Shown: positions 1 to 64,000 of the stretch, in pieces
How positions within the stretch are numbered: the stretch's first letter is position 1
Layout of the letters: the number at the start of each line of letters is the position of its first letter
Sequence record: NC_019500.1
Source: Escherichia phage Bp7
DNA: 64,000 nucleotides
Reading direction: 5' to 3' (one strand)
Translations under genes and position numbers: made by a program
Notes under the pieces: model-generated
Databases searched by the model: none
What the model was told of the DNA's origin: nothing
What the model saw: only the letters and a program-made list of their open reading frames with translations

Positions 1-855
1 ATGAAAAACCTTCGTTTTGATTCCCAGACTAAAGAGCGTTTGACTAGCCCTTATGGCGAAATCCGTAGTCATATTAAGTTAGATACTAAAAAGTTGGCCA
101 AAAGCATTCTGAATTCTGAAGCGGTATTGATGCCCATTATCGAAGCTGCTTTAGCACGTAAATTAGCAGCTGAAAAGGCAGCTGAAACTAAAGCCGCTAA
201 GAAAGCTTCTAAAGCCAAGGTCCATAAGCATATTAAAGCCAACTTATACGGCAAAGATGCTGATACAACCCTGTTCCTAACCGAAGGTGATTCCGCTATG
301 GGTCCTTTCATTGAAGTCCGTAATAAAGACCTTCAAGGTGGCTATCCATTACGTGGTAAGGTTATGAATACCTGGGGAATGACAGCAACAGATATCATGA
401 AGAACAAGGAACTATTTGATATCTGTGCAATCACTGGATTGATTATTGGTGAACCTGCAGAGAAAACTAACTATCGTAATATTGCTATTATGACTGATGC
501 TGATGTGGATGGTACTGGTTCGATTTATCCATCATTGCTAGCCTTCTTTAGCCAATGGCCTGAATTGTTCAAACAAGGCCGAGTACGTTTCTGTAAAACT
601 CCGGTAATTATTGCCCAGGTCGGTAAAGAACAGGAATGGTTCTATGATGTTCCTAGTTATACCAAAGCTAAGGACTCTCTACCAAAACATTCTATTCGGT
701 ATATCAAAGGACTAGGTTCTCTTGAGAAAGCTGAATACCGCCGAATGATTCAAGACCCTAAATTTGATGTTGTTCAATTACCTGAAGATTGGAAAGAACA
801 GTTCGAAATGCTCCTTGGTAATGACCCTCAACTCCGTAAGGCCTGGATGTCGTAA
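1..855 (+). CDS. 39: DNA topoisomerase II large subunit, C-terminal part (5' end outside window); gp39 and gp60 regions in one continuous frame
   Basis: Toprim motif IAIMTDADVDGTGSIYP and conserved tail HSIRYIKGLGSLEKAEYRRMIQ...LRKAWMS as in T4 gp60 C-terminus; rIIA follows as in T-even phages. Confidence 0.9.
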   Translation: MKNLRFDSQTKERLTSPYGEIRSHIKLDTKKLAKSILNSEAVLMPIIEAALARKLAAEKAAETKAAKKASKAKVHKHIKANLYGKDADTTLFLTEGDSAMGPFIEVRNKDLQGGYPLRGKVMNTWGMTATDIMKNKELFDICAITGLIIGEPAEKTNYRNIAIMTDADVDGTGSIYPSLLAFFSQWPELFKQGRVRFCKTPVIIAQVGKEQEWFYDVPSYTKAKDSLPKHSIRYIKGLGSLEKAEYRRMIQDPKFDVVQLPEDWKEQFEMLLGNDPQLRKAWMS

Positions 856-860
856 TAAAT

Positions 861-1061
861 ATGTATGGTACTAATTGGTGCCATACAAAAGGAGACTTTA
901 TGAGAAAGTACTGGGTTACGCTCGTCACAGGTGAATATGGTTATCTCTGGACAGATACACGTCCTCTTTTTGCAGAGTACGTTACTATCACAGTTGAAAC
1001 ATGGGACGGCGAAGTTTACCAAACCCGCGGACAAGTCTATAAGGTCGATTCAAGTAACTAA
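861..1061 (+). CDS. small hypothetical protein (rIIA.1 position); likely start at internal ATG 900
   Basis: ORF followed directly by a UUCG-loop terminator hairpin; no recognised motif. Confidence 0.35.
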   Translation: MYGTNWCHTKGDFMRKYWVTLVTGEYGYLWTDTRPLFAEYVTITVETWDGEVYQTRGQVYKVDSSN

Positions 1062-1064
1062 TAA

Positions 1065-1082
1065 GGGCCTTCGGGCCCTTTT
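1065..1082 (+). terminator. rho-independent terminator (GGGCC-UUCG-GGCCC stem then T-run)
   Basis: perfect GC stem with UUCG tetraloop followed by TTTT. Confidence 0.6.
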
Positions 1083-1086
1083 CGGG

Positions 1087-1116
1087 GTTTACAACTGATT
1101 AAAAGTATGATACGAT
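1087..1116 (+). promoter_or_regulatory. T4-type early promoter (-35 GTTTAC, -10 TACGAT)
   Basis: GTTTAC at 1087-1092 with TAnnAT hexamer about 18 nt downstream, upstream of ORF 1135. Confidence 0.45.
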
Positions 1117-1134
1117 TCTCTAAGAGGTGAGAAT

Positions 1135-1458
1135 ATGATTATGCAAGATAACAGTATAGTGAACACTGACAACCTGGCTCTATCCTTTATGGAAACAGCC
1201 ATTCGTAACTGTAACGACGAAGGAGTAGTGACTACAAGCGGTAAGGGACTTGAATACCTTAAGGCTGTAAAATCTATTGCCTTAAAGATTAAAGATAACC
1301 AGGCGCTCTCTCCTGTTGTCCAGGAAAAGGTTTTAGAGATAATGTATCGCCACAGAGAGCACAAAAGTACAATAGGTTCTATGAGAAGAATTCTGGCTGA
1401 ACTAGGTTCTACCAGAGAATATGTTCAACATGAGGTAGTTAAAAATGACAAACTTTAA
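1135..1458 (+). CDS. hypothetical early protein
   Basis: 107-aa ORF with SD (gaggtga) upstream; no recognised motif. Confidence 0.5.
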   Translation: MIMQDNSIVNTDNLALSFMETAIRNCNDEGVVTTSGKGLEYLKAVKSIALKIKDNQALSPVVQEKVLEIMYRHREHKSTIGSMRRILAELGSTREYVQHEVVKNDKL

Positions 1459-1648
1459 AGTGAATATTGATTTGTTCGATAAAGCCGTCCATAAAGAATT
1501 CCGGTTAATCCAGCGATTTTTTGATATCAATGCGGCTGAGGATTTTAAAGAACGCTTTAAAGAAATCAGATATAAAATACTCAACGACATCGCTACTAAG
1601 GACGAGCTCCTTGAAGTGGCAGACATTTTTAAACGTAACCTGAATTGA
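1445..1648 (+). CDS. hypothetical small protein
   Basis: 67-aa ORF overlapping preceding stop (translational coupling). Confidence 0.4.
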   Translation: MTNFKVNIDLFDKAVHKEFRLIQRFFDINAAEDFKERFKEIRYKILNDIATKDELLEVADIFKRNLN

Positions 1649-1655
1649 GAAAAAT

Positions 1656-3866
1656 ATGATTATTGAAACCGAAAAAGAACAAATCATTGGTAATGGTGCT
1701 AAGTCCACAGGCTTTACTATTCAGGCATCGCCTAAGGTCTTTAAAATTTTGTCATCAGACCTTTATAGTAATAAAGTACGTGCCGTAGTTCGTGAACTAA
1801 TTACCAACATGATTGATGCCCATATTCTAAATGGTAATAAAGAACGTTGGAAAGTACAGGTTCCTGGTAAACTGGACCCTCGCTTTGTATGCCGTGACTT
1901 CGGGCCGGGTATGAGTGATTTCCAAATTCGTGGTGATGAAAACGAAACAGGTTTGTATAACTCTTATTTCGCGTCGTCCAAAACCGCTTCTAACGATTTC
2001 ATCGGCGGCTTTGGCCTTGGTTCAAAATCTCCGTTCAGTTATACCGAAACGTTTAATATTACCTCATGGCACAATGGCGAAGTTCGCGGTTATGTAGCAT
2101 ATATGGATGGTGATGGCCCGCAGATTAAACCTACTTTCGTAGAACCTATGCAGCCAGGTGATAAAACAGGTATCGAAATCACGGTTCCTGTTGATGAAGA
2201 AGATTTCCGTAAGTTTGAAACTGAAGTTCGTTATATCATGCGGCCTTTCATTGGTCTTGGTGATGTAGACGGTGTTGAAGTTGATTATTTCCCTGAATTT
2301 GATGATTACTATCCTGTAACCACTACAAATTATGGCAGCTTCGAACGTTCAGGACTTTATGCAGTTTATGGTGGTATTGTTTATCCATTGGATTCCGCCT
2401 ATAATAAAGGCACGTGGATGCGTACTCGCCATGATGTAGTTTATATTAAATTCCCTATGGGTTCACTGGATATTGCTCCTTCTCGTGAAGTGTTGTCTCT
2501 TGATAAACGTACGATGGAAAATATTTCAACCCGTATCGAAGCACTGGATGCAGTGGTCTTTAAAAATGATACGAAGGAATGGGTTGAATCTGATAATCCA
2601 CGCCATGTTTATCGTGACCTTTCTAACCTTGGTTACAGTGCTCGTGACTATCTTACCAAAAAAGGTGGAACTAGCCTGTTTACTACAGAAAAATTGACAT
2701 ATGAGAAATTATACCAGCGTTATACCCTTCAAAACGACCTTATTAATTTAGGTGTGGTTTACGAAATCATTTCAGACCCACGTTTGAAACGAATTAAGTC
2801 AAGTGGTAATACTTCTTCGGTAGCAGGACTTAGTAATTTATTAGGCATTAATAAGAAAGAAATCCATGTTGTTTATGATGATGAAAAGGGTCGTGTGCCA
2901 CTAGTTCGAGGACTTTGGGCTCTAGCAATGGACAACAGTGCTTCGGCTAAGAAAATTGTTAAAGAGAACAATATTCCTAAATACGGAACTGACCTTATTT
3001 TTGTCGACCCAAATTCAATGTTGCAAATGCAACAACTTGAAAAGGTTAAAGAACTTTTTAAAGGTGACACAATTCATTTTTATAAAGTCTCTGAACTGAA
3101 TAAAATTGTTAAGCCATGGATTCCGGTTACTGTCCGTTCATCAGAACCGCGTCCTAAAACACCGAGTGCTTATCGTTGGTTCATTAAAGACGGGCGCTGG
3201 CAACAAGAGACCATGTATTTGACTGCTGCCGAAGCAGAAGAAATTACAGGTTATGTTCTGTTTGGCAGTCGTTCTGATATTATGGGAATGGATGAAGCTT
3301 ATGGTATCTTTGACATCAATACCACTACCATGTGTCGTATGGCTAATTTGATTGGTGCTACCGAATTCCATATCATTCGCCCTCAGATTGCCAAAAAGAT
3401 TAAAAAGTTAGGCCAATGCGAATGCTTGATGGAAGCTACATTAGAAGCTTATGCTGAAGCCTTAGACGCGGTAGATGTTGATGACTACCTTGGTAGCAAT
3501 ACTCGAGCTCGGTATTACCTTGAAATCATTGCTAAGTTCCCTCAGCTTAATTTCATGACCAAGTATTTCAGTGATAAGCCGGTAACTGAAGCATATACTC
3601 GTCTGAGTAATTTCTATGATATATTCCGTTATATGAATTTCCATGGTTATATCACTGATGATAAGCTTTCCGTTATCAAGAAAATTTGTAACAATACTTT
3701 TTTTAAGTTGACTGATAATGCTTCAAGCAACAATGATAAAATGACTGTACAGTTTGAATCTGATTACCATTTAGTTTCGGACTACATGTATCGTCGTGGA
3801 ACATCCATTACCGAGGCTTCTGTAGCTCAAATTGTTAAATTCATGAAAGCCGTGGAAGCGGCTTAA
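1656..3866 (+). CDS. rIIA: rIIA membrane-associated lysis-inhibition/exclusion protein with N-terminal GHKL-type ATPase fold
   Basis: 736 aa; N-terminal ATPase-like motifs (ELITNMIDAH, DFGPGM, GGFGLGSKS); size and position match T4 rIIA upstream of rIIB. Confidence 0.9.
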   Translation: MIIETEKEQIIGNGAKSTGFTIQASPKVFKILSSDLYSNKVRAVVRELITNMIDAHILNGNKERWKVQVPGKLDPRFVCRDFGPGMSDFQIRGDENETGLYNSYFASSKTASNDFIGGFGLGSKSPFSYTETFNITSWHNGEVRGYVAYMDGDGPQIKPTFVEPMQPGDKTGIEITVPVDEEDFRKFETEVRYIMRPFIGLGDVDGVEVDYFPEFDDYYPVTTTNYGSFERSGLYAVYGGIVYPLDSAYNKGTWMRTRHDVVYIKFPMGSLDIAPSREVLSLDKRTMENISTRIEALDAVVFKNDTKEWVESDNPRHVYRDLSNLGYSARDYLTKKGGTSLFTTEKLTYEKLYQRYTLQNDLINLGVVYEIISDPRLKRIKSSGNTSSVAGLSNLLGINKKEIHVVYDDEKGRVPLVRGLWALAMDNSASAKKIVKENNIPKYGTDLIFVDPNSMLQMQQLEKVKELFKGDTIHFYKVSELNKIVKPWIPVTVRSSEPRPKTPSAYRWFIKDGRWQQETMYLTAAEAEEITGYVLFGSRSDIMGMDEAYGIFDINTTTMCRMANLIGATEFHIIRPQIAKKIKKLGQCECLMEATLEAYAEALDAVDVDDYLGSNTRARYYLEIIAKFPQLNFMTKYFSDKPVTEAYTRLSNFYDIFRYMNFHGYITDDKLSVIKKICNNTFFKLTDNASSNNDKMTVQFESDYHLVSDYMYRRGTSITEASVAQIVKFMKAVEAA

Positions 3867-3880
3867 TCTAAGGAAATATT

Positions 3881-4849
3881 ATGTACAATATTAAGTGTTT
3901 GACCTCCGCTGAGCAAGTTGAAATCGTTAAGTTATATATTTCTGGTAATTATACTCAGAATGAGTTGGCTGACTGGTACAGTGTATCAGTTGATACAATC
4001 CGTAAAGTCCTGAAAAATGCTAAAGGAGCTGGACAGGCCCAGGTAGTTATTACCGGAAATATCAAAGTAACAGTTCCTAACGAGCCTCGTGAAGTTCCCG
4101 TTGAAGTTACTATTGGCGGCTCTCGCCCTGAAATTATCTGGAACGCGAGTTCTAAATTCGTATCCATCACTGAAGGTCGTACAGTATGGAACACCACTAA
4201 TAAGAACAAACATTTTGATGCCATCGTACAGGCTCTTAAAGAATCTCGTTTCGATGACGCGATTAAACTGATTTCCATTAAAGAAGCCGTTAAGGCCTTT
4301 GTTAAAGGCAACGTTCGTATTGAAGGTGGACGTCTGGTTTACCAAGGCATTGAATTGCGTTCAGGGTTGATTGACCGTATTATCACTTCAATGGAAAACG
4401 GTGAAGACTTCGAATTCTACCTGCCGTTCCTTGAGAACCTGTTAGAAAACCCAAGCGAAAAAGCTGTACAACGTTTGTTCGACTTCTTGGTGGCAAACGA
4501 CATCAAAATTACTGAAGATGGTCACTTTATTACGTGGAAGGTGGTTAACTCCGATTACACCGACTGCCGTACCGGTACGTTTGATAACTCACCAGGCAAA
4601 CCGGTTAAAATGCCTCGTTCTCGTGTAAATGACGATGATGAAGTAACCTGTTCAAGTGGTCTGCACGTTTGCTCTCGTAGTTATATCGGTCATTTTGGTA
4701 ACTCAAGCTGTAAAGTGGTTTCATGTAAAGTTAACCCACGTGATGTTGTTAGTATTCCGGTCGATTACGGTGATGCTAAAATGCGTGTATGTTATTATGA
4801 AGTTCTAGAAGACGTCACCGAACAGTTCGCAAACGAATACAAATACTAA
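3881..4849 (+). CDS. rIIB: rIIB protein
   Basis: 322 aa immediately downstream of rIIA; T-even rIIB size and synteny. Confidence 0.85.
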   Translation: MYNIKCLTSAEQVEIVKLYISGNYTQNELADWYSVSVDTIRKVLKNAKGAGQAQVVITGNIKVTVPNEPREVPVEVTIGGSRPEIIWNASSKFVSITEGRTVWNTTNKNKHFDAIVQALKESRFDDAIKLISIKEAVKAFVKGNVRIEGGRLVYQGIELRSGLIDRIITSMENGEDFEFYLPFLENLLENPSEKAVQRLFDFLVANDIKITEDGHFITWKVVNSDYTDCRTGTFDNSPGKPVKMPRSRVNDDDEVTCSSGLHVCSRSYIGHFGNSSCKVVSCKVNPRDVVSIPVDYGDAKMRVCYYEVLEDVTEQFANEYKY

Positions 4850-4886
4850 ATCAATAACGGAGGCTTCGGCCTCCTAATGAGGAATT

Positions 4887-5084
4887 ATGTTAGGTTACCA
4901 AGCACGTGTAGTTGAAGAATACGACCAGTTGGTTCTTAAAATTAACGCACTAGAAACCTTTATTGAAGGTGGTGTTTTTGAAACTCTTGATATCCGTCAA
5001 CAAGGGTTACTGATTGCACAACTGGATGCGATGGGCGCTTATGCTCATTGTTTAGAGGTTCGTATTTCTTATTTCGGTGAGTAA
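4887..5084 (+). CDS. hypothetical small protein
   Basis: 65-aa ORF after rIIB hairpin (ggaggcttcggcctcc). Confidence 0.35.
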   Translation: MLGYQARVVEEYDQLVLKINALETFIEGGVFETLDIRQQGLLIAQLDAMGAYAHCLEVRISYFGE

Positions 5085-5385
5085 AATGATTAATTACCTG
5101 AATGTCGGTGAACGTGATATCAAGATTTCTAATTTGCGTGGATTCCATAAAGCAGGTACTGTTTATTGTGCTAAGCTCGTTAAACACCCGGGTGATGTTC
5201 ATTACGCTTTTCTAGAATGCGATGAGGTGGTCGAAGGCGAATTTCCTTTAGCAGATTCTGATACTTTAGAACCCGACGACCGAATTTATTACGGTGAACT
5301 TCATATTCGAGGCATTTATGGTGAAGACGAACCCGGGACTACTCCGATTGGCAGCGATGCCGACATTTACCCTGAAGACATCTGA
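5077..5385 (+). CDS. hypothetical protein
   Basis: 102-aa ORF overlapping preceding stop. Confidence 0.4.
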   Translation: MSKMINYLNVGERDIKISNLRGFHKAGTVYCAKLVKHPGDVHYAFLECDEVVEGEFPLADSDTLEPDDRIYYGELHIRGIYGEDEPGTTPIGSDADIYPEDI

Positions 5386-5398
5386 TTTAACAGGTGAA

Positions 5399-5875
5399 AT
5401 GAAGGTTAAGATTAAGGATACCGTATTGTATTCCTTAAGCCAAGACCCGTCCCAAGATAAGAAAGAAGTATTGACTCGGTGTGTCATTGCAACGTATGCC
5501 GAGTACATGGTTGCTGATTGGTTGAAAGGATATGTTAACAGTGGTCTGGAAGACCATGACGACCCTTATACCTATGCATGGGATGTTTTAGCTCATCCTA
5601 TGTATTGTGGACTACGTGTAGAGGTCAAGACCCATCAGTCGGATTCTAAGTGGATTTCCTGCACTACAGGATACTCCGGTGACTTCCCTTATGGAACAGG
5701 GATTAACCTGGGGCCGCTCTTGAATCATAAAGTTGCAGATTGTATAATTATATTCGACACTTCGGTAAATGAGGCAGGCGATGTCCTGTTCACTCCTAAG
5801 TTCTCTGGTGACAGAGAAGCCATCACAAAGCTAGTCCGTAAGAGCAATTACAACGGCTGGTATCTCGCCTTATAA
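5399..5875 (+). CDS. hypothetical protein (158 aa); sits where denB lies in T4 but identity not verifiable
   Basis: ATG 5399 with SD aggtga; in-frame part of six-frame ORF 5294..5875. Confidence 0.45.
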   Translation: MKVKIKDTVLYSLSQDPSQDKKEVLTRCVIATYAEYMVADWLKGYVNSGLEDHDDPYTYAWDVLAHPMYCGLRVEVKTHQSDSKWISCTTGYSGDFPYGTGINLGPLLNHKVADCIIIFDTSVNEAGDVLFTPKFSGDREAITKLVRKSNYNGWYLAL

Positions 5876-5890
5876 TTTTTTAAAATAAGT

Positions 5891-5920
5891 GTTTACATAC
5901 GCCATGGATGGTGTTACTAT
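5891..5920 (+). promoter_or_regulatory. T4-type early promoter (-35 GTTTAC, -10 TACTAT) with conserved leader ...ctatcaactaatgaggag
   Basis: GTTTAC 5891-5896, TACTAT 5915-5920. Confidence 0.55.
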
Positions 5921-5948
5921 CTTCCTATCAACTAATGAGGAGAACAAA

Positions 5949-6215
5949 ATGGATATCAAATTATATTACGCTAAACACAAAGTTACAGGTATGGTTGTTG
6001 CCGCTATGTATGACGCGTCGGGTGAAGGTGATGATGTTACTACAGAGTTATCTCTTTCTGATTGTAAATTTCTCCGTCCCTTAATCGCATCAAAGGAAGA
6101 TTTAGAAAAGCTTATTGATGGAAAACTGGATAATGTTGACGGCATAGATATTCTTTATGACCTCCGCACGGCATTGTACAGGGGATTGATTGAGATAAAA
6201 GAGGTGGTGTTTTGA
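5949..6215 (+). CDS. hypothetical protein (88 aa)
   Basis: ATG 5949 preceded by SD gaggag in conserved leader. Confidence 0.45.
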   Translation: MDIKLYYAKHKVTGMVVAAMYDASGEGDDVTTELSLSDCKFLRPLIASKEDLEKLIDGKLDNVDGIDILYDLRTALYRGLIEIKEVVF

Positions 6216-6305
6216 GTAGCAAAACGTGGTGCCTTATTTGGATGGCCTGTATCCCAGTGATTTGCGTGTGTTTTAGTTTATTGTTGTGGAAATTGGCATA
6301 AATCA

Positions 6306-6358
6306 GTATACATCTCCATTAATCATGATATTATAGACCTATCAACTAATGGAGATGA
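6306..6358 (+). promoter_or_regulatory. PeSL-like early promoter inside an 11-bp perfect inverted repeat that includes the SD of the downstream ORF
   Basis: -35 GTATAC 6306-6311, -10 TATTAT 6329-6334; arms catctccatta (6311-6321) and taatggagatg (6348-6358). Confidence 0.5.
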
Positions 6359-6360
6359 TT

Positions 6361-6480
6361 ATGAAAAACTTACTTAAAGCAATTTGGAACATGTTTGTGT
6401 TGTTAATGGTATTGAGCATTTTCCCAATCGTTTTTATGATTGACCATGTACGTGTATTCTTTAACTTCTGAGGAAAATAT
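6361..6480 (+). CDS. small hydrophobic membrane peptide (39 aa)
   Basis: MKNLLKAIWNMFVLLMVLSIFPIVFMIDHVRVFFNF; SD ggag 3 nt upstream. Confidence 0.35.
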
Positions 6481-6481
6481 T

Positions 6482-6661
6482 ATGAAACTTTTTAAAGATG
6501 TGGTAGTCGGCGAGAGCTTTGTATTGCATAATGGCCAACAACTGATTCGCATTTCTCCTTTGCAAGTTGGGACCGAATTACAACCTGTTAATGCTACAGA
6601 CCTTTATGATTCAACTAAGCGGTTTTTGTGTAGGGCCAAGTGTACAGTGCCTTACTGTTGA
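6482..6661 (+). CDS. hypothetical small protein
   Basis: ATG 6482 in frame with six-frame ORF 6440..6661. Confidence 0.35.
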   Translation: MKLFKDVVVGESFVLHNGQQLIRISPLQVGTELQPVNATDLYDSTKRFLCRAKCTVPYC

Positions 6662-6704
6662 TGAACTGATGGAATTTCTGTTGACGCTGAATAAGGAAAA
6701 TATT

Positions 6705-7049
6705 ATGTCTAAATTATTTTTTGGTAATCGCAACATTATGTTCTTTAAACAGATTAGCATGTCAGAAACATTTGATTTAAGTTATTCGGGTGACACAAAA
6801 GCTGTTAACCTTAAAAATTTGGTGTCTGCAGAATTTGCATTCTATCAGGACCCTGAAACTGGTTTCTATAAATTTATTAAGTTCCGCATGACTATGGACC
6901 GCGATTATCGCGATGTTTATTATACAAGTTATGAGAGTGCTATCAATGCAATTCGCGAAGCTTATGGATTGGATTCGTTGTCTCTTGACCGCCTGTATAA
7001 TGCAAGCCTTTACACCAGCGGATTTATTTTAGAACAACTTCAAAAATAG
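6705..7049 (+). CDS. hypothetical protein (114 aa)
   Basis: ATG 6705 with SD aaggaaaa; in frame with ORF 6567..7049. Confidence 0.4.
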   Translation: MSKLFFGNRNIMFFKQISMSETFDLSYSGDTKAVNLKNLVSAEFAFYQDPETGFYKFIKFRMTMDRDYRDVYYTSYESAINAIREAYGLDSLSLDRLYNASLYTSGFILEQLQK

Positions 7050-7085
7050 TTTACAACCTCGAGAATCATGTTATAATGGTTCTCG
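7049..7085 (+). promoter_or_regulatory. T4-type early promoter (-35 GTTTAC, -10 TATAAT) with flanking 6-bp inverted repeat cgagaa/ttctcg
   Basis: GTTTAC 7049-7054, TATAAT 7072-7077, 17-bp spacer. Confidence 0.6.
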
Positions 7086-7126
7086 TTGACTGGATAACAA
7101 AACATTAATCTACTGAGGAAATTGAT

Positions 7127-7576
7127 ATGAATACTTATATGACTCGCCGTAACGTTCTGTCTGCTGGTGCTACTACTGTTGCTTATGTTAAGAACGGTGA
7201 ATACCAAAATGGTAAACCTTCTAAAGAAATCTCTGCTCAGCCAGGCTTCTACTTCTTTGTTAAAGGTGGAGCTGATTCTCGTGTCGTAGCGGCTCGTTTT
7301 TATGTCGGTAATCAACGTTCGGCCCAAGGGCTCGACGGTATCGTGGCTAACATTCGTAAGAAACGTTCTCAATCAGCTCGCACTATGGCAGTGAACGGTG
7401 TTGTGTATGAAGTTCTTTATGTACCGGCTTCTAAGATGAAACCCCTGACTACAGGTTTTGGTAAGGGTCAAATTGCAATGGCTTTCACACGTAATCATAG
7501 TTCCGACCTCCAGACACTGGAAGAAATGAACCGTATGTTGGCTGATAACTTTAAATTCATCCTTCAGGCTTACTAA
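7127..7576 (+). CDS. ndd: Ndd nucleoid-disruption protein
   Basis: 149 aa; conserved segments [30 protein letters not shown] and C-terminal [17 protein letters not shown] matching T4 Ndd. Confidence 0.85.
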
Positions 7577-7663
7577 TGAGTAATTTCCATAACGAACATG
7601 TGATGCAGTTCTATCGTAACAATCTTAAAACTAAAGGCGTCTTCGGACGCTAATGAGGAAAAT

Positions 7664-7825
7664 ATGATTATCGTAGTTTTTATTGAACTTATTACGGCTA
7701 TAGTCTGTTCGGTTTGCTTCTTTTTAGGTGTGTGGACCCCTGGTCCGATATTCTTAAGTTTTCTGCTTATTGGTTGGGTTCTTTCTACTTTTGTCGGTTT
7801 ACTTAAGACGATTAAAAATGATTAA
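7664..7825 (+). CDS. small hydrophobic membrane protein (53 aa; ac/stp neighbourhood)
   Basis: MIIVVFIELITAIVCSVCFFLGVWTPGPIFLSFLLIGWVLSTFVGLL...; SD gagga upstream. Confidence 0.4.
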   Translation: MIIVVFIELITAIVCSVCFFLGVWTPGPIFLSFLLIGWVLSTFVGLLKTIKND

Positions 7826-7958
7826 TAAAATCCTGGGCTACTCGTTAGCCCTTGCTGCTTTATTAGTAGCGCTGTATTACGGAGTAATGTTCGGACTTAT
7901 CCAAGTTGTGCTTTTTATTTCCGATGTTATTATGGCTATTCATTCACTAGTATGGTAA
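7818..7958 (+). CDS. small hydrophobic membrane protein (46 aa)
   Basis: MINKILGYSLALAALLVALYYGVMFGLIQVVLFISDV...; overlaps preceding stop. Confidence 0.4.
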   Translation: MINKILGYSLALAALLVALYYGVMFGLIQVVLFISDVIMAIHSLVW

Positions 7959-7962
7959 AATT

Positions 7963-9291
7963 ATGGAATTAACATCTCGTGGTTTAAAAAGTATTATCGA
8001 CAACGAAGCATTGGCTTATGCAATGTATACTGTCGAAAACCGAGCCATTCCGAATATGATTGATGGCTTTAAACCTGTACAACGGTTTGTAGTTGCTCGT
8101 TGTCTTGATATGGCTCGTGGTAATAAAGAAAAATTCCACAAACTAGCTTCTATTGCTGGCGGCGTAGCCGACCTTGGATATCACCACGGTGAAGGTTCTG
8201 CTCAGGAAGCAGGGGCTTTGATGGCTAACACATGGAACAACAACTATCCATTGTTAGACGGTCAAGGTAACTTTGGTTCCCGATTGGTTCAAAAAGCTGC
8301 AGCCTCTCGTTATATCTTTGCACGTATTGGAAGTAACTTTGCAAAAGTTTATAAGGACACAGAATATGCTCCGGTTCATGCGGATGTCGAACATAAGCCA
8401 CCGGCTTTTTATCTGCCTATTATTCCTACTGTTCTTCTTAATGGCGTTTCCGGTATTGCAACTGGCTATGCAACTAATATTCTTCCTCATAGTTTTGATT
8501 CTGTTAAGAAAGCTGTATTGCAAGTTCTTCAGGAAAAACGAGTAACCAAACCCAAAGTGGCTTATCCTGAATTCCGTGGTGAAGTTGTTGAGATTGAACC
8601 TGGTAGTTATGAGATTCGTGGAACGTATAAGTTCACATCCCGAACCCAAATGCATATCACGGAAATCCCATACAAATACGACCGTGAAACATATGTGGCT
8701 AAGGTATTAGACCCTCTGGAAGACAAAGGGTATATCACATATGATGATGACTGTGACGAGAACGGTTTTGGCTTCAAGGTTAAGATTCGTAAAGAATACG
8801 AATTGCCTACTGATGAAAACAAGAAGCATGAAAAAATCATGAAGGACTTCGGGTTAATCGAACGTCGTTCACAAAACCTGACTGTCATTAATGAAAAAGG
8901 TAAACTTAAGGTTTACGAAGATGCAGTTGAACTGATTCGTGATTTCGTTGAGGTCCGTAAGACCTTTGTACAGAAACGTATTGATGGTAAAATCATCGAA
9001 ACTGAAGAAGCTTTCAAACTGGCATTGGCTAAAGCCACATTTATCAAAGATGTTATTGATGGTGTAGTGGTTATCCAAGGTAAGACCCGTAAGGTTTTAA
9101 CCGAAGAATTGACCGGTAATAAAGTCTATGGCGAATATGCCGATAAACTAGTGGCCATGAACATTTTCCATATCACTTCTGACGAAGCCAAGAAACTGGC
9201 CCTCGAAGCCAAGGCTAAGAAAGAAGAGCATCAATATTGGAAAACCACTGATGTTGTAACTGAGTATGTTAAAGATTTGGAGGCTCTATGA
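7963..9291 (+). CDS. 52: DNA topoisomerase II medium subunit (GyrA-like)
   Basis: 442 aa, same length as T4 gp52; motifs AIPNMIDGFKPVQR and active-site region ASRYIFARI. Confidence 0.9.
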   Translation: MELTSRGLKSIIDNEALAYAMYTVENRAIPNMIDGFKPVQRFVVARCLDMARGNKEKFHKLASIAGGVADLGYHHGEGSAQEAGALMANTWNNNYPLLDGQGNFGSRLVQKAAASRYIFARIGSNFAKVYKDTEYAPVHADVEHKPPAFYLPIIPTVLLNGVSGIATGYATNILPHSFDSVKKAVLQVLQEKRVTKPKVAYPEFRGEVVEIEPGSYEIRGTYKFTSRTQMHITEIPYKYDRETYVAKVLDPLEDKGYITYDDDCDENGFGFKVKIRKEYELPTDENKKHEKIMKDFGLIERRSQNLTVINEKGKLKVYEDAVELIRDFVEVRKTFVQKRIDGKIIETEEAFKLALAKATFIKDVIDGVVVIQGKTRKVLTEELTGNKVYGEYADKLVAMNIFHITSDEAKKLALEAKAKKEEHQYWKTTDVVTEYVKDLEAL

Positions 9292-9392
9292 GCCTTGGAG
9301 TCGAGTTCTTGTTACTCTGTATCTTTGCTGTTATCCTAGGCCTGGCGACAGGCTTAGCTATAGGTTTAATAGCAGCCAACTTTAAAAAGTAA
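9288..9392 (+). CDS. small membrane peptide (34 aa) overlapping gene 52 stop
   Basis: MSLGVEFLLLCIFAVILGLATGLAIGLIAANFKK; ATGA overlap with gene 52. Confidence 0.3.
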   Translation: MSLGVEFLLLCIFAVILGLATGLAIGLIAANFKK

Positions 9393-9414
9393 GGAACCTT
9401 CGGGTTCCTTTTTT
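9393..9414 (+). terminator. rho-independent terminator (GGAACC-UUCG-GGUUCC then T6)
   Basis: perfect stem, UUCG loop, TTTTTT. Confidence 0.65.
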
Positions 9415-9432
9415 GGGTTTAGTGCAAAAAGA

Positions 9433-9461
9433 GTTTACATCTGCTTTAAACATGATACTAT
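9433..9461 (+). promoter_or_regulatory. T4-type early promoter, member of the near-identical cassette gtttacatctgctttaaacatgatactatagacctatcaa
   Basis: GTTTAC 9433-9438, TACTAT 9456-9461, 17-bp spacer. Confidence 0.6.
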
Positions 9462-9481
9462 AGACCTATCAAAACAACAGA

Positions 9482-9715
9482 GTGAAATGGAGATACAAAA
9501 TGAACAAGATGAAAAATACCCAAAACGCTACCGTCCGTTTCGGTAAAGTTAAACCTGGCATGAATGCTAAACGTAAAGAACTAGTTGAAAAACTAAATTG
9601 GTTGGAAGTAGAGATAAATTCCTTAGTAGTTCGCGGCTCTAATGGTCGTGAACTGGAAAAACTCCGTGAAGGAAAAGCTGCTTTAATCGCCGAGATTAAA
9701 GACCTATCAATCTAA
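9482..9715 (+). CDS. hypothetical small basic protein (start 9482, 9500 or 9509)
   Basis: 77-aa ORF downstream of early promoter. Confidence 0.4.
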   Translation: MKWRYKMNKMKNTQNATVRFGKVKPGMNAKRKELVEKLNWLEVEINSLVVRGSNGRELEKLREGKAALIAEIKDLSI

Positions 9716-9756
9716 GTAATTTTTACCAGAGCTCTTGAAAAAGAGCTCAAAATAAA

Positions 9757-9785
9757 GTTTACTTCTGCTTTAAACATGATACTAT
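9757..9785 (+). promoter_or_regulatory. T4-type early promoter (second copy of the cassette) preceded by hairpin gagctctt/aagagctc
   Basis: GTTTAC 9757-9762, TACTAT 9780-9785. Confidence 0.6.
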
Positions 9786-9820
9786 AGACCTATCAAATAA
9801 ATGGTTATCGGAGATACAAA

Positions 9821-10455
9821 ATGTCTAAAATTACTTATATCATCAAAGCTTCTGAAGACGCCCTGAATGAAAAAACGGCTTCGATCTTAGTACATATCAT
9901 CAAGCATAACTTCATCACTTCAGGCGAAGTCCGTGAAGCCCTGAGTGAGCAATTTAGTGCTGCGGTAGTTAACTCTAATATCGGTGTATTAATTAAGAAA
10001 GGATTCATCGAAAATCTGGTGACGGACTAGTGGCTACAGGTGAAGCAATGGACCTAGTTCAAAAAGCTGCTGACTTGTTCGCTTCTGAAAATGCTCCAGA
10101 GATGTTGGAAAAACGTAAAACGCGTAGTTCACGTGGTGTTACTCCTGAAATGGTAACACTGGCTGATGAAGTTAAAGCTTTATTAGAAGACCGTATCGAG
10201 ATTCGTGAAATTGCTGAAAACCGTAGCAACCTTGAAGTTCGATTCGCTAAACGTACCAACGGTATTCGTCAAATCGAAGTCCGTCGTGATGGAATGATGC
10301 GTATCTTCGGTTATAATATGACTGATAAAGAAAAACAAGTGTTTACTTCCTTGAATCTTGATGTTAAGATTAAGACTGGTGGTAAGAATACTTATATCGA
10401 CTTCCAAAACGTATCATCTGAAGTTATCAAAACCGTAACCAACGCAATTATCTGA
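9821..10455 (+). CDS. motA: MotA middle-transcription activator; reading frame needs a 1-nt correction at the A-run 10011-10014 (ORFs 9821..10030 and 10030..10455)
   Basis: N-terminal ORF MSKITYIIKASEDALNEKTASIL...NSNIGVLIKKGFIE and C-terminal ORF ...SENAPEMLEK...KRTNGIRQIEV...MRIFGYNM match T4 MotA domains; the +1 frame across the junction reads KSGDGLVATGEA, continuous with the T4-like sequence. Confidence 0.75.
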
Positions 10456-10469
10456 CTGAGGAAATTATT

Positions 10470-10799
10470 ATGAACAAGCTGAATATTGTTAATGAACTTC
10501 GTCGTTGTGCAGAACCTACTCAAGAAGGTTGGGACATTTGGTACCATGGCGCTTATCTTGGAACTATTGTCAAGGTTAAAGCAGGTAAATACTTAATCAT
10601 CCGTGGTGGTTCTGAAGCTTCTATGGGAATTCGCAAAAACTTTATGGCGGCAATCAGCACCTTTGTCCCAGCGGCTTATGAAGTCTATAAAGCGGACTAC
10701 AAAGAATACCAAGAATCACAACCGGTTATCCGTTCAATTGGTGTTAATAAAGCTCAACAGAAATCTTTATGGCAGCGTATTAAAGGATGGTTCAAATGA
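10470..10799 (+). CDS. hypothetical protein (109 aa)
   Basis: ORF with SD (tgaggaaatt) upstream; no recognised motif. Confidence 0.45.
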   Translation: MNKLNIVNELRRCAEPTQEGWDIWYHGAYLGTIVKVKAGKYLIIRGGSEASMGIRKNFMAAISTFVPAAYEVYKADYKEYQESQPVIRSIGVNKAQQKSLWQRIKGWFK

Positions 10800-11134
10800 T
10801 TCCGATGGAACTTAACTGGGACGGTGAAGGTCATTCCCTTAAATTGATTGAAGAACAACGTAATGATTGGGACGAGCGTGTAGCTTTGGTAAGCGGTATT
10901 AAGAAAATTTACCAACTCGATCTCCAGATTGATAACGTTTATCTTGAATTTGGTATGCAGTTATTACGATTTCTTGAGATTATTTTTATTGAAAAGGTAA
11001 ATATAACTTCGTATGGCGAGGGCCAAACAGTTAATATTAAATTATCATCCTATTATAAAGGTGATTTAATTGAAACTGCCACCAAAATTCAAGAATTTGC
11101 TAAAGATAACGGCCATAAGGTGATTTTCAAATGA
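10787..11134 (+). CDS. hypothetical protein (115 aa)
   Basis: overlaps preceding stop. Confidence 0.45.
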
Positions 11135-11619
11135 ATCTATTAAAAGGTAAAGCATTATCCTTTAAAGACCGTATGGCTTTATTAGATAAAGCTCTTTCTC
11201 GTGAGACGCCTGAAAGTCTAGCAGCTAAATTACGGGCATATGGTGATTACACCGAATATACAGAAGAGGATGTTTTAGAAGAGGTTCCTGAAATATGTTG
11301 GCAGATTGCTTATTGGAACAACAATGAAAAATATCAGCGCAGGATTGTGTGTGCAGCCAACCGCTTTAAGTTAAAAGACGGTGGGACTCTGGTTATTCCT
11401 GGTGCTCGTCATTATTCTAAAGATATGGCTGAAGTTCTCGACCAGGTAAGTGATAAACTTGTATCAGACCATGTTTGTGGTGATGACCAAGGATTTATTG
11501 ACCAATATTCAAACTATTGGACTCGCGAAGAAGCAATGATTATTGCGACTTATGCTAATCAAGTTCGTATTGAACGTGGCGGTAGTGAAAAAGAACTTTA
11601 CTCTGAGGACCTTTACTAA
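11131..11619 (+). CDS. hypothetical protein (162 aa)
   Basis: ATGA overlap with upstream ORF. Confidence 0.45.
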
Positions 11620-11900
11620 TGAATCTTAAACAACTCCAAATTGATGCAATCGAAGCCCATATTAATCATGTTAAACGACTGAATGTTATGGTGGAAGACA
11701 ACTGGGGAACTTATGTCAACCAGCCGGCTTGGGATGCCTTAGACCATGAATATATAAAGAATATTAGTTCTAAGACAATCCATGGTAATATGGAAGGGTT
11801 GAAGCCATTCCTACGTGATATGTATATTGCAACTAATAAAGAAATTATCAGCTCTCTTGAATATCAACTAAGGAAATTACGTGAACAATCTGGTAGCTAA
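11619..11900 (+). CDS. hypothetical protein (93 aa); position and size compatible with Arn, unverified
   Basis: sits between the motA-distal ORFs and asiA as arn does in T4. Confidence 0.4.
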   Translation: MNLKQLQIDAIEAHINHVKRLNVMVEDNWGTYVNQPAWDALDHEYIKNISSKTIHGNMEGLKPFLRDMYIATNKEIISSLEYQLRKLREQSGS

Positions 11901-11989
11901 GCACGATTTCAATAAGGCTTCTGTCCATAAGGATAAGAAGAAAAATCTTAAAGAGTCTAAACGTAAACAGAAACATAAGGGTAAAGGCT

Positions 11990-12148
11990 ATGAGTCATAA
12001 CTTAGAGAATACCGTAACAGGCATGCGTACACGTGAGCAGGAGTGCTTTGAGGAATTCCTGGGAGCTGATTTTAAGTTCCAGGAACCAATAGAAGAGATG
12101 TATCAGGAATATGTTAAAAAGAACGAAGAACATGTTTACAATCCCTAA
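11990..12148 (+). CDS. possible small acidic protein (52 aa)
   Basis: ATG 11990 after ggtaaagg SD-like sequence; 3' end overlaps the asiA promoter. Confidence 0.3.
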   Translation: MSHNLENTVTGMRTREQECFEEFLGADFKFQEPIEEMYQEYVKKNEEHVYNP

Positions 12149-12162
12149 GGATATGTTAGTAT
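12134..12162 (+). promoter_or_regulatory. T4-type early promoter for asiA (-35 GTTTAC, -10 TAGTAT)
   Basis: GTTTAC 12134-12139, TAGTAT 12157-12162. Confidence 0.55.
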
Positions 12163-12203
12163 AGCCCTATCAGATAATGACGTACTGAATTGAAGAGAAT
12201 ATT

Positions 12204-12479
12204 ATGACTAAAATTGAAATTGTTTCCGAAATTGCTACTATTGTTTCCATTTTGATTAAAACGGATTGTGAAGACATCATGCAACGTCGTGATGAGTTTA
12301 TTGCCTTTTTGAATGAGTTAGGTATTCGTAATGAACATGGAAAGGAACTTAATGGTTTGTCTTATAACAAATTATTTAAGTCATTAACTGAAGATGAACG
12401 TGATACTCTTATTGAGCAATTTAATGAAGGGTATGAAGATATACACCGCTATCTAATGATGTATACCTCCAATTTTTAA
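12204..12479 (+). CDS. asiA: AsiA anti-sigma-70 factor
   Basis: 91 aa; IVSILIK, FIAFLNE and C-terminal LIEQFNEGYEDIHRYLMMYT closely match remembered T4 AsiA. Confidence 0.8.
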   Translation: MTKIEIVSEIATIVSILIKTDCEDIMQRRDEFIAFLNELGIRNEHGKELNGLSYNKLFKSLTEDERDTLIEQFNEGYEDIHRYLMMYTSNF

Positions 12480-13129
12480 CGAGTTCGACCTAATGTCCTC
12501 CCGGCTTGACCACACATAGACGAAAGTCTAGGAAATCCTAAATCCGGTTTGACATCGTACCAGTACAACGATATCGAGCCGGAGTAGACGTTATCCAAAT
12601 TAAAAAACGGGCACGAAAACATATACGTGAATTGTGTTTTCTTCTTTGTAGGAAGGAACACAGTTTCGGTACTTGATTCAAAATAGTTCCCGTTAACTCC
12701 CGCCATATATTCTATTGACGTTTTGTCAATTGGAAACCCTCCCGTGTTTTTTGCGTCTACCGTTTCCGGTAATTTACCCTCATAAGCCACCATATCCACA
12801 AAATAATTCATGTTGGTCGGCCTAAAAGAATATATTGCTGTGAAGTCTGCACCTGAAGAAGAATGCACTATTCGGAGCTGCTCGATAGCCGCAATTTTAA
12901 ATCTATTGTCCTGGTCTTGTCTAATCATTTCAGTATAAGAGGCATAAGTAGTCTCTTTATAAAAGTTTAGAATATACTCGCCTTTATACCAAACCAATGC
13001 CATAAAGAACAATAATATTACGACTAGGACCCGGGAAAAAACTACTTTCCCGGAAGAAGTATCTTTAAAAATTCTATCAAGAAGTCCAAAAAGTAGGTCT
13101 GATAATGAAAATCCTACTTTTGGTTCCAT
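12476..13129 (-). CDS. t: holin T
   Basis: 217 aa; N-terminal LLFGLLDRIFKD, a single TM (VVILLFFMALVWY) and large periplasmic domain with YSFRP.N.NYFVD and SCPFFNLDN.Y.G.I..YWY as in T4 holin. Confidence 0.9.
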   Translation of the reverse strand: MEPKVGFSLSDLLFGLLDRIFKDTSSGKVVFSRVLVVILLFFMALVWYKGEYILNFYKETTYASYTEMIRQDQDNRFKIAAIEQLRIVHSSSGADFTAIYSFRPTNMNYFVDMVAYEGKLPETVDAKNTGGFPIDKTSIEYMAGVNGNYFESSTETVFLPTKKKTQFTYMFSCPFFNLDNVYSGSISLYWYDVKPDLGFPRLSSMCGQAGRTLGRTR

Positions 13130-13147
13130 ACTTTTCTCCTTTAAAGA

Positions 13148-13155
13148 TATTTATA
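13148..13155 (-). promoter_or_regulatory. T4 late promoter TATAAATA upstream of holin t
   Basis: plus-strand tatttata = minus-strand TATAAATA, about 20 nt upstream of t start. Confidence 0.5.
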
Positions 13156-13157
13156 AT

Positions 13158-13949
13158 TTAATACTTTCGTATTATAACCAAGAGCCATAGATAGCGCCTG
13201 TAGCGCCCCACGTTGGAGACTTCCGAATACCGCTCTACCAGGAGCACCACCGCCAGATCTAGATAAGTGATTATCCCATCCTCTCCGCCCCGACCTCCAG
13301 CATCACCGCCATTGCCTCCGCCGAATTGGGAAGTGTAACCGGCACCACCCGGGGCGTCATAACTAGCATTACCACCCGGCCAATTAACGCCGCCTCCACC
13401 GATGCCAAATGGTCTACCACCACCGCCACCTGCTGTAGCATTTGGCGCCCAGCTATTCTGTAATGACACTGCACCACCACCGCCGCCGCCTGATGCAATA
13501 ACGCCATAGTTCCAAATACGAAGTCTTCCGCCGATATCATTTTGGATTACATCGCCGCCATTTGTGCCAGGGTTTCCGTTTACAGTACCGTTACCACCTC
13601 GTCCCCACATATGAACTCCACCATGAATATTCAAAGTAACATATTCGTTAGGGGTATCACCGTACATAAAGAACAATGGAACATCTTTAGTATATGATAC
13701 TAAGTTGCCTGTGATATTAAACACTATAGGAGCACCACCAGCTTCAAAACAACGGTCTCTAAACCACTGCCCGTTAAAGTTATGGTCTGCTCCGAGCGTG
13801 TGAATAATCTCACGAGACCGACCTGCAAATTGAGACATCCAAGATGGGTTACCAAGACGCAATTCTCTAGAAGCGGCCGTCATCCAACGTTGACCTGTTT
13901 CAGCCACTGCTGATGTTCCAATCCAACCAGGAATTCCTACTACTGCCAT
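13158..13949 (-). CDS. 38: tail-fibre adhesin gp38 (T2-type, glycine-rich motifs)
   Basis: 263 aa directly after gene 37; several poly-Gly segments ([22 protein letters not shown]) separated by variable stretches, as in T2/Ox2-type gp38. Confidence 0.75.
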
Positions 13950-13978
13950 AAAAACCTCCAGGGCCCGAAGGCCCTTTC

Positions 13979-16900
13979 TTATAATAATGATTTAATTAAT
14001 GCTTTCAATTCAGCAATTTCAGATTTCAATTCCTTGATTTCGTCAGTATGCTCATTGATAGTAGCAGTATTTAAACCGATAATACCGTTATAGTTTAAAC
14101 GAAGTAAGCCAGTCTCTTTATCTTCGGTCACAAGTTCAGGCAATACTTCTTGAACTTCCTGAGCAATTAAACCTGCTGACGGTTTAACTTCGTCAGTAAC
14201 AGAGTTTTTAAGCAGATAAGTATAACCACCTAAGAGTTTGGATTTCTCTTGAGCGTTATCAATAAGCTTAATTTCAGACTTACAACGAATATCAGAACGA
14301 ATATAAACGTCGTTAACATCAATGTTATCACGAACATACATACCAGCGTTAACGTTAAGGGCCACGTCGCCAAATGTCTGGGCAAGTCCGGCTCGAATAC
14401 TGAATACACCTTGGCCATTAGCATACATGTTGTATATACCATCGGATTCCCAGACCAATCCAGTGTCAGCGTCACCAATTGCTATGCATGGCCCAGTCCA
14501 GGCGGGTTCAACACCTACGCCAATACCCGCCCAACCCGAAACAATTCTTCCCGGGGAAGTAAACTGCCCGTTGGCCAAAAATTGATAAATCGCCGCAGGA
14601 TGACCACTTTCCGGGGTATTTTCTGATGAACGGACAATTATACAACCAGTACCCCAGTCAGCATTACCACTGCGTAACGAGCCTAGTTCTACGCTTGTGT
14701 GATATCCATGCCCTGCTGAAGAACTTCGTCCTTTAATAATAGGATAGTACACGTTCCCGTTTAATTCGCCGTGTTCTACAAATATAGGGGCTTCAAGGCC
14801 ATACTGTGGATTAATAGCCCCAGCGTTTTGAGAGACCCATCTAGTAGCATTAACGTACATGCGGTTTTGGCTCATATTAACCAAACCAAACCCGCCCGGG
14901 CTAAATCCGATTGTCCTGTTATCTGATAAATCAATACCGGTAGTTGTTTTGTAGTTATAAAAAGATACTGAACCGCTTTCACCACCTTTACCAACAAACC
15001 AACTATTAGCACCACCAACTTCTGAACGAATATGCGAACTATTAGTGGCATTAGGTGCTCTAATTACTAAAGCATCATCGGCCGCAGCAATAGTCAGCTT
15101 ACCGGTCATCGTGTCACCTTCTTTAGAAACACGAGTAGCTATTGCATCACGAATGTTAGTTATATTACCTGCACCATTAAATCCGTTCCAAATGTCAGAG
15201 AAAATATTACCATTTCCAGCAATAATAGCTTTGCCGCCGCCGACCTCCACGTGTTCCGGGAAGTTAACTGTACCGTCAGCATTAAATCTTGAGGTATGAC
15301 CTCCGGTCCCGTCTTCTTTTAAATGATGTAAAACAAAAGTACCAGATTCTATTTCAGTACCTAAAGACCAAACTGCTTTTCCTTGTAAGAATTTCTGCTT
15401 GACAATAGGATAATATTTACTTACTGCGTCATCATCGATTTCCTGGAAAATAGGAGCTGCTTGAACATATTGAATATCATATCCACCGGCACCGGCGCCG
15501 TGACCAGTAAATTTAATATACCCGTTTGCTGCGAACGTATTGTAACTTGATTGTAAATCTGGAATAGTAACTTTACCAGTATCTAAAGCCAAACTAAATG
15601 GACGAAGTGGTCCGATATCACCAGTTTTACCTTCGCCAAAGGCGGTAGGAATAATATGAAGACTTCCTTCCGAACGGCGGAAAATGGCACCGTAGTCGTC
15701 GTTCCAAATTCTAAGGGCATTGACAGCATTACCAGCAATAGTACCGGATACGTTAACTTCTTCACCTACATTTATGCTTTCGTTTACACCTAAGGTGCCG
15801 TTTAAATGGCTTTGAATAGCACCTGAAGTCAGACGTTGATAATATTGAATCCAACTAGTGGCATCAGATATTTCCATTACGTTTTTGCGGTCACCTGCGA
15901 CATTAGTAAACGTATTACCCCATACAGAAATTGTCATATTATCAACTGAACTGCTACCAGTTGTGTTACCTCTAAACATCAGCGTAGAAGCATTATTTCG
16001 ACCATCAATATTAACCGAACCACCAACAACATCAATATTACCAGGAGTAACTAACAAACCGCCGTGAGTATTAACGTTTGTAGTACCTTTACCACGGAAA
16101 TAGTGGTGATAATTACCGCCTTGATAATAACCTAAAAGAGTTTGTCCGTCACCTACCGCGTTATTATCATGATAAGTGACAACTGTCGCCAAAGCATAGT
16201 TTTCCGACGGAGGAGTGGTTAAATCGGTACCGTTTACAGAATAACCCATAACCATTTTTCTAAGACTGGTGGTTTCTGCCGGGCCGCTCAGGAAAGTTCT
16301 TGTGCCGTTGTTTACACTAAAGAAATAACCATCTTGGTGCCATTGTAAGCCGGTATCATTATCACCAAGAGCAATTGAAGCCGTTCCTAATTCAGAATAT
16401 CCTTTAGAGCCACCTGGAAGACCTACAGAAATAGAATGACCTGCTTTCAATCCGCCCGACCATGTAAATGACCAAAGATAGGCGTCTAATCCATCTCCAG
16501 CATACCAGGTTATTCCATCATTATCTTTAACTTCATGGAAAATGCCCGAACCAACTGCATTTCGCATAACACGGAGATGGTTAATAGCTGTTTCACTTTC
16601 TGCCAATGGGGTATTATCGGCCAATGAATAGATATCATAATCTCCTGCAACTTTACCGTTGGTAATAACTTTATTGGTATAAATTACCGGAGTTGATACA
16701 GATTTCCATCCAAAAACTTCAGGAGAAGAAAACACACCATTGCCTGAAAACGCATAAGTGCTTTCGCCACTTGTCGCATAATCTTGTACGCGAATATTAA
16801 CTACCTGAGTGGTCGCTCCAGCATTATTTGGCGAAAAGATAATGCCACGTTCGCGGTTATTGCCATCGAAAAAACGAACATGTGATGTACTTGAACTTTT

Positions 16901-17239
16901 TGTAATAAGTTCTCCACCCTCAGTCATAATCTGCCCGGCGGCAATAATGTCACGAGTTACACGAGCAATACCGGTTAAATTAAAATCACCGGTTTGGGTA
17001 AAGGTACCATTTAGGGTGTAATCGCCTGTCTGGTTATAGTTACCGTTATGAATAACATTGCCGTCAATATTACCACCTTTAGCAAAGCCAAGGTCGATAA
17101 TCGCTCCGGTATCGTCTTTAGTAAAAAGTAATCGGTCCTTTAAGTTAATAGCCAGTTCGCCTTCAGCCAACTGTGCCGGTGTCGGACGTACACCGGCTAC
17201 TTTACTTCTTTTAAATTGGATTTGCTTTAAAGTAGCCAT
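13979..17239 (-). CDS. 37: long tail fibre distal subunit gp37
   Basis: 1086 aa, position after gene 36, Gly/Asn/Thr-rich beta-structure composition. Confidence 0.85.
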
Positions 17240-17247
17240 AATGCCTC

Positions 17248-17895
17248 TTAATAATAACCAAAATCTTGAATAGAATCTTTAATAACAATCTGGTCAAAAC
17301 GAGGAACGTGTCCTGCGTCAGAGGCCGGATTCAGCGAAATAAAGTTAGGAGCAGCAAGTACTCCGGTCATTGTTTGCATGTTAGTATTATTTATTTGGAC
17401 CTGTTTTGCGTTATCTACTAACGATAATCCTACTTGAGCTTTAGTAGGGGTGTTGCCTGGGCTGAATACACGACCTGATTCGTCATAAACTTGACGGAAT
17501 AATGAATCACCCATTACTGTAAGGCGTTTAGCACCTACTACTGTACTTGGGTTGAATATTATGAACGGAGTAGCGTCTTCCGTTTCATATCCAAAAGCGC
17601 CTTTAATACGGAAAGAAGCCGTGAACGGTGCTCCGCCAGTTCTTGCTCCTAATTTAATACCGTATCCATTAGTATCATTAAAGGTCAGCCCTTTTTCAAA
17701 ATACACGTTATTCTTATAATTACCACCATTTGCTTTTGAAACAAAGTCGTTATCAGTGGCTTGTGGTTTATTATATTCTGTGTAAACTTTATATGTTTTG
17801 TAAAGAAGGTCATTTGATACAGGCGTTAAGGGGAAATTACCTTGGTGCCATAATACTGAACCTCCTGCTGTAGAACCTAATTTTAAATCTGCCAT
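17248..17895 (-). CDS. 36: long tail fibre distal-half connector gp36
   Basis: 215 aa between 35 and 37. Confidence 0.8.
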   Translation of the reverse strand: MADLKLGSTAGGSVLWHQGNFPLTPVSNDLLYKTYKVYTEYNKPQATDNDFVSKANGGNYKNNVYFEKGLTFNDTNGYGIKLGARTGGAPFTASFRIKGAFGYETEDATPFIIFNPSTVVGAKRLTVMGDSLFRQVYDESGRVFSPGNTPTKAQVGLSLVDNAKQVQINNTNMQTMTGVLAAPNFISLNPASDAGHVPRFDQIVIKDSIQDFGYY

Positions 17896-17947
17896 TTGAG
17901 TTTCCTTTGGGAGTTATAGCCTTTTATATATTTATGGCTGTAAAAAC

Positions 17948-17969
17948 GAAAAAGGAACCCGAAGGTTCC
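17948..17969 (-). terminator. hairpin terminator directly after gene 35 stop (GGAACC-UUCG-GGUUCC then U-run on minus strand)
   Basis: plus-strand aaaaaggaacccgaaggttcc; on the minus strand the stem is followed by TTTTT. Confidence 0.5.
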
Positions 17970-19091
17970 TTAATATTTTTCTCTAAATTCGGCGACCCAA
18001 ACCTGACCAGGTTTAGTGCCTGTTTTATCATATAGCTGGGCTATGGTAGTACCCATATTTTTAGTTTCTGTACCAAAGTTCATACGAATACCGTTAACAC
18101 CAAATTCAGCAGGTTTTGGCTGAGGTTCTGATTCAGATATCTCACCGAACATAACATTTCGAACTCCGCCTTGGCCAGCCGAAGCTGTTTTTCTGGCATA
18201 AAGGGTAAAGTCTGTAGTACCTTCAGGAACCATTACTACCCGTTCAAATGTCATCCATGCACCAGCAGGAACATTGGAAGGAACTTCCATATTAACTGTC
18301 CCGGTTAAAGCACCTGAGGCATTAAAAAATCTAACAGACATCTGAGAGGTCCCGACGTCTTTTAAAGCTTGGTCACACATTAATTGAAACTTAAGGTAAA
18401 AGAATTCACCTGGCTTCATGTTATAATCTGTTAATGGGGTGGTAGGAGATTCGGTAGGAAATCGCTTAATTTCATCTCCCTCATTGCTTAGATAAGTGCT
18501 TTCGTCTTCAACAATTCTGACAGGATATCCTGTACCGCCAACGTCGCTGATATCATCAAATACCACTTCTAATGGAGTAGAAACATCTTCGACCAATACC
18601 CCATCATTATAAAGCACATGTTCCATTACTATAGCATTCCTTCCTGAAACATAAAATGCAGAATAAGATGGCTCAAACCGGTCTATTAACCATTTAGTCG
18701 GGAATGCGGTACTTCCTGCTGCACGGAACCAATCGATAAGTTTTTGTGAAGCATTTAATCTACCAGAAGATACTAAACAAACTATTCTATTGGCCGGTAT
18801 AGAATTTATATACATTATAAAAGCTTCAGAAATAACATCAAAATCTTTTGTAAAACTATAAGTTTTGTTAGCCACTATTTTAGGTTCAGCACTAACATCA
18901 ATTTCTATAAGGTTTAATCCATTTTGAAAATTCTGGGAACCGAAGTTCCCATCTTGAAATTTAACATATGCTTTTGTGGTAGACTTAGTACAACTACCCG
19001 CTATACTAAGTTTATACCTTACAGCATTGTTTTCAGATAATGTAGGAACCTGGACATATCCTTGTCCAAATTCTGCCATAAATCTTTCCAT
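17970..19091 (-). CDS. 35: long tail fibre hinge protein gp35
   Basis: 373 aa (T4 gp35 is 372 aa) between 34 and 36. Confidence 0.8.
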   Translation of the reverse strand: MERFMAEFGQGYVQVPTLSENNAVRYKLSIAGSCTKSTTKAYVKFQDGNFGSQNFQNGLNLIEIDVSAEPKIVANKTYSFTKDFDVISEAFIMYINSIPANRIVCLVSSGRLNASQKLIDWFRAAGSTAFPTKWLIDRFEPSYSAFYVSGRNAIVMEHVLYNDGVLVEDVSTPLEVVFDDISDVGGTGYPVRIVEDESTYLSNEGDEIKRFPTESPTTPLTDYNMKPGEFFYLKFQLMCDQALKDVGTSQMSVRFFNASGALTGTVNMEVPSNVPAGAWMTFERVVMVPEGTTDFTLYARKTASAGQGGVRNVMFGEISESEPQPKPAEFGVNGIRMNFGTETKNMGTTIAQLYDKTGTKPGQVWVAEFREKY

Positions 19092-19102
19092 AATACCTCC
19101 TC

Positions 19103-22100
19103 TTATTCAATCCACTCAAACTTAACGGATTTAGTGACCGGGTCAGGAATAATACGAACGTTACCAATACGTAACCAATCAAGGATTGTAATGTTACCCA
19201 TTGTAGCGTTATCAGCAGGCAATGCACCAACCTCTTCCGCAGAAGGAGGGTTATCTGCCGTATAGACCATAGAGAACGTAGTCCATGCGTTTTTATTTTT
19301 CTGCCAGGTACGTGTATAACGAATAGTACCACCATTCAGTCCTGTAGGATAGCACACCCAATCTTGATAACATGAATCCAATGTATTACCAAACTGAGTT
19401 AACGTACCAGGATATTTAACTTCCTTATCACGAACAGAATAATCAAACCAAGTACCACGTAATTTCTGACCCGTCGTACTGAGAACTTCGTCACCAAAAC
19501 TACCGTCTTCGTTACGATAACGAATAGCCGGAGAACTAAATGCACCCGTTTCTGTCAACCAACCAGAAGCATTCCATATCTCATCAGAAACACCGGCAGG
19601 TTTAGTTTGGACCGTATCGATATTAACCTGACGTTTAGTTTTCATCGTCCAATAACCAGGGAACAGGTTAAATGTAGCCGAATCATTGATATCGACAGAC
19701 CAGAAGCCAACGGTTTCTGCAGTAGGGGCCTGGGATGCTAATGTAGGTTTAACACCAACAGAACGGACGTATTTTTGAGCAACCAAACCATTATTTGCCG
19801 ATACCTGCCCGGTAGAAACGATAGTACCTGAAGTAGTTACGTTTTGTAATGAAGACAGAGCAGAAGCATTTAATGTAGTTGTAGAAACACCGTTAGAAGT
19901 AGTTGTACCGGTGATATTAGCGTTCTTGGAAATACTAATAGAACCACTATTAACAGCAAAATCACCGGTCGTATTAAAGGTCCAGTAGAAAGATTCTAAA
20001 GAACCCGGCGATGGAAGATAATGTATTTTAAAATCACGAGTTCCGTCGTTTACAGTGCCTAAAGAGAATGTACCTTGCCCTAAACGTTGTTTAACAATAG
20101 GATGGAACTTGGCATCCGGGGTCGAATTTATCTCGGCAAAAATCGGAGCTAAAGTATCACCTTGAGAGTTCCAAGTACCTGCACCAGATTGGGGTCCTAC
20201 AAATTTAATAGATTTACCTGAGCTAACAGATACATCATTTTTAAAAGTAGAATTTCCAGTTACTTCTAGAGAACCTAAAATAGTGTTGCCGGTAATATTA
20301 GCCGTACTAGAAGACACCAGAGGAGCGGCCAGGTTCAATTGTTTTGTCAACGTTAAAGAACCATTAACCGTTTGGTCAACGTCTCTACGAATGAACTGGA
20401 GTGAATCTAGGCCATCCAATTTCTCGGAGTTCACAGCCGTAGCATTTATAGGTAAAAAGTTCTGTAAAGTTTTATTCATCTCGTAAGATGAAACAGCATA
20501 ACCTGTTTTAGGGTAGTTAGCTGCGTTCAGAACAGTATCGTCGTTCTCATAAAGGCCTGTACCTGAGTTAAATTTAACACCAGAACCGGTAACTTTATTT
20601 CCTGAATAGGTTAAAGCACCTTCGGTTAATTTAACAAATCCACGACGAAGTGCAGTAGCTTCCCAAGTGGTTTCGGTCTGTACTACATATTTTAAACCAG
20701 AAGGGCTTACAGCCAGAACTTTAGAAGTTCCTGCGGTTGTTTCGGTATTCGTTGCAACACGAATAATACCTTCAGAACTTTCAGTAGATTTTTTAGAATG
20801 TAATTTCAAAGGAGTGACGATAGTTTTATCATCAGTACCAACGTTGACTTCGGTCTGGGTCGCCAGGCGAGCAGTACCACGTTGAGTCTCATTTGCTTCT
20901 CTAATATCTAGTGTATAATGGTTCCATAAGGTTCCTGATTCAACCAAACCACTGGCTGCTGAGACAGAAGTTCTAGCGGTATCATTAAATCTTGTTTTAA
21001 TTTTCAACGGAGTTGAAATAACATTATCTAATACACCTGCATCAAATTCTACCTGTGTTGCAATTCTAGCAATACCAGTCAATCTTTCCGTAGCTTTCCT
21101 ATCATTTAACGTCTTAGGCGTTACCGCACGAGTATAATCTGTTCCAGTATCAGTCTCTGTTTGCGTAGCAATTTCAATTAACCCTGTACGAGTATCAAGA
21201 GCCACACGAGCATGTAATGTTTCAGGAGAAACAGCACTGTTGGCAAATCCACTTGCAGTTTGACCTGCGTTAACTTCAGATTGGTTAGAAAGATATACTG
21301 TACCCTGTTGAACTTGGGTAGCTTTATACTGGTCGAGAGCTTTAGGAGAAATAACCAAATTGCCTACGTTCTTATTATAAACGTTAGTACCTACAGTGTC
21401 TCTAGCAGTCGCAGGAGTGGTTCCTACAGTAGAGGTATATGTTACAATACCTGAAAGACTTTCCGAACCCTGGCGTGCTTGTAGCTTCTTAGGAGTGATG
21501 ATTGTAGTATCATCTGTACCCGTGTTAGTTTCAACTTGCGTAGCAATTTCAGCAACACCACGGCGAGTTTCGGTTGCAGTACGTTCGTTTAATTTCTTAG
21601 GAGAAATAATCAAATCGTCCTGGAATGCGAAGGTTGTGTCCTGGTTCACCTGAGCAGTAGTAGCAATACGAGCAATACCACGACGAGATTCAGTCGCTAC
21701 ACGATTAGCTAAAGTCTGTGGAGTAATTGCAAGTTCTTTCTCAGGGTTATTTTCATGGTCAACGTTTGCCTGAGTCTGCGACGCAAGGGCAATAACACCT
21801 AAACGAGCACGAGTTAAATCATCTTTAGAATCTACACGTTCTATAGTAGGAACGTTCTGAGCAACAACCCAATATTTGCCACCTGTAGTGGTGTCTTCGA
21901 TATAACTCAGTTCAATAACCGGAGTATAACTTATATCGCCATTAAAGGTCAGTACATCATTCAACACCCATTCAGTATCCGGCGGATATTCAGAACGTTT
22001 AGGGAACTGGAGCAATTGAACTGAAGAAGCAATTTTATATCCTACAGCAGCCTTAATATTTACCGTCTGAGCTTTACGGAGATAGTTCAGAGCAATCTTA

Positions 22101-23152
22101 ACGACATCACCCTGGGCTACGCCTGTAGGTAATGTGATATTAATCGTCTGCGGCGTTGTATTATTAGGACCAAAAACAATAATACTTTCGTTAGCCAAGA
22201 GTTCAACATCATCGCGAATTACACGTAAACGGGTTTTAAGGTCACCGTCCCAAACATACCATAATTTTTCGGTAGAGTTATAAACAAAGAATCCATCACC
22301 GGAGGTACGGAATTCCATGCTATGCTGTCCGGGTTTACCTAATGCAGACGAAGCATCAAACGTTTCAACGATTAAATGGAATTTACTTCCTAAACCATCG
22401 ATATCAGCGGTTTTAATAATATCGCCTTGGTTCGCATACTTAGGAAGAGTAAACTTAATTACTGCACCTGAAGTATAACGACGGAGGATGTTATCACCAG
22501 CTTGAGCTTGGAACTGGGCGGTGTTAGGTTCTACACGGATACCACGTTCTTCGTTACCTGATTCCCAGAAATGCCATAAACGGTTGGCAAAGATAATCAT
22601 ATTATAGGAAAAAGGCTTCGTAATTAAGGTCTCAGTGAACTGGTTACCGAAACGGACAATTTTCTGGTTACCACCGCCCGGAGCAGAACTAGACTGAACC
22701 TTGATTTCATTATAACCAACACGTCCACCGATATCTTTAATTACAACGGTATCGCCATCTGTAGGGTTAGGAGGCAGGGTAAATGTAGTAAAGCTAGCAG
22801 CAGAATCCACTGCAATATATTCACCAGAAGCCAGTTGGCGTGTAGGAGATGCTACGGTAATCCATTTAGGGTCAGTACGGGTAGCAGTCCAATAACCAGG
22901 TACAAAGGTTCCTGCTGGAGCATTGATATCACGTTGAGCAACCCAGATACGTTGGTCATGGATTACGGCAAACCCTTTCTTATATCCGCGCGTCTCGTCG
23001 TACGCCTGGATGGTGTTCTCATCTATAAAGAATTCAACGTTGACGCCGTCGTCTAATACATTGTAATCGGCTTTGGCAACATTGATAACTTTCTCGCCTG
23101 CAGCATCGAGTCCGGATGTAGCACGGAAGGCAGGTTTTAAAATATCGGCCAT
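19103..23152 (-). CDS. 34: long tail fibre proximal subunit gp34
   Basis: 1349 aa with internal repeats (ATQ.E...GT....AVTP..L), adjacent and opposite to rnh as in T4. Confidence 0.85.
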   Translation of the reverse strand: MADILKPAFRATSGLDAAGEKVINVAKADYNVLDDGVNVEFFIDENTIQAYDETRGYKKGFAVIHDQRIWVAQRDINAPAGTFVPGYWTATRTDPKWITVASPTRQLASGEYIAVDSAASFTTFTLPPNPTDGDTVVIKDIGGRVGYNEIKVQSSSAPGGGNQKIVRFGNQFTETLITKPFSYNMIIFANRLWHFWESGNEERGIRVEPNTAQFQAQAGDNILRRYTSGAVIKFTLPKYANQGDIIKTADIDGLGSKFHLIVETFDASSALGKPGQHSMEFRTSGDGFFVYNSTEKLWYVWDGDLKTRLRVIRDDVELLANESIIVFGPNNTTPQTINITLPTGVAQGDVVKIALNYLRKAQTVNIKAAVGYKIASSVQLLQFPKRSEYPPDTEWVLNDVLTFNGDISYTPVIELSYIEDTTTGGKYWVVAQNVPTIERVDSKDDLTRARLGVIALASQTQANVDHENNPEKELAITPQTLANRVATESRRGIARIATTAQVNQDTTFAFQDDLIISPKKLNERTATETRRGVAEIATQVETNTGTDDTTIITPKKLQARQGSESLSGIVTYTSTVGTTPATARDTVGTNVYNKNVGNLVISPKALDQYKATQVQQGTVYLSNQSEVNAGQTASGFANSAVSPETLHARVALDTRTGLIEIATQTETDTGTDYTRAVTPKTLNDRKATERLTGIARIATQVEFDAGVLDNVISTPLKIKTRFNDTARTSVSAASGLVESGTLWNHYTLDIREANETQRGTARLATQTEVNVGTDDKTIVTPLKLHSKKSTESSEGIIRVATNTETTAGTSKVLAVSPSGLKYVVQTETTWEATALRRGFVKLTEGALTYSGNKVTGSGVKFNSGTGLYENDDTVLNAANYPKTGYAVSSYEMNKTLQNFLPINATAVNSEKLDGLDSLQFIRRDVDQTVNGSLTLTKQLNLAAPLVSSSTANITGNTILGSLEVTGNSTFKNDVSVSSGKSIKFVGPQSGAGTWNSQGDTLAPIFAEINSTPDAKFHPIVKQRLGQGTFSLGTVNDGTRDFKIHYLPSPGSLESFYWTFNTTGDFAVNSGSISISKNANITGTTTSNGVSTTTLNASALSSLQNVTTSGTIVSTGQVSANNGLVAQKYVRSVGVKPTLASQAPTAETVGFWSVDINDSATFNLFPGYWTMKTKRQVNIDTVQTKPAGVSDEIWNASGWLTETGAFSSPAIRYRNEDGSFGDEVLSTTGQKLRGTWFDYSVRDKEVKYPGTLTQFGNTLDSCYQDWVCYPTGLNGGTIRYTRTWQKNKNAWTTFSMVYTADNPPSAEEVGALPADNATMGNITILDWLRIGNVRIIPDPVTKSVKFEWIE

Positions 23153-23184
23153 TTTATTTCCTTTTCGTTTTCAGGGTATAGAAC

Positions 23185-23192
23185 TATTTATA
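23185..23192 (-). promoter_or_regulatory. T4 late promoter TATAAATA for gene 34
   Basis: plus-strand tatttata = minus-strand TATAAATA, 33 nt upstream of gene 34 start. Confidence 0.6.
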
Positions 23193-23199
23193 GCAAGAT

Positions 23200-23229
23200 G
23201 TTTACTTCCTTAAAACCCATGATATAATG
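23200..23229 (+). promoter_or_regulatory. T4-type early promoter for rnh (-35 GTTTAC, -10 TATAAT)
   Basis: GTTTAC 23200-23205, TATAAT 23224-23229. Confidence 0.55.
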
Positions 23230-23259
23230 GACCTCTCAACTACTTGAACAGAGGTTCAT

Positions 23260-24207
23260 ATGAACGATTTAGATTTTTTACTTCCTGAAGAAGACCAACA
23301 AAAAGATGGATTTTTACTCCTAGATTTCAGCCAAATCATTATGGCGGCGGCTTTCCAAGAGTTTGGTGAGAATGCTGGATTTCCTAAAGTAACTACCGCA
23401 ATGCTTCGACACCTCGTGTTGAATTCAATTAAGAAAAACATTAAAGACTTCCGTAAACAAGGTTACAACCAATTAATTATTTGTGTTGATAACTCCAAAT
23501 CAGGTTATTGGCGTCGTCGTTATTCTTCTTATTATAAGAAAAACCGTGCTAAGGCTCGTGACGAATCACCATTTGATTGGGAAGGTTTATTCACAGCAAT
23601 GCATATTATTGTTGATGAACTGGAACAAAACATGCCTTATATTGTTATGAATATCGATACAATCGAAGCTGACGACCATATTGCTGTTTTAACCCGAATC
23701 CTTACGGCTTTAGGCCACCCTGTTATGATTGGTTCTTCTGATGGTGACTTTACCCAACTTCATAAATTCCCTGGTGTAAAACAATGGTCCCCAATGCAGA
23801 AAAAATTCGTCAAAACAAAATCTGGTGATGCATTGCTTGATTGCGTGACTAAGGTTGTTAAAGGTGACCGTAAAGATAACGTCGCGAGTATTAAAGTTCG
23901 TGGTGATTATTGGTTGACCATGGTTGAAGGCGAGCGTACTCCTAGCACTCGTGCCAAGGAACTTGAAGCAATTGCTCTTAATTATTATGACCATGATATA
24001 ATTAAAACACTTCTTACTGAAGAACAATATGAACGTTTCTGTGAAAACCAAATCTTAATTGATATGGACTTTATTCCGGATGATATTGTTGCTTTAATTA
24101 CTGAAAGATATAATACGTATAACAAACCTTCGAAATCTAAAGTTTATCCTTATTTCGTTAAATCGGGTTTGTCTAAACTAACCGCTACAGTAGCTGATTT
24201 TTATTAA
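23260..24207 (+). CDS. rnh: RNase H (5'-3' exonuclease/flap endonuclease)
   Basis: 315 aa; LNSIK, CVDN.KSGYWRR..YYKKNR, EADDHIAVL, SSDGDFTQLHK, KDNVASIKVR match T4 RNase H. Confidence 0.9.
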   Translation: MNDLDFLLPEEDQQKDGFLLLDFSQIIMAAAFQEFGENAGFPKVTTAMLRHLVLNSIKKNIKDFRKQGYNQLIICVDNSKSGYWRRRYSSYYKKNRAKARDESPFDWEGLFTAMHIIVDELEQNMPYIVMNIDTIEADDHIAVLTRILTALGHPVMIGSSDGDFTQLHKFPGVKQWSPMQKKFVKTKSGDALLDCVTKVVKGDRKDNVASIKVRGDYWLTMVEGERTPSTRAKELEAIALNYYDHDIIKTLLTEEQYERFCENQILIDMDFIPDDIVALITERYNTYNKPSKSKVYPYFVKSGLSKLTATVADFY

Positions 24208-24217
24208 GGTGAATATA

Positions 24218-24487
24218 ATGGCTAAAGAAAAAGTGAAAGTTGAATTCAATCAAGAAGAACATGGTAACACATTGGCACAACTGATTAAGTCTGCTTCCGA
24301 TACTAAATTAAAAATGGAAGCTTACGGCGACGAAATTAAAGATATCAAAGACCGTGCTAAGACTGAACTTGGCGTAGACGGTAAAATGTTTAACCAACTG
24401 TTCTCTCTGTACCATAAAGGCACTCGTGAACGTTTCGAAGACGAAAAAACTGAAGTGGTAGAACTGTATGACACAATCTTTGAATGA
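24218..24487 (+). CDS. dsbA: DsbA double-stranded-DNA-binding late-transcription protein
   Basis: 89 aa from ATG 24218 (T4 DsbA is 89 aa); between rnh and 33. Confidence 0.7.
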   Translation: MAKEKVKVEFNQEEHGNTLAQLIKSASDTKLKMEAYGDEIKDIKDRAKTELGVDGKMFNQLFSLYHKGTRERFEDEKTEVVELYDTIFE

Positions 24488-24770
24488 TTTTGATGGAGCG
24501 GTTAATACCGCTTCCGAACCTGTCCATGTGCTCGTAAACAAACAACAGAACGGTCTTGATATTGAGGCCTTTGTTGAAGCTGAAGGTTGTAGCTATCTCG
24601 AAGCGGCTACCGCATGGTTGGAAGAGAACAGCATCCCTGAAGGTAACTTTGCTCGTTATTTGCCTGCAGGAATTATTGATAAAATTATGAACGAAGCCAT
24701 TGATGATAACTTGCTTCGACCTTCAATGGCTCGAACGCAAAAAACTAATACTCTGGATTTCTTGTTATGA
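24468..24770 (+). CDS. 33: gp33 late-transcription co-activator
   Basis: 100 aa between dsbA and 59; acidic with hydrophobic C-terminal tail. Confidence 0.65.
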   Translation: MTQSLNDFDGAVNTASEPVHVLVNKQQNGLDIEAFVEAEGCSYLEAATAWLEENSIPEGNFARYLPAGIIDKIMNEAIDDNLLRPSMARTQKTNTLDFLL

Positions 24771-25420
24771 TTAAGATTCGCATGCCACCAAACAATAACC
24801 GTATGGTGAACGGCAAAAGTGTATATTCCCTATATTTGATGTTAAAGCATCATTTCAACGCCAAATACGACGTTATCAAATACAACTGGGTCATGCGAAT
24901 CTCTGATACGGCTTATCAAAAACGTCGTGACAAATATTTCTTTGAGAAATTGAGTGATAAATACACTTTGAAAGAGCTTGCTCTTATATTCATGAGTAAC
25001 TTGGTAGCTAACCAAGACGCATGGATTGGCGACATCAGTGATGCTGACGCCTTAGTCTTTTACCGAGAATATATCGGTAGACTTAAAAGAATAAAACAAG
25101 TTTTTGAGGATGATATCAAAAACATTTATTATTTTAGTAAGAAAGTGGAAGTTCAAGCGCTTTCTGAAATTTTTGATTATAATAAAAAAGTTAACTCGAG
25201 CTATATTTTTAAGCTCCTTCAATCGAATGTTATTTCATTCGAAACGTTTATTTTGCTTGATTCATTTATGGATATAATTGATAAGCACGATGAAAAGACT
25301 AACGATTTAGTGTGGTCTAAGTATTCGACTAAATTAAATGCTTACAAAAAAATTCTTATAGTAGATTCTATTGAGGCTCGTAAATTGTTCATTGAAACAA
25401 TTAAGGGTTGTAAATTTTGA
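24767..25420 (+). CDS. 59: gp59 helicase-loading protein
   Basis: 217 aa (same as T4); KSVYSLYLM.K.H.N.KYDVIKYNW.MR.SD.AYQKRRDKYFF.KLS.KY.LKELALIF.SNLVANQDAWIGDISDADALVFYREYIGRLK almost identical to T4 gp59. Confidence 0.9.
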   Translation: MIKIRMPPNNNRMVNGKSVYSLYLMLKHHFNAKYDVIKYNWVMRISDTAYQKRRDKYFFEKLSDKYTLKELALIFMSNLVANQDAWIGDISDADALVFYREYIGRLKRIKQVFEDDIKNIYYFSKKVEVQALSEIFDYNKKVNSSYIFKLLQSNVISFETFILLDSFMDIIDKHDEKTNDLVWSKYSTKLNAYKKILIVDSIEARKLFIETIKGCKF

Positions 25421-26052
25421 ATATAGTTTATAAAATGACTTGGCTTAATCGTCAGGCTAATAATATTAAGCCGTTTTCGTACATAGGTTCTAAAACTAAT
25501 TGTACTTTTGAAAATGGCGTGATTATTGACTGTAAAGGTAAAGAGTATTGGACCTCTTGCGAGCAATCAAGATTTAAAGAGGCCATCGAAGAAGAAAAAC
25601 CTATTGTTGAAATTTTGGCTATAACGCCATTTGATATTGTTATTAATATTGAACGTTCAGAACAATTGGAAGTTCAAGCTAGAGATAATGATGATTATTT
25701 TAATTTGGTTTATGCCGGTGGCGGATTTGGAGTCTTTGGATGCACTCACCCAGCCAAACGTCCTGAAGTTAGAGCCCATATGAAAGCTGCTAACTATATG
25801 AATCAACCCGATTACCGTCCTTGGAAAACTTCTAGAGCAAACCCTTTAGATTGGATGCTTAGTGATATTGCTTATACTAATTATTGTATAATTAATTCTA
25901 GTGGAAGAGCTTGTGGATGGAGGCGTCTCATTAACTCTGGTATAAATGTTAGTGAAACTACATCAAAGAGTATGATTAAACAATTTAATGAGGGTTGGGT
26001 TCCTAATGATGACCCTGAATTCATTAAGTTAAAAATGCTTTATTCGAAGTGA
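25417..26052 (+). CDS. ORF at the segG position; possible degenerate GIY-YIG-type homing endonuclease (start TTG 25417 or ATG 25435)
   Basis: inserted between 59 and 32 where T4 carries segG; N-terminus IVYK...PFSYIGSKT loosely resembles GIY...YIG; overlaps gp59 stop. Confidence 0.4.
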   Translation: MNIVYKMTWLNRQANNIKPFSYIGSKTNCTFENGVIIDCKGKEYWTSCEQSRFKEAIEEEKPIVEILAITPFDIVINIERSEQLEVQARDNDDYFNLVYAGGGFGVFGCTHPAKRPEVRAHMKAANYMNQPDYRPWKTSRANPLDWMLSDIAYTNYCIINSSGRACGWRRLINSGINVSETTSKSMIKQFNEGWVPNDDPEFIKLKMLYSK

Positions 26053-26150
26053 TATATAATTACTTCATCTTCAAAACCTAGTTATCAAGGTAAACGTGAT
26101 AACAACAACTGTTAATAAATTTATTAAATATATCAAATAAGGTAAATAAT

Positions 26151-27062
26151 ATGTCTATGTTTAAACGCCGTAATCCTGCTGAACTTGCTGCTCAACTGTC
26201 TGCAATGAAAGGTGGCTCTTCTTTCTCGTCTGATGACAAATCCGAATGGAAATTGAAAGATGACAATGGCGTAGGAACCGCAGTTATTCGATTCCTTCCT
26301 TCGAAAAACGAAGCTAATCCATCCCCATTCGTTAAGCTTGTTAACCATGGTTTTAAGAAAAATGGTCAGTGGTATATCGAATCATGTACGTCTACTCATG
26401 GTGATTTCGATTCATGTCCTGTATGTAAATACATGAACCAGAATGATACCTTTAATACTAATAATGCCGAATACAAACTGATGAAACGTAAAACTTCCTT
26501 CTGGGCTAACATCCTTGTTATTAAGGATAGTGCAGTGCCTGCTAACGAAGGTAAAGTGTTTAAATTCCGTTTCGGTCAGAAAATTATGGATAAAATCAAC
26601 CAGATGGTTGAAGTTGATACTGATATTGGTGAAGTGCCGGTTGACGTAACATGTCCGTTTGATGGTGCGAACTTCGTACTGAAATCTAAGAAAGTTGGCG
26701 ACTTCAAAAACTACGACGATTCCAAATTCATGGGTCAGTCTGAAATTCCTAACATCAATGATGAAGCTTACCAAGCTAAATTGATGGAAGAAATGCACGA
26801 CCTTTCTAAACTGCTCGATTTCAAATCATTCGAAACTAACGAAGCCAAGTTTAAGAAAGTTGTTGGTACAGCTGCTCTTGGTGGTGCTGCCGCTAAAGCT
26901 TCTGCTGCCGCTGATAAGATTGGTGATGACCTGGACGCATTCAGTGCAGACCTTGATGCATATGATTCCAAACCGTCTACACCTGCTCGTTCCACCACTC
27001 CTGAGCCGTCAGTAAGTCCTTCTGATGACGATGGTCTGGACGACCTGTTAGCTGGTCTATAA
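26151..27062 (+). CDS. 32: gp32 single-stranded DNA-binding protein
   Basis: 303 aa; [65 protein letters not shown], acidic C-terminal tail. Confidence 0.9.
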
Positions 27063-27078
27063 GTTATTGATTTATAAT

Positions 27079-27103
27079 GGGAAGACTTCGGTCTTCCCTT
27101 TTT
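27079..27103 (+). terminator. rho-independent terminator after gene 32 (GGGAAGAC-UUCG-GUCUUCCC then T5)
   Basis: perfect stem-loop plus T-run. Confidence 0.65.
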
Positions 27104-27114
27104 GGCATTTAATG

Positions 27115-27143
27115 GTTTACAATGCCTTTAAACATGATACTAT
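27115..27143 (+). promoter_or_regulatory. T4-type early promoter (cassette variant ggtttacaatgcctttaaacatgatactatagacc)
   Basis: GTTTAC 27115-27120, TACTAT 27138-27143. Confidence 0.6.
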
Positions 27144-27173
27144 AGACCTTATCAACTACATGAGGAAATAAAA

Positions 27174-27536
27174 ATGGAAACTGGTAAAACTTACGCATTA
27201 GACCCTTCTTCTAAAAGAAAATTCATTGAGGGTAGTCCTGACGATAACTCACGTATGGTCAAACTGATGGAACAACACGGTGGTTCCTTTAAAGTCCTGG
27301 ATATGTGTTATATCGACGGTGATTATTTTGTTGAAAAAGTTGAAATGAAAGACGGTACTATCTTAGATAGCCTAGATAATGCTGATGAATATTTTGAACT
27401 CGCTGAATGGGAATTCAAACACTTCATAGAAGTAGATGATACCCCTGTAATAGATATCCAAACCATTCATGTACAAGTCAATCATAAAAATGCGGCAGAA
27501 GTTGTTGCCTTGATTAAAGCTACCTTTGGAATTTAA
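27174..27536 (+). CDS. hypothetical protein (120 aa; frd.3 position)
   Basis: ORF after early promoter and SD gaggaaa. Confidence 0.5.
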   Translation: METGKTYALDPSSKRKFIEGSPDDNSRMVKLMEQHGGSFKVLDMCYIDGDYFVEKVEMKDGTILDSLDNADEYFELAEWEFKHFIEVDDTPVIDIQTIHVQVNHKNAAEVVALIKATFGI

Positions 27537-27798
27537 CATGACTAAAGATGATTTCCTGGATGCAGTAGAAAAAGCCAGCGAACAATTCGAAGTTATGGGT
27601 GTACGAGTCCATAAAGACAGAAATTACGGGCTCGATATCCAAACGTATTCATTATGGCTTGTAGGTGAACATAGTCTTGTAACCACCTTAGTTATGGGTG
27701 TTGATGCACAACCTTTACTGGTTAAATTCAGAAGTATGGAAAAAGCTACCAAAGAAATGATTAAACTTGGTAAATGGCTCGATAAAATTCAAAAATAA
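27526..27798 (+). CDS. hypothetical protein (about 87-90 aa; frd.2 position)
   Basis: overlaps upstream stop; alternative ATG 27538. Confidence 0.45.
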   Translation: MEFNMTKDDFLDAVEKASEQFEVMGVRVHKDRNYGLDIQTYSLWLVGEHSLVTTLVMGVDAQPLLVKFRSMEKATKEMIKLGKWLDKIQK

Positions 27799-27800
27799 GC

Positions 27801-27829
27801 GTTTACATCTGCTTTAAACATGATACTAT
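27801..27829 (+). promoter_or_regulatory. T4-type early promoter (third near-identical cassette copy)
   Basis: GTTTAC 27801-27806, TACTAT 27824-27829; 40/40 identical to 9433-9472. Confidence 0.6.
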
Positions 27830-27861
27830 AGACCTATCAACTAATGAGTGAGGAAAATAAA

Positions 27862-28089
27862 ATGGCTAAGGTTAATATTGATATCGTTGATTTTGAATAC
27901 ACTTACGAAGTTATCCGTAATCGTTATCCTTCTTTAGTTATGACCCATATTAAAGATACTCAATTCTGTAGTATGCAAATTGAAGTCCAAGGTCCTCTTG
28001 AAGACCTTACCCGCTTTATGGCTGACGAGTATTGTGACGGTATGCACCCGGAAGACGCTAAATTTTATACGGGCTTAATTCAAAAATAA
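27862..28089 (+). CDS. hypothetical protein (75 aa)
   Basis: ATG 27862 after leader ctaatgagtgaggaaaataaa; the 27844 ATG lies in the SD region and is rejected. Confidence 0.45.
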
Positions 28090-28123
28090 GTTTACACCAG
28101 GCTATGGTAGTGATACTATAGCC
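28090..28123 (+). promoter_or_regulatory. T4-type early promoter with 7-bp inverted repeat aggctat/atagcct around the -10
   Basis: GTTTAC 28090-28095, TACTAT 28114-28119. Confidence 0.55.
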
Positions 28124-28144
28124 TTATCAACTAAGGAGAATAAA

Positions 28145-29830
<1,686 letters not shown>

Positions 29831-29891
29831 AAATTCAAATAATCTGTACTCTGTTTTTGGTTATTATGGTTGGGCTGAATTTGGTGCTATA

Positions 29892-30185
29892 ATGAGAGTT
29901 TGCAGAGTTGTTAACAAGTATAAAGAAGACTTTGATGTCAATATCCAACGTGGAACTATGTGGGGTAATCCATTTAAAGTTGGAACCCGCGAGGAAAACA
30001 TCAAGAACTTTAAAGAATACTTTATTGCTAAAATAAAATCGGGCGAAATTAAAAGAGAACATCTTGAAACCCTTAGAGGTATGCGTATAGCGTGTACCTG
30101 TAAACCTAAGGACTGTCATGGGGATGTGATAGCCCTGGTTGTTAACAAACTTTTCAAAGACACGTTCTCATTAGAAGACCTATAA
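29892..30185 (+). CDS. small conserved protein (97 aa) with WGNPF and C-x-C...C-H motifs; nrdA.1/nrdA.2 position
   Basis: MRVCRVVNKY...GTMWGNPFKVG...MRIACTCKPKDCHGDVIALVV; start 29892 chosen from in-frame ATG. Confidence 0.45.
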   Translation: MRVCRVVNKYKEDFDVNIQRGTMWGNPFKVGTREENIKNFKEYFIAKIKSGEIKREHLETLRGMRIACTCKPKDCHGDVIALVVNKLFKDTFSLEDL

Positions 30186-30194
30186 ATATCAGTC

Positions 30195-30233
30195 CATGCT
30201 TAACAGGTTCTATGATAGAATAATTATAGAACC
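30195..30233 (+). promoter_or_regulatory. candidate MotA-dependent middle promoter for nrdA inside an 8-bp inverted repeat ggttctat/atagaacc
   Basis: MotA-box-like TGCTTAA 30197-30203, -10 TAGAAT 30216-30221 at 12-bp spacing; a TATAAATA late-promoter match also lies at 30181-30188. Confidence 0.4.
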
Positions 30234-30251
30234 TAACATATTGAGGAAATT

Positions 30252-32507
30252 ATGCAAGTACAAAAAAGTAGTGGTGTATCCCAAGATTTTGACGCACAAA
30301 AAATTATTAAAGTTCTGACTTGGGGCTGTGAAGGAACCCAAATCGACCCCTATGAATTATACGAAGAAATCAAATCCCATCTTCGTGACGGTATGACTAC
30401 CAAAGATATCCAAAATCTGACTGTTAAGGTAGCAGCCAACCTTATCTCGGTTGAAGAGCCTGATTACCAATATGTTGCTGCAAAAGAATTGATGTTTGCA
30501 CTGCGTAAAGAAGTTTATGGGCAGTTCGAACCACGTAGCTTTATCGACCATATTTCCTATTGTGTTAACGAAGGTAAATATGACCCTGAATTGTTGTCTC
30601 GATATTCTGCAGAAGAAATTACTTTCTTAGAATCTCATATAAAGCATGAACGCGATTTCGAATTGACTTATGCTGGTGCGATGCAGCTTAAAGAGAAATA
30701 TCTGGTTAAAGATAAAACAACCGGTAAAATCTACGAAACCCCTCAGTTCGCTATCATGTGTATTGGTATGGCCTTACACCAAGACGAGCCAGGTAATCGT
30801 TTAGCACATATTATTCGTTTTTATGATGCTGTAAGTACCCGTCAGGTTTCATTACCAACTCCTATTATGGCTGGAGCACGTACACCAACCCGTCAATTTA
30901 GTTCTTGTGTGGTTATTGAAGCAGGCGACTCACTGAAATCTATTAACAAAACTGCTAACTCAATAATTGAATACATTTCTAAACGTGCCGGTATTGGTAT
31001 CAACGTTGGTATGATTCGTGCTGAAGGTTCTCGTATTGGCATGGGCGAAGTCAAGCATACCGGTGTTATTCCATTCTGGAAACATTTCCAGACTGCTGTT
31101 AAATCATGTTCACAAGGTGGAATCCGTGGCGGCGCTGCTACTGCTTATTATCCTATTTGGCATTTGGAAGTTGAAAATCTGCTCGTTCTGAAAAACAACA
31201 AAGGTGTCGATGAGAACCGTATTCGCCATATGGACTACGGAATCCAGATGAACGACCTTATGATGGAACGTTTCGGTAAAAATGATTACATCACGTTGTT
31301 TAGTCCTCATGAAATGGGTGGTGAGCTTTACTATTCTTATTTCGAAGACCAAGACCGTTTCCGTGAATTGTATGAAGCCGCAGAAAAAGACCCTAGTATT
31401 CGTAAGAAACGTATTAAGGCACGCGACCTTTTCGAATTGTTCATGACTGAACGTTCAGGCACTGCACGAATTTATCCTCAGTTCGTTGATAACACTAACA
31501 ACTTCACACCATTTATTCGTGAAAAAGCTCCTATTCGTCAGAGCAACTTGTGTTGTGAAATTGCTATCCCGACTACTGACGTGAATAGTCCTGACGCTGA
31601 AATTGGTTTGTGTACGTTGTCTGCATTCGTATTGGATAACTTCGATTGGCAGGACCAAGACAAAATCAACGAGCTGGCTGAAGTACAAGTACGTGCACTT
31701 GATAACCTGTTGGACTATCAAGATTATCCTGTTCCTGAAGCTCTGAAGGCTAAGAAACGTCGTAACCTGGGTGTTGGTGTTACGAACTACGCCGCTTGGT
31801 TAGCAAGCAACTTTGCTTCTTATGAAGACGCTAACGATTTAACTCATGAATTGTTTGAGAGATTACAATATGGACTTATCCGAGCATCCATCAAGCTGGC
31901 CGAAGAAAAAGGACATTGCGAGTATTATTCAGACACTAAATGGTCTCGAGGCGAATTACCTATCGACTGGTACAATAAAAAGATTGACCAAATCGCAGCC
32001 CCTAACTATGTTTGTGACTGGACGTCGTTGCGGGAAGACTTGGCTAAACATGGCATCCGTAATAGCACATTATCAGCACTTATGCCGTGTGAATCAAGCA
32101 GCCAGGTTTCCAACTCTACAAACGGTATCGAACCTCCACGTGGTCCGGTAAGTATTAAAGAATCTAAAGAAGGTAACTTCCGTCAGGTAGTTCCTAATGT
32201 AGAACATAACCAAGGACTCTACGATTACGCTTGGAGCCTCGCTAAGAAAGGTAATAAACCTTATCTTACCCAAGTGGCAATAGCGTTGAAATGGGTGTGT
32301 CAATCGGCATCAGCTAATACATATTATGACCCACAGATTTTTCCAAAAGGAAAAGTTCCGATGTCGGTAATGCTTGATGACCTGCTGTATTTCTGGTACT
32401 ACGGTGGTAAGAACCTTTACTATCATAATACCCGTGATGGCTCTGGTACTGATGACTATGAAATCGAAACTCCTAAAGCCGATGATTGTGCAGCTTGTAA
32501 GCTTTAA
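30252..32507 (+). CDS. nrdA: ribonucleotide reductase large subunit
   Basis: 751 aa; N-terminal ATP-cone, class Ia catalytic motifs (NLCCEI, C-terminal Cys pair CAACKL). Confidence 0.9.
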   Translation: MQVQKSSGVSQDFDAQKIIKVLTWGCEGTQIDPYELYEEIKSHLRDGMTTKDIQNLTVKVAANLISVEEPDYQYVAAKELMFALRKEVYGQFEPRSFIDHISYCVNEGKYDPELLSRYSAEEITFLESHIKHERDFELTYAGAMQLKEKYLVKDKTTGKIYETPQFAIMCIGMALHQDEPGNRLAHIIRFYDAVSTRQVSLPTPIMAGARTPTRQFSSCVVIEAGDSLKSINKTANSIIEYISKRAGIGINVGMIRAEGSRIGMGEVKHTGVIPFWKHFQTAVKSCSQGGIRGGAATAYYPIWHLEVENLLVLKNNKGVDENRIRHMDYGIQMNDLMMERFGKNDYITLFSPHEMGGELYYSYFEDQDRFRELYEAAEKDPSIRKKRIKARDLFELFMTERSGTARIYPQFVDNTNNFTPFIREKAPIRQSNLCCEIAIPTTDVNSPDAEIGLCTLSAFVLDNFDWQDQDKINELAEVQVRALDNLLDYQDYPVPEALKAKKRRNLGVGVTNYAAWLASNFASYEDANDLTHELFERLQYGLIRASIKLAEEKGHCEYYSDTKWSRGELPIDWYNKKIDQIAAPNYVCDWTSLREDLAKHGIRNSTLSALMPCESSSQVSNSTNGIEPPRGPVSIKESKEGNFRQVVPNVEHNQGLYDYAWSLAKKGNKPYLTQVAIALKWVCQSASANTYYDPQIFPKGKVPMSVMLDDLLYFWYYGGKNLYYHNTRDGSGTDDYEIETPKADDCAACKL

Positions 32508-32561
32508 TAAAATCCGATTATAATTGACTCACGGATGAGTCACTAACAAAATGAGAATAAT

Positions 32562-33236
32562 ATGTCTACAGTTTTTAATACTACCCCAGTTGATGTTTTA
32601 GTCGAGCCGATGTTCTTTGGTTCAGGATTAGGTATCGCCCGTTATGATATCCAACGTCATAAAGTGTTCGAAGAGCTTTGTGAAAAGCAACTATCATTTT
32701 TCTGGCGTCCAGAGGAAGTTAACTTGATGATGGACTCTGCGCAGTTAATAAGCTTCCAGAGTTCCAACAAAATATATTTACCAATAACTTGAAATATCAG
32801 TCGCTTTTGGACAGTATTCAGGGCCGGGCTCCTTCTGCTGCACTCCAAGCCTTGATTTCTGACCCTAGCCTTGATACATGGGTGGCAACATGGACCTTTA
32901 GTGAAACTATTCACTCGCGTTCGTATACCCATATCATGCGTAACCTCTATACAGACCCATCTAAGGTATTTGATGAAATTCTGTTAGATGACGCTATCAT
33001 GAAGCGCGCTGAATCCATTGGTCGTTATTATGATGACGTTATTGAGAAAACTAGATATTGGCAGAATGCTAAAGCTGATATTGAGTACCAAAAAGAAATT
33101 AACGCAGACGAAGATGATATTGAAGATGCCATAGAGCATGAGATGTATTGGAAACGTGAACTGATGCGTTCTCTTTATCTCTGTTTGCATGTTATCAATG
33201 CCTTAGAAGCTATTCGTTTTTATGTATCTTTTGCGT
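32562..33236 (+). CDS. nrdB: ribonucleotide reductase small subunit, exon 1; apparent 1-nt frameshift near 32723-32750 (ORFs 32562..32792 and 32789..33238)
   Basis: N-terminus ...FFWRPEEV in one frame; downstream NrdB motifs [35 protein letters not shown] in the -1 frame; exon ends with U at 33236. Confidence 0.8.
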
Positions 33237-33320
33237 AAAATGCGCCTTTAAACGGTAACGTTTATCGAAAACTCCTTTAATTGCTGGAAAGTCCTTTATA
33301 GGAAAACTAGCAGCCAAGGT

Positions 33321-33354
33321 TTTGCTTGCACCTTTAATTAGTATAATATAAATA
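33321..33354 (+). promoter_or_regulatory. candidate middle (MotA-box-like + TATAAT) and late (TATAAATA) promoters upstream of the intron endonuclease ORF
   Basis: tttgcttgca 33321-33330, TATAAT 33342-33347, TATAAATA 33347-33354, SD aagagga 33367-33373. Confidence 0.35.
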
Positions 33355-33381
33355 TGATTATACTTTTAAGAGGATGCACAA

Positions 33382-34188
33382 TTGAACTATAGAAAAATTT
33401 GGATAGATGCTAACGGACCTATACCTAAAGATTCTGATGGAAGAACATACGAAATCCATCATAAAGACGGTAACCGTGAAAATAATGATTTAGATAATTT
33501 GATGTGCCTTTCTATACAGGAACATTATGATATACATTTAGCTCAAAAAGATTACCAGGCTTGTCATGCTATAAAGCTTAGAATGAAATATTCTCCTGAA
33601 GAAATTTCTGAATTAGCTTCTAAAGCCGCAAAATCTAGAGAAATCCAGATTTTTAATATCCCTGAAGTACGAGCTAAAAATATTGCCTCTATTAAATCTA
33701 AGATAGAAAATGGTACATTTCATCTTTTAGACGGTGAAATACAGCGTAAATCTAATTTAAATAGAGTTGCATTAGGTATACATAATTTCTCTAGAGGAGC
33801 CCATGCAAAAGTTAAAGAACGCAATATTGCAGCTATAAAAGAAGGTACTCATGTATTTTGCGGTGGTAAAATGCAGTCAGAAACTCAATCAAAACGGGTA
33901 AATGACGGTTCACATCATTTCTTGTCAGAAGACCATAAGAAAAGAACATCAGCAAAAACATTAGAAATGGTTAAGAACGGGACCCATCCTGCACAAAAAG
34001 AAATCACATGTGATTTCTGCGGTCACATTGGTAAAGGTCCTGGATTTTATCTAAAACATAATGACAGATGTAAATTAAATCCAAATAGAATTCAATTGAA
34101 TTGTCCATATTGTGATAAGAAAGATTTATCACCATCAACATATAAACGATGGCACGGCGACAATTGCAAAGCAAGGTTCAACGACTAG
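33382..34188 (+). CDS. HNH-family homing endonuclease (I-TevIII-like), intron-encoded; apparent TTG start
   Basis: 268 aa; N-terminal HNH motif EIHHKDGNRENNDLDNLMCLS..EH and C-terminal Cys/His-rich region (CDFCGH, CPYCDK); lies in the nrdB intron as I-TevIII does. Confidence 0.8.
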   Translation: MNYRKIWIDANGPIPKDSDGRTYEIHHKDGNRENNDLDNLMCLSIQEHYDIHLAQKDYQACHAIKLRMKYSPEEISELASKAAKSREIQIFNIPEVRAKNIASIKSKIENGTFHLLDGEIQRKSNLNRVALGIHNFSRGAHAKVKERNIAAIKEGTHVFCGGKMQSETQSKRVNDGSHHFLSEDHKKRTSAKTLEMVKNGTHPAQKEITCDFCGHIGKGPGFYLKHNDRCKLNPNRIQLNCPYCDKKDLSPSTYKRWHGDNCKARFND

Positions 34189-34324
34189 TCTTCGGACGTA
34201 GGGTCAAGCGACTCGAAATGGGGAGAATCCCTCTGGGATTGTGATATAGTCTGGTCTGCATAGTAATATGTAGCAGTTCATAAGAGAACGGGTTGAGAAT
34301 TAGCGAGCTCAATCGAACATAACG

Positions 34325-34827
34325 GTACCTTTAACTTCCATAAGAACATGGAAATCATGGAAGGTAATGCTAAGATTATGAAGTTCATTGCACGTGATGA
34401 ACAGCTCCACCTTAAAGGCACCCAGTACATTATTCGTCAGCTCCAACTTGGTACTGATGGCGACGAATGGGTTAAAATTGCTCAAGAGTGCGAACAAGAA
34501 GCAGTTGATATTTTCATGGAAGTTAACCGTCAAGAAAAAGAATGGGCCGCTCACCTGTTCAAAGATGGTACTTGCCCTGGATTAAATACTCAGAACATGG
34601 GTGCTTTTGTCGATTACCTGACAGTTTCTCGTATGAAGCAATGTGGCTTACCGTGTCCTATTACTGATGCTCCTACTCGCCATCCTTATCCTTGGATTCG
34701 CGAATACCTGAACTCTGATGCTGTACAGGCTGCTCCTCAGGAAGTGGAAATCAGTTCTTACCTTGTAGCACAAATTGATAACGATGTTGATGAAAAAGTA
34801 ATGGCATCGTACAAGAAATATTTTTAA
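34325..34827 (+). CDS. nrdB: ribonucleotide reductase small subunit, exon 2
   Basis: ELMEGNAKI...ARDE.LHL.GTQ...C-terminal APQEVE.SSYLV.QID; in frame after splicing. Confidence 0.8.
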
Positions 34828-34830
34828 GGA

Positions 34831-35268
34831 ATGGGGCTTCGGCCCCTTATTGCTATGAAAGAAATCGCAGACGAATTTAGCTTTATCAAGTACGTCACCC
34901 TAGAACTCCAAGATGACGCCACCATAGCTCCACTCACAGTACCAAATAAACAAAATGTCATATATGCTATAGCGGTTGATGATATACTAGTCTACGTTGG
35001 GAAGACTAAAAATCTTCGTAAGCGCATCAACTACTACCGAACCGCTATTAATCGTAAGGACCAAACGTCGGATTCGACTAAGTCCATTCTGATTCATGAA
35101 GCATTAATGGCTGGTAAAAAGGTAGAGTTCTATGCACGGCAGTGCTTTAATCTGTCGATGACTAACGAACTTGGAACTATGTCAGTTGAGACCATGTCTC
35201 TTGAAGAGCCAATGTTCATAAAGAAATTTAATCCACCTTGGAATACCCAACACCGATTAAAAGGATAA
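34831..35268 (+). CDS. denA: endonuclease II (GIY-YIG family); start 34831 or ATG 34855
   Basis: 145-aa ORF with GIY-YIG-like core VIYAIAVDDILVYVGKT...RKRINYY; position between nrdB and rnlA. Confidence 0.7.
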   Translation: MGLRPLIAMKEIADEFSFIKYVTLELQDDATIAPLTVPNKQNVIYAIAVDDILVYVGKTKNLRKRINYYRTAINRKDQTSDSTKSILIHEALMAGKKVEFYARQCFNLSMTNELGTMSVETMSLEEPMFIKKFNPPWNTQHRLKG

Positions 35269-35272
35269 AGCA

Positions 35273-36421
35273 ATGATTGAATTATATGATAACTTGATGG
35301 CCCTGGTTAAAAACTCGACTAAATCTAAGTTCTTCTTTAAAGACTTTCAGAGTGCGCTAGGAGTCAACTATCGCATCTTTAGTTATAACTATGCCTCGTA
35401 CAGTGATTGGTTGGAAGACGGCGCGCTAGAGGGCCGAGGCATTATGTTTGAAATGGACGAGAACGGTCCAGTACGTATTGCTGCTCGTCCTATGCAAAAG
35501 TTCTTTAACCTTGACGAAAACCCTCTGACCATCGGTCTAGATTTGTCACCAGAAAATATTGACCTCGTAATGGCTAAGGAAGATGGTTCTCTGATTTCTA
35601 CATTCATGGACCGACAGTATCTTTCTGTTAAATCTAAAGGCTCTATCCATTCATCAATGGTGCATGATTCTTTACGGTTCCTTCGTCTCCCTGAGAACGA
35701 GGCTTTTGCCGCACGTCTAGAAGAAATCACCAAAGCTGGGTATACCTGCAACCTTGAATATGTAGCACCTACCAACCGTATCGTTCTGGCTTACCAAGAA
35801 ACAAACCTCATCCTGTTGAACGTTCGTAATAATGAAACAGGTGAATATATTCCGTATGCTGAATTGTTTAAAGATGGTGCCCTGCGTAAGCATTTGGTTG
35901 AAAGCTATGACCTCGCTGAAGGTGATTTCGTAGAAAACATCCGTAAACAAGAAGGTATTGAAGGTTTCATCTTTGTACTGAAAGATGGTACGTTCTTTAA
36001 ACTCAAAACCGCCTGGTACAGTGCACTGCACCATACCAAAGATTCCATTAACAATAACGAACGTTTGTTTGAAGTTGTAGTGGCTGGTGGAACTGATGAC
36101 CTTCGTGGATTGTTCAGTACAGATTCGTTTGCTATCGAGAAAATCGATGCCTTTGAACGTATCCATTTAGATTACTTAGAACAATCATTAGCCTTGTTAG
36201 AAGCAGCGTACTCCCAACTTAAGGGTCGCGACCGTAAGGACTACGCCGTTACTGGTCAACTAATCCTTAAGGACTTTCCAGGGTTGTTCTCTATTCTTAT
36301 GCAGGCGTACGTAGGCGGCATTAATTATGATACGGTCATGGACCAGATTAACTCTGTGTTCTTGAAAAACCATAAAGCCCAAATCCCTGAAAAATATTTG
36401 AAAGAAATTGTGGTAGAGTAG
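35273..36421 (+). CDS. rnlA: RNA ligase 1
   Basis: 382 aa; YRIFSYNYASYSDW, GIMFEMD, RPM.KFFNL.ENP, FVAPTNRIVLAYQE, LLNVRNNETGEYI match T4 Rnl1 (gp63). Confidence 0.9.
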   Translation: MIELYDNLMALVKNSTKSKFFFKDFQSALGVNYRIFSYNYASYSDWLEDGALEGRGIMFEMDENGPVRIAARPMQKFFNLDENPLTIGLDLSPENIDLVMAKEDGSLISTFMDRQYLSVKSKGSIHSSMVHDSLRFLRLPENEAFAARLEEITKAGYTCNLEYVAPTNRIVLAYQETNLILLNVRNNETGEYIPYAELFKDGALRKHLVESYDLAEGDFVENIRKQEGIEGFIFVLKDGTFFKLKTAWYSALHHTKDSINNNERLFEVVVAGGTDDLRGLFSTDSFAIEKIDAFERIHLDYLEQSLALLEAAYSQLKGRDRKDYAVTGQLILKDFPGLFSILMQAYVGGINYDTVMDQINSVFLKNHKAQIPEKYLKEIVVE

Positions 36422-36473
36422 TTTACATCTCCTCATGATGTGTTAGTATAGACTTACCAACTAATGAGGAGAA
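36421..36473 (+). promoter_or_regulatory. PeSL-like early promoter with 9-bp inverted repeat tctcctcat/atgaggaga that includes the alc SD
   Basis: GTTTAC 36421-36426, TAGTAT 36444-36449; arms 36428-36436 and 36465-36473. Confidence 0.55.
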
Positions 36474-36479
36474 AACAAA

Positions 36480-36980
36480 ATGAATATGCAAATGATTACT
36501 AACGAAATGGTTGTTAAGGCTTTTGGTGACTCTACCGACGGTATCCAAGTTTTTAAAGGTTCTCGTGCAGTAGGTTACCTGACCGATCTTCGTGTTACTT
36601 TAGCTAAAAATGCTAAAAAGAAAATCAAGCAAAAAGAATACTCTACCCGTTACGCTGAAGAAAAGCGTGAAGCCATGCCCGAAGCTGTTAACTCTATGGT
36701 TGAGTTTCTCCGAAACAACCTTTCCAAGTATGATGCTGAGGTGTTCATTAATATTAGCCAACCTAATGTTAAAATCTCAGGCATCACTTTCTATTTGATT
36801 TGTGACCCATTAAGCGACAAGTTTAATCGCCTTGGCATTTCAAGTCCTTACCATACCGCTGAAGAATTGTGTTTTATGTTCGAAACGTACAAAATTCAGT
36901 GCGAAAATCCTAAAACGGTTCTTATTAATTCCCTGTCACGTGATGACATCATCGAGATTATTACCAAATGTCTAAATTAA
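36480..36980 (+). CDS. alc: probable Alc (transcription-unfolding protein); assignment by synteny and size only
   Basis: 166 aa (T4 Alc 167 aa) between rnlA and the spanin pair. Confidence 0.45.
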   Translation: MNMQMITNEMVVKAFGDSTDGIQVFKGSRAVGYLTDLRVTLAKNAKKKIKQKEYSTRYAEEKREAMPEAVNSMVEFLRNNLSKYDAEVFINISQPNVKISGITFYLICDPLSDKFNRLGISSPYHTAEELCFMFETYKIQCENPKTVLINSLSRDDIIEIITKCLN

Positions 36981-37321
36981 GTATTTACCTTTTAGCTGGA
37001 GCCATTGCAGTAGGTGCTTACGGTTTTATTTCGTATCAATCAAGTCGTATTGATACCCTTACCGAAGAACTGAAAACAACCCAGCAAACAGCTAAACAGA
37101 ACGCTGAAGCTGTAGAGGACCTTCGCGGTCAATACTCTGATATCGAATTCCGTACTACTGAAATGAATGCCCGAATGGATAAAATTAAGGTAGAAAATGA
37201 AAAGCTCCGTAAAGATTCGAAGAAGGCGCACGTGGTGGCAAGTAAGCCAGGACTGGTCGAAAAACAAATCAACAAGTCCTTCGATTCCTTTACAGAAGAC
37301 TTCAGGAGCATTACAGAATGA
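36968..37321 (+). CDS. i-spanin (Rz-like; pseT.3 position)
   Basis: N-terminal TM (IYLLAGAIAVGAYGFI) followed by charged coiled-coil region. Confidence 0.6.
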   Translation: MSKLSIYLLAGAIAVGAYGFISYQSSRIDTLTEELKTTQQTAKQNAEAVEDLRGQYSDIEFRTTEMNARMDKIKVENEKLRKDSKKAHVVASKPGLVEKQINKSFDSFTEDFRSITE

Positions 37322-37608
37322 TTAAATTATCTGTGGTAGTATTATCTATTGGCTTGTTAGTTGGATGTGCCCAGGATATCCCTGTAGTGCCTAAGCAACA
37401 GCTGCATCCTTCATGGCCACAACCTATTGCCGAACATAATGTTAAATGGCAGGTTAAGGTAATCGATGGTAAAGCTTGGGTTGGAATGCCTTTCGAAGAC
37501 TCCCAAGAACATCGTATTTGGTTGAATGACGTAAAAAGATATGTACAAGACCAGAAATCTATGTTATGTTATTATCGTTCTGGACTAAAAGAGGAGAAGT
37601 GCAAATGA
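37318..37608 (+). CDS. o-spanin lipoprotein (Rz1-like; pseT.2 position)
   Basis: signal peptide with lipobox LLVGC, Pro-rich mature region; overlaps i-spanin stop. Confidence 0.6.
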   Translation: MIKLSVVVLSIGLLVGCAQDIPVVPKQQLHPSWPQPIAEHNVKWQVKVIDGKAWVGMPFEDSQEHRIWLNDVKRYVQDQKSMLCYYRSGLKEEKCK

Positions 37609-37712
37609 TTGAGTCTTGTATCGATGGGTCGGATATCATTCTATTTGGCTTTACATGCTTTTGTTTTGGAATCGTGCTTAGCATGTGTATGCATGGTCTT
37701 TTTGGAAAGTAG
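37605..37712 (+). CDS. small membrane peptide (35 aa)
   Basis: MIESCIDGSDIILFGFTCFCFGIVLSMCMHGLFGK; ATGA overlap with upstream gene. Confidence 0.3.
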   Translation: MIESCIDGSDIILFGFTCFCFGIVLSMCMHGLFGK

Positions 37713-37746
37713 TTTACAAACTCTTGGGAGCAGAGTATAATGCTCC
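37712..37746 (+). promoter_or_regulatory. T4-type early promoter with 6-bp inverted repeat ggagca/tgctcc around the -10
   Basis: GTTTAC 37712-37717, TATAAT 37736-37741. Confidence 0.55.
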
Positions 37747-37775
37747 TACGGATTATAAAAATTGAGGAAATTATT

Positions 37776-38075
37776 ATGAAAGAATTATTAGAGAATTACA
37801 TCAAGTGTTCAGACAATTACGTGGATTTATGTTATGGATTGAAAATATCTGAACATGATGAAGATGCGGCGCATCTGGCATTAGATACCGCAGGTAAAGC
37901 CTTGCGTAAAGCAGCTAAAGCCCAGGGCGTTGATATGGCTGAACTAAAGAAACATTTAATTATGTTTATCTCTGCTAACGTCTCTAGCCGGTCGGGTAAC
38001 AAAGCTGTCGCAAAATCAGGTGAAGAACGCACTGAACTACGCATTCAGCTCCTCAAAACCTCTGTTGGGAATTAA
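37776..38075 (+). CDS. hypothetical protein (99 aa; pseT.1 position)
   Basis: ATG 37776 after SD gaggaaa. Confidence 0.45.
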   Translation: MKELLENYIKCSDNYVDLCYGLKISEHDEDAAHLALDTAGKALRKAAKAQGVDMAELKKHLIMFISANVSSRSGNKAVAKSGEERTELRIQLLKTSVGN

Positions 38076-38983
<908 letters not shown>

Positions 38984-38984
<1 letters not shown>

Positions 38985-39181
38985 TGAATAATATCGAAAA
39001 GATTTTTCGTACAATCGAAGAAATTGAAAAACGTAAATGCTTTTTCTTCGGCGTATGGCCTTTAACTGATGGACGTATTGGCCTGGATGTGATGGACTAT
39101 AAAGATGAAGACAAGGTCGATGGTGGTATTTTTAAATCCGCTCCTGAACTCCTTGCCTTCTTGGAAGAACATTATGTATAA
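38984..39181 (+). CDS. hypothetical small protein
   Basis: 65-aa ORF; ATGA overlap with pseT. Confidence 0.4.
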
Positions 39182-39389
39182 CAAACACCATGAAGTTGAA
39201 GAAGAAGCTTATAAAGAGCTTCAGAAATTGGTAGGTCAGAATATGTCTCCTACCCTCATTAACTCACTAGCGGCCCTTCGTAATGACCTCAATGAACGTT
39301 ACAAAGGCGAGTACTATGTTGAGTTCGTTCCTCTGACTGAAGTCGTTGACCGGTTTATTGTTAACGTGAAGGTCCATACAGTACACTGA
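39174..39389 (+). CDS. hypothetical small protein (71 aa)
   Basis: ATG 39174 overlaps preceding stop (ATGTATAA). Confidence 0.4.
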   Translation: MYNKHHEVEEEAYKELQKLVGQNMSPTLINSLAALRNDLNERYKGEYYVEFVPLTEVVDRFIVNVKVHTVH

Positions 39390-39396
39390 GGTAATT

Positions 39397-39675
39397 ATGT
39401 TCCCTACTTATTCTGAAATTGTTAAAGTAGTTTTTAGTCAGATTGTATCTGATTATCTATACGAAACCGTCGACACGTCGACTGAACTAAAAGTGCACGG
39501 TCGTTTGTCTGCTATTCTGGAAATCATGTTCCCGGATGCAGTTGATGCAATCACTGTTCAACTCACGCCTGGTGCAGCATTTGCAATTGTTCCATTTAAA
39601 ATTGATAACCACATTTTGGCTATTTCATGCAAAATGGACTTCCAGAAACAAACGGTAGTTGTCGAAGCAATTTAA
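39397..39675 (+). CDS. hypothetical protein (92 aa)
   Basis: ORF with SD gaggtaatt upstream. Confidence 0.45.
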   Translation: MFPTYSEIVKVVFSQIVSDYLYETVDTSTELKVHGRLSAILEIMFPDAVDAITVQLTPGAAFAIVPFKIDNHILAISCKMDFQKQTVVVEAI

Positions 39676-39677
39676 GT

Positions 39678-39716
39678 GTTTACACTATGGTAGGACTGTG
39701 GTATAGTAGTCCTACC
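39678..39716 (+). promoter_or_regulatory. PeSL-like early promoter with 9-bp perfect inverted repeat ggtaggact/agtcctacc around the -10
   Basis: GTTTAC 39678-39683, TATAGT 39702-39707; arms 39689-39697 and 39708-39716. Confidence 0.55.
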
Positions 39717-39737
39717 GAAACAAATGAGGAAATCGAA

Positions 39738-40292
39738 ATGAGCCAGTTCTTTGAAGAGCGTAAGTTTTATAAGTTCGTTGGTGAATACACTAAAAACAAA
39801 TTCACTAATAACGGTGCTTATGGCCTCAATACAGCTTTTGCCAAGTATGTAGGTATGAACCCGTTTGAAGTTGAAATTGATTACCATAACGGGAAGCCAC
39901 GTGTAAGCCGAATTCGTGTATACGATGAGTTGATGTTTGTTGACCTGAGCAAAATCACAGGTAATCCCGATGATGCAACTAGTGTTCTTTTTAATTCAGT
40001 AGGCGCCTTTGCCCATGAATTCGAATACTTTATTGAAGTAGTACGTCCACTGGCTACTACGAGTATTGCTGTAAAGCCGGAACCTAAGCCAGTAAAAGCT
40101 ACAGCCGATTGGAAAGTGCTTATTGTTAAAAATGGTAAGATTGAAGTTCATTCTCGCCATAACACAAAGGAACAAGCCGATCGTCAGGCTGAAGAGCTTT
40201 TGACTAAGTCGTTCCAACAAGTGTGTTATATTGTTAAAGGCGACATTACCCAAGCTACCACTACCAAACAACTTAAGTTGGAGAGCATCTAA
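39738..40292 (+). CDS. hypothetical protein (184 aa)
   Basis: ATG 39738 after SD gagga; in frame with ORF 39627..40292. Confidence 0.5.
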   Translation: MSQFFEERKFYKFVGEYTKNKFTNNGAYGLNTAFAKYVGMNPFEVEIDYHNGKPRVSRIRVYDELMFVDLSKITGNPDDATSVLFNSVGAFAHEFEYFIEVVRPLATTSIAVKPEPKPVKATADWKVLIVKNGKIEVHSRHNTKEQADRQAEELLTKSFQQVCYIVKGDITQATTTKQLKLESI

Positions 40293-40525
40293 TGCTGAGC
40301 GAACAACCTATTACTGTAGAGCAGTTCCAAGTTAAAGTTAAAGAATTTGCTCAGGCCCTGATTAATAAGGTTTCTGTACGTTTTCCTGACGCAACTCTGC
40401 GAGTAATTCAGGAATCACCACGTGCGGTATTGGTTATCGTTAATCCTAAAAATGGCGGCCAGATTACCCAGTTGAAACTTGGTTCTGATGGTCTGGTCGA
40501 AGCGCAGCGAGTGTTCATAGAATGA
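40292..40525 (+). CDS. hypothetical small protein (77 aa)
   Basis: overlaps upstream stop and the cd start. Confidence 0.45.
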   Translation: MLSEQPITVEQFQVKVKEFAQALINKVSVRFPDATLRVIQESPRAVLVIVNPKNGGQITQLKLGSDGLVEAQRVFIE

Positions 40526-41067
40526 AAGCAAGCACATACCTTCAGATTGCATATCTGATTTCTCAGGAATCAAAATGTTGTTCATGGAAAGTGGGCGCGG
40601 TTATTGAAAAGAATGGCCGCATTATTTCTACAGGGTATAACGGTTCACCATCCGGTGGTGTTAACTGTTGTGACCACGCTGTGGAACAAGACTGGACCCG
40701 TGTTGTGTATGACCCAGCGCGGATGTCGCACAAATCCGTTCTTCTTAAAGAACACCGTATGGCTCATGCAGCATGGTCATCCAAAAATGAAATCCATGCT
40801 GAACTGAATGCCATTTTGTTTGCAGCTCGTACCGGAAGTTCTATTGACGGCGCTACGATGTACGTGACGTTATCTCCATGTGCAGATTGTGCTAAGTCTA
40901 TTGCGCAGTCTGGAATTAAAACATTGGTTTATGCTGAGCTATATGACCGAAATCCTGAAGGATGGGACGATATCCTCCGTGAATCAGGCATAGAAGTTAT
41001 CCAGTATAATCGTACAGGTCTCCGTTCTCTGAACTGGGAATCAATTCAAAACTATTGTGGTGAATAA
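40522..41067 (+). CDS. cd: dCMP deaminase
   Basis: 181 aa; zinc-binding deaminase motifs HAE...NAI and SPCADCAK; characteristic ISTGYNGSPSG. Confidence 0.85.
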   Translation: MKASTYLQIAYLISQESKCCSWKVGAVIEKNGRIISTGYNGSPSGGVNCCDHAVEQDWTRVVYDPARMSHKSVLLKEHRMAHAAWSSKNEIHAELNAILFAARTGSSIDGATMYVTLSPCADCAKSIAQSGIKTLVYAELYDRNPEGWDDILRESGIEVIQYNRTGLRSLNWESIQNYCGE

Positions 41068-41339
41068 TGAAATTTCGTCTAGTTAAATTTTCAGGTCTGA
41101 ACTCAAAAGGTGAAAGCTTAGTAGCCTATTCAGTAGAATATAAAAAGTACTTTTTCTCTCGATGGAAATCGTACTATAAATCTGATTGGGTTTATGCCAA
41201 CATGAATTACAAAACAGTACCTATTCTTGATAATTGCCATAGCCTATTAAGAGCTCTAAAAGAGCGTAACGCAACCACTATCAAAACTATCTGGAATAAT
41301 TATGATTTTAACCGAACAAGAAACAATTCGTCTCCGTGA
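41067..41339 (+). CDS. hypothetical protein (90 aa)
   Basis: ATGA overlap with cd. Confidence 0.4.
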   Translation: MKFRLVKFSGLNSKGESLVAYSVEYKKYFFSRWKSYYKSDWVYANMNYKTVPILDNCHSLLRALKERNATTIKTIWNNYDFNRTRNNSSP

Positions 41340-41601
41340 AAAAGTCAAGACTATTTTGTCTGTGGGTACTCACGAAGTCCTGTTTGAAAAGGCCGACGGT
41401 AGTGCACGTCGTATGACTTGTACACGTGACTTAGACCTGCTTCCATATAAAGAAGTCCAGGCCCCTGGGCCTGAAGCCAATAAAGAACCTGTTAATTATA
41501 TCAGAGTATTTGATACCAAGGTTAATGAATGGCGTTCATTCCGTTTCGATAAGCTGATTTCCGTTAATGGGCTTCAGACTGAAACTCTGCTTGTCATGTA
41601 A
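41302..41601 (+). CDS. hypothetical protein (99 aa)
   Basis: ORF between cd and gene 31. Confidence 0.45.
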   Translation: MILTEQETIRLREKVKTILSVGTHEVLFEKADGSARRMTCTRDLDLLPYKEVQAPGPEANKEPVNYIRVFDTKVNEWRSFRFDKLISVNGLQTETLLVM

Positions 41602-41628
41602 TATGCTTTAAGAATAGCGTGTTATTAT
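41602..41628 (+). promoter_or_regulatory. candidate MotA-dependent middle promoter for gene 31
   Basis: MotA box TGCTTTA 41604-41610, -10 TATTAT 41623-41628 at 12-bp spacing. Confidence 0.45.
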
Positions 41629-41659
41629 TAATCTATCAACAAAACAATATGGATTAAAT

Positions 41660-41983
41660 ATGGAACTTCCTATTAAAGCGGTCGGAGAATATGTTATTCT
41701 CGTTTCCGAACCAAAACAAGCTGGTGATGAAGAAACTACTGCATCTGGTATCGTTATTGGCAAACTTCATCAAGGTGAAATCCCTGAACTTTGTGAAATT
41801 TATTCTGTAGGACCTGATGTCCCTGAAGATTTTTGTGAAGTAGGCGATTTGACTCCACTTCCTGTTGGTAAGATTGCTAACGTGCCTCATCCTTTGGTTG
41901 CATTGGGTATTAAACAACCTAAAGAAATTAAACAAAAATTCGTTACCTGTCACTATAAAGCTATTCCTTGTCTTTATAAGTGA
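41660..41983 (+). CDS. 31: gp31 co-chaperonin (GroES analogue)
   Basis: 107 aa; [21 protein letters not shown]...[21 protein letters not shown]-terminal [23 protein letters not shown] as in T4 gp31. Confidence 0.9.
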
Positions 41984-42129
41984 TATAAATAATAATATGG
42001 ATTGGCTGCCGGACTAGTTAGTTAACCGGAGAATCCTAAGCGGTGGACTACAACTGAGAGACTTGCCGAAAGGAAGTGAAATTCAGAAGAACGTGTCCAC
42101 CAATCTTTATCTCGAATTGAGAAACTAAA

Positions 42130-42378
42130 ATGAACAAACAATTGAATCACGCTCTTGAACTGCAACGCAACGCTTGGAACAACGGTCACGAAAACTACGG
42201 CGCATCTATTGATGTTGAAGCCGAAGCACTGGAAATCCTGCGTTATTTCAAACATCTGAATCCTGCTCAGGCTACTCTGGCTGCTGAACTGGAAGCTAAA
42301 GATGAACTGAAATTTGCTAAGCCTTTGGCTTCAGCAGCTCGTAAAGCAGTACGTCATTTTATTATTACCCTGAAGTAA
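42130..42378 (+). CDS. rIII: rIII lysis-inhibition accessory protein
   Basis: 82 aa (same as T4 rIII), immediately downstream of gene 31. Confidence 0.8.
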   Translation: MNKQLNHALELQRNAWNNGHENYGASIDVEAEALEILRYFKHLNPAQATLAAELEAKDELKFAKPLASAARKAVRHFIITLK

Positions 42379-42642
42379 ATTAAATCGAGGAGCCGTCGAA
42401 CTGTTTGATTAATGATTTGCGAATCATTATAGTTTTAAGACCCCAACAGTTTTACGGTGTACCTCTTGAATGTATTTTGTACTATCACGCGTCAGAAAAA
42501 GGTTATCTGTCTAAGCCGTGGTCGGTATGATGACGAGGTTTATGGTTATCCTGTCGTTAAATATCCGAAACCTATGTTCCCCTTGAGGGCTTGCGCAGGC
42601 AACGCCAATAAGTCCTGCATCCTAATTTAAGAGATTTAAAAA

Positions 42643-42804
42643 TGGCTAAGAAAGAAGTTAAAGTAGTTGACGGTACCTCTAAACGCGCTGGTTACAAGCG
42701 TGCGTCCAACAAGCGTATCAATCAGGTAGTTGATAAGCTTCAAGCTCGTGCTCGTGCAGTATTGCGTGCAGATGCTGCTTGCTTTGGTAAGCCTCAGGCA
42801 TAAG
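42643..42804 (+). CDS. small basic protein (53 aa)
   Basis: ATG 42643 after aagagatttaaaa; followed directly by a strong terminator. Confidence 0.35.
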
Positions 42805-42808
42805 TTAT

Positions 42809-42833
42809 GGGACTCTTCGGAGTCCCATTTTTG
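42809..42833 (+). terminator. rho-independent terminator (GGGACUC-UUCG-GAGUCCC then T-run)
   Basis: perfect 7-bp stem, UUCG loop, TTTTTG. Confidence 0.65.
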
Positions 42834-42854
42834 TTTCTAAATCTTTAAAAAAGG

Positions 42855-42883
42855 GTGTACATCTCCGGTAGGCATGATACTAT
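42855..42883 (+). promoter_or_regulatory. T4-type early promoter (-35 GTGTAC, -10 TACTAT) followed by duplicated 45-nt leader
   Basis: GTGTAC 42855-42860, TACTAT 42878-42883. Confidence 0.5.
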
Positions 42884-42924
42884 AGACATGTACCAAATAA
42901 TACGAAAACAAACTGGAGAATAAA

Positions 42925-43257
42925 ATGAAAACTGTAAATCTGAATGCATCTGTTAAAGCTAAATGTTTCAACGGTGAATATCAAGAAACCATGTGGGTCC
43001 TGACTGCAGTTGAAGGTGATATCATCGAAGTTGAAACAACTGAAGGTATGGGTACTGATTTTACATTCACCATCGAGCTTCACAACTTCTTTACAGGTTG
43101 GATTTATGAACTGAAAACTGTAATTACTGGTCGTATTGAAGAAAACAAAAATGGTGAATTCTATTATGTTAATGCCCGTACACGTGCTGAACGTCTGATT
43201 GCTCAGATGAAAAAAGTTGGTAAACTTGATATGAAAAATTGGAATGTTGTGAAATAA
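42925..43257 (+). CDS. hypothetical protein (110 aa)
   Basis: ATG after SD ggagaa in duplicated leader. Confidence 0.5.
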   Translation: MKTVNLNASVKAKCFNGEYQETMWVLTAVEGDIIEVETTEGMGTDFTFTIELHNFFTGWIYELKTVITGRIEENKNGEFYYVNARTRAERLIAQMKKVGKLDMKNWNVVK

Positions 43258-43260
43258 ATG

Positions 43261-43300
43261 TTTTACTTTGGTACAGGTTGTGTTATTATAGACCTGTACC
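43261..43300 (+). promoter_or_regulatory. PeSL-like early promoter with 8-bp perfect inverted repeat ggtacagg/cctgtacc around the -10
   Basis: -35 TTTTAC 43261-43266, -10 TATTAT 43284-43289; arms 43270-43277 and 43293-43300. Confidence 0.5.
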
Positions 43301-43330
43301 AAATAATACGAAAACAAACTGGAGAATAAA

Positions 43331-43696
43331 ATGAACTACATCAACTTCGAACGTAAATATGTTTCTAACGGTATCGCTGGTTCTTCTGAAGTTATTTGCC
43401 TGTGGAAACACAACAACGGCGCGGTGTGCGAAATCGAACAGTGCATGACTCCTAACTACGTTTATATGCGCTTTGAAAATGGTATTACGGTTTCAATCAC
43501 AATGGAAGGTTCTACTTTTAAAATCGCTTTAGATGATGATTTCCGTCAACGTGATTTAGGTACCCATCCTTGCTGGAACGGTTCTAATCGTAAGCTTCTG
43601 GTTAAAACCTGGATTCGTCACATCCTGAGCAACCGAGCTAAACCTGAACACCTGGAAGCAATCTTTGATGTAGTTCTGAATGAATTCGATATCTAA
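43331..43696 (+). CDS. hypothetical protein (121 aa)
   Basis: ATG after second copy of the duplicated leader. Confidence 0.5.
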   Translation: MNYINFERKYVSNGIAGSSEVICLWKHNNGAVCEIEQCMTPNYVYMRFENGITVSITMEGSTFKIALDDDFRQRDLGTHPCWNGSNRKLLVKTWIRHILSNRAKPEHLEAIFDVVLNEFDI

Positions 43697-43737
43697 TCTT
43701 AAAAATGGAGGCTTCGGCCTCCTTTGAGGAAAATATT

Positions 43738-44025
43738 ATGTTTATGACCACTTATTTTGATACTCGTAAAAATTTCTGTGAAGTTGTTTTCTCTAAAGCA
43801 GGTAAAGATGTTCCTGCCGACAAACAACCTACTCGTGAATCTATTAAGGCTTATGCCGATGTTGTATGCCCGGTAGAATTCCGTACTGTTAATGGTCGTG
43901 ATACCCTAGCAATCACTAAGCTAAACCATGATATCAATATCGACCCAAGTGTCGCCCGTGAAGTCAATACCTCTGACATCTATGGTGGTAATGTTAAATC
44001 ACATGGCTTTCAGATGAGGTTCTAA
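43738..44025 (+). CDS. hypothetical protein (95 aa)
   Basis: ATG 43738 after SD gagga; the 43705 ATG lies in the upstream hairpin and is rejected. Confidence 0.45.
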   Translation: MFMTTYFDTRKNFCEVVFSKAGKDVPADKQPTRESIKAYADVVCPVEFRTVNGRDTLAITKLNHDINIDPSVAREVNTSDIYGGNVKSHGFQMRF

Positions 44026-44219
44026 TGCAACTATTCTTATCACAAACTGTTCAGCTAAAAGGTGTAGGTATTCCTGGAATGATTTCAAAGGTTCTACCTG
44101 CTTTTAAATTAGGTAATGTTACTATTAAAGAAGCCTACACCGTCCTATGGGTCGATGGAACTGAAGATGTTCGCATGGGTGGTGAACTGTCTGTAATCAA
44201 ATGTTTAAAGCGAGGATAA
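44025..44219 (+). CDS. hypothetical small protein (64 aa)
   Basis: ATGA overlap with upstream ORF. Confidence 0.4.
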   Translation: MQLFLSQTVQLKGVGIPGMISKVLPAFKLGNVTIKEAYTVLWVDGTEDVRMGGELSVIKCLKRG

Positions 44220-44220
44220 T

Positions 44221-44436
44221 ATGGTTAAGAAATTGATTCAGAAATTATTAGGTACGGAAATGGTCGAAGTGACTTATCGTGTGACTGATGTTTCTCCTCA
44301 TACGGCAGACCATTTAGAACCTTATATCATGACAATTAAAATGGCCAAATATGACGGTGGTTTATCCATTGAAGACCGTCTGCCAGGTTACGGGCATTGG
44401 GCTGATGTCGAAATTATAAGTGTCAAAGATGTCTGA
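44221..44436 (+). CDS. hypothetical small protein (71 aa)
   Basis: tightly packed between neighbours. Confidence 0.4.
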   Translation: MVKKLIQKLLGTEMVEVTYRVTDVSPHTADHLEPYIMTIKMAKYDGGLSIEDRLPGYGHWADVEIISVKDV

Positions 44437-44887
44437 GTTAGAAATCAGAAGTAATTTTCCGTGGCCATCGTGTGCATTAAGTAACTTTGCTAAATGGCCT
44501 TTCGTTATGGATGGTATCCAATTTGGAGGGCTCGAAGGATTCCTCCAAGGGTGTAAGGTGAGAAATCATGAACAACAAAAACGTATATTTGGGATGTCCG
44601 GTCTGGCCGCACAACAAACTGGAAGAGCTTATGCAAGAGCTGCGGACCGTGGGACGCTTTTCTGGCTTGGAATTCCCTTTTCAAGATACTCTACATCATG
44701 GAAAGAGTTGTATACAAATGCATATTTTGAAGCAGCGCTCCAAAACAAAGGATTCCGCGACGCATTACAAGCTACAAAGGGCAAAGTTTTAAAGCATTCG
44801 ATGGCGAGCCACCTTACAGAATGTGATACAATACTAACTGAAAAAGAGTTTATCGACATCCTAAACAAATTGAGAGATTTATTATGA
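44420..44887 (+). CDS. YbiA/NADAR-like (DUF1768-type) protein, putative N-glycosidase / ADP-ribose-processing enzyme
   Basis: N-terminal core SNFAKWPFVMDGIQFGGLEGFLQGCK resembles the YbiA/NADAR signature (SNF..WP...DG......EHYFQ..K); call is from memory of the family. Confidence 0.5.
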   Translation: MSKMSELEIRSNFPWPSCALSNFAKWPFVMDGIQFGGLEGFLQGCKVRNHEQQKRIFGMSGLAAQQTGRAYARAADRGTLFWLGIPFSRYSTSWKELYTNAYFEAALQNKGFRDALQATKGKVLKHSMASHLTECDTILTEKEFIDILNKLRDLL

Positions 44888-45522
44888 AACCAGTTATCTT
44901 AACAGATATCGATGGAGTATGTTTAAGTTGGCAGTCCGGCTTGCCTTATTTCGCACAGAAATATAATTTGCCTTTAGAACATATTTTGAATATGATTCAG
45001 GACGAACGTTTCTTATCTCCTGGTGAGCTGTTTAATTGTGATAATGAATTAGGCGCTCGTTTAATCGAGAAGTACAATCAGTCAGATTTTATTCGTTATC
45101 TGTCTCCTTACATGGACGCATTAAAACATATCAACAAGCTCAAAAAAGACTTCGATTTTGTAGCCGTGACTGCGCTAGGCGACTCAATTGATGCACTGCT
45201 GAATAGACAATTCAATTTGAATGCTTTGTTCCCTGGCGCATTCAAGGAGATTCTGATGTGTGGTCATTCAGAATCAAAAGAAGACCTCTTCATAAGAGCT
45301 AAAAATACGTACGGTAAACGTATTAAGTTTTATGTTGATGATTTGGCTCACCACTGTGATGCTGCATCTAATGTTCTCATGGATATCCAAGTTTATTGGT
45401 TAGCTCGTGGTGAACGTGACTTTAAACCTAATTTAGCCGTAAAGGTTAATTCATGGGACGATATCGCAGCAATCGAATCCCTTCGTAATAATGCCGCAGT
45501 TGAATGGATTGCTCGAGGTTAA
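44884..45522 (+). CDS. HAD-superfamily hydrolase (putative nucleotidase/phosphatase)
   Basis: N-terminal HAD motif I ILTDIDGV; later FYVDDLAHH consistent with HAD motif III/IV; ATGA overlap with the NADAR-like ORF. Confidence 0.55.
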   Translation: MKPVILTDIDGVCLSWQSGLPYFAQKYNLPLEHILNMIQDERFLSPGELFNCDNELGARLIEKYNQSDFIRYLSPYMDALKHINKLKKDFDFVAVTALGDSIDALLNRQFNLNALFPGAFKEILMCGHSESKEDLFIRAKNTYGKRIKFYVDDLAHHCDAASNVLMDIQVYWLARGERDFKPNLAVKVNSWDDIAAIESLRNNAAVEWIARG

Positions 45523-45523
45523 T

Positions 45524-45802
45524 ATGTTTGTAGTTCATACAATTTCAGACTATGGTCCTACCACTACAATGGATTATGGTCATGTAAACCAGTTTATTCG
45601 TCATGTGAATCATGATTACTCATTTGATGTAAATCCGGCTAAAGACCATCCTGTTTGGCGCGAATGCGTCGAACAGGGATTCATTTATGTCCACTTTATG
45701 TCCAAGTTCAAATCTGATGGGCGAATGAGATTTGTGTTCTCTTATCATAAGCGATTAGACTTGCTTTTGGCTGATGTGGCTTATAATAGAATCCATGACT
45801 AA
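45524..45802 (+). CDS. hypothetical protein (92 aa)
   Basis: ATG 45524 in frame with ORF 45491..45802. Confidence 0.4.
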   Translation: MFVVHTISDYGPTTTMDYGHVNQFIRHVNHDYSFDVNPAKDHPVWRECVEQGFIYVHFMSKFKSDGRMRFVFSYHKRLDLLLADVAYNRIHD

Positions 45803-45812
45803 TGAGGTGATT

Positions 45813-47336
45813 ATGATTTTAGATATTTTAAACGAAATTGCTGCTATTGATTCTACTAAAGCTAAAGAAGCCATTATTGCTCGTGAAAAGGACAATGAGC
45901 TTCTGAAACGTGTTTATCGTATGGCTTATACCCGTCGTCTGAACTACGGTATTAAAAAGTGGCCAGAACCTGGATTTACATCTCAATCCTTTGGTATGAT
46001 TACTCTTGAAGACCTTCTTGATTTCGCTGAATTCACATTAGCCACACGTAAGATTACGGGTAATGCGGCTATTGAAGAACTGGCTCAAATCATTGCTGAT
46101 GCTAAGGCCCCGGATGCCGAGGTATTACGTCGTGTAATGATGCGCGACCTTGAATGTGGTGCATCGATTTCTATTGCTAACAAGGTTTGGAAAGGTTTAA
46201 TCCCTGAACAACCGCAGATGTTGGCGAGTTCTTATGATGAAGCTTTGATTAAGAAAAATATTAAATGGCCAGCGTTTGCTCAATTAAAAGCTGATGGCGC
46301 TCGTTGTTTTGCTGAAGTTCGTAACGATGGTGTGACATTCCTTACTCGTGGTGGTAATGAATATCAAGGGCTTAATCTTTTGGCGGCTGAATTAATGGCC
46401 ATGACCGAAGAAGCTCGCCAGCGCCATCCTAATGGTGTTATGATTGACGGTGAATTAGTTTACCATACTCCTAAGGTAGAACCTAAAGCATCTAATGATT
46501 TGTTTAGTATGTTTGATGAGGAACTTCCTGAATTAAGTAAGGCTAAGGAATTCCAAACTGTCGCCGATCGTTCTACGTCAAATGGATTGGCTAATAAGGC
46601 TCTTCAAGGAACTATTACTCCAGCCGAAGCAGCCGGTATGGTATTACAGGCGTGGGATTATGTCCCATTGGATGTCGTATATTCCGAAGGTAAAATTAAA
46701 GGCGATAAGTATGATGTACGCTTTACAGCCTTAGAACTTATGGTTGCTCATAATGTCGTATTGCATGGTGCAACGCGTGTTGAAGCTATCGAAAACCAGT
46801 GGGTTAATAATCTTGAAGAAGCTAAAGTTGTTTATAAGAAATATGTCGACCAGGGCCTGGAAGGCATTATCCTTAAGAACATGGACTCCTACTGGGAAAA
46901 CCGCCGTTCTAAGAATCTTATCAAGTTCAAAGAAGTAATCGATATTGCTTTAGAAGTGGTAGGTTATTATGAACACTCGAAGGACCCTAACAAACTTGGT
47001 GGTGTCGAGTTGGTATCGCGTTGTCGTCGAATTACAAGTGACTGCGGTTCAGGCTTTAAAGATACCACCCATAAGAAAGATAAATCAGGTAAAAAGGTAT
47101 TAATTCCATTGGAAGACCGTCCTGATTTAGACCGTGAACTTCTTATGAAACAAGCTCGTGAAGGTAAGTTGATTGGACGTATTGCTGACTGTGAATGTAA
47201 TGGTTGGGTTCATTCTAAAGGACGTACTGATACTGTAGGTATTTTCCTTCCAATCATTAAAGGTTGGCGTTTCGATAAAACAGAAGCTGATACATTTGAA
47301 GATGTATTCGGTGATTGGTCTCAAACTGGTCTATAA
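45813..47336 (+). CDS. 30: ATP-dependent DNA ligase
   Basis: about 507 aa from ATG 45813 (SD gaggtga); adenylation motif KADGARC, EGIILKN, KFKEVIDI, C-terminal FEDVFGDW; close to T4 gp30. Confidence 0.9.
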   Translation: MILDILNEIAAIDSTKAKEAIIAREKDNELLKRVYRMAYTRRLNYGIKKWPEPGFTSQSFGMITLEDLLDFAEFTLATRKITGNAAIEELAQIIADAKAPDAEVLRRVMMRDLECGASISIANKVWKGLIPEQPQMLASSYDEALIKKNIKWPAFAQLKADGARCFAEVRNDGVTFLTRGGNEYQGLNLLAAELMAMTEEARQRHPNGVMIDGELVYHTPKVEPKASNDLFSMFDEELPELSKAKEFQTVADRSTSNGLANKALQGTITPAEAAGMVLQAWDYVPLDVVYSEGKIKGDKYDVRFTALELMVAHNVVLHGATRVEAIENQWVNNLEEAKVVYKKYVDQGLEGIILKNMDSYWENRRSKNLIKFKEVIDIALEVVGYYEHSKDPNKLGGVELVSRCRRITSDCGSGFKDTTHKKDKSGKKVLIPLEDRPDLDRELLMKQAREGKLIGRIADCECNGWVHSKGRTDTVGIFLPIIKGWRFDKTEADTFEDVFGDWSQTGL

Positions 47337-47337
47337 T

Positions 47338-47520
47338 ATGAAAGCTTATTTAGAAACCGTGGTTATTGGATATAAAGAAGGTGGGGATGTCTCCACTGCA
47401 GTGTCCCAAATTGTCCTTGAATTTGAAAATGAAATCGCGTTCGCTGATTTTAAAGATAATTTCGACCGCTATGAAAAGGGTCCTAAATTTGAAGTGTACC
47501 GTACGCTGTTAGTACTTTAA
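47338..47520 (+). CDS. hypothetical small protein (60 aa)
   Basis: ATG 47338 overlapping ligase stop; followed by terminator. Confidence 0.35.
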   Translation: MKAYLETVVIGYKEGGDVSTAVSQIVLEFENEIAFADFKDNFDRYEKGPKFEVYRTLLVL

Positions 47521-47523
47521 TAA

Positions 47524-47540
47524 AGGCCTTCGGGCCTTTT
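47524..47540 (+). terminator. rho-independent terminator (AGGCC-UUCG-GGCCU then TTTT)
   Basis: UUCG-loop hairpin plus T-run. Confidence 0.6.
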
Positions 47541-47574
47541 CTGGCATAAATAAGGTTATTAAAGAGGAATTATT

Positions 47575-49659
47575 ATGACCGAACAATTAAATGAAGTGTT
47601 TGAGTCCGAAGGCACACTGCCTACAGTAAACTTGAACCCAAAACTTAAAGTACCCCAGATTTGGAAGATTGGTGACGCAGAATCCCAATTAGTGGCGCGT
47701 ATGGTATCCTACGCTTCTGAAGGTGATGCTATTAAACAGGTTAAGATGGGTGATAAATATGCCCACGTTATCCTTATGAGCCTTTCAGCTAAAGGTTCGC
47801 CTGCCGAACTTAAAGGTGGCCTAGGCCCTACTCCCGTAGATGCGATTAATACTATTTTTGATGTGGTTTATGACCAAGTTAAAAAGCTTCGTATGGATGC
47901 CGTGATGTTCCGTTTCCCTACTAAGAAAATGAAAGGTCAAGGCCCTATCGTTCAACGGATTATCCAACGTTTGGTAGCACAGAAAACAGGTGGACGTTTT
48001 AAAGTAGTTCCGGCTATGTACCAATTTACCGGTAAACATACTTATATCCTAGTAGTTCGTAAACAGGCTGATATCGAAGATATCAAAGGTATGCCAGGAA
48101 TTAATGCCGAATTATACACTAAGGTAGATTCTGATGTCGGTGAAGTTTATATTTCTAAAAAAGAAGGCGTGCAGGTTACTAAAGAAACTGCTATTGCCGG
48201 CAGTATTGCTAAAGTTGAAGAACGTCGCACTGATAAAATGGTTATAACCAAGACTAAGATTTCTCGTCGTGCCATTGCAGCAAGTCAATCGTTAGAATCT
48301 TATCGTAATGAAAGTGAACTGTTTAAGAAATATGAAGCAAATGCCGTAGATTTTAATAAACCTGCAACAGCTCCATTAATCCCTGAGGCCCAGGAAATGG
48401 TTACTAATAACAATTCTCCCGCGGCTAAAAATAAGGTTGCTAATATAGTAGCTGAAGGTACTGCTGAAGAATTGCATTATGATTATAAAATGTTTCCTCT
48501 TCACGGTATAGGTGAAATCCAAGAGAAAATTAAAGATAAAATTCTTGCGGCCATCAAAAACGAACCTTTGACATCTGTTAAAGCTCTAGAAAAATATGCC
48601 TCTGCTATTAATACCGTTTTCGAAGAATACAAAGGTGAATGGCTGGCCCGGCATAACAAAACTCGTAAAGGCCAACCTGACGACCTCTGGAATGAATTGA
48701 CCGATGCGAAGTGGAAAGCCGCCAAGACCAAGTTCATTAAAAAACGTGTATATAGTTTTGCCGGTGTAGGTGGCGGTATTATGGTCGATATTACTATTGC
48801 TCGTGAGGGCTCTAAATATACCCCATCACAAAAGCGCGGCATCAGAGAATATTGTGGCTCAGGATATACAGACATAAATAATCTTCTTTTAGGACGCTAT
48901 AACCCTCAGAACTATGAGGTTATGGGCGAAAAAGATATCGAATCTGCAGTTAATAATTTGGATTCTGCTTTTGAAAATGGCGACCGTATACCAGAAGGCA
49001 TCACAGTTTATCGTGCACAGAGTATGACTGCTCCTATATACGAAGCACTAGTTAAAAATAAAGTGTTCTATTTCAGAAATTTTGTATCCACTTCATTGAC
49101 TCCTATCATTTTTGGACGTTTTGGTGTTACACACGCCGGTATCGGTCTTTTAGAACCGGAAGTTCGCGATGAATTGACAGTCGATAAAAATGAAGAAGGA
49201 ATAACTATTAATCCTAATGAAATAAGAGCATATAAAGAAAATCCTGATTATGTTAAAGTTCAAATAGGATGGGCTATTGATGGGGCTCATAAAGTTAATG
49301 TCGTATATCCAGGAAATCTCGGAATAGAAACTGAAGCCGAAGTTATTCTACCGCGTGGATTAATGGTCAAAGTTAATAAAATAACAGATGCTTCTAATAA
49401 TGATGGAACAACATCTAGTAATACAAAACTCATCCAAGCTGAAGTTATGACAACAGATGAGCTTCAAGAATCTGTGGTATATGATGGTGACGTACTAATG
49501 GAAACCGGCGAGTTGGTCGTATATAAAGATGACTTCGATACTTCCGAAAGCCCTGTATCTTTTGATTCATTTGTTAAATCTACACGGTTTGATGTATTGC
49601 CTCTTTTGGCTTCATGCATAGACCTCTATGACATCCCAGAAAAATTCATCCAAGGGTAA
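47575..49659 (+). CDS. alt: Alt-like ADP-ribosyltransferase, paralog 1
   Basis: 694 aa (T4 Alt 682 aa); C-terminal R-S-E ART motifs (KRGIREY, FVSTSL, ETEAEVILPRG); N-terminal region shared with paralog 2. Confidence 0.8.
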   Translation: MTEQLNEVFESEGTLPTVNLNPKLKVPQIWKIGDAESQLVARMVSYASEGDAIKQVKMGDKYAHVILMSLSAKGSPAELKGGLGPTPVDAINTIFDVVYDQVKKLRMDAVMFRFPTKKMKGQGPIVQRIIQRLVAQKTGGRFKVVPAMYQFTGKHTYILVVRKQADIEDIKGMPGINAELYTKVDSDVGEVYISKKEGVQVTKETAIAGSIAKVEERRTDKMVITKTKISRRAIAASQSLESYRNESELFKKYEANAVDFNKPATAPLIPEAQEMVTNNNSPAAKNKVANIVAEGTAEELHYDYKMFPLHGIGEIQEKIKDKILAAIKNEPLTSVKALEKYASAINTVFEEYKGEWLARHNKTRKGQPDDLWNELTDAKWKAAKTKFIKKRVYSFAGVGGGIMVDITIAREGSKYTPSQKRGIREYCGSGYTDINNLLLGRYNPQNYEVMGEKDIESAVNNLDSAFENGDRIPEGITVYRAQSMTAPIYEALVKNKVFYFRNFVSTSLTPIIFGRFGVTHAGIGLLEPEVRDELTVDKNEEGITINPNEIRAYKENPDYVKVQIGWAIDGAHKVNVVYPGNLGIETEAEVILPRGLMVKVNKITDASNNDGTTSSNTKLIQAEVMTTDELQESVVYDGDVLMETGELVVYKDDFDTSESPVSFDSFVKSTRFDVLPLLASCIDLYDIPEKFIQG

Positions 49660-51714
49660 ATGATGGAAAATTTAAACGAAGTTTTTGATAGCGATTCCGC
49701 TAAAAACTATCCAGTAATAAATCTTAAACCAGGTTCCGGTATCCCACAGATTTTCTCTATTAAAGCACCGGGTAATGATAACCTGGTTGCTCGTATGGTA
49801 TCTTATGCGTCTCAAGGAGACGCTATTAAAATGGTTAAGCCGGGCGACAAATATGTCCACGTTATTCTAATGAGTTTGTCAAGCAAGGGTGCTCCGGCTG
49901 AACTCAAAGGTGGTCTTGGTTCTGACCCACTCGGTACGCTGAATACCATTTTTGATACTGTATACGAACAAGTAAACAAACTTAAAATGGATGCGGTTTT
50001 ATTCCGTTTCCCTACCAAGAAAATGAAAGGTAAGGGCCCTACTGTTCAGCGTGTATTAGCTCGTTTGGCTATGGCTCGTACTGGTGGTAAGTTTAAAGTT
50101 GTTGATGCCATGTACCAATTCACTGGAAAACATACCTATGTTCTTTTAGTACGTCGTGGCACTAATATTGAAGATATCAAGGGTATGCCTGAAATTGATG
50201 CCGAACTTTATACTAAGGTTGAGTCCAAAGTTGGCGAAGTTTATGTTTCTAAGGAAACCGGCCAGTCCGTAAGTAAGGCCGAAGCTGTCTCGGCAAGTAT
50301 AGCTAAGGTTGAAGAGAAACGTACTGATAAGGCCGTCATTACCAAGACTAAGATTTCTCGTCGTGCTATTGCTATGTCGCAATCCTTAGAATCGTCACGA
50401 TTTGAAACTCCTATGTTTAAGAAATTTGATTCTAATGCTGCTGAATTGAATAAACCGGCTACGGCTCCTTTAATGTCAGAAGCAAATGAAATAAAGGTTA
50501 TTTCTAATTCTTTCTTGGCTTTAGAAAATACCATTAGTGCTAATACTGGTGGTATGTCGTTTAAAGACAACCTTCTTATTCCAGAAGATAAAATGGAAGA
50601 AATTAATACCGACATAAAAATGAGAGCTTTTGAGAAATTACATGGATTAAATGTGACTTCAGTAAAAGCCCTAGAAAATTATGCTTCAGTGGTTGATGAC
50701 GTCATCGAAGAATATAAAGGTCCTTGGCTTCAAAAGCTAATGGCTCAACATTCACACCTAGGTTATCACGAAGCAGTCGAGTTGGCTGAAAATTCTTGGA
50801 ATGCTATAAAGACCAAAATTATTCAACGTGAGCTGCGTGTTTACGCTCTTACCGCCGGTTGGCAATTGCATTCTATTATAGAAAATAAAGACGCGTCTCG
50901 TTATACTCCTGCCCAGAAACGTGGTATTCGTGAATATGTTGGCTCCGGTTACGAAGATATGAATAATGTTCTTTTAGGTCTCCATGACCCGAATGTAAGA
51001 AGCAGTATTCTGACTAATGAAGACATAGAAAAAGCTATCAATAACTTAGATTCTGCTTTTGAAAATGGCGAACGTCTACCACCAGGTATTACTCTTTATC
51101 GTTCCCAACGAATGATTCCTGATATTTACTTGGCTATGATTAGCAATAAAGTATTCTATTTCAGAAACTTTGTTTCAACTGCGATATATCCGAATATTTT
51201 TGGTACATGGATGACTGATTCTGGTGTTGGTCTTTTGCCTGACGAAAAACGTCGTGATGTTGCATTAGACAAATCGGATGAAGGTTTAGTATATTCGAAT
51301 AAAGATACTTTAGTAGGTATTGGTTGGGCCTTTACCGGTACAGATAAGGTAAATGTCGTTTTACCTGGTGGAGACTTGGCTCCTTCTAACGAAATGGAAG
51401 TAATTCTTCCTAGGGGTTTGATGGTCAAAATCAATAAAATTACAGATGCTTCATACAATAACGGAACTACTCGTTCTAACAATAAGTTCGTTCAAGCCGA
51501 AGTAATGACTGCAGACGAACTTAATGAAGCCGTGGTGTACGATGGTGATGCTCTGATGGAAACAGGCGAACTAGTTGTCTATAAAGAGGGTAATGAGCTT
51601 TCTTTTGATTCTTTTGTTTCTAATGAGAAGAAAAAGAAATCAGACAGAGGTCTTGGCTTGTTAGCTTCTTGTATAGATATCGACGCTCTCCAGTATAAAT
51701 TTGTACAAGGGTAG
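49660..51714 (+). CDS. Alt-like ADP-ribosyltransferase, paralog 2
   Basis: 684 aa; N-terminal region closely similar to paralog 1 (ARMVSYAS.GDAIK.VK.GDKY.HVILMSLS.KG.PAELKGGLG); ART motifs KRGIREY, FVSTAI, NEMEVILPRG; starts 1 nt after paralog 1 stop. Confidence 0.8.
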   Translation: MMENLNEVFDSDSAKNYPVINLKPGSGIPQIFSIKAPGNDNLVARMVSYASQGDAIKMVKPGDKYVHVILMSLSSKGAPAELKGGLGSDPLGTLNTIFDTVYEQVNKLKMDAVLFRFPTKKMKGKGPTVQRVLARLAMARTGGKFKVVDAMYQFTGKHTYVLLVRRGTNIEDIKGMPEIDAELYTKVESKVGEVYVSKETGQSVSKAEAVSASIAKVEEKRTDKAVITKTKISRRAIAMSQSLESSRFETPMFKKFDSNAAELNKPATAPLMSEANEIKVISNSFLALENTISANTGGMSFKDNLLIPEDKMEEINTDIKMRAFEKLHGLNVTSVKALENYASVVDDVIEEYKGPWLQKLMAQHSHLGYHEAVELAENSWNAIKTKIIQRELRVYALTAGWQLHSIIENKDASRYTPAQKRGIREYVGSGYEDMNNVLLGLHDPNVRSSILTNEDIEKAINNLDSAFENGERLPPGITLYRSQRMIPDIYLAMISNKVFYFRNFVSTAIYPNIFGTWMTDSGVGLLPDEKRRDVALDKSDEGLVYSNKDTLVGIGWAFTGTDKVNVVLPGGDLAPSNEMEVILPRGLMVKINKITDASYNNGTTRSNNKFVQAEVMTADELNEAVVYDGDALMETGELVVYKEGNELSFDSFVSNEKKKKSDRGLGLLASCIDIDALQYKFVQG

Positions 51715-51743
51715 TTTACAAACGCCAAGGATGGTGGTACTAT
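51714..51743 (+). promoter_or_regulatory. T4-type early promoter (-35 GTTTAC, -10 TACTAT)
   Basis: GTTTAC 51714-51719, TACTAT 51738-51743; leader with SD gaggag. Confidence 0.55.
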
Positions 51744-51771
51744 TACCTTACACAAACATGAGGAGAACATT

Positions 51772-52062
51772 ATGAAATCTGCATTCCGCTTTAACGGTCA
51801 AGAACTGGTAGTTGAAAACGTTATCCCTGCTTCCGAAGAGTTTGACAGTGCAGTTGGTAATGAATTGCGTCGAGTTTTCGGTGAAGATAAGCAATTTGAT
51901 ATCCGTCCTGTTGAGAACTTTTCTCATCCGGAACAAACCGAAAACATTTTTAATGGTGTAGTGACTGGTCAGCTTGAATCTGAAGCTCCTATTTCAGTTA
52001 CGGTGTTTGTTAAAAAGCAACCACTAATGACTGCAGCAGGTTTCATTTCGTTCCGTAAATAA
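51772..52062 (+). CDS. hypothetical protein (96 aa)
   Basis: ORF between own early promoter and strong terminator. Confidence 0.5.
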   Translation: MKSAFRFNGQELVVENVIPASEEFDSAVGNELRRVFGEDKQFDIRPVENFSHPEQTENIFNGVVTGQLESEAPISVTVFVKKQPLMTAAGFISFRK

Positions 52063-52070
52063 ACCCCTAA

Positions 52071-52095
52071 AGGAGAGCGTACGCTCTCCTTTTTT
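52071..52095 (+). terminator. rho-independent terminator (AGGAGAGCGU/ACGCUCUCCU then T5) between convergent genes
   Basis: 10-bp perfect palindromic stem followed by TTTTT. Confidence 0.65.
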
Positions 52096-52108
52096 GTTAT
52101 AGCAACCT

Positions 52109-53050
52109 CTATATTCCATTATTAATAGCACGCCCGCCGAATGTATTAACTAATCCTGTTAATCCACTAGAAGCTCCTGAAAGTCTACTTAATTTGGCCA
52201 CTGAAGAACTCAGGGAATTGCTCTCACTTATACCCGCCACGCCTTTAAGGACTTTATCTTCCAGCCATTCGTAAGCAGCCTGTTTACCGACTGCGCCTGT
52301 CTGTACACTTCTATAAGCAAATGTAACATCAAACGAAGCAATTTGGTTATCGCCGTCGTAAGATAATTCCGGGGAAGATACGCTCACAGGAACGCAACCA
52401 TTAAGCATTACTACCGTATGTGGTAATCCATTACGGGAATGAAGGTTGACTTGAATGTCAGCTTCAACATCCTCCGGTAATGCTCTTAATTGTGTAATAG
52501 GGTCTTGAACACTATTGACCCAATCATTAAAAGCACGGTAGTTAGCAGCTTCAGAATCCATACGGAAGCTTAATACTAATGGAGAATATTCTCTTCCGGT
52601 AATTTTGATGTTAGGTGAGTTGTGGTTCAAATCCATTTCATAGTTCAAAGTATTATCCGGGATTTTAACGGCGTGGACTAAAAGACCTGCCGTAGGATAG
52701 GCCATATTGAAAAAATCCATCAGATATGTACCTACTTCAAACTCCCCTAGTAAGCTCTGCACAACCCTGGATGACATAGCTCCAATCAAATATTTACTTA
52801 TGCCTGACTTACGAATCAACTTCTGAGTGCCCGCTGTCACTAATGTCGTAACACCTTGGGTCAACTCTCCTTGTGTAATACCAAACAAATCGCTATTCAA
52901 TGGGATATTGTTAAATAAAGCTCCACCGAACTGGTCGAGGAGCGTCTGAGATTTAGAAGAAGGAACTGTGGCAAATACCACACTAAACAGGTTATTCCTT
53001 TGTAGGTCAATATTAATTGCCTGATTCTGAAATTCTTGTAAAGTATACAT
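52109..53050 (-). CDS. 54: baseplate tail-tube initiator gp54
   Basis: 313 aa (T4 gp54 320 aa), follows gp48 on the same strand. Confidence 0.8.
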   Translation of the reverse strand: MYTLQEFQNQAINIDLQRNNLFSVVFATVPSSKSQTLLDQFGGALFNNIPLNSDLFGITQGELTQGVTTLVTAGTQKLIRKSGISKYLIGAMSSRVVQSLLGEFEVGTYLMDFFNMAYPTAGLLVHAVKIPDNTLNYEMDLNHNSPNIKITGREYSPLVLSFRMDSEAANYRAFNDWVNSVQDPITQLRALPEDVEADIQVNLHSRNGLPHTVVMLNGCVPVSVSSPELSYDGDNQIASFDVTFAYRSVQTGAVGKQAAYEWLEDKVLKGVAGISESNSLSSSVAKLSRLSGASSGLTGLVNTFGGRAINNGI

Positions 53051-54138
53051 TAGAATCCTTCCGTATAAAGTGAGCCACGGTTCAGAGTAATAATTTCACG
53101 GAAAGTAACTTCTAAACTAAACGTAGATGGTAAGTTAGGAGCAATAGCCAATCCGTTAAAATGGCCGTCCGGAGTTTTATCAAAACGGATACTCTGGATT
53201 TGGCATGGGCCAAAAATATCTTCACGACCATCATATGAACTGCTATCACCAAAGTTTCGGATATACCAAATGGTTGGGTTACTTACCACAATAACATTAG
53301 AAAGGAAGCTTGTAATACTTTCCCCTAATAGCTTACCATCAAACTTGTCAATAGCTTCTTTTTTAAATGTAGAACGATACCAAGTATCAATCTTCTCTTT
53401 TAATTCACCTGCGAAAGCCGAATTACCCGTTTCGCCGTAAGAATAATAGTTGAAGATTTCGTATATTTTAATAATCTGGATAAGGTCTTGGGCATTTCGT
53501 GGAGTCATTTCCCAAGTGAATACCTTAGTACGGTTATCCGGACCGGCGTACATACTACGAGCTGTAGTGTATATCTGTTCGCCTGAATCAGCCATTACGC
53601 CGTTAGTCACAGATTCTAATGCACCAAATACCGCGGTACTAGCAACGTTACTTAAAATACCTGTAGCAGTACCACCGCCTTTAGTAATTAAGGACTCACC
53701 AACATCATTAAATTTGTGTGATACGGAATCCACATCAGATTTAGAACGAGGTAAAAGGATATTAGCTAAGGCTTGGGTATCAAATTTAACGCCCTTAGTA
53801 TTTCCACCAAATAAGTTTTTAACAGCACTATATGTTCCACTATTGCCTGTTAATTTGCTGGCTGCACTTGAGAACTTTTTAGTCATTTGACTCGAACGGT
53901 CGTTACGCAAATCCGGAGATACACGAGAACTAAAATTATATGCGGTAAAAAGCAATCCATTTTTATAGAGGTCGTTTAATACCATATCGGTTGAGGTATC
54001 ATTACCTGAAGCACGCTCAGCTGGATACTGAGCGGTTACCGTGGTTTTTATTGCTGGTGTTTTAGATTGACCTGCGGAGGTCTTTGAACCTCCTTTAAAC
54101 AAGGAGGCTACATCAAAGTCAAGTTCTTTTACTTTCAT
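53050..54138 (-). CDS. 48: baseplate tail-tube cap gp48
   Basis: 362 aa (T4 gp48 364 aa), between 29 and 54. Confidence 0.8.
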   Translation of the reverse strand: MKVKELDFDVASLFKGGSKTSAGQSKTPAIKTTVTAQYPAERASGNDTSTDMVLNDLYKNGLLFTAYNFSSRVSPDLRNDRSSQMTKKFSSAASKLTGNSGTYSAVKNLFGGNTKGVKFDTQALANILLPRSKSDVDSVSHKFNDVGESLITKGGGTATGILSNVASTAVFGALESVTNGVMADSGEQIYTTARSMYAGPDNRTKVFTWEMTPRNAQDLIQIIKIYEIFNYYSYGETGNSAFAGELKEKIDTWYRSTFKKEAIDKFDGKLLGESITSFLSNVIVVSNPTIWYIRNFGDSSSYDGREDIFGPCQIQSIRFDKTPDGHFNGLAIAPNLPSTFSLEVTFREIITLNRGSLYTEGF

Positions 54139-54146
54139 TATTAATC

Positions 54147-55883
54147 CTAATTAACTTTAGTAGCTTGACGCATACCAGGGGCCGGAGTAGAGGACTGTGG
54201 AGGTAAATTATAGCTTGTCTTACTCGTTTTCTTGATATTCGTTTGCTGATTTATTTGAGTTGGAGCTTGCTGACTATATTTAGCATTTTCCTTTGCTCTC
54301 ATTTGCTCATCAACCTTTTTAACCTGGGTATTTTCAGGAGATTCCGCTACAGAAGCAGGTTTAGGCTTTTCAGCTTCATTAAATTTCTCTAAAGATTTAT
54401 TCATCTTATCAAGTAATTGCTGGATATTAAGGTCCTTCGGTGCTCCGCCTTTAGCCATAATAGGGTCGGCCAATTGTTTCTCGATATCAGCTTTAAATGC
54501 TTTGGCATTTTCGATATCTTTAGAATCAGGCTTCATTATATTATCGGCAGTTTGAGTCAAACGAATAATATCAGCCTGGGCTTTATCACGTTTCTTGAAA
54601 TACTCTAAACGTTCTTCTTCAGGGAGGTCACGGAAGCTTGTGTCAATTCCACCTGCGCGTAATTGGTCAGCTTGTTCTTTAGTAAGATTACCGTATTTCT
54701 CTGCCTGGTTTATAAGCTCAGGTTTATCCTTATACTTCTTATTCATTTTCTCGGCTGTTTCTAAAGCCTCAGCAGAACGTCTATCATGGTACTTGGCTAC
54801 TTTAGTTTGGTCTTCGACATCCAAAGTGGCTCCGGTATTTTGTTGATACGACATTAAAGCAGAAGCCTCTACGTTTTCAGCCAACTCACCCATACCAGGT
54901 ATTTTGCTTAAAATAGCAGAAATCAACTTAGAAATACCGAGCATTAAAAGCTGGGCCATATTTTTAGTAAGATTAACCATACCACGAATAATGGCTTCAG
55001 CCAGACCTAACCAGTTCCCTTCACTAAACATAGCTTCGGCATTCTTGGCCCATGTCATTAATCCTTCAAGTAACGGGCCCCACTCTTTAAACTTATCATT
55101 AAATTCTTTCCACCCTGACTCAAATTGGTCCATGAAATATTGGAAGTACACACGAATGGCATCTATACCAAATATTAAAAGGACTAAACCTGCGGCGAGT
55201 TTAGCAGCTTCAGCGGCAGCGGTAATGGTATACTTAAAAAGCATGCCTGAAATTCTATCAGCGACGCCTATAGAAGCTTTAAATCCCTTTTCAGTTATTT
55301 TAGTAAGGGCTTCAATTTTATCAGAAAGAGAAGTCTTATCACCTTCTTTACCTTCATCTGAATTTTTAGGAGGCTCGGGCATAAATTCAGCGTCAGGTTT
55401 ATTATCTTCAGGCGGAAGAATATCTTCAACAACAGCAGGAACTTTAGGAGTTTCGGCCTTAGGTTCTTCTGGAATAGAGTCTTCAATAACCTTTAATGAA
55501 CTCCCTTCCGGTGGAATAGAAATACCAGAAAATTTAGCCTCTAACATATTAGAAAGCTTATTAATCTTTTCGTTTAGTGCATCCGAAAGAGCTTTAGATT
55601 GTTGAGTTTGTTCTGATATAGCTTCAGCCGTTAATTCTGTCCCAGCAACAACATCTTGGACGCTTTTATCTACTCGGTCTACAGAACTAATAATCTGATT
55701 GGACTTTGTCTCAACCACTTCAGAGAGCAATTCAGACGCCGCCTGGGAATCGGATAAAACATCTGATATATTTCCTAATTCGTCGTTCTGAGTTTGGGCT
55801 AGCGCCTCAGCACGACGCTGAGGAGCCATTTCTTCAATCAGTTTATTGCGACGAAAACTATTCTGATTAGATTCGTTCTTCAT
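54147..55883 (-). CDS. 29: baseplate hub / tail-length determinator gp29
   Basis: 578 aa (T4 gp29 590 aa); extended coiled-coil composition typical of tape-measure-like proteins. Confidence 0.8.
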   Translation of the reverse strand: MKNESNQNSFRRNKLIEEMAPQRRAEALAQTQNDELGNISDVLSDSQAASELLSEVVETKSNQIISSVDRVDKSVQDVVAGTELTAEAISEQTQQSKALSDALNEKINKLSNMLEAKFSGISIPPEGSSLKVIEDSIPEEPKAETPKVPAVVEDILPPEDNKPDAEFMPEPPKNSDEGKEGDKTSLSDKIEALTKITEKGFKASIGVADRISGMLFKYTITAAAEAAKLAAGLVLLIFGIDAIRVYFQYFMDQFESGWKEFNDKFKEWGPLLEGLMTWAKNAEAMFSEGNWLGLAEAIIRGMVNLTKNMAQLLMLGISKLISAILSKIPGMGELAENVEASALMSYQQNTGATLDVEDQTKVAKYHDRRSAEALETAEKMNKKYKDKPELINQAEKYGNLTKEQADQLRAGGIDTSFRDLPEEERLEYFKKRDKAQADIIRLTQTADNIMKPDSKDIENAKAFKADIEKQLADPIMAKGGAPKDLNIQQLLDKMNKSLEKFNEAEKPKPASVAESPENTQVKKVDEQMRAKENAKYSQQAPTQINQQTNIKKTSKTSYNLPPQSSTPAPGMRQATKVN

Positions 55884-56394
55884 TTAAGATATCCATGATT
55901 TTAAGCAATCCTTTGATAGGACCATTAGGACCAGGGATAGCTATAGTAGAAGTTATATCGTCGGCCCATGTAGCAACAAAGGCAGGCATATCCAGAAAAT
56001 CTGGTACATCATCACCAAGGTAAAGGGACTGTAATACACTATCAACAGGTCCAAATGTTTGAAATGGTTCATGTGATTTAAATTTAAATGTTTTACCTTG
56101 GAATTGGAATTCAAGTCGTTGGCAGATATAAAGGTCATTTAAGTTATAAGTAAACCCGTCTTTGGTTACTTTACTTTTTAATCTTCCGTTGAATTCTAAA
56201 AGGTGAAGAGCGGCAAAATCGGTCTCTGCCGCGGATAAATCTTTATAAATGGAATTCATTAATATGTGAAGAGCCTTGTAAGGGTCTTTTTCATCTTTAA
56301 CCAATTTCTGGTGTTTAAGACCCAATTTAGGAATAGAAATCTCTTTATCACCCAGCGTTATTTTCTTGATCGGGAGTATCAGTTTTAAGTTCAT
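55867..56394 (-). CDS. 28: baseplate hub distal subunit gp28 (start uncertain; six-frame ORF extends to 56436)
   Basis: about 175 aa from internal Met (T4 gp28 177 aa), between 27 and 29. Confidence 0.65.
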
Positions 56395-57517
56395 TTTTAA
56401 CCTTCGGTGGTTCTTCAATCTTAATAGGCTTACCATTAGTAAACATATAAAGGTTTGTAATTGATGTATTGTTACTCACTTCATGAATAACTTCGTCTAC
56501 ATAAAAATCGTATTGGAATTGGTTTTTAGGGTCATAGAAATTAATCTTATCGCCTGGAGTTAGTTCAAAGTTACCGTATACCTTACAATGCGCGTAGCCG
56601 TCGTATTGGGCCATAGTAACTAATCTATCGGCTTCTTCAAATCCGTTTCGGTAGGTATAATCAGAATATCCACCAGAGCGAGAAACCAATATACTGTTTT
56701 GCCCATCGCCAAAAGTAATTCGTGTGGCGTTTTTGTCTAAGAAAGAGTGGGCGTATATAGTAGCGTTTTCATATGGCTTTCTGGAATGCTGGTTGGCTTT
56801 AGTTAACCATTCAAAATCAAATGCGATAGGAGTATCCATATCTTGAACGTATTGGCCTATTAAACGCGGCTCACCCACCACAAAATTAATTGGCTCTTGA
56901 TTAACCATAAATTCATAGTCCATAATAGAAATACCATCTATATCTTCCCAGACAAATACAAATTTATCAGATTCAACGGCCATACCTACTTCTCGTACAA
57001 ATTCCATATAACGGTCCATTGAATCGCACCAAGGGACATTAGGAACATAAACGTTTATCCCGTTCAATGGAGGTGCAAGAAGTGGACGGTCTTGGTAAAT
57101 AACACCAATCATTTCTGTTAATGTTTCTTGAACACTAGGGAAGAACATACGCCCGAATTTAAGATTTTCTAAAAAGTGGATTGGGGCGAGTTGTATTGTT
57201 ATGATATTGTCGCCCTTCGAATCCACTCCTACAGCAAAGTGTTTGCTTCCATAAATTCTTGACTGGGTACGCTCGGAGTTAGCGTTCTTAACAGAAATTT
57301 GGATAATCTGCTCACCGTCCATTTTAGTATGAAGGTTCTTTGCATCATAAAACTGGAGCAGCCCTTCATTACTACCGTAAAGCCCATCTCGCATTGTTAG
57401 AGTAGTAAATGTTGCGCCTAGTTCAACAAAACGATGCTCTAACCAGGCGTCATAATCTTCGTAAAGGCGTATACTGATATTAGGAAAGCCTTCACGTTGC
57501 ATAGTTTTTGAACTCAT
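56348..57517 (-). CDS. 27: baseplate hub subunit gp27
   Basis: 389 aa (T4 gp27 391 aa). Confidence 0.8.
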
Positions 57518-58266
57518 TTCTTAAGGTCCTTTTCAACCAAAGACAAAGCAATACCGCGTTCGATTGGAATCATCTGCATAATGCTTTCTAATGAATAATT
57601 GTTCTTTACCAATAAATGGTTTATTTGGTAAAATAAAAATATCTCATCCGGATTGACTATAAGCTTAAACACCTCTAAAATATCGGTATACGTAATTGTT
57701 CTACGATTACAGCACCCATATTTGAGTTCGAAATGAATAGGGCTAGTTTGTTTAACTATATCCTCTAAAGTGGATAAGTCAATAGCATCTATTACGGCTA
57801 ATTGGTCCTCTTCTGAAAGGTCTGACCAATTATATTTTCCGTTTTCATCTTCTACGGTTTGGAGGGTGTTCAAAATCAATTCAGATTTATCGTGATATTC
57901 TATTTCCGGAAATTTGAATGTTAGCTTCAAGCCTGCCACTTCAATTGTAGGGTTATCTAACTTGGCCTGTTTCAAATTGAATAAGACTTGTCTATCCTTT
58001 TCACACTTACTGCAAGTGTATCGGATAGGAATTTTTGTCTTGCCGAGTGATGACGTGTAAAGTTCAATGAACATATACGGGCGCCATGACATAGGATATT
58101 CACCGAAGTATTCTTCCAGTAACTCATCTAAAATTTGTTTTTGCTCTTCAGGCGATTTATTATTCATGTCATTTCGAATCAAAATAAAATCACGATAATC
58201 AGCTACTGTAAAAGGTTTAAATCGGTGGACTCCATCAGGCATTTCACAACGTACTATATTAGCCAT
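57514..58266 (-). CDS. 51: baseplate hub assembly protein gp51 (start at internal Met MANIVRCE)
   Basis: 250 aa from ATG 58266 (T4 gp51 249 aa); SD aagagga and late promoter upstream. Confidence 0.75.
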
Positions 58267-58286
58267 AGGGTGTCCTCTTATTGATG

Positions 58287-58294
58287 TATTTATA
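58287..58294 (-). promoter_or_regulatory. T4 late promoter TATAAATA for gene 51
   Basis: plus-strand tatttata = minus-strand TATAAATA, 21 nt upstream of ATG 58266. Confidence 0.6.
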
Positions 58295-58298
58295 AATA
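58291..58298 (+). promoter_or_regulatory. T4 late promoter TATAAATA for gene 26, overlapping the divergent gene-51 promoter
   Basis: TATAAATA 58291-58298, SD aaaggag 58304-58310, ATG 58317. Confidence 0.65.
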
Positions 58299-58316
58299 AG
58301 CTTAAAGGAGAAGACA

Positions 58317-58940
58317 ATGAATTATACTTTTGACGTAAAAATTAAAAACAAAACCATAAAATGCAGAGCATTTACCCTCAGAGAGTATAAGGACTTGCTC
58401 CAAGCTAAATTAGAAGGCAGAATAGAGTCCTTTATCAATGAACTCATTTCGAATTGCACAGATGCTCGTGATTTAAACAAGCAAGAATCTGAGCTCCTGG
58501 TGATAAACCTGTGGGCCCATTCATTAGCTGAAGTGAATATAGAACGTGAGTGGAGTTGTAGTTGTGGTCGCTCACAGGTTGTCCCTATGACACTAACTCG
58601 AGCAACATTGGGTAAAGAGCCGGATGTTATTAAAGACTTTGGCAACTTTAAAATTGTTTTCAGATATCCTAAACTCTTTGAAGATAAAAATAGAGCTATG
58701 ATGGTCGCCGGGTGTATCGATTATATTTTAACTTCTGCAGGCGAAAAGCTTTTTCTTTCCGATTTAAGCGATGCGGAACTTGATGACCTTTATTCTGTGA
58801 TAACAGAAAAAGATATAAAAGAAGTTTATGATGCACTAGTCGCCCCTAAGCCTATTTTGGCTATACCTATTTCTTGTGAATGTGGTGAACACACCGTCCA
58901 CGTTATTGAGGGACTTAAAGAGTTCTTTAAGGTGATGTAA
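58317..58940 (+). CDS. 26: baseplate hub subunit gp26
   Basis: 207 aa (T4 gp26 208 aa), divergent from 51. Confidence 0.8.
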   Translation: MNYTFDVKIKNKTIKCRAFTLREYKDLLQAKLEGRIESFINELISNCTDARDLNKQESELLVINLWAHSLAEVNIEREWSCSCGRSQVVPMTLTRATLGKEPDVIKDFGNFKIVFRYPKLFEDKNRAMMVAGCIDYILTSAGEKLFLSDLSDAELDDLYSVITEKDIKEVYDALVAPKPILAIPISCECGEHTVHVIEGLKEFFKVM

Positions 58941-59329
58941 TGAATATCAATAAAATGTATTCAGATTTAGACCCTGAAATGAGGACGTCTTGGAATAGAG
59001 ACGTCGCTAAAGCTACAGGTGCTCGCGCAGTAAAAAATAGTTTGTTAGGCATTATTACTACTCGCAAAGGTTCACGCCCTTTTATGCCAGAATTCGGTTG
59101 TGATATCAGTAACCAACTGTTTGAGAATATTACTCCACTAATCACGGATACCATTAAGCGTAATATAGTTTCCGCTGTGCGGAACTTCGAACCCAGAATT
59201 TCTACCCTGGCTGTAGGTGTGACACCTGTGTACGATGATAACTCGATTATAGTGACGGTTCAGTTTAGTATAGTTGATGACCCTGATACATTAGAGCAAA
59301 TTAGAATCCAACTCTCACAGAGTGGTTAA
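58940..59329 (+). CDS. 25: baseplate wedge subunit gp25 (gpW/lysozyme-like fold)
   Basis: 129 aa; LLGIITTRKGSRPF.PEFGCD...QLFEN and RNI.SAVRN.EPRI match T4 gp25. Confidence 0.9.
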   Translation: MNINKMYSDLDPEMRTSWNRDVAKATGARAVKNSLLGIITTRKGSRPFMPEFGCDISNQLFENITPLITDTIKRNIVSAVRNFEPRISTLAVGVTPVYDDNSIIVTVQFSIVDDPDTLEQIRIQLSQSG

Positions 59330-59330
59330 T

Positions 59331-59356
59331 TGCTGTTCAATTGAATAGTGTATAAT
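59331..59356 (+). promoter_or_regulatory. candidate middle promoter for uvsY (MotA-box-like TGCTGTTCA + TATAAT)
   Basis: tgctgttca 59331-59339, TATAAT 59351-59356 at 11-bp spacing. Confidence 0.4.
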
Positions 59357-59387
59357 GGTCCTATGGTTATTACACAGGAAACATGCG

Positions 59388-59822
59388 ATGAGTAAAGAGA
59401 TTGAATATAAATTAGAGTCGTTTCAAGATGCTTTGGATGAAGATTTAAAGATTGATGGGACTCGTTTACAGTACGAAGTACAGAACAACGTTTTGCTGCA
59501 CAGCAAATGGCTAAGGCTGTATACGAATTGTAAGAAAGAAATAATGAGATTAGAAATCCAGAAAAAGACCTCACTTAAGAAGCGATTAGATTTCTACACG
59601 GGCCGTGGAGAGCCTGGTGATGAGGTTTGTATGGACCAATATGAGAAGTCTGAATTAAAGACCGTTATGGCTGCGGATTCTAGTGTAATTAAAATCGACA
59701 CATCAATTCAGTATTGGGCTTTATTACAAGACTTTTGTAGTTCAGCACTTGATGCTATTAAGGCGCGTGGTTTTAACCTTAAGACCATGCATGAGATGAG
59801 ACAATTTGAGGCAGGTAAATAA
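59388..59822 (+). CDS. uvsY: UvsY recombination mediator
   Basis: 144 aa from ATG 59388; LQYE..NN..L.SKWL, RLDFYTGRG, YEKSELKTV, C-terminal IKARGF.LK..HEMRQFEAGK match T4 UvsY. Confidence 0.9.
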   Translation: MSKEIEYKLESFQDALDEDLKIDGTRLQYEVQNNVLLHSKWLRLYTNCKKEIMRLEIQKKTSLKKRLDFYTGRGEPGDEVCMDQYEKSELKTVMAADSSVIKIDTSIQYWALLQDFCSSALDAIKARGFNLKTMHEMRQFEAGK

Positions 59823-59920
59823 TGAGACGTACTAAAAATACCAAACCCATTAAAGTAGATGCCGATAAAATGAAACTTCTTCAAGAATTCATTAATGCCG
59901 CTTTATCAAGTAATAAATAG
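59822..59920 (+). CDS. small basic peptide (32 aa; uvsY.-1 position)
   Basis: ATG overlaps uvsY stop. Confidence 0.3.
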   Translation: MRRTKNTKPIKVDADKMKLLQEFINAALSSNK

Positions 59921-59948
59921 ATATGTAAGTTAAACTAAGGAGACAATC

Positions 59949-60116
59949 ATGTCAGATAAGATTTGCGTTGTCTGTAAAACTCCAATCGATGCTGCATTGG
60001 TTGTTGAAACAGAAAAAGGTCCGGTTCATCCGGGTTCATGTTATAATTACGTTCAAAGCCTGCCTGTTACGGAAAACACTGAAGAACAGCTGAACGAAAC
60101 CCAATTACTACTTTAG
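59949..60116 (+). CDS. small zinc-ribbon-like protein (55 aa; uvsY.-2 position)
   Basis: MSDKICVVCKTPID...HPGSCYNY with CxxC...C spacing; SD aaggag upstream. Confidence 0.4.
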   Translation: MSDKICVVCKTPIDAALVVETEKGPVHPGSCYNYVQSLPVTENTEEQLNETQLLL

Positions 60117-60143
60117 TCTAGTGAGTCTAGCCCTTTAGGGTTA

Positions 60144-60173
60144 CCGGCCCTTCCGAAAGGTTGGGCCTTTTTT
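60144..60173 (+). terminator. rho-independent terminator at the convergence of the uvsY operon and uvsW.1
   Basis: stem ggccc...gggcc followed by TTTTTT. Confidence 0.55.
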
Positions 60174-60175
60174 GT

Positions 60176-60403
60176 TTAGAAATCTTCCTCTTCCTCGTCG
60201 TCCATCGACTCCAATTCAGCTCTCTTACCAGCCAATGCATCACGCACGCTAATATCATCCGAATCACGAAGTTCGGCTTCCTTACTACGAGTTTTGTAAT
60301 ACTTTTCCAATTCCTTCAGACCATCCATAGTCTGACAAGAACCAATTTTAGCCATGAAGCTTTCAATAGATGCTTCCTGAATAACTTCTTTAAAGGTTTT
60401 CAT
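60176..60403 (-). CDS. UvsW.1 small acidic protein
   Basis: 75 aa (T4 UvsW.1 76 aa) with acidic C-terminal tail DDEEEEDF. Confidence 0.6.
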   Translation of the reverse strand: MKTFKEVIQEASIESFMAKIGSCQTMDGLKELEKYYKTRSKEAELRDSDDISVRDALAGKRAELESMDDEEEEDF

Positions 60404-61182
60404 AATATTTCCTCGAAAAATTTGGTAACCATTTTACCGTAATGCACATTAGGATAACCGGCTTTAATGGCTTCTTTTGTAAATTTACCAACTTTAAGCT
60501 TTCCTGTATTTATCCAAAGCTCTTTAAGCTCATCATACATTAACCAGTGTGGATATTTCTTAGCCAAAGTAGCTTGCCAATTTTTAGAATGGTCCTCAGA
60601 CCTAAACGATTTCTTTACACCTTTATTGGCTTTGCCAGCTTTTGAACACGTTTCATAATCTCCGGCTTTAATAGGTGTAAATCCTTTCATTGCTTTAGAC
60701 CTTTTGGCTATGGTCTCTTTGGATTGCTTGGAGCCTTTATTTTTGGTCCAAGCCTTTTCTAAAGCTTTTAATTTGGCTTCTGTTAATCCAACTTTAGCCA
60801 TAGCTTTTCGGTGTATTTCTCTTCGTTCATCAGTCCATTCATAAGAACCGTTTGTATTACCAATCATGGCTTCGCTTATTAATCTAGAAGCATTTTCTTT
60901 TAAAATGGAAATAGACCTAGAGCTTATCTCATTTAATCTTTTGCCACATGTCATACCAAATGCGGCACGCCATAATTTTCCACCTTGAGCTTTAGCCAAG
61001 ATTATATGGCCCAAAATATGTTCCCTAATAGTCAATGCAACTAAATTGTTAGGGTCATCGGAACCACCTATCGACTTAGGAATAATATGATGAATTTCGA
61101 TTTTACAGGGCGCAGTAGCTTTGGTCCATCCTCTGGACCTAGCATTCTCTATTAAATCATCGTAAATTTTCTGATAATTCAA
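60400..61182 (-). CDS. free-standing HNH homing endonuclease inserted between uvsW and uvsW.1
   Basis: 260 aa; N-terminal HNH motif CKIEIHHIIPKSIGGSDDPNNLVALTIREH; basic C-terminal DNA-binding-like region; start and stop overlap both neighbours. Confidence 0.75.
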   Translation of the reverse strand: MNYQKIYDDLIENARSRGWTKATAPCKIEIHHIIPKSIGGSDDPNNLVALTIREHILGHIILAKAQGGKLWRAAFGMTCGKRLNEISSRSISILKENASRLISEAMIGNTNGSYEWTDERREIHRKAMAKVGLTEAKLKALEKAWTKNKGSKQSKETIAKRSKAMKGFTPIKAGDYETCSKAGKANKGVKKSFRSEDHSKNWQATLAKKYPHWLMYDELKELWINTGKLKVGKFTKEAIKAGYPNVHYGKMVTKFFEEIL

Positions 61183-62682
61183 AGCTGCACCTCTTTCATA
61201 ACATAATTAAATTTCTCGTCGGCGTATCGTTGTATACGTTCCAATCCATGTTTCAGGCAATAATTTAAATGAACATATTTCTTTTTAGAATCTTTAGATT
61301 TAGGGCGGACTCCCATATCATCCACGAGGTCCCAGACTTGGGCCACTTGTTTGCTATCGTGCTTACGTAGAACACGCCCAATTGTTTGCAGAACAATGAT
61401 TTTAGATTTTACGCCGTGAGCAAATACAACGTGGTGAAGGTTCTTAACGGAAATACCAGTAGAGAACACACCATAACTTGCCACAACAATAATACCCTTA
61501 CCATTTTCCGCCATTACTTTCAGAGCATTACGCGTTTCGGTATTAACTTCACCTGATACGTAATAAACTTCTTTATGTTGCTCTTTAACCATTTCAAAAA
61601 GAGTTTTACCGTGTTCGATGTTTTTAAACATCAGGAATACGTTCTCTTCTTTCTTAGCGAGTTTAACAGCTAAATTAGCAACCCATTTATTACGACGAGT
61701 AGCCTTAGTAATGACCTTGATTTCTGATTGGTAATCTTTACCTTTCATCTTAACAGTGAATTCGTCTGGGTATCGAAGGAAAATACTGTTGATTTTAAGG
61801 TCGGTAACCTGTCCTTCTTCCATTAACTGGGAAGTGGATACCGGCTTAAACACATCACCAAACAAACCCATATATTGCATTAAATTAGCTTTACCATCTT
61901 TTAAAGAACCAGACAAACCGAATTTAAACATACAGTTGGTTAGGCCTTCGATGATAGTAGAAATAGATTTACCTGTAGCCAAATGGCATTCGTCGTTCAT
62001 AAACATACCGAACTGAGCAAACCATTCTTTAGGTTGCTTGATAGCAGTTTGATAAGTTGAAACGTAAATCATTGCATCAGAATCACGAGCAGTACCTGAA
62101 CGAATACCAAGCATTGCTGCTTTAGGGAACAATCGATAATCGATGAAGTCATTAATCATCTGGTCGACAAGTGCAGTAGTAGGAACCAGAATAAGGATTT
62201 TACCTTCATAGTTCTCAACGTAATATCGACTCAGGAGCGCCTGGATTAATGATTTACCTGCGGATGTAGGTAAATTCAGAATTGCACGACGTTTTGTCAG
62301 GCCGTTGTATACGGCTTCATTCTGATACCAATGAGGCTCAATCTTGGTAGACCCTGAATAAATTTCTTGAGAAGCTACCCATGAATCAAAATCTTCACGA
62401 GAAATATCTTCCTGTTCAAGAATACGCGGGTCAATCCACAGAGAATATTCAAATTGTTCAGCGAACTTTTTAATTTGAGGGACAAGTCCATAAGGGCAAG
62501 TTTACGGCAGTTACGTAATCTAGAAGAAGAAGACTTCCATCCCATTGCCCATAACGAAATTTAGGGTTGAATTTATATCCATCGGCTTCAAAGCTAAAAT
62601 AGTCTCTGAGTTCGTAGAATGTGGATTCATCACACTCAATACGAACATGACTAAAATTATCGAAATGTACTTGAATTTGCAT
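61179..62682 (-). CDS. uvsW: UvsW helicase (SF2); reading frame needs a 1-nt correction at the G-run 62494-62496 (ORFs 62470..62682 and 61179..62159)
   Basis: N-terminal ORF VHFDNFSHVRIECDESTF.ELRDYFSFEADGYKFNPKFRYG.WDG matches the T4 UvsW N-terminus; the -1 frame continues with PYGLVPQIKKF...NLPTSAGKS (Walker A), DECH, QTIGRVLR. Confidence 0.8.
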
Positions 62683-62696
62683 AAGTAATTCTCAGT

Positions 62697-62704
62697 TATA
62701 AATA
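62697..62704 (+). promoter_or_regulatory. T4 late promoter TATAAATA for inh
   Basis: TATAAATA 34 nt upstream of ATG 62738. Confidence 0.55.
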
Positions 62705-62710
62705 TAGTTA

Positions 62711-62718
62711 TATTTATA
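62711..62718 (-). promoter_or_regulatory. T4 late promoter TATAAATA for uvsW
   Basis: plus-strand tatttata = minus-strand TATAAATA, about 29 nt upstream of uvsW ATG. Confidence 0.55.
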
Positions 62719-62737
62719 CACCAACAAGAGACTAATT

Positions 62738-63409
62738 ATGGATACTCAATATATTGAAGAGCTTCGTGCACTCGAAGATAAAAAAGAAGCTAAAGCTAAG
62801 TTAATCGAATACGGCGAACAGTTCGGTTTAAAACTTAAGAAAACCCGTTCGTTTGATAATTTGATTATCGATATCTCTGAAGGCCTTAAAGCCCTGGCTG
62901 ATGAACCACTTCCAGAAACCGAAGGGTTGTCTATTTCTGATTTGATTGATGCTGATAACGAACTCACCGGTGGTAATGACTTTATCGAAGGTGTAGAACC
63001 AGCTAAAGAAGAAGCCACCCTGTTGTTCGATGCTCCTGAGGCTGTAGTCGAAGTCATTGAGGTAGCCGAACTTCCTAAGGTCGAGATTATTGAAGAAGAT
63101 GTCCCATTTGACGAAGAGAAATTCAAAGAGGCTGTAGCCAAGGTTGTTGAATTGGAAAAACCTGTATTCTCTTTACCTGAAAACTTCAGCCCTAATCTTT
63201 TGCTTATCGGTAAGAACCCTGGCTATTGCACCGTTCCTTGGTGGATTTACCAATGGATTTCTGAGACCCCGGATTGGAAAGAACGTCCAACTGCTTTCCA
63301 ACATCCTTCTGCCCACCAAACATTATTTAGTCTGATTTATTACATTAATCGTAATGGTTCAGTATTAGTACGTGAAACTCGTAACTCATCTTTTGTCACT
63401 TTAAAATAA
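62738..63409 (+). CDS. inh: probable Inh (inhibitor of prohead protease); by size and position
   Basis: 223 aa, acidic, between uvsW and hoc as in T4. Confidence 0.5.
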   Translation: MDTQYIEELRALEDKKEAKAKLIEYGEQFGLKLKKTRSFDNLIIDISEGLKALADEPLPETEGLSISDLIDADNELTGGNDFIEGVEPAKEEATLLFDAPEAVVEVIEVAELPKVEIIEEDVPFDEEKFKEAVAKVVELEKPVFSLPENFSPNLLLIGKNPGYCTVPWWIYQWISETPDWKERPTAFQHPSAHQTLFSLIYYINRNGSVLVRETRNSSFVTLK

Positions 63410-63418
63410 GGGTTTATT

Positions 63419-64000
63419 ATGGCTTATACCGTAGATATGGCTCCTTTGGCGGCTACGGCCGTTATTGGAGCAACAACCAATTTCACTGCGACCGGTTCCG
63501 GTGCTGCAGCTGAAGGTACCGAATCATTTGTCTGGACCGTTGATGGCGTTCCTCAATCTTCTGTGACTGCTGCAATGGATTATGTTGCTGTTGGCCCGGC
63601 AGGCAGCAAGACTATTAAAGTTGTTGCAACAACTACACCGGCGGACGGCGAACCAGAAACAGCTGAAGCCGAAACAACTTTAACTATCCAGAATAAAACC
63701 ATTTCCGGTGTTTCTGTGACATTAACCCCAGCTTCGATTAATGTTCCGGAAGGCACTCCAGCTTCTTTTAAAGCGGATGTGGTCGGCGCTCCTGCTGGTG
63801 CTACTTTTGCCTATTCTTGGAAGAAAGACGGTTCTCCTGTAGTTGGCACCACGGATACTCTAGCAATCGATACAAGCACTGAAGGTTCACAGGTTATTGA
63901 AGTTTCTGTTGTGGTTTCGGCGACTGATTATAACCCGGCGACTGTCACAAAAACCGGTAATGTAACAGTCACGGCTAAAGTCGCACCGGTTCCGGATGGC
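63419..64000 (+). CDS. hoc: Hoc outer capsid decoration protein, N-terminal part (3' end outside window)
   Basis: Ig-like repeats with T4 Hoc signatures: FTAT.SG, KTIKVVAT, GEPETAEA.TT.TI.NKT, FAYSWKKD.SPV.G.T, TDYNPATVTKTGNVTVTAKVAP. Confidence 0.8.
   Translation, partial: MAYTVDMAPLAATAVIGATTNFTATGSGAAAEGTESFVWTVDGVPQSSVTAAMDYVAVGPAGSKTIKVVATTTPADGEPETAEAETTLTIQNKTISGVSVTLTPASINVPEGTPASFKADVVGAPAGATFAYSWKKDGSPVVGTTDTLAIDTSTEGSQVIEVSVVVSATDYNPATVTKTGNVTVTAKVAPVPDG

Follow-up and report, generated by a model that had tools for sequence, protein, structure and literature searches.

Early-promoter spacers complementary to the Shine-Dalgarno sequence in Escherichia phage Bp7: a probable translation-gating subclass of PeSL cassettes

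Introduction

Which transcripts of a phage early gene can be translated when its promoter lies inside a hairpin that also contains the Shine-Dalgarno (SD) sequence? Two sites in Escherichia phage Bp7 raise this question; both lie within the 64,000 nt of record NC_019500.1 that were analyzed here (the window). A preliminary description of the window proposed that the SD is hidden in RNA reading in from upstream and open in RNA started at the embedded promoter, and compared this with the T4 genes e and I-TevI. In T4 e, soc, 49 and I-TevI the SD is masked in long transcripts and a promoter lies inside the hairpin, the embedded promoters being late ones (PMC3014915).

The two sites also belong to cassettes that have been described before, which the preliminary description did not recognize. 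These promoter-early stem-loop (PeSL) cassettes were reported in RB49/phi1 by Arbiol et al. 2010 (PMC2839356) and then in T4/PST and KVP40/nt-1 by Comeau et al. 2014 (PMC4122927), with the T4 ndd.4/ndd.5 region among the published examples. Both studies read the stems as terminators and recombination sites, and they place the stem-loop at five positions: upstream of the −35, over the −35, between the boxes, over the −10, or just before the start site (PMC2839356, PMC4122927). The word “translation” does not occur in the 2014 paper (PMC4122927).

Results

Two early promoters are embedded in hairpins that contain the SD

Site 1 is located in the rIIB-denB-ndd variable region and site 2 between rnlA (gene 63) and alc. 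The DNA around the sites is 96–98% identical to Dhakavirus-type T4-like coliphages such as LQ5, WG01 and QL01. The features of both, and of a third site treated below, are:

5892..5920, + strand: early promoter upstream of site 1 (promoter scan)
6307..6312, + strand: −35 hexamer TATACA of the ndd.4 early promoter (TTTACA or TGTACA in close relatives)
6311..6321, + strand: 5′ arm CATCTCCATTA, within the ndd.4 promoter spacer, present only in read-through RNA
6326..6334, + strand: ndd.4 extended −10 TG-A-TATTAT, in the hairpin loop (TG 6326–6327, TATTAT 6329–6334)
6347..6357, + strand: 3′ arm TAATGGAGATG including the SD GGAG (6351–6354)
6361..6471, + strand: gene of an ndd.4-like inner-membrane peptide, 36 aa (annotated Ndd.4 in the near-identical phage WG01)
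36422..36427, + strand: −35 hexamer TTTACA of the alc early promoter, adjoining the rnlA stop codon (36419–36421)
36428..36436, + strand: 5′ arm TCTCCTCAT, within the alc promoter spacer (inverted-repeat search)
36441..36449, + strand: alc extended −10 TG-T-TAGTAT, in the hairpin loop (TAGTAT at 36444–36449)
36464..36472, + strand: 3′ arm ATGAGGAGA including the SD GAGGAG (36466–36471) (inverted-repeat search and folding)
36480..36980, + strand: alc, inhibitor of host transcription, 166 aa (ATG 36480)
42856..42883, + strand: early promoter TGTACA-N16-TACTAT of the gene 30.8 orthologue, with 5′ arm TCTCCGGT at 42862–42869
42912..42919, + strand: 30.8 3′ arm ACTGGAGA, 8 bp including one G-U, carrying the SD (ATG 42925)

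The arms at site 1 are 11 nt long, 100% complementary and 25 nt apart, and the repeat at site 2 is perfect over 9 bp. In both cases the arms bracket the −10 element and the 3′ arm lies on the SD, as the preliminary description had stated; the repeats end at 6357 and 36472, not at 6358 and 36473 as given there. The same description assigned 39 aa to the open reading frame at 6361, which has 36, and its label as a membrane peptide agrees with the annotation in WG01.

Both promoters have an AT-rich upstream region, a TTTACA-like −35, a 16-nt spacer and a TG-extended −10 (TATACA-N16-TATTAT at site 1, TTTACA-N16-TAGTAT at site 2). They fit the published T4/PST consensus TTTACW-N17-TAYWAT except for the 16-nt spacer and, at site 1, the first base of the −35. 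The late-promoter box TATAAATA is absent from the loops of both sites, both promoters being of the −35/TG/−10 early type. The analogy drawn to T4 e and I-TevI therefore holds for the layout of the gating hairpin and fails for the embedded promoter, which is a sigma-70 early promoter and not a late one.

The 5′ arm occupies the first part of the spacer, and the loop contains the −10 together with the predicted start site. Given the usual distance of 7 nt after the −10, transcription is predicted to start at about 6341 and about 36456, 6–8 nt upstream of the 3′ arms. These arms contain GGAG or GAGGAG 6–8 nt ahead of the ATG, with 6 nt between GGAG and ATG 6361 at site 1. Read-through RNA entering site 1 probably comes from the promoter at 5892..5920, and the terminator scan found no terminator-like site between this promoter and 6307, nor between rnlA and alc.

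The proximity of upstream reading frames brings in translational coupling, by which the hairpin would silence alc and ndd.4 in long RNA unless opened by a ribosome completing the upstream gene, so that their expression would depend on the translation of that gene. At site 2 the rnlA stop codon and the 5′ arm are 6 nt apart, and at site 1 a small upstream open reading frame ends 9 nt before the arm. However, alc lineages differ in the distance from stop to arm (5–11 nt; 10 nt in T4), and the −35 hexamer always lies between stop codon and arm. A ribosome with a stop codon in its A site unwinds RNA about 5 nt beyond that codon, which puts the arms out of its reach, and we consider coupling highly improbable.

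The SD is predicted to be paired in read-through RNA and free in promoter-started RNA

In read-through RNA the SD bases of both sites are predicted to be paired with P = 1.0, in agreement with the claim that such RNA hides the SD. The isolated hairpins have predicted free energies of −15.0 (site 1) and −15.6 kcal/mol (site 2). Under the same folding, the proven inhibitory structures of T4 gave −10.9 (soc), −17.9 (gene 49) and −20.7 kcal/mol (I-TevI). Both hairpins thus fall inside this range, which answers the reservation in the preliminary description that they might be too weak to matter. Compared with dinucleotide shuffles, the site 1 segment folds at −18.8 against −7.5 ± 2.5 kcal/mol (z −4.5, 0/200) and the site 2 segment at −17.4 against −10.5 ± 2.7 kcal/mol (z −2.6, 0/200). 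At −1.8 and −2.2 kcal/mol, RNA from the predicted start sites has almost no structure. These starts are located downstream of the 5′ arms and upstream of the 3′ arms, just as expected if promoter-started RNA lacks the 5′ arm.

The hairpins could instead serve a generic PeSL stem-loop role as attenuator or terminator, or as 3′-end stabilizer of the upstream message (Arbiol et al.), with the SD included incidentally. One RB49 PeSL stem-loop did lower lacZ expression like a strong terminator (PMC2839356). At sites 1 and 2, however, no U-run follows the 3′ arm (tails ATTATGAAAAAC and AAACAAAATG), the terminator scan gave no match to an intrinsic (Rho-independent) terminator, and loops of 25–27 nt make poor terminator hairpins. 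Moreover, whatever was selected, enclosing the SD in a helix of −15 kcal/mol must impede the binding of 30S subunits. We regard this generic role as less likely but as a serious rival, and further evidence on both sides of it appears in the comparisons below. A search for Rfam families at the gathering score gave no match anywhere in the window.

Promoters pair preferentially with their own translation start regions

Counts of inverted repeats over the whole window did not reach significance by themselves: perfect repeats of at least 11 bp numbered 3 against 1.1 ± 1.4 in shuffles, and perfect 9-bp repeats 28 against 14.7. A scoring scan detected 18 early promoters of the same type on the + strand of the window, and these occupy about 1.7% of it. 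Among the perfect repeats of at least 9 bp (loop up to 40), 4 of 19 loci lie inside these promoters.

We then compared the pairing of the upstream half of each promoter with its own translation start region and with the regions of other promoters. Three promoters of the window stand out, those at 6307, 36422 and 42856, with −16.3, −15.3 and −12.6 kcal/mol; mismatched pairs had a mean of −5.5 ± 2.6 kcal/mol. Over 35 promoters from the window and T4, own pairing exceeded swapped pairing with p = 4e-4 to 4e-5 (the T4 set comprised 19 promoters from 105 kb outside T4 50–113 kb). Duplexes of −12 kcal/mol or stronger were found in 6 of the 35 own pairs but in 2.5% of the mismatched ones (permutation p = 4e-5). 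Averaged over the 18 promoters of the window, pairing with the SD region was not enriched (p = 0.22).

A third gene with predicted SD masking and other early promoters of the window

The promoter at 42856 belongs to an orthologue of gene 30.8 (78% identical to T4 30.8) and adds a third case of SD masking to ndd.4 and alc (arms 42862–42869/42912–42919). Here the SD is paired across a 42-nt loop despite a nearer partner, which speaks against its incidental inclusion in a generic stem-loop. A canonical intrinsic terminator (ATGGGACTC-TTCG-GAGTCCCAT followed by TTTTTG) at 42807–42835 precedes the 30.8 promoter, some 20 nt before its AT-rich region, and T4 has a similar GGGAGTCC+TTTTTT at the matching place. 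Together with the SD mask, this terminator would leave 30.8 doubly guarded against transcription from upstream.

The GGAG in these leaders is also of interest in view of the nuclease RegB. This enzyme cleaves GGAG at early intergenic SD sites when the motif is single-stranded, and secondary structure inhibits it (PMC1702504, PMC3014915). Shielding from RegB could then be the main function, with the hairpin guarding the intercistronic GGAG and so preserving the downstream message. The 30.8 SD GGAGAATAAAA matches the T4 RegB/S1 consensus GGAGRAYARAA exactly, but alc (GGAGAAAACAA; 9/11) and ndd.4 (GGAGATGATTA; 7/11) fit it poorly, alc having C at position 9, a base reported never to occur there (PMC1702504). 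The T4 alc SD, GAGGAC, lacks GGAG altogether. RegB shielding as the main function seems very unlikely. Several early leaders (28128–28144, 42915–42927, 43321–43333) terminate with GGAGAATAAAATG, and the T4 RegB/S1 consensus GGAGAAUAAAA is present in it without mismatch.

Several early promoters of the window share a −10/leader motif, TATAGACYTAYCAACTAATG, with 7 matches against 0.01 expected. Half of the early promoters of the window have a hairpin spanning the start site, a general enrichment (p = 1.5e-4), and most of these hairpins bracket the −10 only. Stems bracketing the −10 alone, with the SD free, lie at 7050–7085, 28091–28125, 37542–37585, 37713–37750, 39679–39716 and 43262–43303; examples are GGTAGGACT/AGTCCTACC at 39689–39716 and TTTGGTACAGGT/ACCTGTACCAAA at 43267–43303. 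These six are classic PeSL stem-loops. Both the overall enrichment and these six promoters favor a generic role of the stem. The stem of gene 30.7 (43262) brackets only the −10 in the window phage and T4 alike.

A different layout was found at the rnh promoter (23201–23262), where the hairpin ACCTCT (23231–23236)/AGAGGT (23250–23255) contains the rnh SD and has its 5′ arm downstream of the −10 but ahead of the predicted start. Since this arm is upstream of the predicted start, transcripts from the rnh promoter itself may lack it. The corresponding arms in T4 rnh are AATCTC/GAGGTT, and a similar layout occurs in some alc lineages (L081 type).

Further structures were seen elsewhere in the window. 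G+C-rich hairpins with TTCG-type loops and T-rich tails at 1066–1087, 34833–34846 and 47524–47545 (GGCCTTCGGGCC, GGGGCTTCGGCCCC, AAAGGCCTTCGGGCCTTT) are probably intrinsic terminators ending transcription units; the first lies immediately upstream of a promoter at 1088. The palindrome TATAAATATAGTTATATTTATA at 62697–62718 contains two T4 late-promoter boxes (TATAAATA) back to back, one per strand.

Predicted masking of the alc SD is maintained by different arms in different genera

Within Dhakavirus we found no covariation, since both arms never vary and the loops alone change. Other genera were informative. Pairing between the alc SD and the spacer of its early promoter is seen in Dhakavirus, Tequatrovirus (T4, RB27), Kanagawavirus, Moonvirus, Karamvirus, Bragavirus and Jiaodavirus; Moonvirus and Karamvirus have identical arms, and most of these genera differ from one another in arm sequence. 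For six genera, own arms paired with a mean of −18.6 versus −9.3 kcal/mol for swapped arms, and the true pairing was the best of 720 permutations.

A survey of viral metagenomes and genomes added 43 further alc loci, giving 35 distinct upstream regions. Some secondary structure was predicted in all 35 (−12 to −30 kcal/mol). The SD pairs with the spacer in 23 of them, while in the other 12 the hairpin lies elsewhere (around the −10 alone, over the −35, or in the interval between the two boxes). Different alc lineages carry different cassettes, which fits shuffling. Because 12 of the 35 regions have non-masking hairpins, SD masking is not universal: the promoter hairpin is the universal feature and SD masking a frequent, gene-specific form.

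This distribution, structure in 35 of 35 with masking in 23, fits a generic role of the stem, as does the fact that the same leader pairs with the spacer at differing places in different cassettes. On the generic reading, the hairpin reaches the SD only because leaders are short, and in leaders of 20–25 nt a long helix spanning the start site is nearly forced to include the SD.

A plain MAFFT alignment of nine alc leaders with RNAalifold gave no helix, because the arm registers differ between lineages. The alc leaders were instead analyzed by the swapped-arm duplex tests, by per-sequence folds indexed by promoter position, and by covariance-model alignment. Helices of 12–20 bp, with free energies from −14.6 to −25.4 kcal/mol, are predicted in 17 distinct leaders. 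Two-sided changes that preserve the pairing, such as CATTT/AAATG versus CGTTT/AAACG, occur at 17 of 23 promoter positions, which are paired by construction since the best fold of each leader was used. In the covariance-model alignment, the covariation score was 0.279 compared with 0.176 ± 0.015 after shuffling (0/500), and 0.07–0.17 when the partners were slid by 1–3 columns.

Masked and unmasked genes correspond between Bp7 and T4

The match between T4 and the window phage holds gene by gene: alc, ndd.4 and 30.8 are masked in both and 30.7 in neither. This conservation of masking and non-masking speaks against an incidental inclusion of the SD. The helices themselves differ. For 30.8 the arms are TCTCCGGT/ACTGGAGA in the window phage and TCCTTTGT/ACAAAGGA in T4, and Tequatroviruses mask the ndd.4 SD with another helix, CTGTTCTTCCGTGG/CTACGGAGGAACAG. 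All four differences in the ndd.4 arms of T4, RB7 and PST from the commonest sequence are switches between G-U and Watson-Crick pairs that keep the pairing, and two metagenome variants lost the outermost pair and no other. T4 has additional masked promoters at alt.-3, mrh.2 and motB.2.

The complete SD-masking cassette (promoter, arms and SD) is found before unrelated genes of one genome, in T4 before alt.-3 and alc (9525–9600 and 22774–22836 of segment L029) and also in L057 and L063. This repetition fits mobile modules and shuffling.

Such recurrence before different genes, together with the published reading of PeSLs as recombination sites (PMC2839356, PMC4122927), would also suit a role in DNA, as a cruciform or as a site for cassette-shuffling recombination. 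A chance match is conceivable too, given that a pyrimidine-rich spacer and a purine-rich SD provide 5 bp of complementarity from TCTCC and GGAGA alone. But switches between G-U and Watson-Crick pairs preserve pairing in RNA only, the arms continue 2–6 bp past the TCTCC/GGAGA core, and the permutation and swapped-arm tests oppose chance. A DNA-level role or chance therefore seems a very remote prospect.

In the RefSeq annotation of T4 (NC_000866), the start of ndd.4, ATGGAGGAACAG..., falls within the SD (about 166749–166764; L027 3250–3266). T4 relatives have ACGGAGG at this position and share with T4 an ATG 15 nt downstream, so that, judged by the sequences of the relatives, the annotated T4 start is probably five codons too early.

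Discussion

From this analysis, ndd.4, alc and 30.8 probably represent an SD-masking subclass of the PeSL early-promoter cassettes, in which the promoter would provide a gate for the translation of its own gene. As a model, the mechanism put forward in the preliminary description is supported by its agreement with the predicted thermodynamics and with the compensatory conservation across genera. The repeats, the promoter consensus, the predicted folds and the compensatory conservation are direct results of the analysis, whereas the exact start sites, the in-cell structure of the RNA, the strength of the translational block and its purpose are inferred.

The cassette would consist of a strong sigma-70 promoter with a spacer of 16–17 nt, a leader of 20–40 nt, the SD and the ATG, and the part of the spacer just after the −35 would be complementary to the SD region. 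A polymerase coming from an upstream promoter would transcribe the spacer, which could pair with the SD once the latter emerges. The resulting hairpin of about −15 kcal/mol would block 30S binding and also conceal the GGAG from RegB, so that, with RegB blocked by structure, long transcripts would be shielded. RNA started at the embedded promoter, in turn, would begin within the loop and, with the 5′ arm missing, have an open SD. With the SD open in promoter-started RNA only, ndd.4, alc and 30.8 would depend on their own early promoters for translation. The outcome may be an immediate-early pulse that is unaffected by transcription arriving from early, middle or late promoters upstream.

This arrangement combines traits of two known systems. 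With T4 e, soc, 49 and I-TevI it shares an SD and/or start codon in a helix of the long RNA and an embedded promoter whose start lies between the arms (both predicted here), transcripts without the 5′ arm, and comparable stabilities. In the T4 genes, however, the embedded promoter is a gp55-dependent late promoter (TATAAATA) and translation is confined to late times, whereas the sites described here have a sigma-70 early promoter whose own −35/−10 spacer supplies the 5′ arm. With early instead of late embedded promoters, the time logic is reversed relative to e and I-TevI.

The PeSL traits are the strong early promoter with its AT-rich upstream region, the stem-loop, the SD and ATG at the 3′ end, and an intergenic, mobile occurrence in many copies. 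Unlike in published PeSLs, the arms lie in the spacer and on the SD; none of the five published positions has an arm on the SD. SD-masking helices are also known from other mRNAs of T4-type phages, namely Aeh1 mobE and T4 segB, I-TevII and I-TevIII (PMC3014915). These are said to limit endonuclease expression, and they do not derive from the spacer of an early promoter. In the literature searched, which did not extend to the older T4 papers, SD masking by the spacer of an early promoter is not described; an earlier mention may exist.

More tentatively, the compensatory evolution across at least six genera may point to a conserved switch by which alc, ndd.4 and 30.8, as well as alt.-3, mrh.2 and motB.2 of T4, are translated from their own promoters only. 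If so, many PeSL stem-loops would be translational rather than transcriptional insulators. This would help explain the abrupt stop of early protein synthesis, and also why RegB spares some intergenic GGAG sites in structured transcripts.

Early genes of T4 have many tandem strong promoters and few terminators, so that RNA polymerase reaches most of them from several promoters simultaneously. A hairpin whose 5′ arm is the promoter spacer would make protein output depend on the gene’s own promoter alone and yield a sharp immediate-early pulse. It would also render the cassette independent of its surroundings and thereby suited to movement between genomes. The widespread PeSL stem-loops would gain a concrete molecular function, and gating of the lysozyme type would be extended from late to early promoters. 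As the arrangement is present in T4 itself (alc, ndd.4, 30.8, motB.2), it is directly testable there.

Follow-up and report, generated by a model that had tools for sequence, protein, structure and literature searches.

Nearly identical blocks of 40 nucleotides stand before several early genes of a T4-type phage and raise the question of whether they are only strong promoters or also repeats through which genes are gained, lost and exchanged. The window analysed here, a stretch of 64,000 nucleotides, belongs to a Dhakavirus (a T4-type phage like JS98, IME08 and WG01), is 93-98% identical to JS98, IME08 and PSD9, and is oriented in reverse to the JS98 record. According to the JS98 annotation, a first plus-strand block with the gene order rIIB-denB-ndd-52-(orf253)-motA-arn-asiA is followed by a minus-strand block (t-38-37-36-35-34), a second plus-strand block (rnh-dsbA-33-59-32-frd.x-frd-td-nrdA-nrdB-denA-rnlA-alc-pseT-cd-31-rIII-30.x-30-alt) and, at the end of the window, a minus-strand block of baseplate genes.

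A family of sixteen putative early promoters

The 40-mer GTTTACATCTGCTTTAAACATGATACTATAGACCTATCAA was found without mismatch at 9433-9472 and 27801-27840 and with one mismatch at 9757-9796, while 100 dinucleotide-preserving shuffles contained no match, confirming the three copies listed in a preliminary description of the window. The variant copies listed there were likewise all present: the copy at 6306 has 5 mismatches, the copy at 28090 has an 18-nt spacer, and the copy at 27115 shows 8 mismatches when aligned ungapped, because its downstream block contains one extra nucleotide. A two-block weight matrix was made from the copies, and both strands of the window were scanned in comparison with 10 shuffled windows. 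Sixteen sites scored between 25 and 48 bits, and every one of them lies on the plus strand; the next best site reached 7.1 bits, and the maximum in the shuffled windows was 12.4 bits. The sites are collected in Table 1, together with the hairpins and the open reading frame associated with them. All 16 are co-oriented with the early genes and none lies on the late-gene strand. Each has sigma-70-like -35 and -10 boxes at a spacing of 17-18 nt and is followed by an SD and a start codon, with leaders extending 25-48 nt after the -10 box.

Table 1. Cassettes and associated features of the window, in order of position; genes downstream are named according to the JS98 annotation.
Position	Strand	Feature	Remarks
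5891..5951	+	Cassette, 88-aa ORF (JS98 orf262-like)	LQ5 insertion: promoter and 75-aa ORF
6306..6363	+	Cassette, 36-aa membrane peptide (ndd.4-like)	GTATAC/TATTAT; predicted spacer-SD pairing; z = -3.58
7049..7129	+	Cassette, ndd	-10 bracketed by stem; z = -2.89
9391..9410	+	Intrinsic terminator hairpin, GGAACC-UUCG-GGUUCC and T-run	3' of gp52 and 34-aa ORF, just 5' of P1
9433..9502	+	Cassette P1: GTTTAC, 17 nt, TACTAT, leader, SD GGAG, ATG of 71-aa ORF (orf253-type)	48.3 bits
9500..9715	+	Variable cargo, 71-aa ORF, homolog of JS98 orf253	Between P1 and P2; phrog_6200, function not assigned
9729..9748	+	Hairpin GAGCUCUU-GAAA-AAGAGCUC 5' of P2	z = -4.27; also in Tequatrovirus and Mosigvirus
9757..9823	+	Cassette P2, motA early promoter: leader, SD GGAGAT, motA ATG	RegB-type site known in T4
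12134..12206	+	Cassette, asiA	JS98 annotation, weight matrix
23200..23262	+	Cassette, rnh (RNase H)	JS98 annotation, weight matrix
27079..27098	+	UUCG-tetraloop hairpin	3' of gene 32, 5' of frd.2 cassette; z = -2.94
27115..27176	+	Cassette, frd.2 (120 aa)	Spacer type AATGCCTTTAAAC
27801..27864	+	Cassette, frd.3 (75 aa)	Exact motA-type 40-mer only in window and IME08; stem-loop absent
28090..28147	+	Cassette, frd.1 (79 aa)	Inverted repeat AGGCUAUGGUA/UACUAUAGCCU around -10; z = -3.13
36421..36482	+	Cassette, alc	Spacer UCUCCUCAU predicted to pair with SD AUGAGGAGA; z = -3.31
37712..37778	+	Cassette, 99-aa ORF (phrog_2364)	-10 bracketed by stem
39678..39740	+	Sixteenth cassette, 184-aa ORF	Inverted repeat GGTAGGACT/AGTCCTACC around -10; found by PWM scan
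42855..42927	+	Cassette, 30.8 (110 aa)	UUCG hairpin upstream at 42807-42828
43261..43333	+	Cassette, 30.7 (121 aa)	Perfect 12-nt inverted repeat around -10; z = -5.19
51714..51774	+	Cassette, alt.-3 (96 aa)	JS98 annotation, weight matrix

The preliminary description had assigned GTTTAC and TACTAT to every copy and had placed a small ORF of unknown function after each. T4-type sigma-70 boxes are indeed general, but the copy at 6306 departs from these hexamers; some small ORFs do follow, but the family also drives motA (from 9757), asiA, ndd, rnh and alc. The small cassette-driven ORFs all fall into existing PHROG families without an assigned function.

Alignment of the paralogous copies revealed information peaks at an upstream A-tract, at G-TTTAC, at an invariant TG separated from the -10 box by a single base, and at TAnnAT. 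The discriminator has an invariant G two bases after the -10 box and then CCT, the conserved discriminator and start region being AGACCTATCAAC. The A/T fraction of the 12 nt upstream of the -35 box ranges from 0.58 to 0.92, and a TAA or TAG codon lies within approximately 10 nt of the -35 box at 5891, 7049, 9757, 27801, 28090, 39678 and 43261. The UP, -35, extended -10, -10 and discriminator elements are all contacts of the sigma-70 holoenzyme. Since the paralog profile matches that of T4 early promoters, which have been portrayed as 'über' promoters combining UP, -35, TGn and -10 elements with further consensus positions (Hinton 2010, PMC2988021), and since classical T4 early genes lie downstream, the 16 sites are assigned as putative T4-type sigma-70 early promoters, for which homology with the T4 early promoters predicts activity.

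A 59-nt query around 27801 matched 177 phage records, with 2-8 places per genome in Dhakaviruses and one in Tequatroviruses; in NBG2, the one Tequatrovirus record checked, the match falls on the motA promoter, which is preceded by the same hairpin. The 40-mer is identical at 40 of 40 positions between the window and NBG2, compared with 66.5% for the motA coding sequence and 71% for the 3' end of gp52, and at 37 of 40 positions between the window and Mosigvirus JS09, where the motA coding identity is 76%. Because this cross-genus identity is far above the coding identity, the exact 40-mer is best read from these alignments as the ancient motA promoter, which in Dhakaviruses is found at other loci as well. 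Selection acting on each position, recurrent exchange and a hidden operator are all candidate explanations for the 40/40 identity. Within the genus, where the relatives are too close, excess conservation of cassette DNA over other DNA did not appear (0.947 for the core versus 0.938 and 0.931). A scan of IMG/VR with the 32-nt core returned only 7 loci, mostly from the same isolates, and no new cargo diversity. The motA leader carries the SD GGAG, which is a RegB cleavage site in T4.

Stem-loops and predicted leader pairing

In the definition of promoter-early stem-loops (PeSLs), the stem-loop lies upstream of the -35 box, between the boxes or overlapping either box (PMC2839356). Fold tests against shuffles revealed a core-embedded stem beyond shuffle expectation in six cassettes (6306, 7049, 28090, 36421, 37712 and 43261; z from -2.6 to -5.2) and a strong upstream hairpin at four others (9433, 9757, 27115 and 42855), three of which have a UUCG tetraloop. 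The upstream hairpin at 51714 is weaker. Overall, a stem-loop was found at about 10 of the 16 sites, with the site at 39678, which has a 9-nt inverted repeat around its -10 box, lying outside the fold tests. No significant stem was detected in these tests at 5891, 12134, 23200 or 27801, nor any internal stem in the focal 40-mer, and the copy at 27801 is also without an upstream one. The label PeSL-like given in the preliminary description is thus apt at 9433 and 9757 by virtue of separate upstream hairpins, but the 40-mer has no stem of its own and the copy at 27801 has none at all. A search of the whole window against Rfam returned no known RNA family.

At two cassettes the spacer is complementary to the SD of the driven gene (6311-6357, AUCUCCAUUA/UAAUGGAGAU; 36428-36472, the pair given for alc in Table 1). 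Since the 5' arm lies in the spacer and hence inside the promoter, the spacer-SD hairpin would be possible only in transcripts that read through from upstream, which suggests that translation at 6306 and 36421 may be restricted to locally initiated mRNA. In T4, hairpins that sequester the SD in read-through transcripts control the translation of gene e, soc and I-TevI. The complementarity at 6306 and 36421 resembles these cases, although here the pairing is predicted and its 5' arm lies within an early promoter, whereas in T4 it lies upstream of a late promoter.

Variation at the gp52-motA slot and at other cassettes

Comparison with eight relatives, and with PSD9 in addition at this locus, revealed that the slot between gp52 and motA is bounded by two cassette copies and occurs in five states. 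It is empty in PSD9, FB, LQ5 and WG01, in which exactly 324 bp are missing with a junction ambiguity of 74-78 bp. The window, JS98, VR5 and CLBP2 carry the orf253-type gene. In IME08, orf253 is accompanied by a further cassette and a 74-aa ORF, resulting in three tandem cassettes. A T4-type motA.1-like ORF occupies the slot in Ec2-ASingh, and Tequatroviruses constitute the fifth state, with a different P1. The crossover point of the empty state maps to the 33-bp identical core in WG01 and to GGAGATACAAAATG in PSD9, FB and LQ5; these two different crossover points indicate at least two independent events. The Ec2-ASingh slot is a mosaic in which the upstream flank and promoter core are Dhakavirus-like, the leader and ORF Tequatrovirus-like, and the P2 leader again Dhakavirus-like, a pattern that places both crossovers inside conserved cassette blocks and identifies the slot, on sequence grounds, as an apparent intergeneric cargo replacement.

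The orf253-type gene is also present in Mosigviruses, in the same slot between two similar cassettes and with approximately 75% amino-acid identity, and is therefore not recent cargo. The suggestion that the ORFs flanked by the cassettes are the best candidates for recently acquired cargo was thus not supported: only the 71-aa ORF is variably present, and it is old, while frd.1, frd.2 and frd.3 are found in the window and in each of the eight relatives (nine genomes), with two alleles of frd.2. The 71-aa ORF is flagged as dispensable. The modular shuffling proposed in the preliminary description was upheld at this slot by the 324-bp indel with its two crossover points, the three-cassette variant of IME08 and the replacement in Ec2-ASingh. 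The alignments thus point clearly to repeated gain, loss and swapping of the intervening ORF mediated by the focal cassette pair.

Two further observations concern the genes on either side of the slot. A 34-aa hydrophobic ORF (9288-9392) overlaps the end of gene 52 and stops at the terminator; the WG01 annotation includes it as ORF261, that of JS98 does not. The motA gene (9821-10455) is broken into ORFs of 69 and 141 aa, with an A-run near 10011 of A4 in the window versus A5 in JS98, VR5 and WG01. Either the homopolymer was misread in sequencing, or motA is truly frameshifted, in which case middle-mode activation would be lost.

Promoter and ORF units bounded by cassette repeats were found at 5892 in LQ5, at 6307 in CLBP2 (a 63-aa ORF with its promoter, at the 6306 cassette) and at 9758 in IME08. 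The 30.8 allele between the cassettes at 42855 and 43261 is replaced in CLBP2 and IME08; a 55-nt block of the 42855 cassette comprising -10, leader and SD recurs at 43281-43335 with 95% identity. At the 37712 cassette, six relatives have an extra ORF inserted at the SD/ATG. Two candidates for cassette-mediated events were reclassified: the one in FB at 5950 proved on inspection to be a paralog duplication, and the additional 444/474 bp at 37713 an in-operon insertion with SD homology of only 5-14 nt. Dhakaviruses carry two divergent alleles of both frd.2 (27190-27534; METGK... versus MEIGK...) and 30.8 (42963-43256; MKTVNLN... versus MKINLNS...), and in both genes the allele replacement begins right at the cassette-driven start codon.

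Concerted variation among copies was also evident within genomes. The flanks of the frd.3 cassette are orthologous in nine genomes, but its spacer falls into three types. The window and IME08 have the motA type, FB, LQ5, WG01 and VR5 the frd.2 type, and JS98, Ec2-ASingh and CLBP2 a palindromic type. WG01 has a private AACGCC in both its frd.2 and frd.3 promoters, and IME08 a private GTGTTATTAT in two of its own copies. Lineage-specific bases are common to Mosigvirus P1 and P2 (TGCTTC, GATATTAT and GGAGAAATAAAATGTCTAAA), and Dhakavirus P1 and P2 likewise share Dhakavirus-specific bases. This concerted variation argues that the copies within a genome are homogenised.

Generality, mechanism and relation to known systems

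The generality of cassette-mediated exchange was evaluated by overlap-tolerant chaining of the window with the eight relatives, in which indels and replacements of 60 bp or more within the early regions were counted without regard to phylogeny. Of 36 distinct loci, 9 touch a cassette and 27 do not. Against a null of uniform position, in which 7.5% of the loci are expected at cassettes, the observed number is in excess (p = 0.0011). When gene boundaries are taken as the null, about 14 of the roughly 65 early gene starts counted from the FB annotation having a cassette, 9.95 loci are expected versus the 9 observed (P(>=9) = 0.70), and adding the sixteenth site only raises the expectation. Relative to other gene boundaries, the cassettes thus do not stand out as indel hotspots in this panel; they appear to be one route of modular exchange and not its main driver, and the generality of shuffling suggested in the preliminary description is overstated. 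Junction homology at the cassette events is 0-78 bp, with five of at least 31 bp; elsewhere the maximum is 28 bp and the median 0 (MWU p = 0.014).

Other insertions and duplications were noted in the window. The nrdB gene is interrupted by a 1.09-kb insertion (33234-34325; the ORFs end at 33238 and resume at 34348) that is absent in all eight relatives and contains a 268-aa ORF (33382-34188), HNH-like at its N-terminus. The inserted DNA resembles an intron or homing-endonuclease insertion; no group I intron was matched in it at Rfam gathering thresholds. Genes 59 and 32 are separated in the window (25417-26104) by 685 bp that contain a 211-aa ORF. FB and VR5 share this segment, with annotation as a SegG-like homing endonuclease, five relatives lack it, and LQ5 has a different sequence in its place. 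The region 47559-51711 comprises two tandem paralogs of alt (RNA polymerase ADP-ribosyltransferase) with approximately 74% mutual identity. Three alt-like genes are annotated in WG01, and chaining revealed approximately 2 kb of extra sequence in each of WG01 and LQ5.

Taken together, it is very probable that the blocks are sigma-70 early promoters of Dhakaviruses that, as direct repeats, also act as recombination points for the gain, loss and swapping of genes and are homogenised among themselves. The unit is composite: an A-rich UP-like tract, often with an upstream stop codon, GTTTAC, a 17-18-nt spacer ending in TGn, TAnnAT, the conserved discriminator and start region, a leader, and SD with ATG. 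Host RNA polymerase would fire from the cassettes right after infection, leading to early expression of motA, asiA, ndd, alc, rnh, frd.1-3, 30.7, 30.8, alt.-3 and a few small ORFs. The copies, being long direct repeats, would provide portable homology for general homologous recombination of the phage, the presumed pathway. A crossover between tandem copies would delete or insert the intervening promoter and ORF unit, a crossover with other phages would swap cargo, and patch conversion would make the copies within a genome alike.

Most of the driven genes are conserved core early genes, the conserved positions are those of known polymerase contact elements, and the indels are not enriched over ordinary gene boundaries, all of which would agree with strong promoters that resemble one another through selection for RNA polymerase contacts and have no role in rearrangement. 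This simpler reading is improbable in view of the spacer positions outside the contacts that are identical in several copies, the block swaps at frd.3 between orthologous flanks, the private variants common to paralogous copies in WG01, IME08 and Mosigvirus, and the indel junctions inside the repeats with overlaps of 31-78 bp. At the other extreme, the cassettes could be dedicated mobile elements, with the cassette or its stem-loop serving as the recognition target of a site-specific recombinase or helper that excises and integrates promoter and ORF mini-circles. Inverse PCR has revealed mini-circles formed between PeSLs in RB49 and phi1, and a helper protein was raised as a possibility (Arbiol 2010, PMC2839356), and the units in LQ5, CLBP2 and IME08 lie precisely at cassettes. 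The crossover points vary, however, from the core in one event to the SD block in others, and no recombinase gene is associated with the cassettes, findings on which a dedicated recombinase was rejected. Furthermore, the 40-mer lacks a stem-loop of its own, gene boundaries without cassettes are equally prone to indels, and T4-type general recombination on short homologies would be sufficient, making such elements very improbable.

The invariance of the 40-mer admits one further explanation, in which the spacer holds an operator. The motA-type spacer contains TGCTTTA (9442-9448, 9766-9772 and 27810-27816), which matches the MotA-box core perfectly and lies 7 bp from the -10 box, and it is conceivable, if quite unlikely, that through TGCTT(T/C)A at approximately -26 to -20 MotA shuts off its own promoter together with the orf253 and frd.3 copies. 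TGCTTYA is kept in the Dhakavirus, Tequatrovirus (NBG2) and Mosigvirus (JS09) copies examined, the 3 nt upstream of it varying; the block is conserved across genera at 40/40 against 66.5% for coding sequence, and the mechanism by which T4 early promoters are shut off is stated as not known (PMC2988021). On the other hand, the motif is common (46 occurrences in the window) and may be a chance match noticed post hoc, the remaining 3' spacer is equally conserved so that the conservation is not box-specific, and the frd.2-type copies carry TGCCTTTA. The distance of 7 bp also differs from the 12+/-1 bp of middle promoters, for which reason, and with a good -35 box kept, a middle-promoter function of TGCTTTA was rejected. 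An unlikely extension would make the motA promoter a 'master' cassette, all 40 nt of which are invariant across three Tevenvirinae genera for a second function, such as a MotA-box-like operator, and as shared homology for cargo exchange. MotA would then switch off its own promoter and every locus with a copied cassette, and the invariance would give Dhakaviruses, Mosigviruses and Tequatroviruses the homology with which to exchange early-gene cargo.

The reading as early promoters that double as recombination points agrees in part with the PeSLs described for RB49/phi1, PST/T4 and nt-1/KVP40 (Arbiol et al. 2010, PMC2839356; Comeau et al. 2014, PMC4122927). Common to both are an upstream stop codon in an AT-rich tract, a sigma-70 early promoter, an SD and an ATG; stem-loops upstream, between the boxes or over the -10 box; -35 and -10 sequences close to the TTTACW N17 TAYWAT consensus of PST/T4; and tandem copies around small ORFs that are variably present in close relatives, with crossovers between the -10 box and the ATG. 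The present family differs in its genus, in a stem-loop that is significant at only about 10 of 16 sites and is lacking in the focal 40-mer itself, in driving mostly conserved, named genes instead of ORFans, and in showing, in this panel, no excess of indels over gene boundaries. Recombination between neighbouring copies, known from PeSLs, is supported here by genome comparison, the 324-bp unit being present or absent with junctions inside the repeat. With the T4 motA early promoter the cassettes share the UP-like A-tract, GTTTAC, TGn, TAnnAT and the extra consensus positions, and with NBG2 all 40 positions as well as the upstream hairpin and GGAG SD. The motA-type sequence of Dhakaviruses, however, occurs at 2-8 places per genome, instead of one, before unrelated genes. 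Searches of the literature on PeSLs in JS98, IME08 or Dhakavirus yielded nothing beyond a brief reference to JS98 in the 2010 paper. The phenomenon is already published for other T4-like phages, and the Dhakavirus case is an extension of it.

These results extend the PeSL picture to the JS98/Dhakavirus group and also call for caution, as in this panel the cassettes are no more prone to indels than ordinary gene boundaries. The gp52-motA slot is an unusually clean PeSL example, with five states, mapped crossovers and one apparent intergeneric replacement, and the 16 putative promoter sites can serve directly as an early-promoter map in the annotation of Dhakavirus therapeutic phages.

Follow-up and report, generated by a model that had tools for sequence, protein, structure and literature searches.

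A Single-Nucleotide Frameshift at a Short Adenine Run Splits motA in the Deposited Genome of Escherichia Phage Bp7 and Very Probably Reflects a Sequence Artefact

The motA Locus and Its Regulatory Context

The stretch of DNA analysed here, referred to as the window, comprises 64,000 nt of the Escherichia phage Bp7 record NC_019500.1 and belongs to a JS98-like T-even phage of the genus Dhakavirus. Its first 25 kb are about 95% identical to LHE83 and ABTNLS3, and the phage collection contains no record that is identical to the window. The gene order around motA is that of Dhakavirus relatives, with the gp52 topoisomerase gene, small ORFs, motA and arn.4, followed further downstream by asiA. As deposited, motA appears in the ORF listing as two ORFs in different frames, one of 69 aa (9821-10030) and one of 141 aa (10030-10455). 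The features of this locus, and those of the other disrupted genes considered below, are given in Table 1.

Table 1. Features at the motA locus and at further frame breaks in the window.
Feature	Position	Strand	Evidence or description
Small conserved ORF, paired window-unique 1-nt indels (+G 6621, -C 6673)	6621..6673	+	tblastn and alignment
T4-early-type promoter-like sequence (GTTTAC, 17 nt, TACTAT), upstream of motA	9757..9785	+	read from sequence
motA Shine-Dalgarno GGAG, 7 nt upstream of ATG	9810..9813	+	sequence
motA 5' fragment	9821..10030	+	codons 1-64 authentic MotA, then 5 out-of-frame codons and TAG
motA lesion, A4 run versus A5 in relatives (GAA AAA TCT)	10011..10014	+	alignments
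motA 3' part in the other frame, codons 66-211 and stop	10015..10455	+	start given by the ORF lister is GTG 10030
asiA, MotA co-activator, intact	12204..12479	+	tblastn, 91/91 aa, 100% identity to reference, single frame
gp38 tail-fibre adhesin, C-terminus over three frames	13158..13949	-	tblastn and DNA alignment
nrdB exon 1, 1-nt loss TTT to TT at 32745-32746	32562..33235	+	tblastn and alignment
Group I intron in nrdB	33236..34326	+	Rfam RF00028 at 34033-34273, 34 bits (below the gathering score of 50), E=1.3e-6
HNH homing-endonuclease ORF, I-TevIII type, 268 aa, inside nrdB intron	33382..34188	+	Pfam HNH_3, 5.9e-13
uvsW N-terminal scrambled patch, net +7 nt	about 62496..62515	-	alignments

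Judged from the nucleotide sequence, the expression signals of motA are intact, comprising an early-type promoter and a GGAG Shine-Dalgarno sequence. The promoter is presumed to act as such on account of its resemblance to T4 early promoters. In T4, the Shine-Dalgarno sequence of motA is a RegB cleavage site (PMC2988021).

The partners of MotA are likewise in place. In addition to an intact asiA, the window contains 24 MotA-box-like promoters (TGCTT-N13-15-TANNNT), against an expectation of 10.1 +/- 3.2, and a count of 24 was reached in 0 of 100 shuffles. Recognisable MotA-box middle promoters had been proposed upstream of nrdA, gene 31 and uvsY. The sites upstream of nrdA (30197-30221) and gene 31 (41604-41628) are confirmed, but the uvsY site carries TGCTG instead of TGCTT.

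The early-type promoter of motA overlaps a 32-nt block (9765-9796) that is present three times in the window. The identical copies of this early-promoter block (CTGCTTTAAACATGATACTATAGACCTATCAA) start at 9441, 9765 and 27809, in the regions 9391-9472, 9729-9796 and 27809-27840. A 77-aa ORF (9482-9715, PHROG 6200), which JS98 contains and which QL01 and ABTNLS3 lack, lies between two of them, and both of these are preceded by a hairpin (at 9391-9410 and at 9729-9749). The layout at 9391-9796 presumably resembles promoter-early/stem-loop (PeSL) cassettes, for which a role in the modular shuffling of genes in T4-type phages has been proposed.

The Lesion and the Restored MotA Protein

The original prediction that motA is split by a 1-nt frameshift at an A-run is borne out by alignment: the window reads GAAAAT where QL01, JS98, ABTNLsp5 and WG01 read GAAAAAT, and it is thus one base short. 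Apart from the missing A, the motA gene body is identical to that of QL01. The sequence as given contains no continuous motA ORF of about 211 codons, and one is obtained only when a single A is inserted. The insertion yields a continuous 211-aa MotA containing ...KKGFIEKSGDGLVATGEA..., in which GFIEKSGDGLVATGEAMDLVQK is the peptide across the junction. The restored protein is identical in amino-acid sequence to WG01 MotA, and its residues 1-205 align with E=3.4e-55 to T4 MotA as chain M of 6K4Y, the cryo-EM structure of the sigma-appropriation complex, confirming that an extra A recovers a T4-like MotA. In a tblastn search with MotA as query, residues 1-64 are matched at 98.4% identity, while residues 65-211 show 100% amino-acid identity to ABTNLS3 MotA.

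The domain assignments show where the protein is interrupted. The Pfam profile MotA_activ (PF09114) is matched in the first ORF over profile positions 1-63 of 95 (2.5e-23, above the cut-off) and in the second ORF over positions 70-94 with 20.8 bits, which, scored alone, is below the cut-off of 26.1. In the restored protein, the match is contiguous against 1I1S and 1BJA. The second ORF also contains MotCF (PF09158), the C-terminal double-wing DNA-binding domain (4.7e-14, 52.7 bits, cut-off 25), and the C-terminal domain matches the structures 5JLT and 1KAF. The 3' part of the gene therefore covers the final third of the activation domain as well as the linker and the DNA-binding domain MotCF. 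The N-terminal and C-terminal domains had been described as lying in separate frames; the two frames do differ, but the break does not fall between the domains. It follows codon 64 and lies within the 96-residue N-terminal activation domain, which corresponds to residues 1-96 in 1I1S and 1BJA. The break puts D67 and Q76 of the activation domain out of frame, two residues that are needed for the contact of MotA with H5 of sigma-70 (PMC2988021).

Downstream of the break, the shifted frame is strictly conserved. All nucleotide differences in this part are synonymous, both in comparison to WG01 (8/8) and to ABTNLsp5 (13/13), and there are no amino-acid differences relative to either WG01 or ABTNLS3. 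A decaying pseudogene was considered and rejected, as the hallmarks of relaxed selection, i.e., non-synonymous changes, stops and further indels, are not seen downstream of the motA break. As far as these comparisons can tell, motA bears no sign of decay or of adaptation to the break.

Distribution of the A4 Allele

When 50,697 phage records were searched by blastn with an 81-nt query centred on the run, 864 records matched and 0 of the 864 were 100% identical; in 60 of 60 of the matches listed, the aligned segment exceeds the query by one base. Over 801 nt around the lesion, at least 80% of the length is matched in 49 phage records, the best of which are 95-98% identical (QL01, WG01, JS98, ABTNLsp5 and others). 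IMG/VR contains no match to the exact A4 pattern, and a length-tolerant pattern retrieves four contigs there, all of them with A5. In JGI metagenomes, the length-tolerant pattern detected no A4, but also no A5 or A6 copy, so that this search includes no positive control. In an exact-product look-up across 153 billion indexed gene positions, the truncated 69-aa product is not on record.

Four Logan short-read contigs encode exactly the arn.4 protein of the window, the gene of which directly follows motA. Two of these contain motA in full length, with all 211 codons intact, a third contains a partial motA that includes the A-run and reads A5, and the fourth begins downstream of the run. The contig SRR20950837_217013 (986 nt) aligns to window positions 9927-10911 (985 nt) with 0 mismatches, and the fifth A accounts for the only gap. 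This short-read contig stems from an unrelated sample and not from the sample of the sequenced phage itself. Because a contig with otherwise identical flanks carries the fifth A, sequence comparison identifies A5 as the ancestral state at zero flanking divergence.

Recoding and Split-Protein Explanations

The original prediction had also considered a slippage-dependent motA. In such a case, full-length MotA would be produced from the A4 sequence by recoding at the A-run, either through a programmed -1 frameshift of the ribosome or through slippage during transcription. The two ORFs overlap at the run, and a -1 shift at GAA-AAU would indeed restore the frame. However, C-GAA-AAU is not an X-XXY-YYZ slippery heptamer, and the folding energy of the 80 nt that follow, -17.6 kcal/mol, is no better than the shuffle mean of -17.6 (z=0.01). 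Transcriptional slippage is supported at homopolymer runs of about 7-9, and the run of four A is far below this length. Programmed frameshifts are normally conserved among relatives, but the two-frame motA is not, since every relative inspected encodes MotA in a single frame. The lack of a slippery heptamer, the short run, the unremarkable fold and the lack of conservation argue against the proposed slippage, and recoding at this site is extremely improbable.

A functional split MotA has next to no probability either. Here, MotA would be made as two separately translated fragments, with GTG 10030 or ATG 10048 as the start of the second one, which would either reassemble or act independently. 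Some start-like signals are present, as the TAG codon (10028-10030) overlaps GTG (10030-10032) and AGGTGA is located just upstream of ATG 10048. Yet these signals are ordinary coding sequence and also occur in relatives with an intact motA. The split would furthermore fall at residue 64 of the 96 that make up the five-helix activation domain, instead of in the inter-domain linker. It would leave a DNA-binding fragment without activation function, and according to the work of Gerber and Hinton 1996, as cited in PMC2988021, such a MotA fragment binds DNA but does not activate.

Additional Frame Breaks in the Window

The reading frames in the remaining window were assessed at the protein level, by translating the 99 CDSs of ABTNLS3 that span the same region and comparing them to the window by tblastn. 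Most of these reference genes are found in a single frame with 95-100% identity. Frame breaks that are unique to the window occur in motA, gp38, nrdB exon 1, uvsW and a small ORF at 6621/6673, and in each broken gene the conserved protein continues in the shifted downstream frame.

Within the window, consensus errors are probably indicated most clearly by the three-frame C-terminus of gp38. In comparison to the closest relative, NHEP11, tblastn places aa 1-223 in frame -3 (97.8% identity), aa 221-244 in frame -2 (87.5%) and aa 245-259 in frame -1 (80%), and DNA alignment reveals window-unique deletions of 1, 1 and 2 nt at about 13175-13290. The record as written predicts a non-functional receptor-binding protein.

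For nrdB, a disruption of the frame at a short mononucleotide run had been proposed. This applies to the loss of one T in exon 1, which is unique relative to KIT01 and ABTNLS3, but the second disruption of the gene is an ordinary group I intron with an HNH ORF. Residues 1-61 are encoded in frame 3, residues 63-225 in frame 2 with 98.8% identity to the reference, and residues 227-392 resume at 34327.

The proposed break of uvsW at a mononucleotide run was not confirmed. Instead, the gene contains a scrambled patch of about 40 nt that is not located at a mononucleotide run, and 12 of 12 relatives among the matches listed are 7 nt shorter across it. Just upstream of the patch within the gene, the conserved sequence WDGRIRLL is changed to WDGSLLLL by three additional substitutions. 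As a consequence of the lesion, the first 56 residues are cut off from the remaining 438 codons, which stay open and conserved. Separate uvsW and uvsW.1 ORFs are normal, and the reference has the same arrangement.

In the small conserved ORF at 6621/6673, the pair of indels shifts about 17 codons, after which the frame is restored. Unique 1-nt changes at 38060 and 41291 alter the last codons of two small genes. The changes in the length of short runs that are unique to this record are A5 to A4 in motA, T3 to T2 in nrdB, A3 to A4 in the spacer between nrdA and nrdB, and T2 to T1 at 41291. When independent assemblies covering the other lesions were sought by exact look-up, gp37, inh and holin t were not on record, while the look-up of nrdA retrieved only IME281 and QL01, in both of which nrdB is divergent.

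The protein-level frame test was also applied to a control pair of similar divergence within Dhakavirus. Of the ABTNLS3 proteins compared to LHE83, 77 had matches and only one showed a frame break, which corresponds to an A5/A6 polymorphism near the C-terminus with an allele that is common to LHE83 and the window. The change from A6 to A5 at 27796, located near the 3' end of a small ORF and altering its C-terminus, at first resembled a further error; LHE83 shares the allele, which identifies it as a natural polymorphism. A raw count of CDS indels with a length that is not a multiple of three gave 51 for the window and 75 for the control genome, but this nucleotide count is uninformative because it is dominated by compensating gap pairs that the aligner introduces in divergent patches. 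The valid control is the protein-level frame test.

Origin of the motA Lesion

The split of motA is very probably an assembly or base-calling artefact in the deposited sequence. The following observations argue for this explanation. First, at least four well-conserved genes in 64 kb carry unique breaks, with the conserved protein undisturbed in the shifted frame. This pattern is characteristic of consensus errors and would not be expected of a phage in which the functions have been lost. Second, the A4 allele is unique, the frame downstream of it is perfectly conserved, and an otherwise 100% identical contig has A5. Third, the control Dhakavirus pair shows none of these breaks. The slight preference for an artefact in the original prediction is thus strongly supported by the unique A4, the A5 contig and the other unique breaks, including those in gp38. 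One A of the five-A run would have been dropped during base-calling or assembly, and the phage itself would most likely produce an ordinary full-length 211-aa MotA. Together with the intact AsiA, this protein would activate the MotA-box middle promoters across the window. From the same comparisons, it may be inferred that the frame breaks in general are errors rather than mutations. Two of the broken genes, motA and the gene for the essential adhesin gp38, are of great importance for growth. A phage with a truncated gp38 adhesin in addition to the motA break would be unlikely to form plaques, and it is also unlikely that a phage carrying all these defects could have been isolated and propagated for sequencing.

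Indel errors in assembled phage genomes are typical of 454, Ion Torrent and nanopore assemblies. The isolated 1-nt changes at short runs, with the conserved protein continuing in the shifted frame, are similar to such errors, whereas the small deletions in gp38 and the scrambled patch in uvsW are not. The fact that the lesions are not all homopolymer changes speaks against an artefact, and because those in gp38 and uvsW are non-homopolymer, there is no single sequencing-chemistry signature for all lesions. The gp38 and uvsW lesions point to a locally poor consensus quality rather than to one clean error mode. In addition, the 6621/6673 pair restores the frame, as selection on real mutations would, although two chance errors could have the same effect.

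A real and very recent loss-of-function frameshift in motA, acquired by the sequenced stock during laboratory propagation or present in a sub-population, is unlikely, but it has some observations in its favour. Short A-runs are natural hot spots of replication slippage, and the lack of divergence in the flanks of the lesion is as compatible with a very recent event as with an error. A phage with such a frameshift would be expected to grow poorly, depending on early transcripts that read through and on the remaining expression of its middle genes. In T4, nonsense and temperature-sensitive mutants of motA are viable, displaying a DNA delay and tiny plaques, and a real motA defect is for this reason not impossible, which also counts against an artefact (PMC2988021). 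However, the motA deletion is lethal in T4, and the viability of the point mutants is attributed to their leakiness (Hinton 2010, PMC2988021). Leakiness is not expected from a frameshift at codon 65, which, unlike the viable T4 alleles, takes two thirds of the protein out of frame. If the lesion were real, the phage would resemble the motA-defective T4 mutants (amG1, tsG1 and the motA deletion), with AsiA and the middle promoters intact.

The A4 allele, moreover, is found nowhere else, and the breaks in gp38, nrdB and uvsW, with their undecayed downstream frames and their absence from the control pair, would have to be real as well. A genuine loss of motA would thus require either that the other lesions are also real or that motA is the sole true mutation among demonstrable errors. 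It is highly improbable that A4 is real and that a Dhakavirus phage grows without functional MotA, or with traces produced by spontaneous frameshifting, and expresses its middle genes via read-through from early promoters. If it were so, this phage would be a natural exception to what is seen in T4, where the loss of motA is lethal. A real lesion would bear on the dispensability of MotA/AsiA-dependent sigma appropriation in JS98-like phages, but there is little reason to expect this.

With an artefact as the preferred explanation, the main value of the analysis lies in quality control. The record needs polishing before the gene content of gp38, motA, nrdB and uvsW is interpreted, as automatic annotation would label these four genes as pseudogenes or fragments. 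Such an annotation could mislead comparative or host-range analyses, the latter because gp38 is the receptor-binding adhesin.

Mobile Elements and Variation in Gene Content

The intron in nrdB is a normal mobile element and not an error. It is approximately 1.09 kb long, exon 2 starts at 34327, and the ORF that it contains matches PHROG 12324, "intron-like DNA endonuclease", with 1e-189. At the gathering threshold, Rfam detected nothing in the whole window, and the nrdB intron was seen only in a focused E-value search. In ABTNLS3, KIT01, QL01 and LHE83, nrdB is uninterrupted, and in LHE83 a free-standing homing endonuclease is annotated between nrdA and nrdB. A MotA-box-like promoter (33323-33347) is located inside the nrdB intron, just upstream of the endonuclease ORF.

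Two additional homing-endonuclease ORFs are present in the window. One, on the minus strand at 60400-61182, encodes a 260-aa HNH homing-endonuclease-like protein (Pfam HNH, PHROG 655) and is inserted between uvsW and uvsW.1, which in ABTNLS3 overlap by 4 nt. The other, a 211-aa ORF on the plus strand at 25417-26052 (PHROG 7504, 9e-114), is located between gene 59 and gene 32; it occurs in LHE83 but not in ABTNLS3.

The alt family shows copy-number variation, with two tandem alt-like ADP-ribosyltransferase paralogues at 47584-51711 on the plus strand, in comparison to three in ABTNLS3. Gene 52, encoding the medium subunit of topoisomerase II, lacks the first 17 codons (51 nt) of its counterparts in ABTNLS3 and WG01 (7963-7980, plus strand), resulting in a protein of 442 instead of 459 aa. 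The same length is annotated in QL01, and the short start appears to be a natural N-terminal length polymorphism.

Follow-up and report, generated by a model that had tools for sequence, protein, structure and literature searches.

In a Dhakavirus related to JS98 and IME08, the product of a small phage gene, arn.3, was found to carry an N-terminal module that is homologous, as judged from sequence profiles, to the antitoxin CmdA of the bacterial defence system CmdTAC (PD-T4-9). The gene belongs to a group of four small ORFs located between motA and asiA in a 64,000-nucleotide stretch of the Escherichia phage Bp7 genome (NC_019500.1), here called the window. While the four genes have already been named in GenBank, the CmdA-like module in Arn.3 is new. 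The explanation that we favour, albeit tentatively and at a little less than even confidence, is that the ORFs form a coupled operon in which Arn.3 would serve as an orphan, protease-resistant antitoxin mimic that disarms CmdTAC.

The CmdTAC system is composed of an mRNA ADP-ribosyltransferase toxin (CmdT), an antitoxin (CmdA) and a SecB-like chaperone (CmdC). Newly synthesized T4 capsid protein draws CmdC off the unstructured tail of CmdA, upon which CmdA is degraded by ClpXP through its C-terminal Ala-Ala, and the CmdT that is thereby freed modifies mRNA and brings translation to a halt. In the published AlphaFold description, CmdA begins with two helices and continues as an unstructured tail that terminates in the ClpXP degron (PMC11618068); from this description, the helices are presumably the part that contacts CmdT.

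Residues 9-40 of Arn.3 (positions 11155..11250, + strand) match positions 2-33 of the 77 positions in the PADLOC profile PD-T4-9_B (E 2.3e-9), and BLASTP alignment of the module with CmdA returns 56% identity (E 3e-10) over 32 aa, the homology covering just these 32 residues. In the reverse direction, a profile built from only eight phage Arn.3 N-termini and searched against 1.84 billion (1.84e9) sequences retrieved CmdA proteins of 77 and 81 aa (E 5.1e-7 and 5.9e-8), which sit between a CmdT-type toxin gene and a SecB-like gene in complete CmdT-CmdA-CmdC cassettes (L010 and L014). The cassette genes match PD-T4-9_A, B and C (E 6e-92, 4e-35 and 4e-59, respectively), and a P2-like prophage houses the cassette of P0133 in its hypervariable region. 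The AF2 model of Arn.3 places helices at residues 11-23 and 27-36, in agreement with the published description of CmdA (PMC11618068). Judging from the profile matches in both directions, the helical pair at the N-terminus of Arn.3 is homologous to that of CmdA, and the module is derived from, or shares ancestry with, the N-terminal part of the antitoxin.

Outside this module the two proteins differ. Unlike CmdA, Arn.3 comes from a lytic phage, where it is fused to a 110-aa T4_Y16D domain; it possesses no chaperone-addiction tail, the PADLOC match ending at position 33 of 77 and residues 53-162 being confidently modelled as a folded domain. CmdA homologues end in ...GEAA and ...DQAA, whereas Arn.3 ends in ...YSEDLY and thus lacks the C-terminal Ala-Ala degron for ClpXP. 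Nor does a CmdT or SecB-like gene adjoin arn.3, its neighbours ORF2 and arn.2 being without a PADLOC match. Since Arn.3 has neither addiction tail nor degron, an orphan, protease-resistant antitoxin appears to be its most likely role. It would be made early in infection and, in a predicted interaction, bind CmdT-type toxins once the host antitoxin has been lost, thereby keeping these toxins inactive.

The arn.3 homologue (11131..11619, + strand; 162 aa; phrog_839, E 1.6e-72) encodes a protein with 75% identity to T4 Arn.3. Its AF2 model (mean pLDDT 86.3) exhibits two helices, then a linker modelled at low confidence, and a C-terminal domain modelled confidently. Arn.3 is a fusion in which a CmdA-type two-helix module is joined through a flexible acidic linker to a phage-specific T4_Y16D domain. 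The linker, at residues 41-52 (11251..11286, + strand; pLDDT 53-67), is acidic and Tyr-rich, its 12-residue sequence lying within a stretch of 17 residues. Residues 53-162 (11287..11616, + strand) correspond to the T4_Y16D domain (PF26092) and hold the stretches IVCAANRF and VIPGARHY. The conserved-looking stretches pointed out in the original prediction are real: across 85 homologues A75, A76, R93 and H94 are invariant and I72, V73, N77, R78 and Y95 nearly so, while a further motif of 18 residues and the motif SEDLY are also invariant or nearly invariant in the family. PF26092 is present on 119 of the 120 listed Arn.3 homologues, and the window protein, placed through these homologues, phrog_839 and its identity to the T4 protein, is by sequence a member of the T4 Arn.3 family (PF26092/phrog_839). 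Structure prediction, which had been proposed as a check, resolved two helices and a confident C-domain, but the model of the latter has no match to any solved fold.

The C-domain, which under the favoured reading would supply a second activity or merely stabilise the module, is also the basis of a competing explanation that we consider possible though rather doubtful. Here the CmdA-like helices would be true homologues but would serve as a portable adaptor, for oligomerisation or for another partner; the T4_Y16D domain would carry the function, as an enzyme or a nucleotide- or nucleic-acid-binding domain in early host takeover, and escape from CmdTAC would stem from other loci. The domain is widespread in phages, including in large polyvalent proteins, with distant homologues on large phage contigs whose neighbouring genes are unannotated, and its invariant residues (Arg, His, Asp and Gln) are of the kind that usually make up catalytic or ligand-binding sites. 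Most T4_Y16D homologues of other T4-like phages (113-127 aa) lack the N-terminal module, so that countering CmdTAC is not the core function of the family. The module itself also occurs on unrelated proteins outside toxin-antitoxin contexts, for example on a lambdoid prophage protein encoded in the nin region and on a protein from a phage-like contig. Against this, the sole characterised carrier of the module is an antitoxin, of which the helices are the only folded part. Moreover, the N-terminal part of Arn.3 varies much more between homologues (minimum identity 45%) than the C-domain does (84%), and one homologue (P0001) carries the module as a tandem duplicate; both features point to a conflict interface and, along with the presence of the module on unrelated proteins, are signs of an arms race.

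An improbable but consequential variant of the favoured explanation is that Arn.3 is a bipartite effector, the helices docking on freed CmdT and the T4_Y16D domain being a new kind of enzyme that strips N6-ADP-ribose off mRNA or breaks down the NAD+-derived product of the toxin. DarG, an antitoxin consisting of a hydrolase domain and a separate toxin-binding region, may follow the same two-part logic. If this were the case, Arn.3 would represent a phage analogue of DarG assembled from unrelated parts, and a domain common among phages and polyvalent proteins would acquire a function.

A link between Arn.3 and CmdTAC is further suggested by published plaque data, according to which the system restricts 13 of 15 T-even phages (T2, T4, T6 and Bas35-46). 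Sensitive phages are T2, T4, T6, Bas36, Bas37 and Bas39-46 (EOP 1e-4 to 6e-7, as read for eight of the Bas phages), while Bas35 (EOP 0.85) and Bas38 (EOP 0.32) are insensitive, a result that the published work left unexplained. Eleven of the phages possess a diverged, T4-type Arn.3 module, and all eleven are sensitive (11/11). The combination of a CmdA-like first helix and a longer linker is confined, among the 15 phages, to Bas35 and Bas38, and it is also present in the window protein, which is 92% identical to Bas35 Arn.3. Furthermore, in a 5.66-kb alignment (holin to gene 52), six of the seven columns private to Bas35 and Bas38 fall in arn.3 codons 8-37, although this comparison covers 12 BASEL phages and about 5.7 kb of 167 kb, so that the escape determinant could lie elsewhere. 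Within the region examined, the variants that only the resistant phages carry thus cluster in the module, which speaks against the adaptor explanation. The original prediction had offered host interaction or anti-defence as a guess for all four products; specific support has emerged for Arn.3, through the CmdA-like module and an allele type that tracks CmdTAC escape.

The correlation has its exceptions, which favour the adaptor explanation. Arn.3 is encoded by T2, T4, T6 and eight BASEL phages, all strongly restricted, and two more sensitive phages, Bas36 and Bas46, exhibit a CmdA-like first helix with PADLOC scores (31.3 and 29.6 bits) above those of the insensitive Bas35 and Bas38 (25.6 and 28.0 bits). 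Similarity to CmdA alone is therefore no predictor of escape, and at best only some Arn.3 alleles are effective against the ECOR22 system. The sole Arn.3 feature that is private to insensitive Bas35 and Bas38, and shared by the window protein, is the extra linker residue or residues, a feature picked post hoc from two phages. We regard the Arn.3 allele as a candidate cause of the escape of these two phages.

Because this private feature lies in the Tyr-rich linker and not in the helices, it also bears on an indirect mode of action, in which Arn.3 would not bind the toxin but would shield CmdA from ClpXP, or occupy CmdC by means of its aromatic acidic linker. The known T4 escape route is indeed CmdA stabilisation, and the addiction segments of TAC antitoxins bind SecB-like chaperones by aromatic residues (10.1101/2024.02.24.581848). 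Nevertheless, we judge such an indirect effect to be unlikely, as the homology to CmdA resides in the helices rather than in the tail, the linker comprises only about 12 residues, and sequestration of CmdC is expected to activate the system instead of blocking it.

Two other loci were considered as a source of the insensitivity of Bas35 and Bas38. Known T4 escape mutants carry extended Alt.-3 variants that stabilise CmdA against ClpXP; in a comparison of Bas35, Bas38 and T4, Alt.-3 is of wild-type length and sequence in both insensitive phages, and an Alt.-3 extension was accordingly rejected. A shared variant of gp23 was likewise rejected, no residue separating Bas35 and Bas38 from T4, Bas36 and Bas37, the phages compared; this concerns shared variants only, and single substitutions private to each phage may play a part.

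The proposed role of Arn.3 may be compared with that of T4 gp30.3 (AdfN), an orphan homologue of DarG1-like NADAR antitoxins by which the phage counters DarTG1 (PMC11825919). In both instances a T-even phage would carry a part of a host antitoxin, without the toxin, against an ADP-ribosyltransferase toxin-antitoxin defence. AdfN, however, acts enzymatically, taking ADP-ribose off DNA, and has no need to bind the toxin, whereas Arn.3 carries a small, non-enzymatic and presumably toxin-binding module whose predicted target is an mRNA-modifying toxin. Arn.3 would also resemble T4 Dmd, AdfA, AdfB and pseudo-ToxI, each of which is small, is made early by the phage, and substitutes for a labile host antitoxin by neutralising the toxin set free; according to the literature Dmd, AdfA and AdfB are without sequence homology to the host antitoxin, a homology which the Arn.3 module does possess.

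CmdTAC was described only recently but is widespread as a defence; its sole known bypass is the laboratory alt.-3 escape mutation, and the CmdA-like module represents a concrete candidate for the natural insensitivity of Bas35 and Bas38. If correct, the favoured reading would provide the first function for a long uncharacterised T4 early gene and, after AdfN, the second case of a lytic phage with a piece of a host antitoxin, in this instance a binding module on a phage domain. As the module also occurs on other prophage and phage-like proteins, the strategy may be general. Should the hypothesis be wrong, the region would represent an ordinary, already annotated arn.4-arn.2 cluster.

The remaining three genes of the group would be co-expressed accessory genes alongside arn.3. 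The first (10470..10799, + strand; 109 aa; phrog_1594, E 1.5e-53) is a homologue of arn.4, annotated as such in IME08 and JS98, whose product shares 78% identity with T4 Arn.4 across 68 aa (E 4e-39); it is full-length here, whereas the annotated T4 protein corresponds to the C-terminal 68 aa only. The last (11619..11900, + strand; 93 aa; phrog_1844, E 1.4e-40) is a homologue of arn.2, with 38% identity to T4 Arn.2 over 98 aa (E 1.6e-21) and with PF26819 present on all of its homologues. The earlier statement that none of the four ORFs shows an assignable motif was thus too strong, as three are clear homologues of T4 arn.4, arn.3 and arn.2 (78%, 75% and 38%), even though their Pfam/PHROG families are uncharacterised. 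Pfam, NCBIfam and PDB sequence searches with the four products, and profile searches of the PDB with Arn.3 and Arn.2, returned nothing significant.

Between arn.4 and arn.3 lies ORF2 (phrog_14178, E 3.5e-68), which was originally read as 10787-11134 (115 aa), and this is the one of the four sets of coordinates that required revision. Its start is most likely the ATG at 10796 (10796..11134, + strand; 112 aa), because the first residue aligned to the PHROG is number 4 of the 115-aa reading, its homologues start with MIPMEL, and the AAGGA Shine-Dalgarno sequence is correctly spaced for the start at 10796 only. ORF2 corresponds to 'orf242' in IME08 and dhabil_46 in dhabil, is intact but unannotated in JS98, and has no BLASTP match among the T4 proteins of the region; by these comparisons it is a Dhakavirus-specific insertion at the arn.4/arn.3 junction without a T4 counterpart.

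A ribosome hibernation factor of the RaiA/HPF type, acting on host ribosomes, was considered for Arn.2 on account of weak co-linear matches to RaiA/YfiA in NCBIfam (E 0.063 and 0.078) and in the PDB (E 0.97 for the sequence alone, 0.041 for a profile). This assignment is the least credible of those considered here: the E-values (0.04-1) miss curated cut-offs and the profile match is limited to one 25-residue helix. It was rejected since the AF2 model (pLDDT 80) is an all-alpha helical hairpin rather than the beta-alpha-beta-beta-beta-alpha fold of RaiA/HPF, and Foldseek with this model returned no RaiA.

It also seems very improbable that the four proteins are inhibitors of restriction nucleases (McrBC) akin to Arn. 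The homologues of arn.4, arn.3 and arn.2 in dhabil and others do bear the label 'anti-restriction nuclease' in GenBank, their location is the arn neighbourhood, and the homologous T2 cluster shares a transcript with arn. However, none of the four ORFs has a BLASTP match to T4 Arn at E up to 10, and tblastn detected no homologue of arn or arn.1 anywhere in the window. Without similarity to Arn, such a function is effectively refuted at the sequence level, and the label has been inherited from the gene names.

The gene order arn.4, arn.3, arn.2 between motA and asiA is the same in T4, IME08, JS98, T2, T6 and 12 BASEL phages. The three homologues are thus direct counterparts of T4 Arn.4, Arn.3 (PF26092) and Arn.2 (PF26819), and the cluster differs from that of T4 in its full-length Arn.4, the extra ORF2, a more CmdA-like N-terminal module in Arn.3 and the absence of arn.1 and arn. 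That the four ORFs are real genes follows from their PHROG matches and from annotation in IME08, JS98 and dhabil. Downstream, asiA (12204..12479, + strand; Pfam AsiA, E 9.8e-22; phrog_1166, E 1.8e-39) forms the boundary of the cluster, and the neighbourhood is one of host-takeover genes, as had been described. A 52-aa ORF (11990..12148, + strand; phrog_5245, E 5.3e-35), weakly similar to T4 AsiA.1 (BLASTP E 3.9e-5 over 24 aa), sits where T4 carries arn.1, arn and asiA.1.

The start-to-stop overlaps were verified by reading the sequence: arn.4 and ORF2 overlap by ATGA at 10796-10799, ORF2 and arn.3 by ATGA at 11131-11134, and arn.3 and arn.2 by TAATG at 11617-11621. Every ORF start is preceded, 9-12 nt upstream, by a Shine-Dalgarno-like GAGG/AAGG. 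No terminator-like site was found on the + strand within 10470-11900, or within 9757-11900, and the two promoter-like matches on this strand inside 10470-11900 are both weak (9/12), matches across the whole region being no more frequent than by chance (13 observed versus 10.6 expected); the proposed lack of internal promoters and terminators is thus borne out. Such features are those of a translationally coupled operon, which in this Dhakavirus would comprise motA, arn.4, the inserted ORF2, arn.3 and arn.2, the four ORFs being its motA-distal part; dependence of each downstream gene on translation of the upstream one is predicted.

The designation of these genes as early is plausible. An early-type promoter-like element (9757..9785, + strand; GTTTAC, 17 nt, TACTAT), read from the sequence and also picked up by a promoter scan, lies upstream of motA, arn.4 follows motA after 14 nt, and a near-identical second copy of the element is present at 9434-9461; both copies are putative promoters. 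No MotA-box middle promoter was found on the + strand within 7933-16759. A preprint on T2, on the other hand, describes the homologous cluster as a middle transcript shared with arn, and reports an ArcZ pairing site at the 3' end of T2 arn.2. The motA gene itself (9821..10455, + strand; Pfam MotA_activ, E 2.5e-23, and MotCF, E 4.7e-14) reads as two ORFs, 9821-10030 and 10030-10455, owing to an apparent 1-nt deletion in a run of A, as alignment with JS98, IME08 and dhabil reveals a single missing A.

The window belongs to a Dhakavirus, one of the T-even-type phages, and its bases 9400-12500 are 95% and 90% identical to those of Escherichia phages IME08 and JS98, respectively. The four ORFs of the original prediction are real and are all located on the + strand where they had been placed, while the claim that none shows an assignable motif is too strong: none of the four is an orphan, and ORF2 alone lacks a T4 counterpart. 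ORF1 (10470-10799; phrog_1594, E 1.5e-53) is arn.4, whose product exhibits 78% identity to T4 Arn.4 over the 68 aa of the latter; ORF3 (11131-11619; phrog_839, E 1.6e-72) is arn.3, with 75-78% identity to T4 Arn.3; and ORF4 (11619-11900; phrog_1844) is arn.2, with 38% identity to T4 Arn.2. The inserted ORF2 (phrog_14178), designated 'orf242' in IME08 and initially placed at 10787-11134, most probably starts at ATG 10796, giving 112 aa, since an ATGA overlap arises there and both the PHROG alignment and the homologues begin there. The proposed overlaps are borne out, with ATGA, ATGA and TAATG at the three junctions, and a Shine-Dalgarno-like sequence is present 5' of every start. The genes are already known and annotated, and no function for arn.1 to arn.4 is reported in the searchable literature. 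The T4 gene order is motA, arn.4, arn.3, arn.2, arn.1, arn, asiA.1, asiA; homologues of arn, which encodes an McrBC inhibitor, and arn.1 were found nowhere in the 64-kb window, and the gap before asiA (11900-12204) is filled by a weakly asiA.1-like ORF of 52 aa (11990-12148), the first 24 residues of which resemble T4 AsiA.1. The label 'anti-restriction nuclease' in some GenBank records was taken over from gene names; none of the four ORFs resembles Arn.

Within the block the + strand is, as predicted, free of terminator-like sites, and two weak promoter-like matches do not exceed the shuffled-sequence level; a MotA-box pattern search returned no + strand middle promoter at 7933-16759. As the block begins 14 nt past motA, and an early-type promoter-like element (9757-9786) lies 5' of motA, the four ORFs may most simply be taken for the distal portion of an operon headed by motA. 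In phage T2, the homologous arn.4-arn cluster is described as a single abundant middle transcript (preprint 10.64898/2026.06.19.733364). A near-identical copy of the element at 9434-9463 precedes a 77-aa ORF at 9482; the two 30-nt copies, GTTTAC(A/T)TCTGCTTTAAACATGATACTATAG, look like duplicated early promoters, and the spacer of both holds the MotA-box-like heptamer TGCTTTA. The motA gene itself (9821-10455) is broken into ORFs of 69 and 141 aa by one missing A in an A-run within 10005-10020 (catcgAAAAtc in the window versus catcgAAAAAtc in JS98, IME08 and dhabil), so that the phage is a true motA frameshift mutant unless the homopolymer was misread in sequencing.

The suggestion that these ORFs encode host-interaction or anti-defence factors is supported in part, and sharpened, by a CmdA-like module in Arn.3, whereas Arn.4 and ORF2 (Pfam, NCBIfam and PDB) as well as Arn.2 returned no informative match. 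An AlphaFold2 model of Arn.3 (85-sequence alignment, mean pLDDT 86) presents helices at residues 11-23 and 27-36, followed by a low-confidence linker and, from about residue 53, a compact alpha/beta domain (pLDDT >90) corresponding to Pfam PF26092, 'T4_Y16D'. The conserved-looking stretches originally remarked upon fall within this C-terminal domain, and residues A75, A76, R93, H94, Q120, G121, F122, D124, R132, A139, Q144 and S158 are invariant in the 85 homologues.

In a defence-system profile scan, Arn.3 residues 9-40 matched positions 2-33 of the 77-position profile PD-T4-9_B (E 2.3e-9). PD-T4-9 is the CmdTAC system, composed of the mRNA ADP-ribosyltransferase toxin CmdT, the antitoxin CmdA and the SecB-like chaperone CmdC (PMC9519451, PMC11618068). 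To avoid circularity, a reverse profile built from eight phage Arn.3 N-termini alone was searched against 1.84 billion representative proteins, yielding 29 matches, including proteins of 77 aa (E 5.1e-7) and 81 aa (E 5.9e-8). Both are flanked on one side by a toxin gene (189-204 aa) and on the other by one of 129-130 aa, which is SecB-like by Pfam at the loci of the 77-aa protein; the cassette of the 77-aa protein belongs to a P2-like prophage, where it occupies the variable region. In each cassette the three genes correspond to PD-T4-9_A (E 6e-92), PD-T4-9_B (4e-35) and PD-T4-9_C (4e-59), and Arn.3 exhibits 56% identity to the 77-aa CmdA over 32 residues (BLASTP). Judged by these alignments, the N-terminal module of Arn.3 is homologous to the CmdA antitoxin.

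CmdA is described as an N-terminal helix pair joined to a long unstructured tail, which is the CmdC-binding segment and has a ClpXP degron at its end; the phage capsid protein displaces CmdC, upon which CmdA is degraded and CmdT freed (PMC11618068). The helices are common to both proteins, whereas the tail, degron and operon partners of CmdA are absent from Arn.3, which therefore does not fully qualify as a member of the CmdA family, yet carries the sole folded part of a CmdA. On the reading with the best support, some Arn.3 alleles are candidate orphan, protease-resistant antitoxin mimics, which would neutralise CmdT-type toxins once host CmdA has been destroyed. A precedent from the same phage group is gp30.3/AdfN, an orphan DarG1-like antitoxin homologue (PMC11825919). 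Under the main rival explanation, the helices have a different role, and the real function of Arn.3 would lie in the T4_Y16D domain; as a lesser alternative, Arn.3 might act indirectly, on CmdA stability or on CmdC. No link between Arn.3 and CmdTAC was found in the searchable literature, and the antitoxin-derived module and its correlation with natural CmdTAC escape, described below, appear to be new; both are directly testable.

Ten of the twelve BASEL Tevenvirinae tested against CmdTAC were restricted, with EOP values of 1e-4 to 6e-7 for eight of these ten, while Bas35 (0.85) and Bas38 (0.32) were unrestricted, the CmdTAC paper giving no reason. Phages T2, T4 and T6 are likewise restricted. 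Comparison of Arn.3 across the arn regions of T2, T4, T6 and Bas35-Bas46 indicates that T2, T4, T6, Bas37 and Bas39-45 (n=11), all sensitive, possess a diverged T4-type N-module (MNPFINRLKMLNVPL...; that of T4 scores 16 bits against the CmdA profile). The sensitive phages Bas36 and Bas46 possess a CmdA-like first helix (MKTF[K/E]ERL...; 26-31 bits), while the insensitive Bas35 and Bas38 combine such a helix with a linker one or two residues longer (YT[E/N]YTEEDVL), this being the sole Arn.3 alignment column private to the pair. The Arn.3 of the window has both features, is 92% identical to that of Bas35 (versus 75-78% to that of T4) and, at 35.8 bits, ranks top against the CmdA profile among the T-even alleles compared. 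Furthermore, in a 5.66-kb DNA alignment spanning holin to gene 52, only seven columns unite Bas35 with Bas38 to the exclusion of the ten sensitive phages, and six of these columns fall in arn.3 codons 8-37. Two other candidate causes of escape were checked: Alt.-3, a C-terminal extension of which lets T4 escape CmdTAC, is wild-type in Bas35 and Bas38, while no residue of the trigger gp23 sets both phages apart from T4, Bas36 and Bas37 alike. These data are supportive rather than decisive: the resistant phages number just two, the linker feature is post hoc, the comparison covered only a few per cent of each genome, and Bas36 and Bas46 are sensitive despite their CmdA-like helices.

Across the same 5.7 kb, holin to gene 52, the Tequatrovirus Bas38 shares 411 private columns with the Mosigvirus Bas46, which indicates probable between-genus recombination across the arn cluster. 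In a comparison with T4 alone, Bas35 (L039 6872-8929) and Bas38 (L040 3539-5501) were seen to carry an annotated and intact Alt2, a second ADP-ribosyltransferase gene, at the place that in T4 is taken by just the remnants alt.-1 and alt.-2.

Among 14 aligned T-even Arn.3 proteins the T4_Y16D domain retains at least 84% pairwise identity, while that of the N-terminal part falls to 45%. A 203-aa Dhakavirus-like homologue (P0001), encoded on a 170,556-bp phage contig, bears tandem N-modules, one CmdA-like and one T4-like, before a single T4_Y16D domain. CmdA-like modules also occupy internal or N-terminal positions in proteins that are otherwise unrelated, one of 194 aa encoded within a lambdoid prophage, in its nin region (L034 3501-4085; 50 bits, PADLOC), and one of 130 aa from a phage-like contig (L016 2713-3105; 47 bits, PADLOC), around neither of which was a toxin-antitoxin setting found. 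This distribution points to a portable module that more than one phage lineage has put to use, and its spread, the tandem arrangement and the N-terminal variability are signs of a conflict interface.

Arn.2 has only 22 close homologues; weak matches to RaiA/HPF were confined to one helix and were rejected, as its AlphaFold2 model is a helical hairpin. The annotated Arn.4 of T4 (L004 4128-4334) and T2, at 68 aa, represents C-terminal residues 42-109 of the 109-aa form present in the window and in Bas35, Bas36 and Bas38, the BASEL phages examined for it, implying either a truncated gene in the reference strains or a mis-annotated start. JS98 (NC_010105) possesses an intact ORF2 homologue at about 2895-3238 that is absent from its RefSeq annotation. 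The arn.4/arn.3 junction (window 10796-10860) is an insertion hotspot: the first 20 residues of ORF2 also form the N-terminus of Arn.3 homologues elsewhere (P0021, P0022, P0028, P0031 and P0102), and the same junction in Bas35 (L019 10841-10996) holds an unrelated 51-aa ORF that opens with the first five residues of Arn.3 itself, MKTFK.

Follow-up and report, generated by a model that had tools for sequence, protein, structure and literature searches.

The gp38 of phage T4 is a 183-aa fibre assembly chaperone that is not found in the virion, and T4 gp37 itself bears the receptor-binding tip (PMC3157838). The gp38 proteins of T6 and T2 are adhesins built from five Gly-rich motifs (GRMs) and four hypervariable loops (HVSs), and they close with a conserved C-terminal extremity (Trojet et al. 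2011). The Gly-rich motifs form a polyglycine-II sandwich and the HVS loops make the contact with the receptor (PMC12032242, PMC3157838). Structures are available for the gp38 of phage S16 in the gp37-gp38 tip complex (6F45 chain D), which comprises an N-terminal attachment domain, a beta-helix and a polyglycine-II sandwich, and for the receptor-binding domain (RBD) of PP01 gp38 as a GFP fusion (9v85). S16 is credited with binding Salmonella OmpC by Marti et al. (2013), a study taken here from the references of PMC7917993.

We analysed gene 38 of Escherichia phage Bp7 within a 64-kb stretch of sequence record NC_019500.1, referred to below as the window. The phage, the gene and the kind of gene are all known, and the product has already been annotated and studied experimentally. 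What is new is that the last ~37 residues of Bp7 gp38 are very probably given wrongly in the public record. The protein as entered in the databases is called the deposited gp38 below, and the product obtained when two bases are restored is called the repaired gp38. Bp7 gp38 shares with S16 gp38 the three structural parts named above, its model matched the S16 structure in a Foldseek search (E=3.5e-16), and the repaired protein ends in GSWL as S16 gp38 does; the two proteins are only about 46% identical, however, and their hypervariable loops differ. The closest solved structure is the PP01 RBD (64-67% identity, E=4e-73), whose HVS sequences also differ from those of Bp7. The T6 and T2 proteins (T6 being 64% identical) share the five-GRM/four-HVS architecture and the conserved C-terminal extremity, but they differ in HVS alleles and receptors, and the phages that carry them belong to Tequatrovirus whereas Bp7 belongs to Dhakavirus. 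With T4 gp38, only the gene name and the position between gene 37 and t are shared, as the 183-aa T4 chaperone is unrelated to the 259- or 263-aa Bp7 protein. At the DNA level, AlbertHofmann (Bas47, a Mosigvirus), NHEP11, OLB35, UGJNEcP3/4 and NC-G are 88-91% identical to Bp7 over gene 38 and its flanks, and their gp38 proteins are about 94% identical to the repaired Bp7 protein. Unlike the deposited Bp7 gene, all of these encode a 259-aa protein in a single frame.

Gene 38 of Bp7 and its protein family

An ORF of 263 codons, beginning with ATG and ending with TAA, occupies exactly positions 13158..13949 on the minus strand of the window. Exact-sequence matching identified its product with the Bp7 gp38 entries AEN93874.1, YP_007004198.1 and UniProt G3MUK4, and identified the ORFs on either side as Bp7 gp37 and holin (the Bp7 genome has 168,066 bp). 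The locus is gene 38 of Bp7, which encodes an already known and annotated tail-fibre-tip adhesin. The minus-strand gene order is 37, 38, t, as expected from the earlier note, in which the ORF was described as the gene after 37, and the synteny of this region agrees with that in JS98, QL01, UGJNEcP3 and LHE83. The deposited 263-aa protein was a singleton at 90% identity. The features of the locus are as follows.

13979..17239, minus strand: gene 37, distal half-fibre, 1086 aa, directly upstream of gene 38.
13950..13978, minus strand: 37-38 intergenic region, in which a GGGCC-UUCG-GGCCC tetraloop hairpin lies directly upstream of the gene 38 Shine-Dalgarno sequence GGAGG (read from the sequence).
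13158..13949, minus strand: deposited (mechanically called) 263-aa ORF, which keeps to the family reading frame through codons 1-222 only.
13824..13949, minus strand: N-terminal attachment domain, aa 1-42, matching Gp38_N (PF21721) at 1-40/40 and containing W9, W22 and W37.
13284..13604, minus strand: GRM1-4 alternating with HVS1-3, aa 116-222, the polyglycine-II sandwich and receptor-binding region.
13148..13155, minus strand: TATAAATA, a late-promoter-like box by motif match, located between the canonical stop of gene 38 and holin t; the stop of the read-through ORF (13158-13160) lies just 3 nt before it.
12476..13129, minus strand: holin t (T-holin), 217 aa, downstream of gene 38.

The translation of gene 37 matched Pfam Peptidase_S74 at aa 982-1038 as well as gp37_trimer, and it contains the motif DVYIR/SD, which is read as the autocleavage site of the C-terminal S74 intramolecular chaperone (PMC7917993).

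Searching Pfam with the 263-aa ORF returned GP38 (PF05268) with E=1.6e-68 and 231.3 bits, against a cut-off of 25 bits for this family, and Gp38_N (PF21721) with E=9.6e-21. PHROG 2056, 'tail fiber protein; host specificity', was matched with E=7e-98, and no NCBIfam model matched the protein. Sequence matches in the PDB were confined to 9v85, the receptor-binding domain of PP01 gp38, and 6F45_D, the gp38 of S16. An AF2 model of the 263-aa ORF, built on 62 homologs, had a core pLDDT of 84-96, and Foldseek retrieved only these same two structures with it (E 1e-16 to 1e-19). When the T4 gp38 sequence (NP_049864 from NC_000866, 183 aa) was compared with the window ORF, no similarity was detected, the best BLASTP E-value being 1.5. 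Bp7 gp38 is an adhesin of the T2/T6/S16 type and not an assembly chaperone of the 183-aa T4 type, in agreement with what the earlier note had proposed from the letters of the sequence.

The Gly-rich islands to which that note had drawn attention are present, since the ORF contains runs of six (154-159), five (174-178), four (184-187) and three (210-212) glycines with non-Gly segments between them. Glycine makes up 38% of aa 116-222 compared with 12% of aa 1-115. Across the 62 homologs the GRM region contains invariant Gly columns. In the N-terminal domain, a family alignment shows W22 and W37 without variation and W9 conserved to at least 90%. The match of the AF2 model to 9v85 and 6F45_D (E<=1e-16) indicates a beta-helix and polyglycine-II sandwich fold. 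By the Pfam GP38 match (E=1.6e-68), the Gly-rich islands are homologous GRMs rather than chance low complexity. Old GenBank product names such as 'long tail fiber assembly catalyst' would suit a reading of the ORF as a T4-type assembly chaperone, or of its Gly-rich segments as meaningless low complexity, but the failure to match T4 gp38, the strong and specific matches to adhesin-family profiles and structures, and the conservation in position of the Gly columns across 62 homologs refute it, and we give it practically no credence. The earlier note had also raised the prospect that the Gly-rich segments might be low-complexity artefacts in a protein without the conserved terminal domains; the GRMs are homologous and Gp38_N is present, whereas the conserved C-terminal domain does lie outside the frame of the ORF.

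Two single-base gaps in the 3' part of gene 38

Profile matches of the 263-aa ORF stop at about residue 223, where Pfam GP38 has reached position 182/218 and PHROG 2056 position 229/267, and the alignment with S16 gp38 likewise stops at S16 residue 217/249. The DNA of gene 38 was then aligned with that of four intact 259-aa relatives (NHEP11, AlbertHofmann, OLB35 and NC-G). Relative to all four, Bp7 has exactly two single-base gaps. The features of this part of the gene are as follows.

13282/13281, minus strand: frameshift site 1, GGAGA^GGATGG in Bp7, where the relatives have GGAGATGGATGG with an extra T; codon 223, at the GRM4/HVS4 boundary.
13219..13281, minus strand: HVS4 and GRM5, encoded in the second frame only and agreeing with the family consensus GGAxGRAVFGS.
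13219/13218, minus strand: frameshift site 2, AGT^CTCC in Bp7, where the relatives have AGTTCx (TT reduced to T).
13172..13218, minus strand: conserved C-terminal extremity and canonical stop, in the third frame only (three-frame translation).
13158..13280, minus strand: read-through tail of 41 aa (residues 223-263, ...IIRKY), out of frame.
13172..13949, minus strand: gene 38 with two bases restored, 778 nt in the record becoming 780 nt (259 codons and TAA).

The two 1-nt losses would thus move HVS4/GRM5 and the conserved C-terminus into other frames and create a spurious 263-aa ORF. GRM5 and the C-terminal extremity lie outside the literal ORF, are encoded in the other two frames, and become contiguous on repair. 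The read-through tail extends 14 nt beyond the canonical stop, toward the late promoter of t. It was common to no homolog in the family alignments, contains 5% Gly, and was modelled by AF2 with a pLDDT of only 26-46 (aa 225-263).

Restoring the two bases gives a 259-aa gp38 that ends at the TAA at 13172-13174. This protein covers the full Pfam GP38 profile (aa 47-259 to 1-218/218) with 274.8 bits, compared with 231.3 for the deposited sequence, and aligns end-to-end with S16 gp38 in 6F45_D (8-259 to 6-249). Identity to the intact homologs P0018-P0020 is 93-94%, with a coverage of 100% compared with only 86% for the deposited ORF. In family alignments the tail of the repaired protein conforms to the consensus GGAxGRAVFGSSPxWGATGTIYGSWL, while the deposited tail aligns with nothing. 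Among the 62 family members, G238, A240, V241, P246, W248, G252 and G256 are invariant in this C-terminal region. The earlier note had given the protein as 263 aa at 13158-13949; an ORF of that length is indeed found there, on the minus strand, but measured against the intact relatives its length is an artefact of the two 1-nt gaps.

Origin of the gaps

If the gaps are errors of the record, gene 38 carries GGAGATGGATGG and AGTTCTCC in the phage and forms a single 780-nt ORF. Of the 13-15 substitutions that separate Bp7 from its relatives downstream of site 1, 9-10 are third-position changes when read in the repaired frame, and the sequence upstream of the site is biased in the same way. This bias indicates that the repaired frame was under purifying selection while Bp7 and its relatives diverged. 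As a structural proxy for the repaired protein we used P0020, an intact relative that is 93% identical. In its predicted structure, aa 221-259 form four beta-strands with a pLDDT of 89-96. P0020 matched the PP01 RBD over 217 of 222 residues with a TM of 0.91, and the deposited Bp7 ORF covered only 183 columns of 9v85 (TM 0.76), since the C-terminal strands are encoded outside its frame. Judged by these models, the segment lost from the deposited gp38 is integral to the fold.

Amber mutants of T6 g38 that terminate just upstream of GRM5 give virions of normal appearance that neither adsorb nor form plaques (Trojet et al. 2011, PMC3157838). Bp7, by comparison, forms plaques, and gp38 is reported as its receptor-binding protein (PMC10987938, PMC11206709).

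Gene 38 is also not the only gene of the window in which the Bp7 record alone departs from a conserved frame. The motA gene (9821-10455, plus strand) is split into ORFs of 69 and 141 aa by the shortening of a run of five A to four near ~10015, and it is a single CDS of 210-211 aa in LHE83, JS98, QL01 and UGJNEcP3; the split is probably another error in the record. In nrdB (~32747, plus strand), TTT is reduced to TT at about codon 62 relative to KIT01, AnYang and LHE83. An additional A in an intergenic A-run at ~32549, upstream of the gene, hides the net change in length caused by this deletion. The equal net length had made nrdB appear unshifted relative to KIT01 and AnYang, a reading that we rejected because the alignment shows the -1 in the coding sequence to be offset by the +1 in the intergenic run. 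The 5' part of uvsW (~62496-62515, a minus-strand gene) differs from JS98, fDHCT2 and LHE83 by a cluster of extra bases (+5 and +2 nt) and several substitutions. This cluster breaks the UvsW helicase frame around residue 55-60 and looks like a stretch of low quality in the record.

Two further features of the window were observed at these and other genes. The nrdB gene is interrupted by an insertion of ~1.1 kb (33236-34326, plus strand) that is absent from LHE83 and carries a 268-aa ORF (33382-34188) with an HNH-like motif, IHHKDGNRENNDLDNL. We take it to resemble the group I intron in nrdB of T-even phages, which carries an I-TevIII-type endonuclease; in Rfam, no family matched the insertion at the gathering threshold. 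At the edge of the window, positions 1-855 (plus strand) contain just the 3' ~284 codons of gene 39, the large topoisomerase subunit, whose homolog in LHE83 is one 605-aa CDS.

In view of the T6 truncation phenotype and the other Bp7-only lesions, error in the record is much more likely than real mutation as the source of the gene 38 gaps. We consider it highly likely that Bp7 encodes a T2/S16-type gp38 of 259 aa and that the two bases are missing from the 2011 record through an error of sequencing or assembly.

The main competing explanation takes both 1-nt deletions as real, so that gp38 would consist of 222 native residues and an aberrant tail of 41 aa, without HVS4, GRM5 and the C-terminal strands. 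The deposited sequence does read so, and a minor point in its favour is that site 1 lies outside any homopolymer and is therefore not an error of the classic pyrosequencing type. The receptors reported for Bp7, LamB and OmpC, differ from the OmpF of Bas47 despite identical HVS1-3, and Bp7 gp38 could accordingly be unusual. Against this, the missing segment is invariant or near-invariant in the family and is predicted to form four confident beta-strands, and equivalent truncations of the T6 protein abolish adsorption and plaques (PMC3157838). The out-of-frame segments are moreover free of stops, conform to the family consensus and show the third-position substitution bias, and it is implausible that a vigorous lytic phage would also carry the Bp7-only frame breaks in motA, nrdB and uvsW. 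A collection of 5.8 billion proteins contained no exact match to the repaired gp38, the best being 93-94% identical, no contig encoding the exact product was found as an independent copy of Bp7 gene 38, and the literature search returned no earlier mention of a Bp7 frameshift. A small probability is therefore left for a genuine mutation in the sequenced stock, but on balance we hold real deletions to be unlikely.

Programmed recoding, by two successive -1 ribosomal frameshifts or by transcriptional slippage, would also yield a full-length adhesin, and it would account for three successive frames that together give a perfect family-consensus C-terminus. A search within gene 38 for a slippery heptamer of the form X XXY YYZ or for a run of 5 or more bases found none, however. 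Every relative has the whole protein in one frame, and in the gp38 family there would be no precedent for two efficient and independent shifts separated by 63 nt. Recoding was rejected for want of a slippery motif and appears extremely improbable. The proposition that Bp7 has either genuine deletions with infectious fibres bearing a 41-aa neo-peptide or recoding through both sites is very improbable. If true, a truncated or recoded gp38 could explain why Bp7 is reported on LamB/OmpC and Bas47 on OmpF despite their identical HVS1-3.

Implications for the record, lineage and receptor of Bp7

With the gaps read as record errors, the C-terminal 41 residues of YP_007004198.1, AEN93874.1 and G3MUK4 are very probably wrong, and these entries lack HVS4, GRM5 and the conserved terminus. 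The Bp7 gp38 record has been used to find gp38 genes and for alignments of receptor-binding proteins (PMC12032242, PMC10987938). Work that compares the 'C-terminal region', or that bases the design of constructs on this record, could therefore be misled. The similar defects in motA, nrdB and uvsW put the whole Bp7 record in doubt.

As regards lineage, T2, T4 and T6 all belong to Tequatrovirus. Bp7 is classified as the species Dhakavirus bp7, and the genomes most similar to it in the phage collection are JS98-like Dhakaviruses. Because the adhesin type is the predominant form of gp38 across T4-type phages (Trojet et al. 2011, PMC3157838), its presence is not a marker of a T2/T6 lineage. The nearest DNA relatives of Bp7 gene 38 are found in both Mosigvirus and Dhakavirus, a spread of alleles that, as far as sequence comparison goes, would fit modular exchange rather than lineage. 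The suggestion in the earlier note that the phage stands closer to T2/T6-like lineages therefore does not hold, given a JS98-like Dhakavirus, a widespread type of gp38 and alleles that cross genera.

By homology with the solved systems, a monomeric gp38 would cap the long tail fibre as its receptor-binding adhesin. Trimeric gp37 would fold with the help of its C-terminal S74 intramolecular chaperone, as published structures of homologs suggest, and autocleavage of the chaperone after DVYIR would expose a hydrophobic tip (PMC7917993). The N-terminal domain of gp38 (aa 1-42), with W9, W22 and W37 as Trp 'prongs', would dock on this tip, and the remainder would form the beta-helix and the polyglycine-II sandwich made from the Gly-rich motifs. 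The hypervariable loops are predicted to project distally and to bind outer-membrane proteins.

Bp7 gp38 is reported to recognise LamB and OmpC, and Bp7 to use LPS core heptose in addition, in the work of Chen et al. (2020) cited by PMC10987938 and PMC11206709. For Bas47, OmpF was shown by complementation to be the primary receptor, along with the LPS inner core (PMC8594841). HVS1-3 are identical in Bp7 and AlbertHofmann/Bas47 gp38, and homology would therefore predict OmpF for Bp7. The repaired Bp7 protein differs from that of Bas47 at six residues, I183 (L in Bas47), R220 (W), D227 (G), T247 (S), A253 (T) and L259 (I). Two of these, R220 and D227, lie on either side of frameshift site 1, at the edge of HVS4. 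Adhesins with identical HVS1-3 are thus reported to recognise OmpF in one phage (Bas47) and LamB/OmpC in the other (Bp7). Either the changes at R220 and D227, singly or together, switch specificity, or one of the receptor assignments calls for reconsideration.
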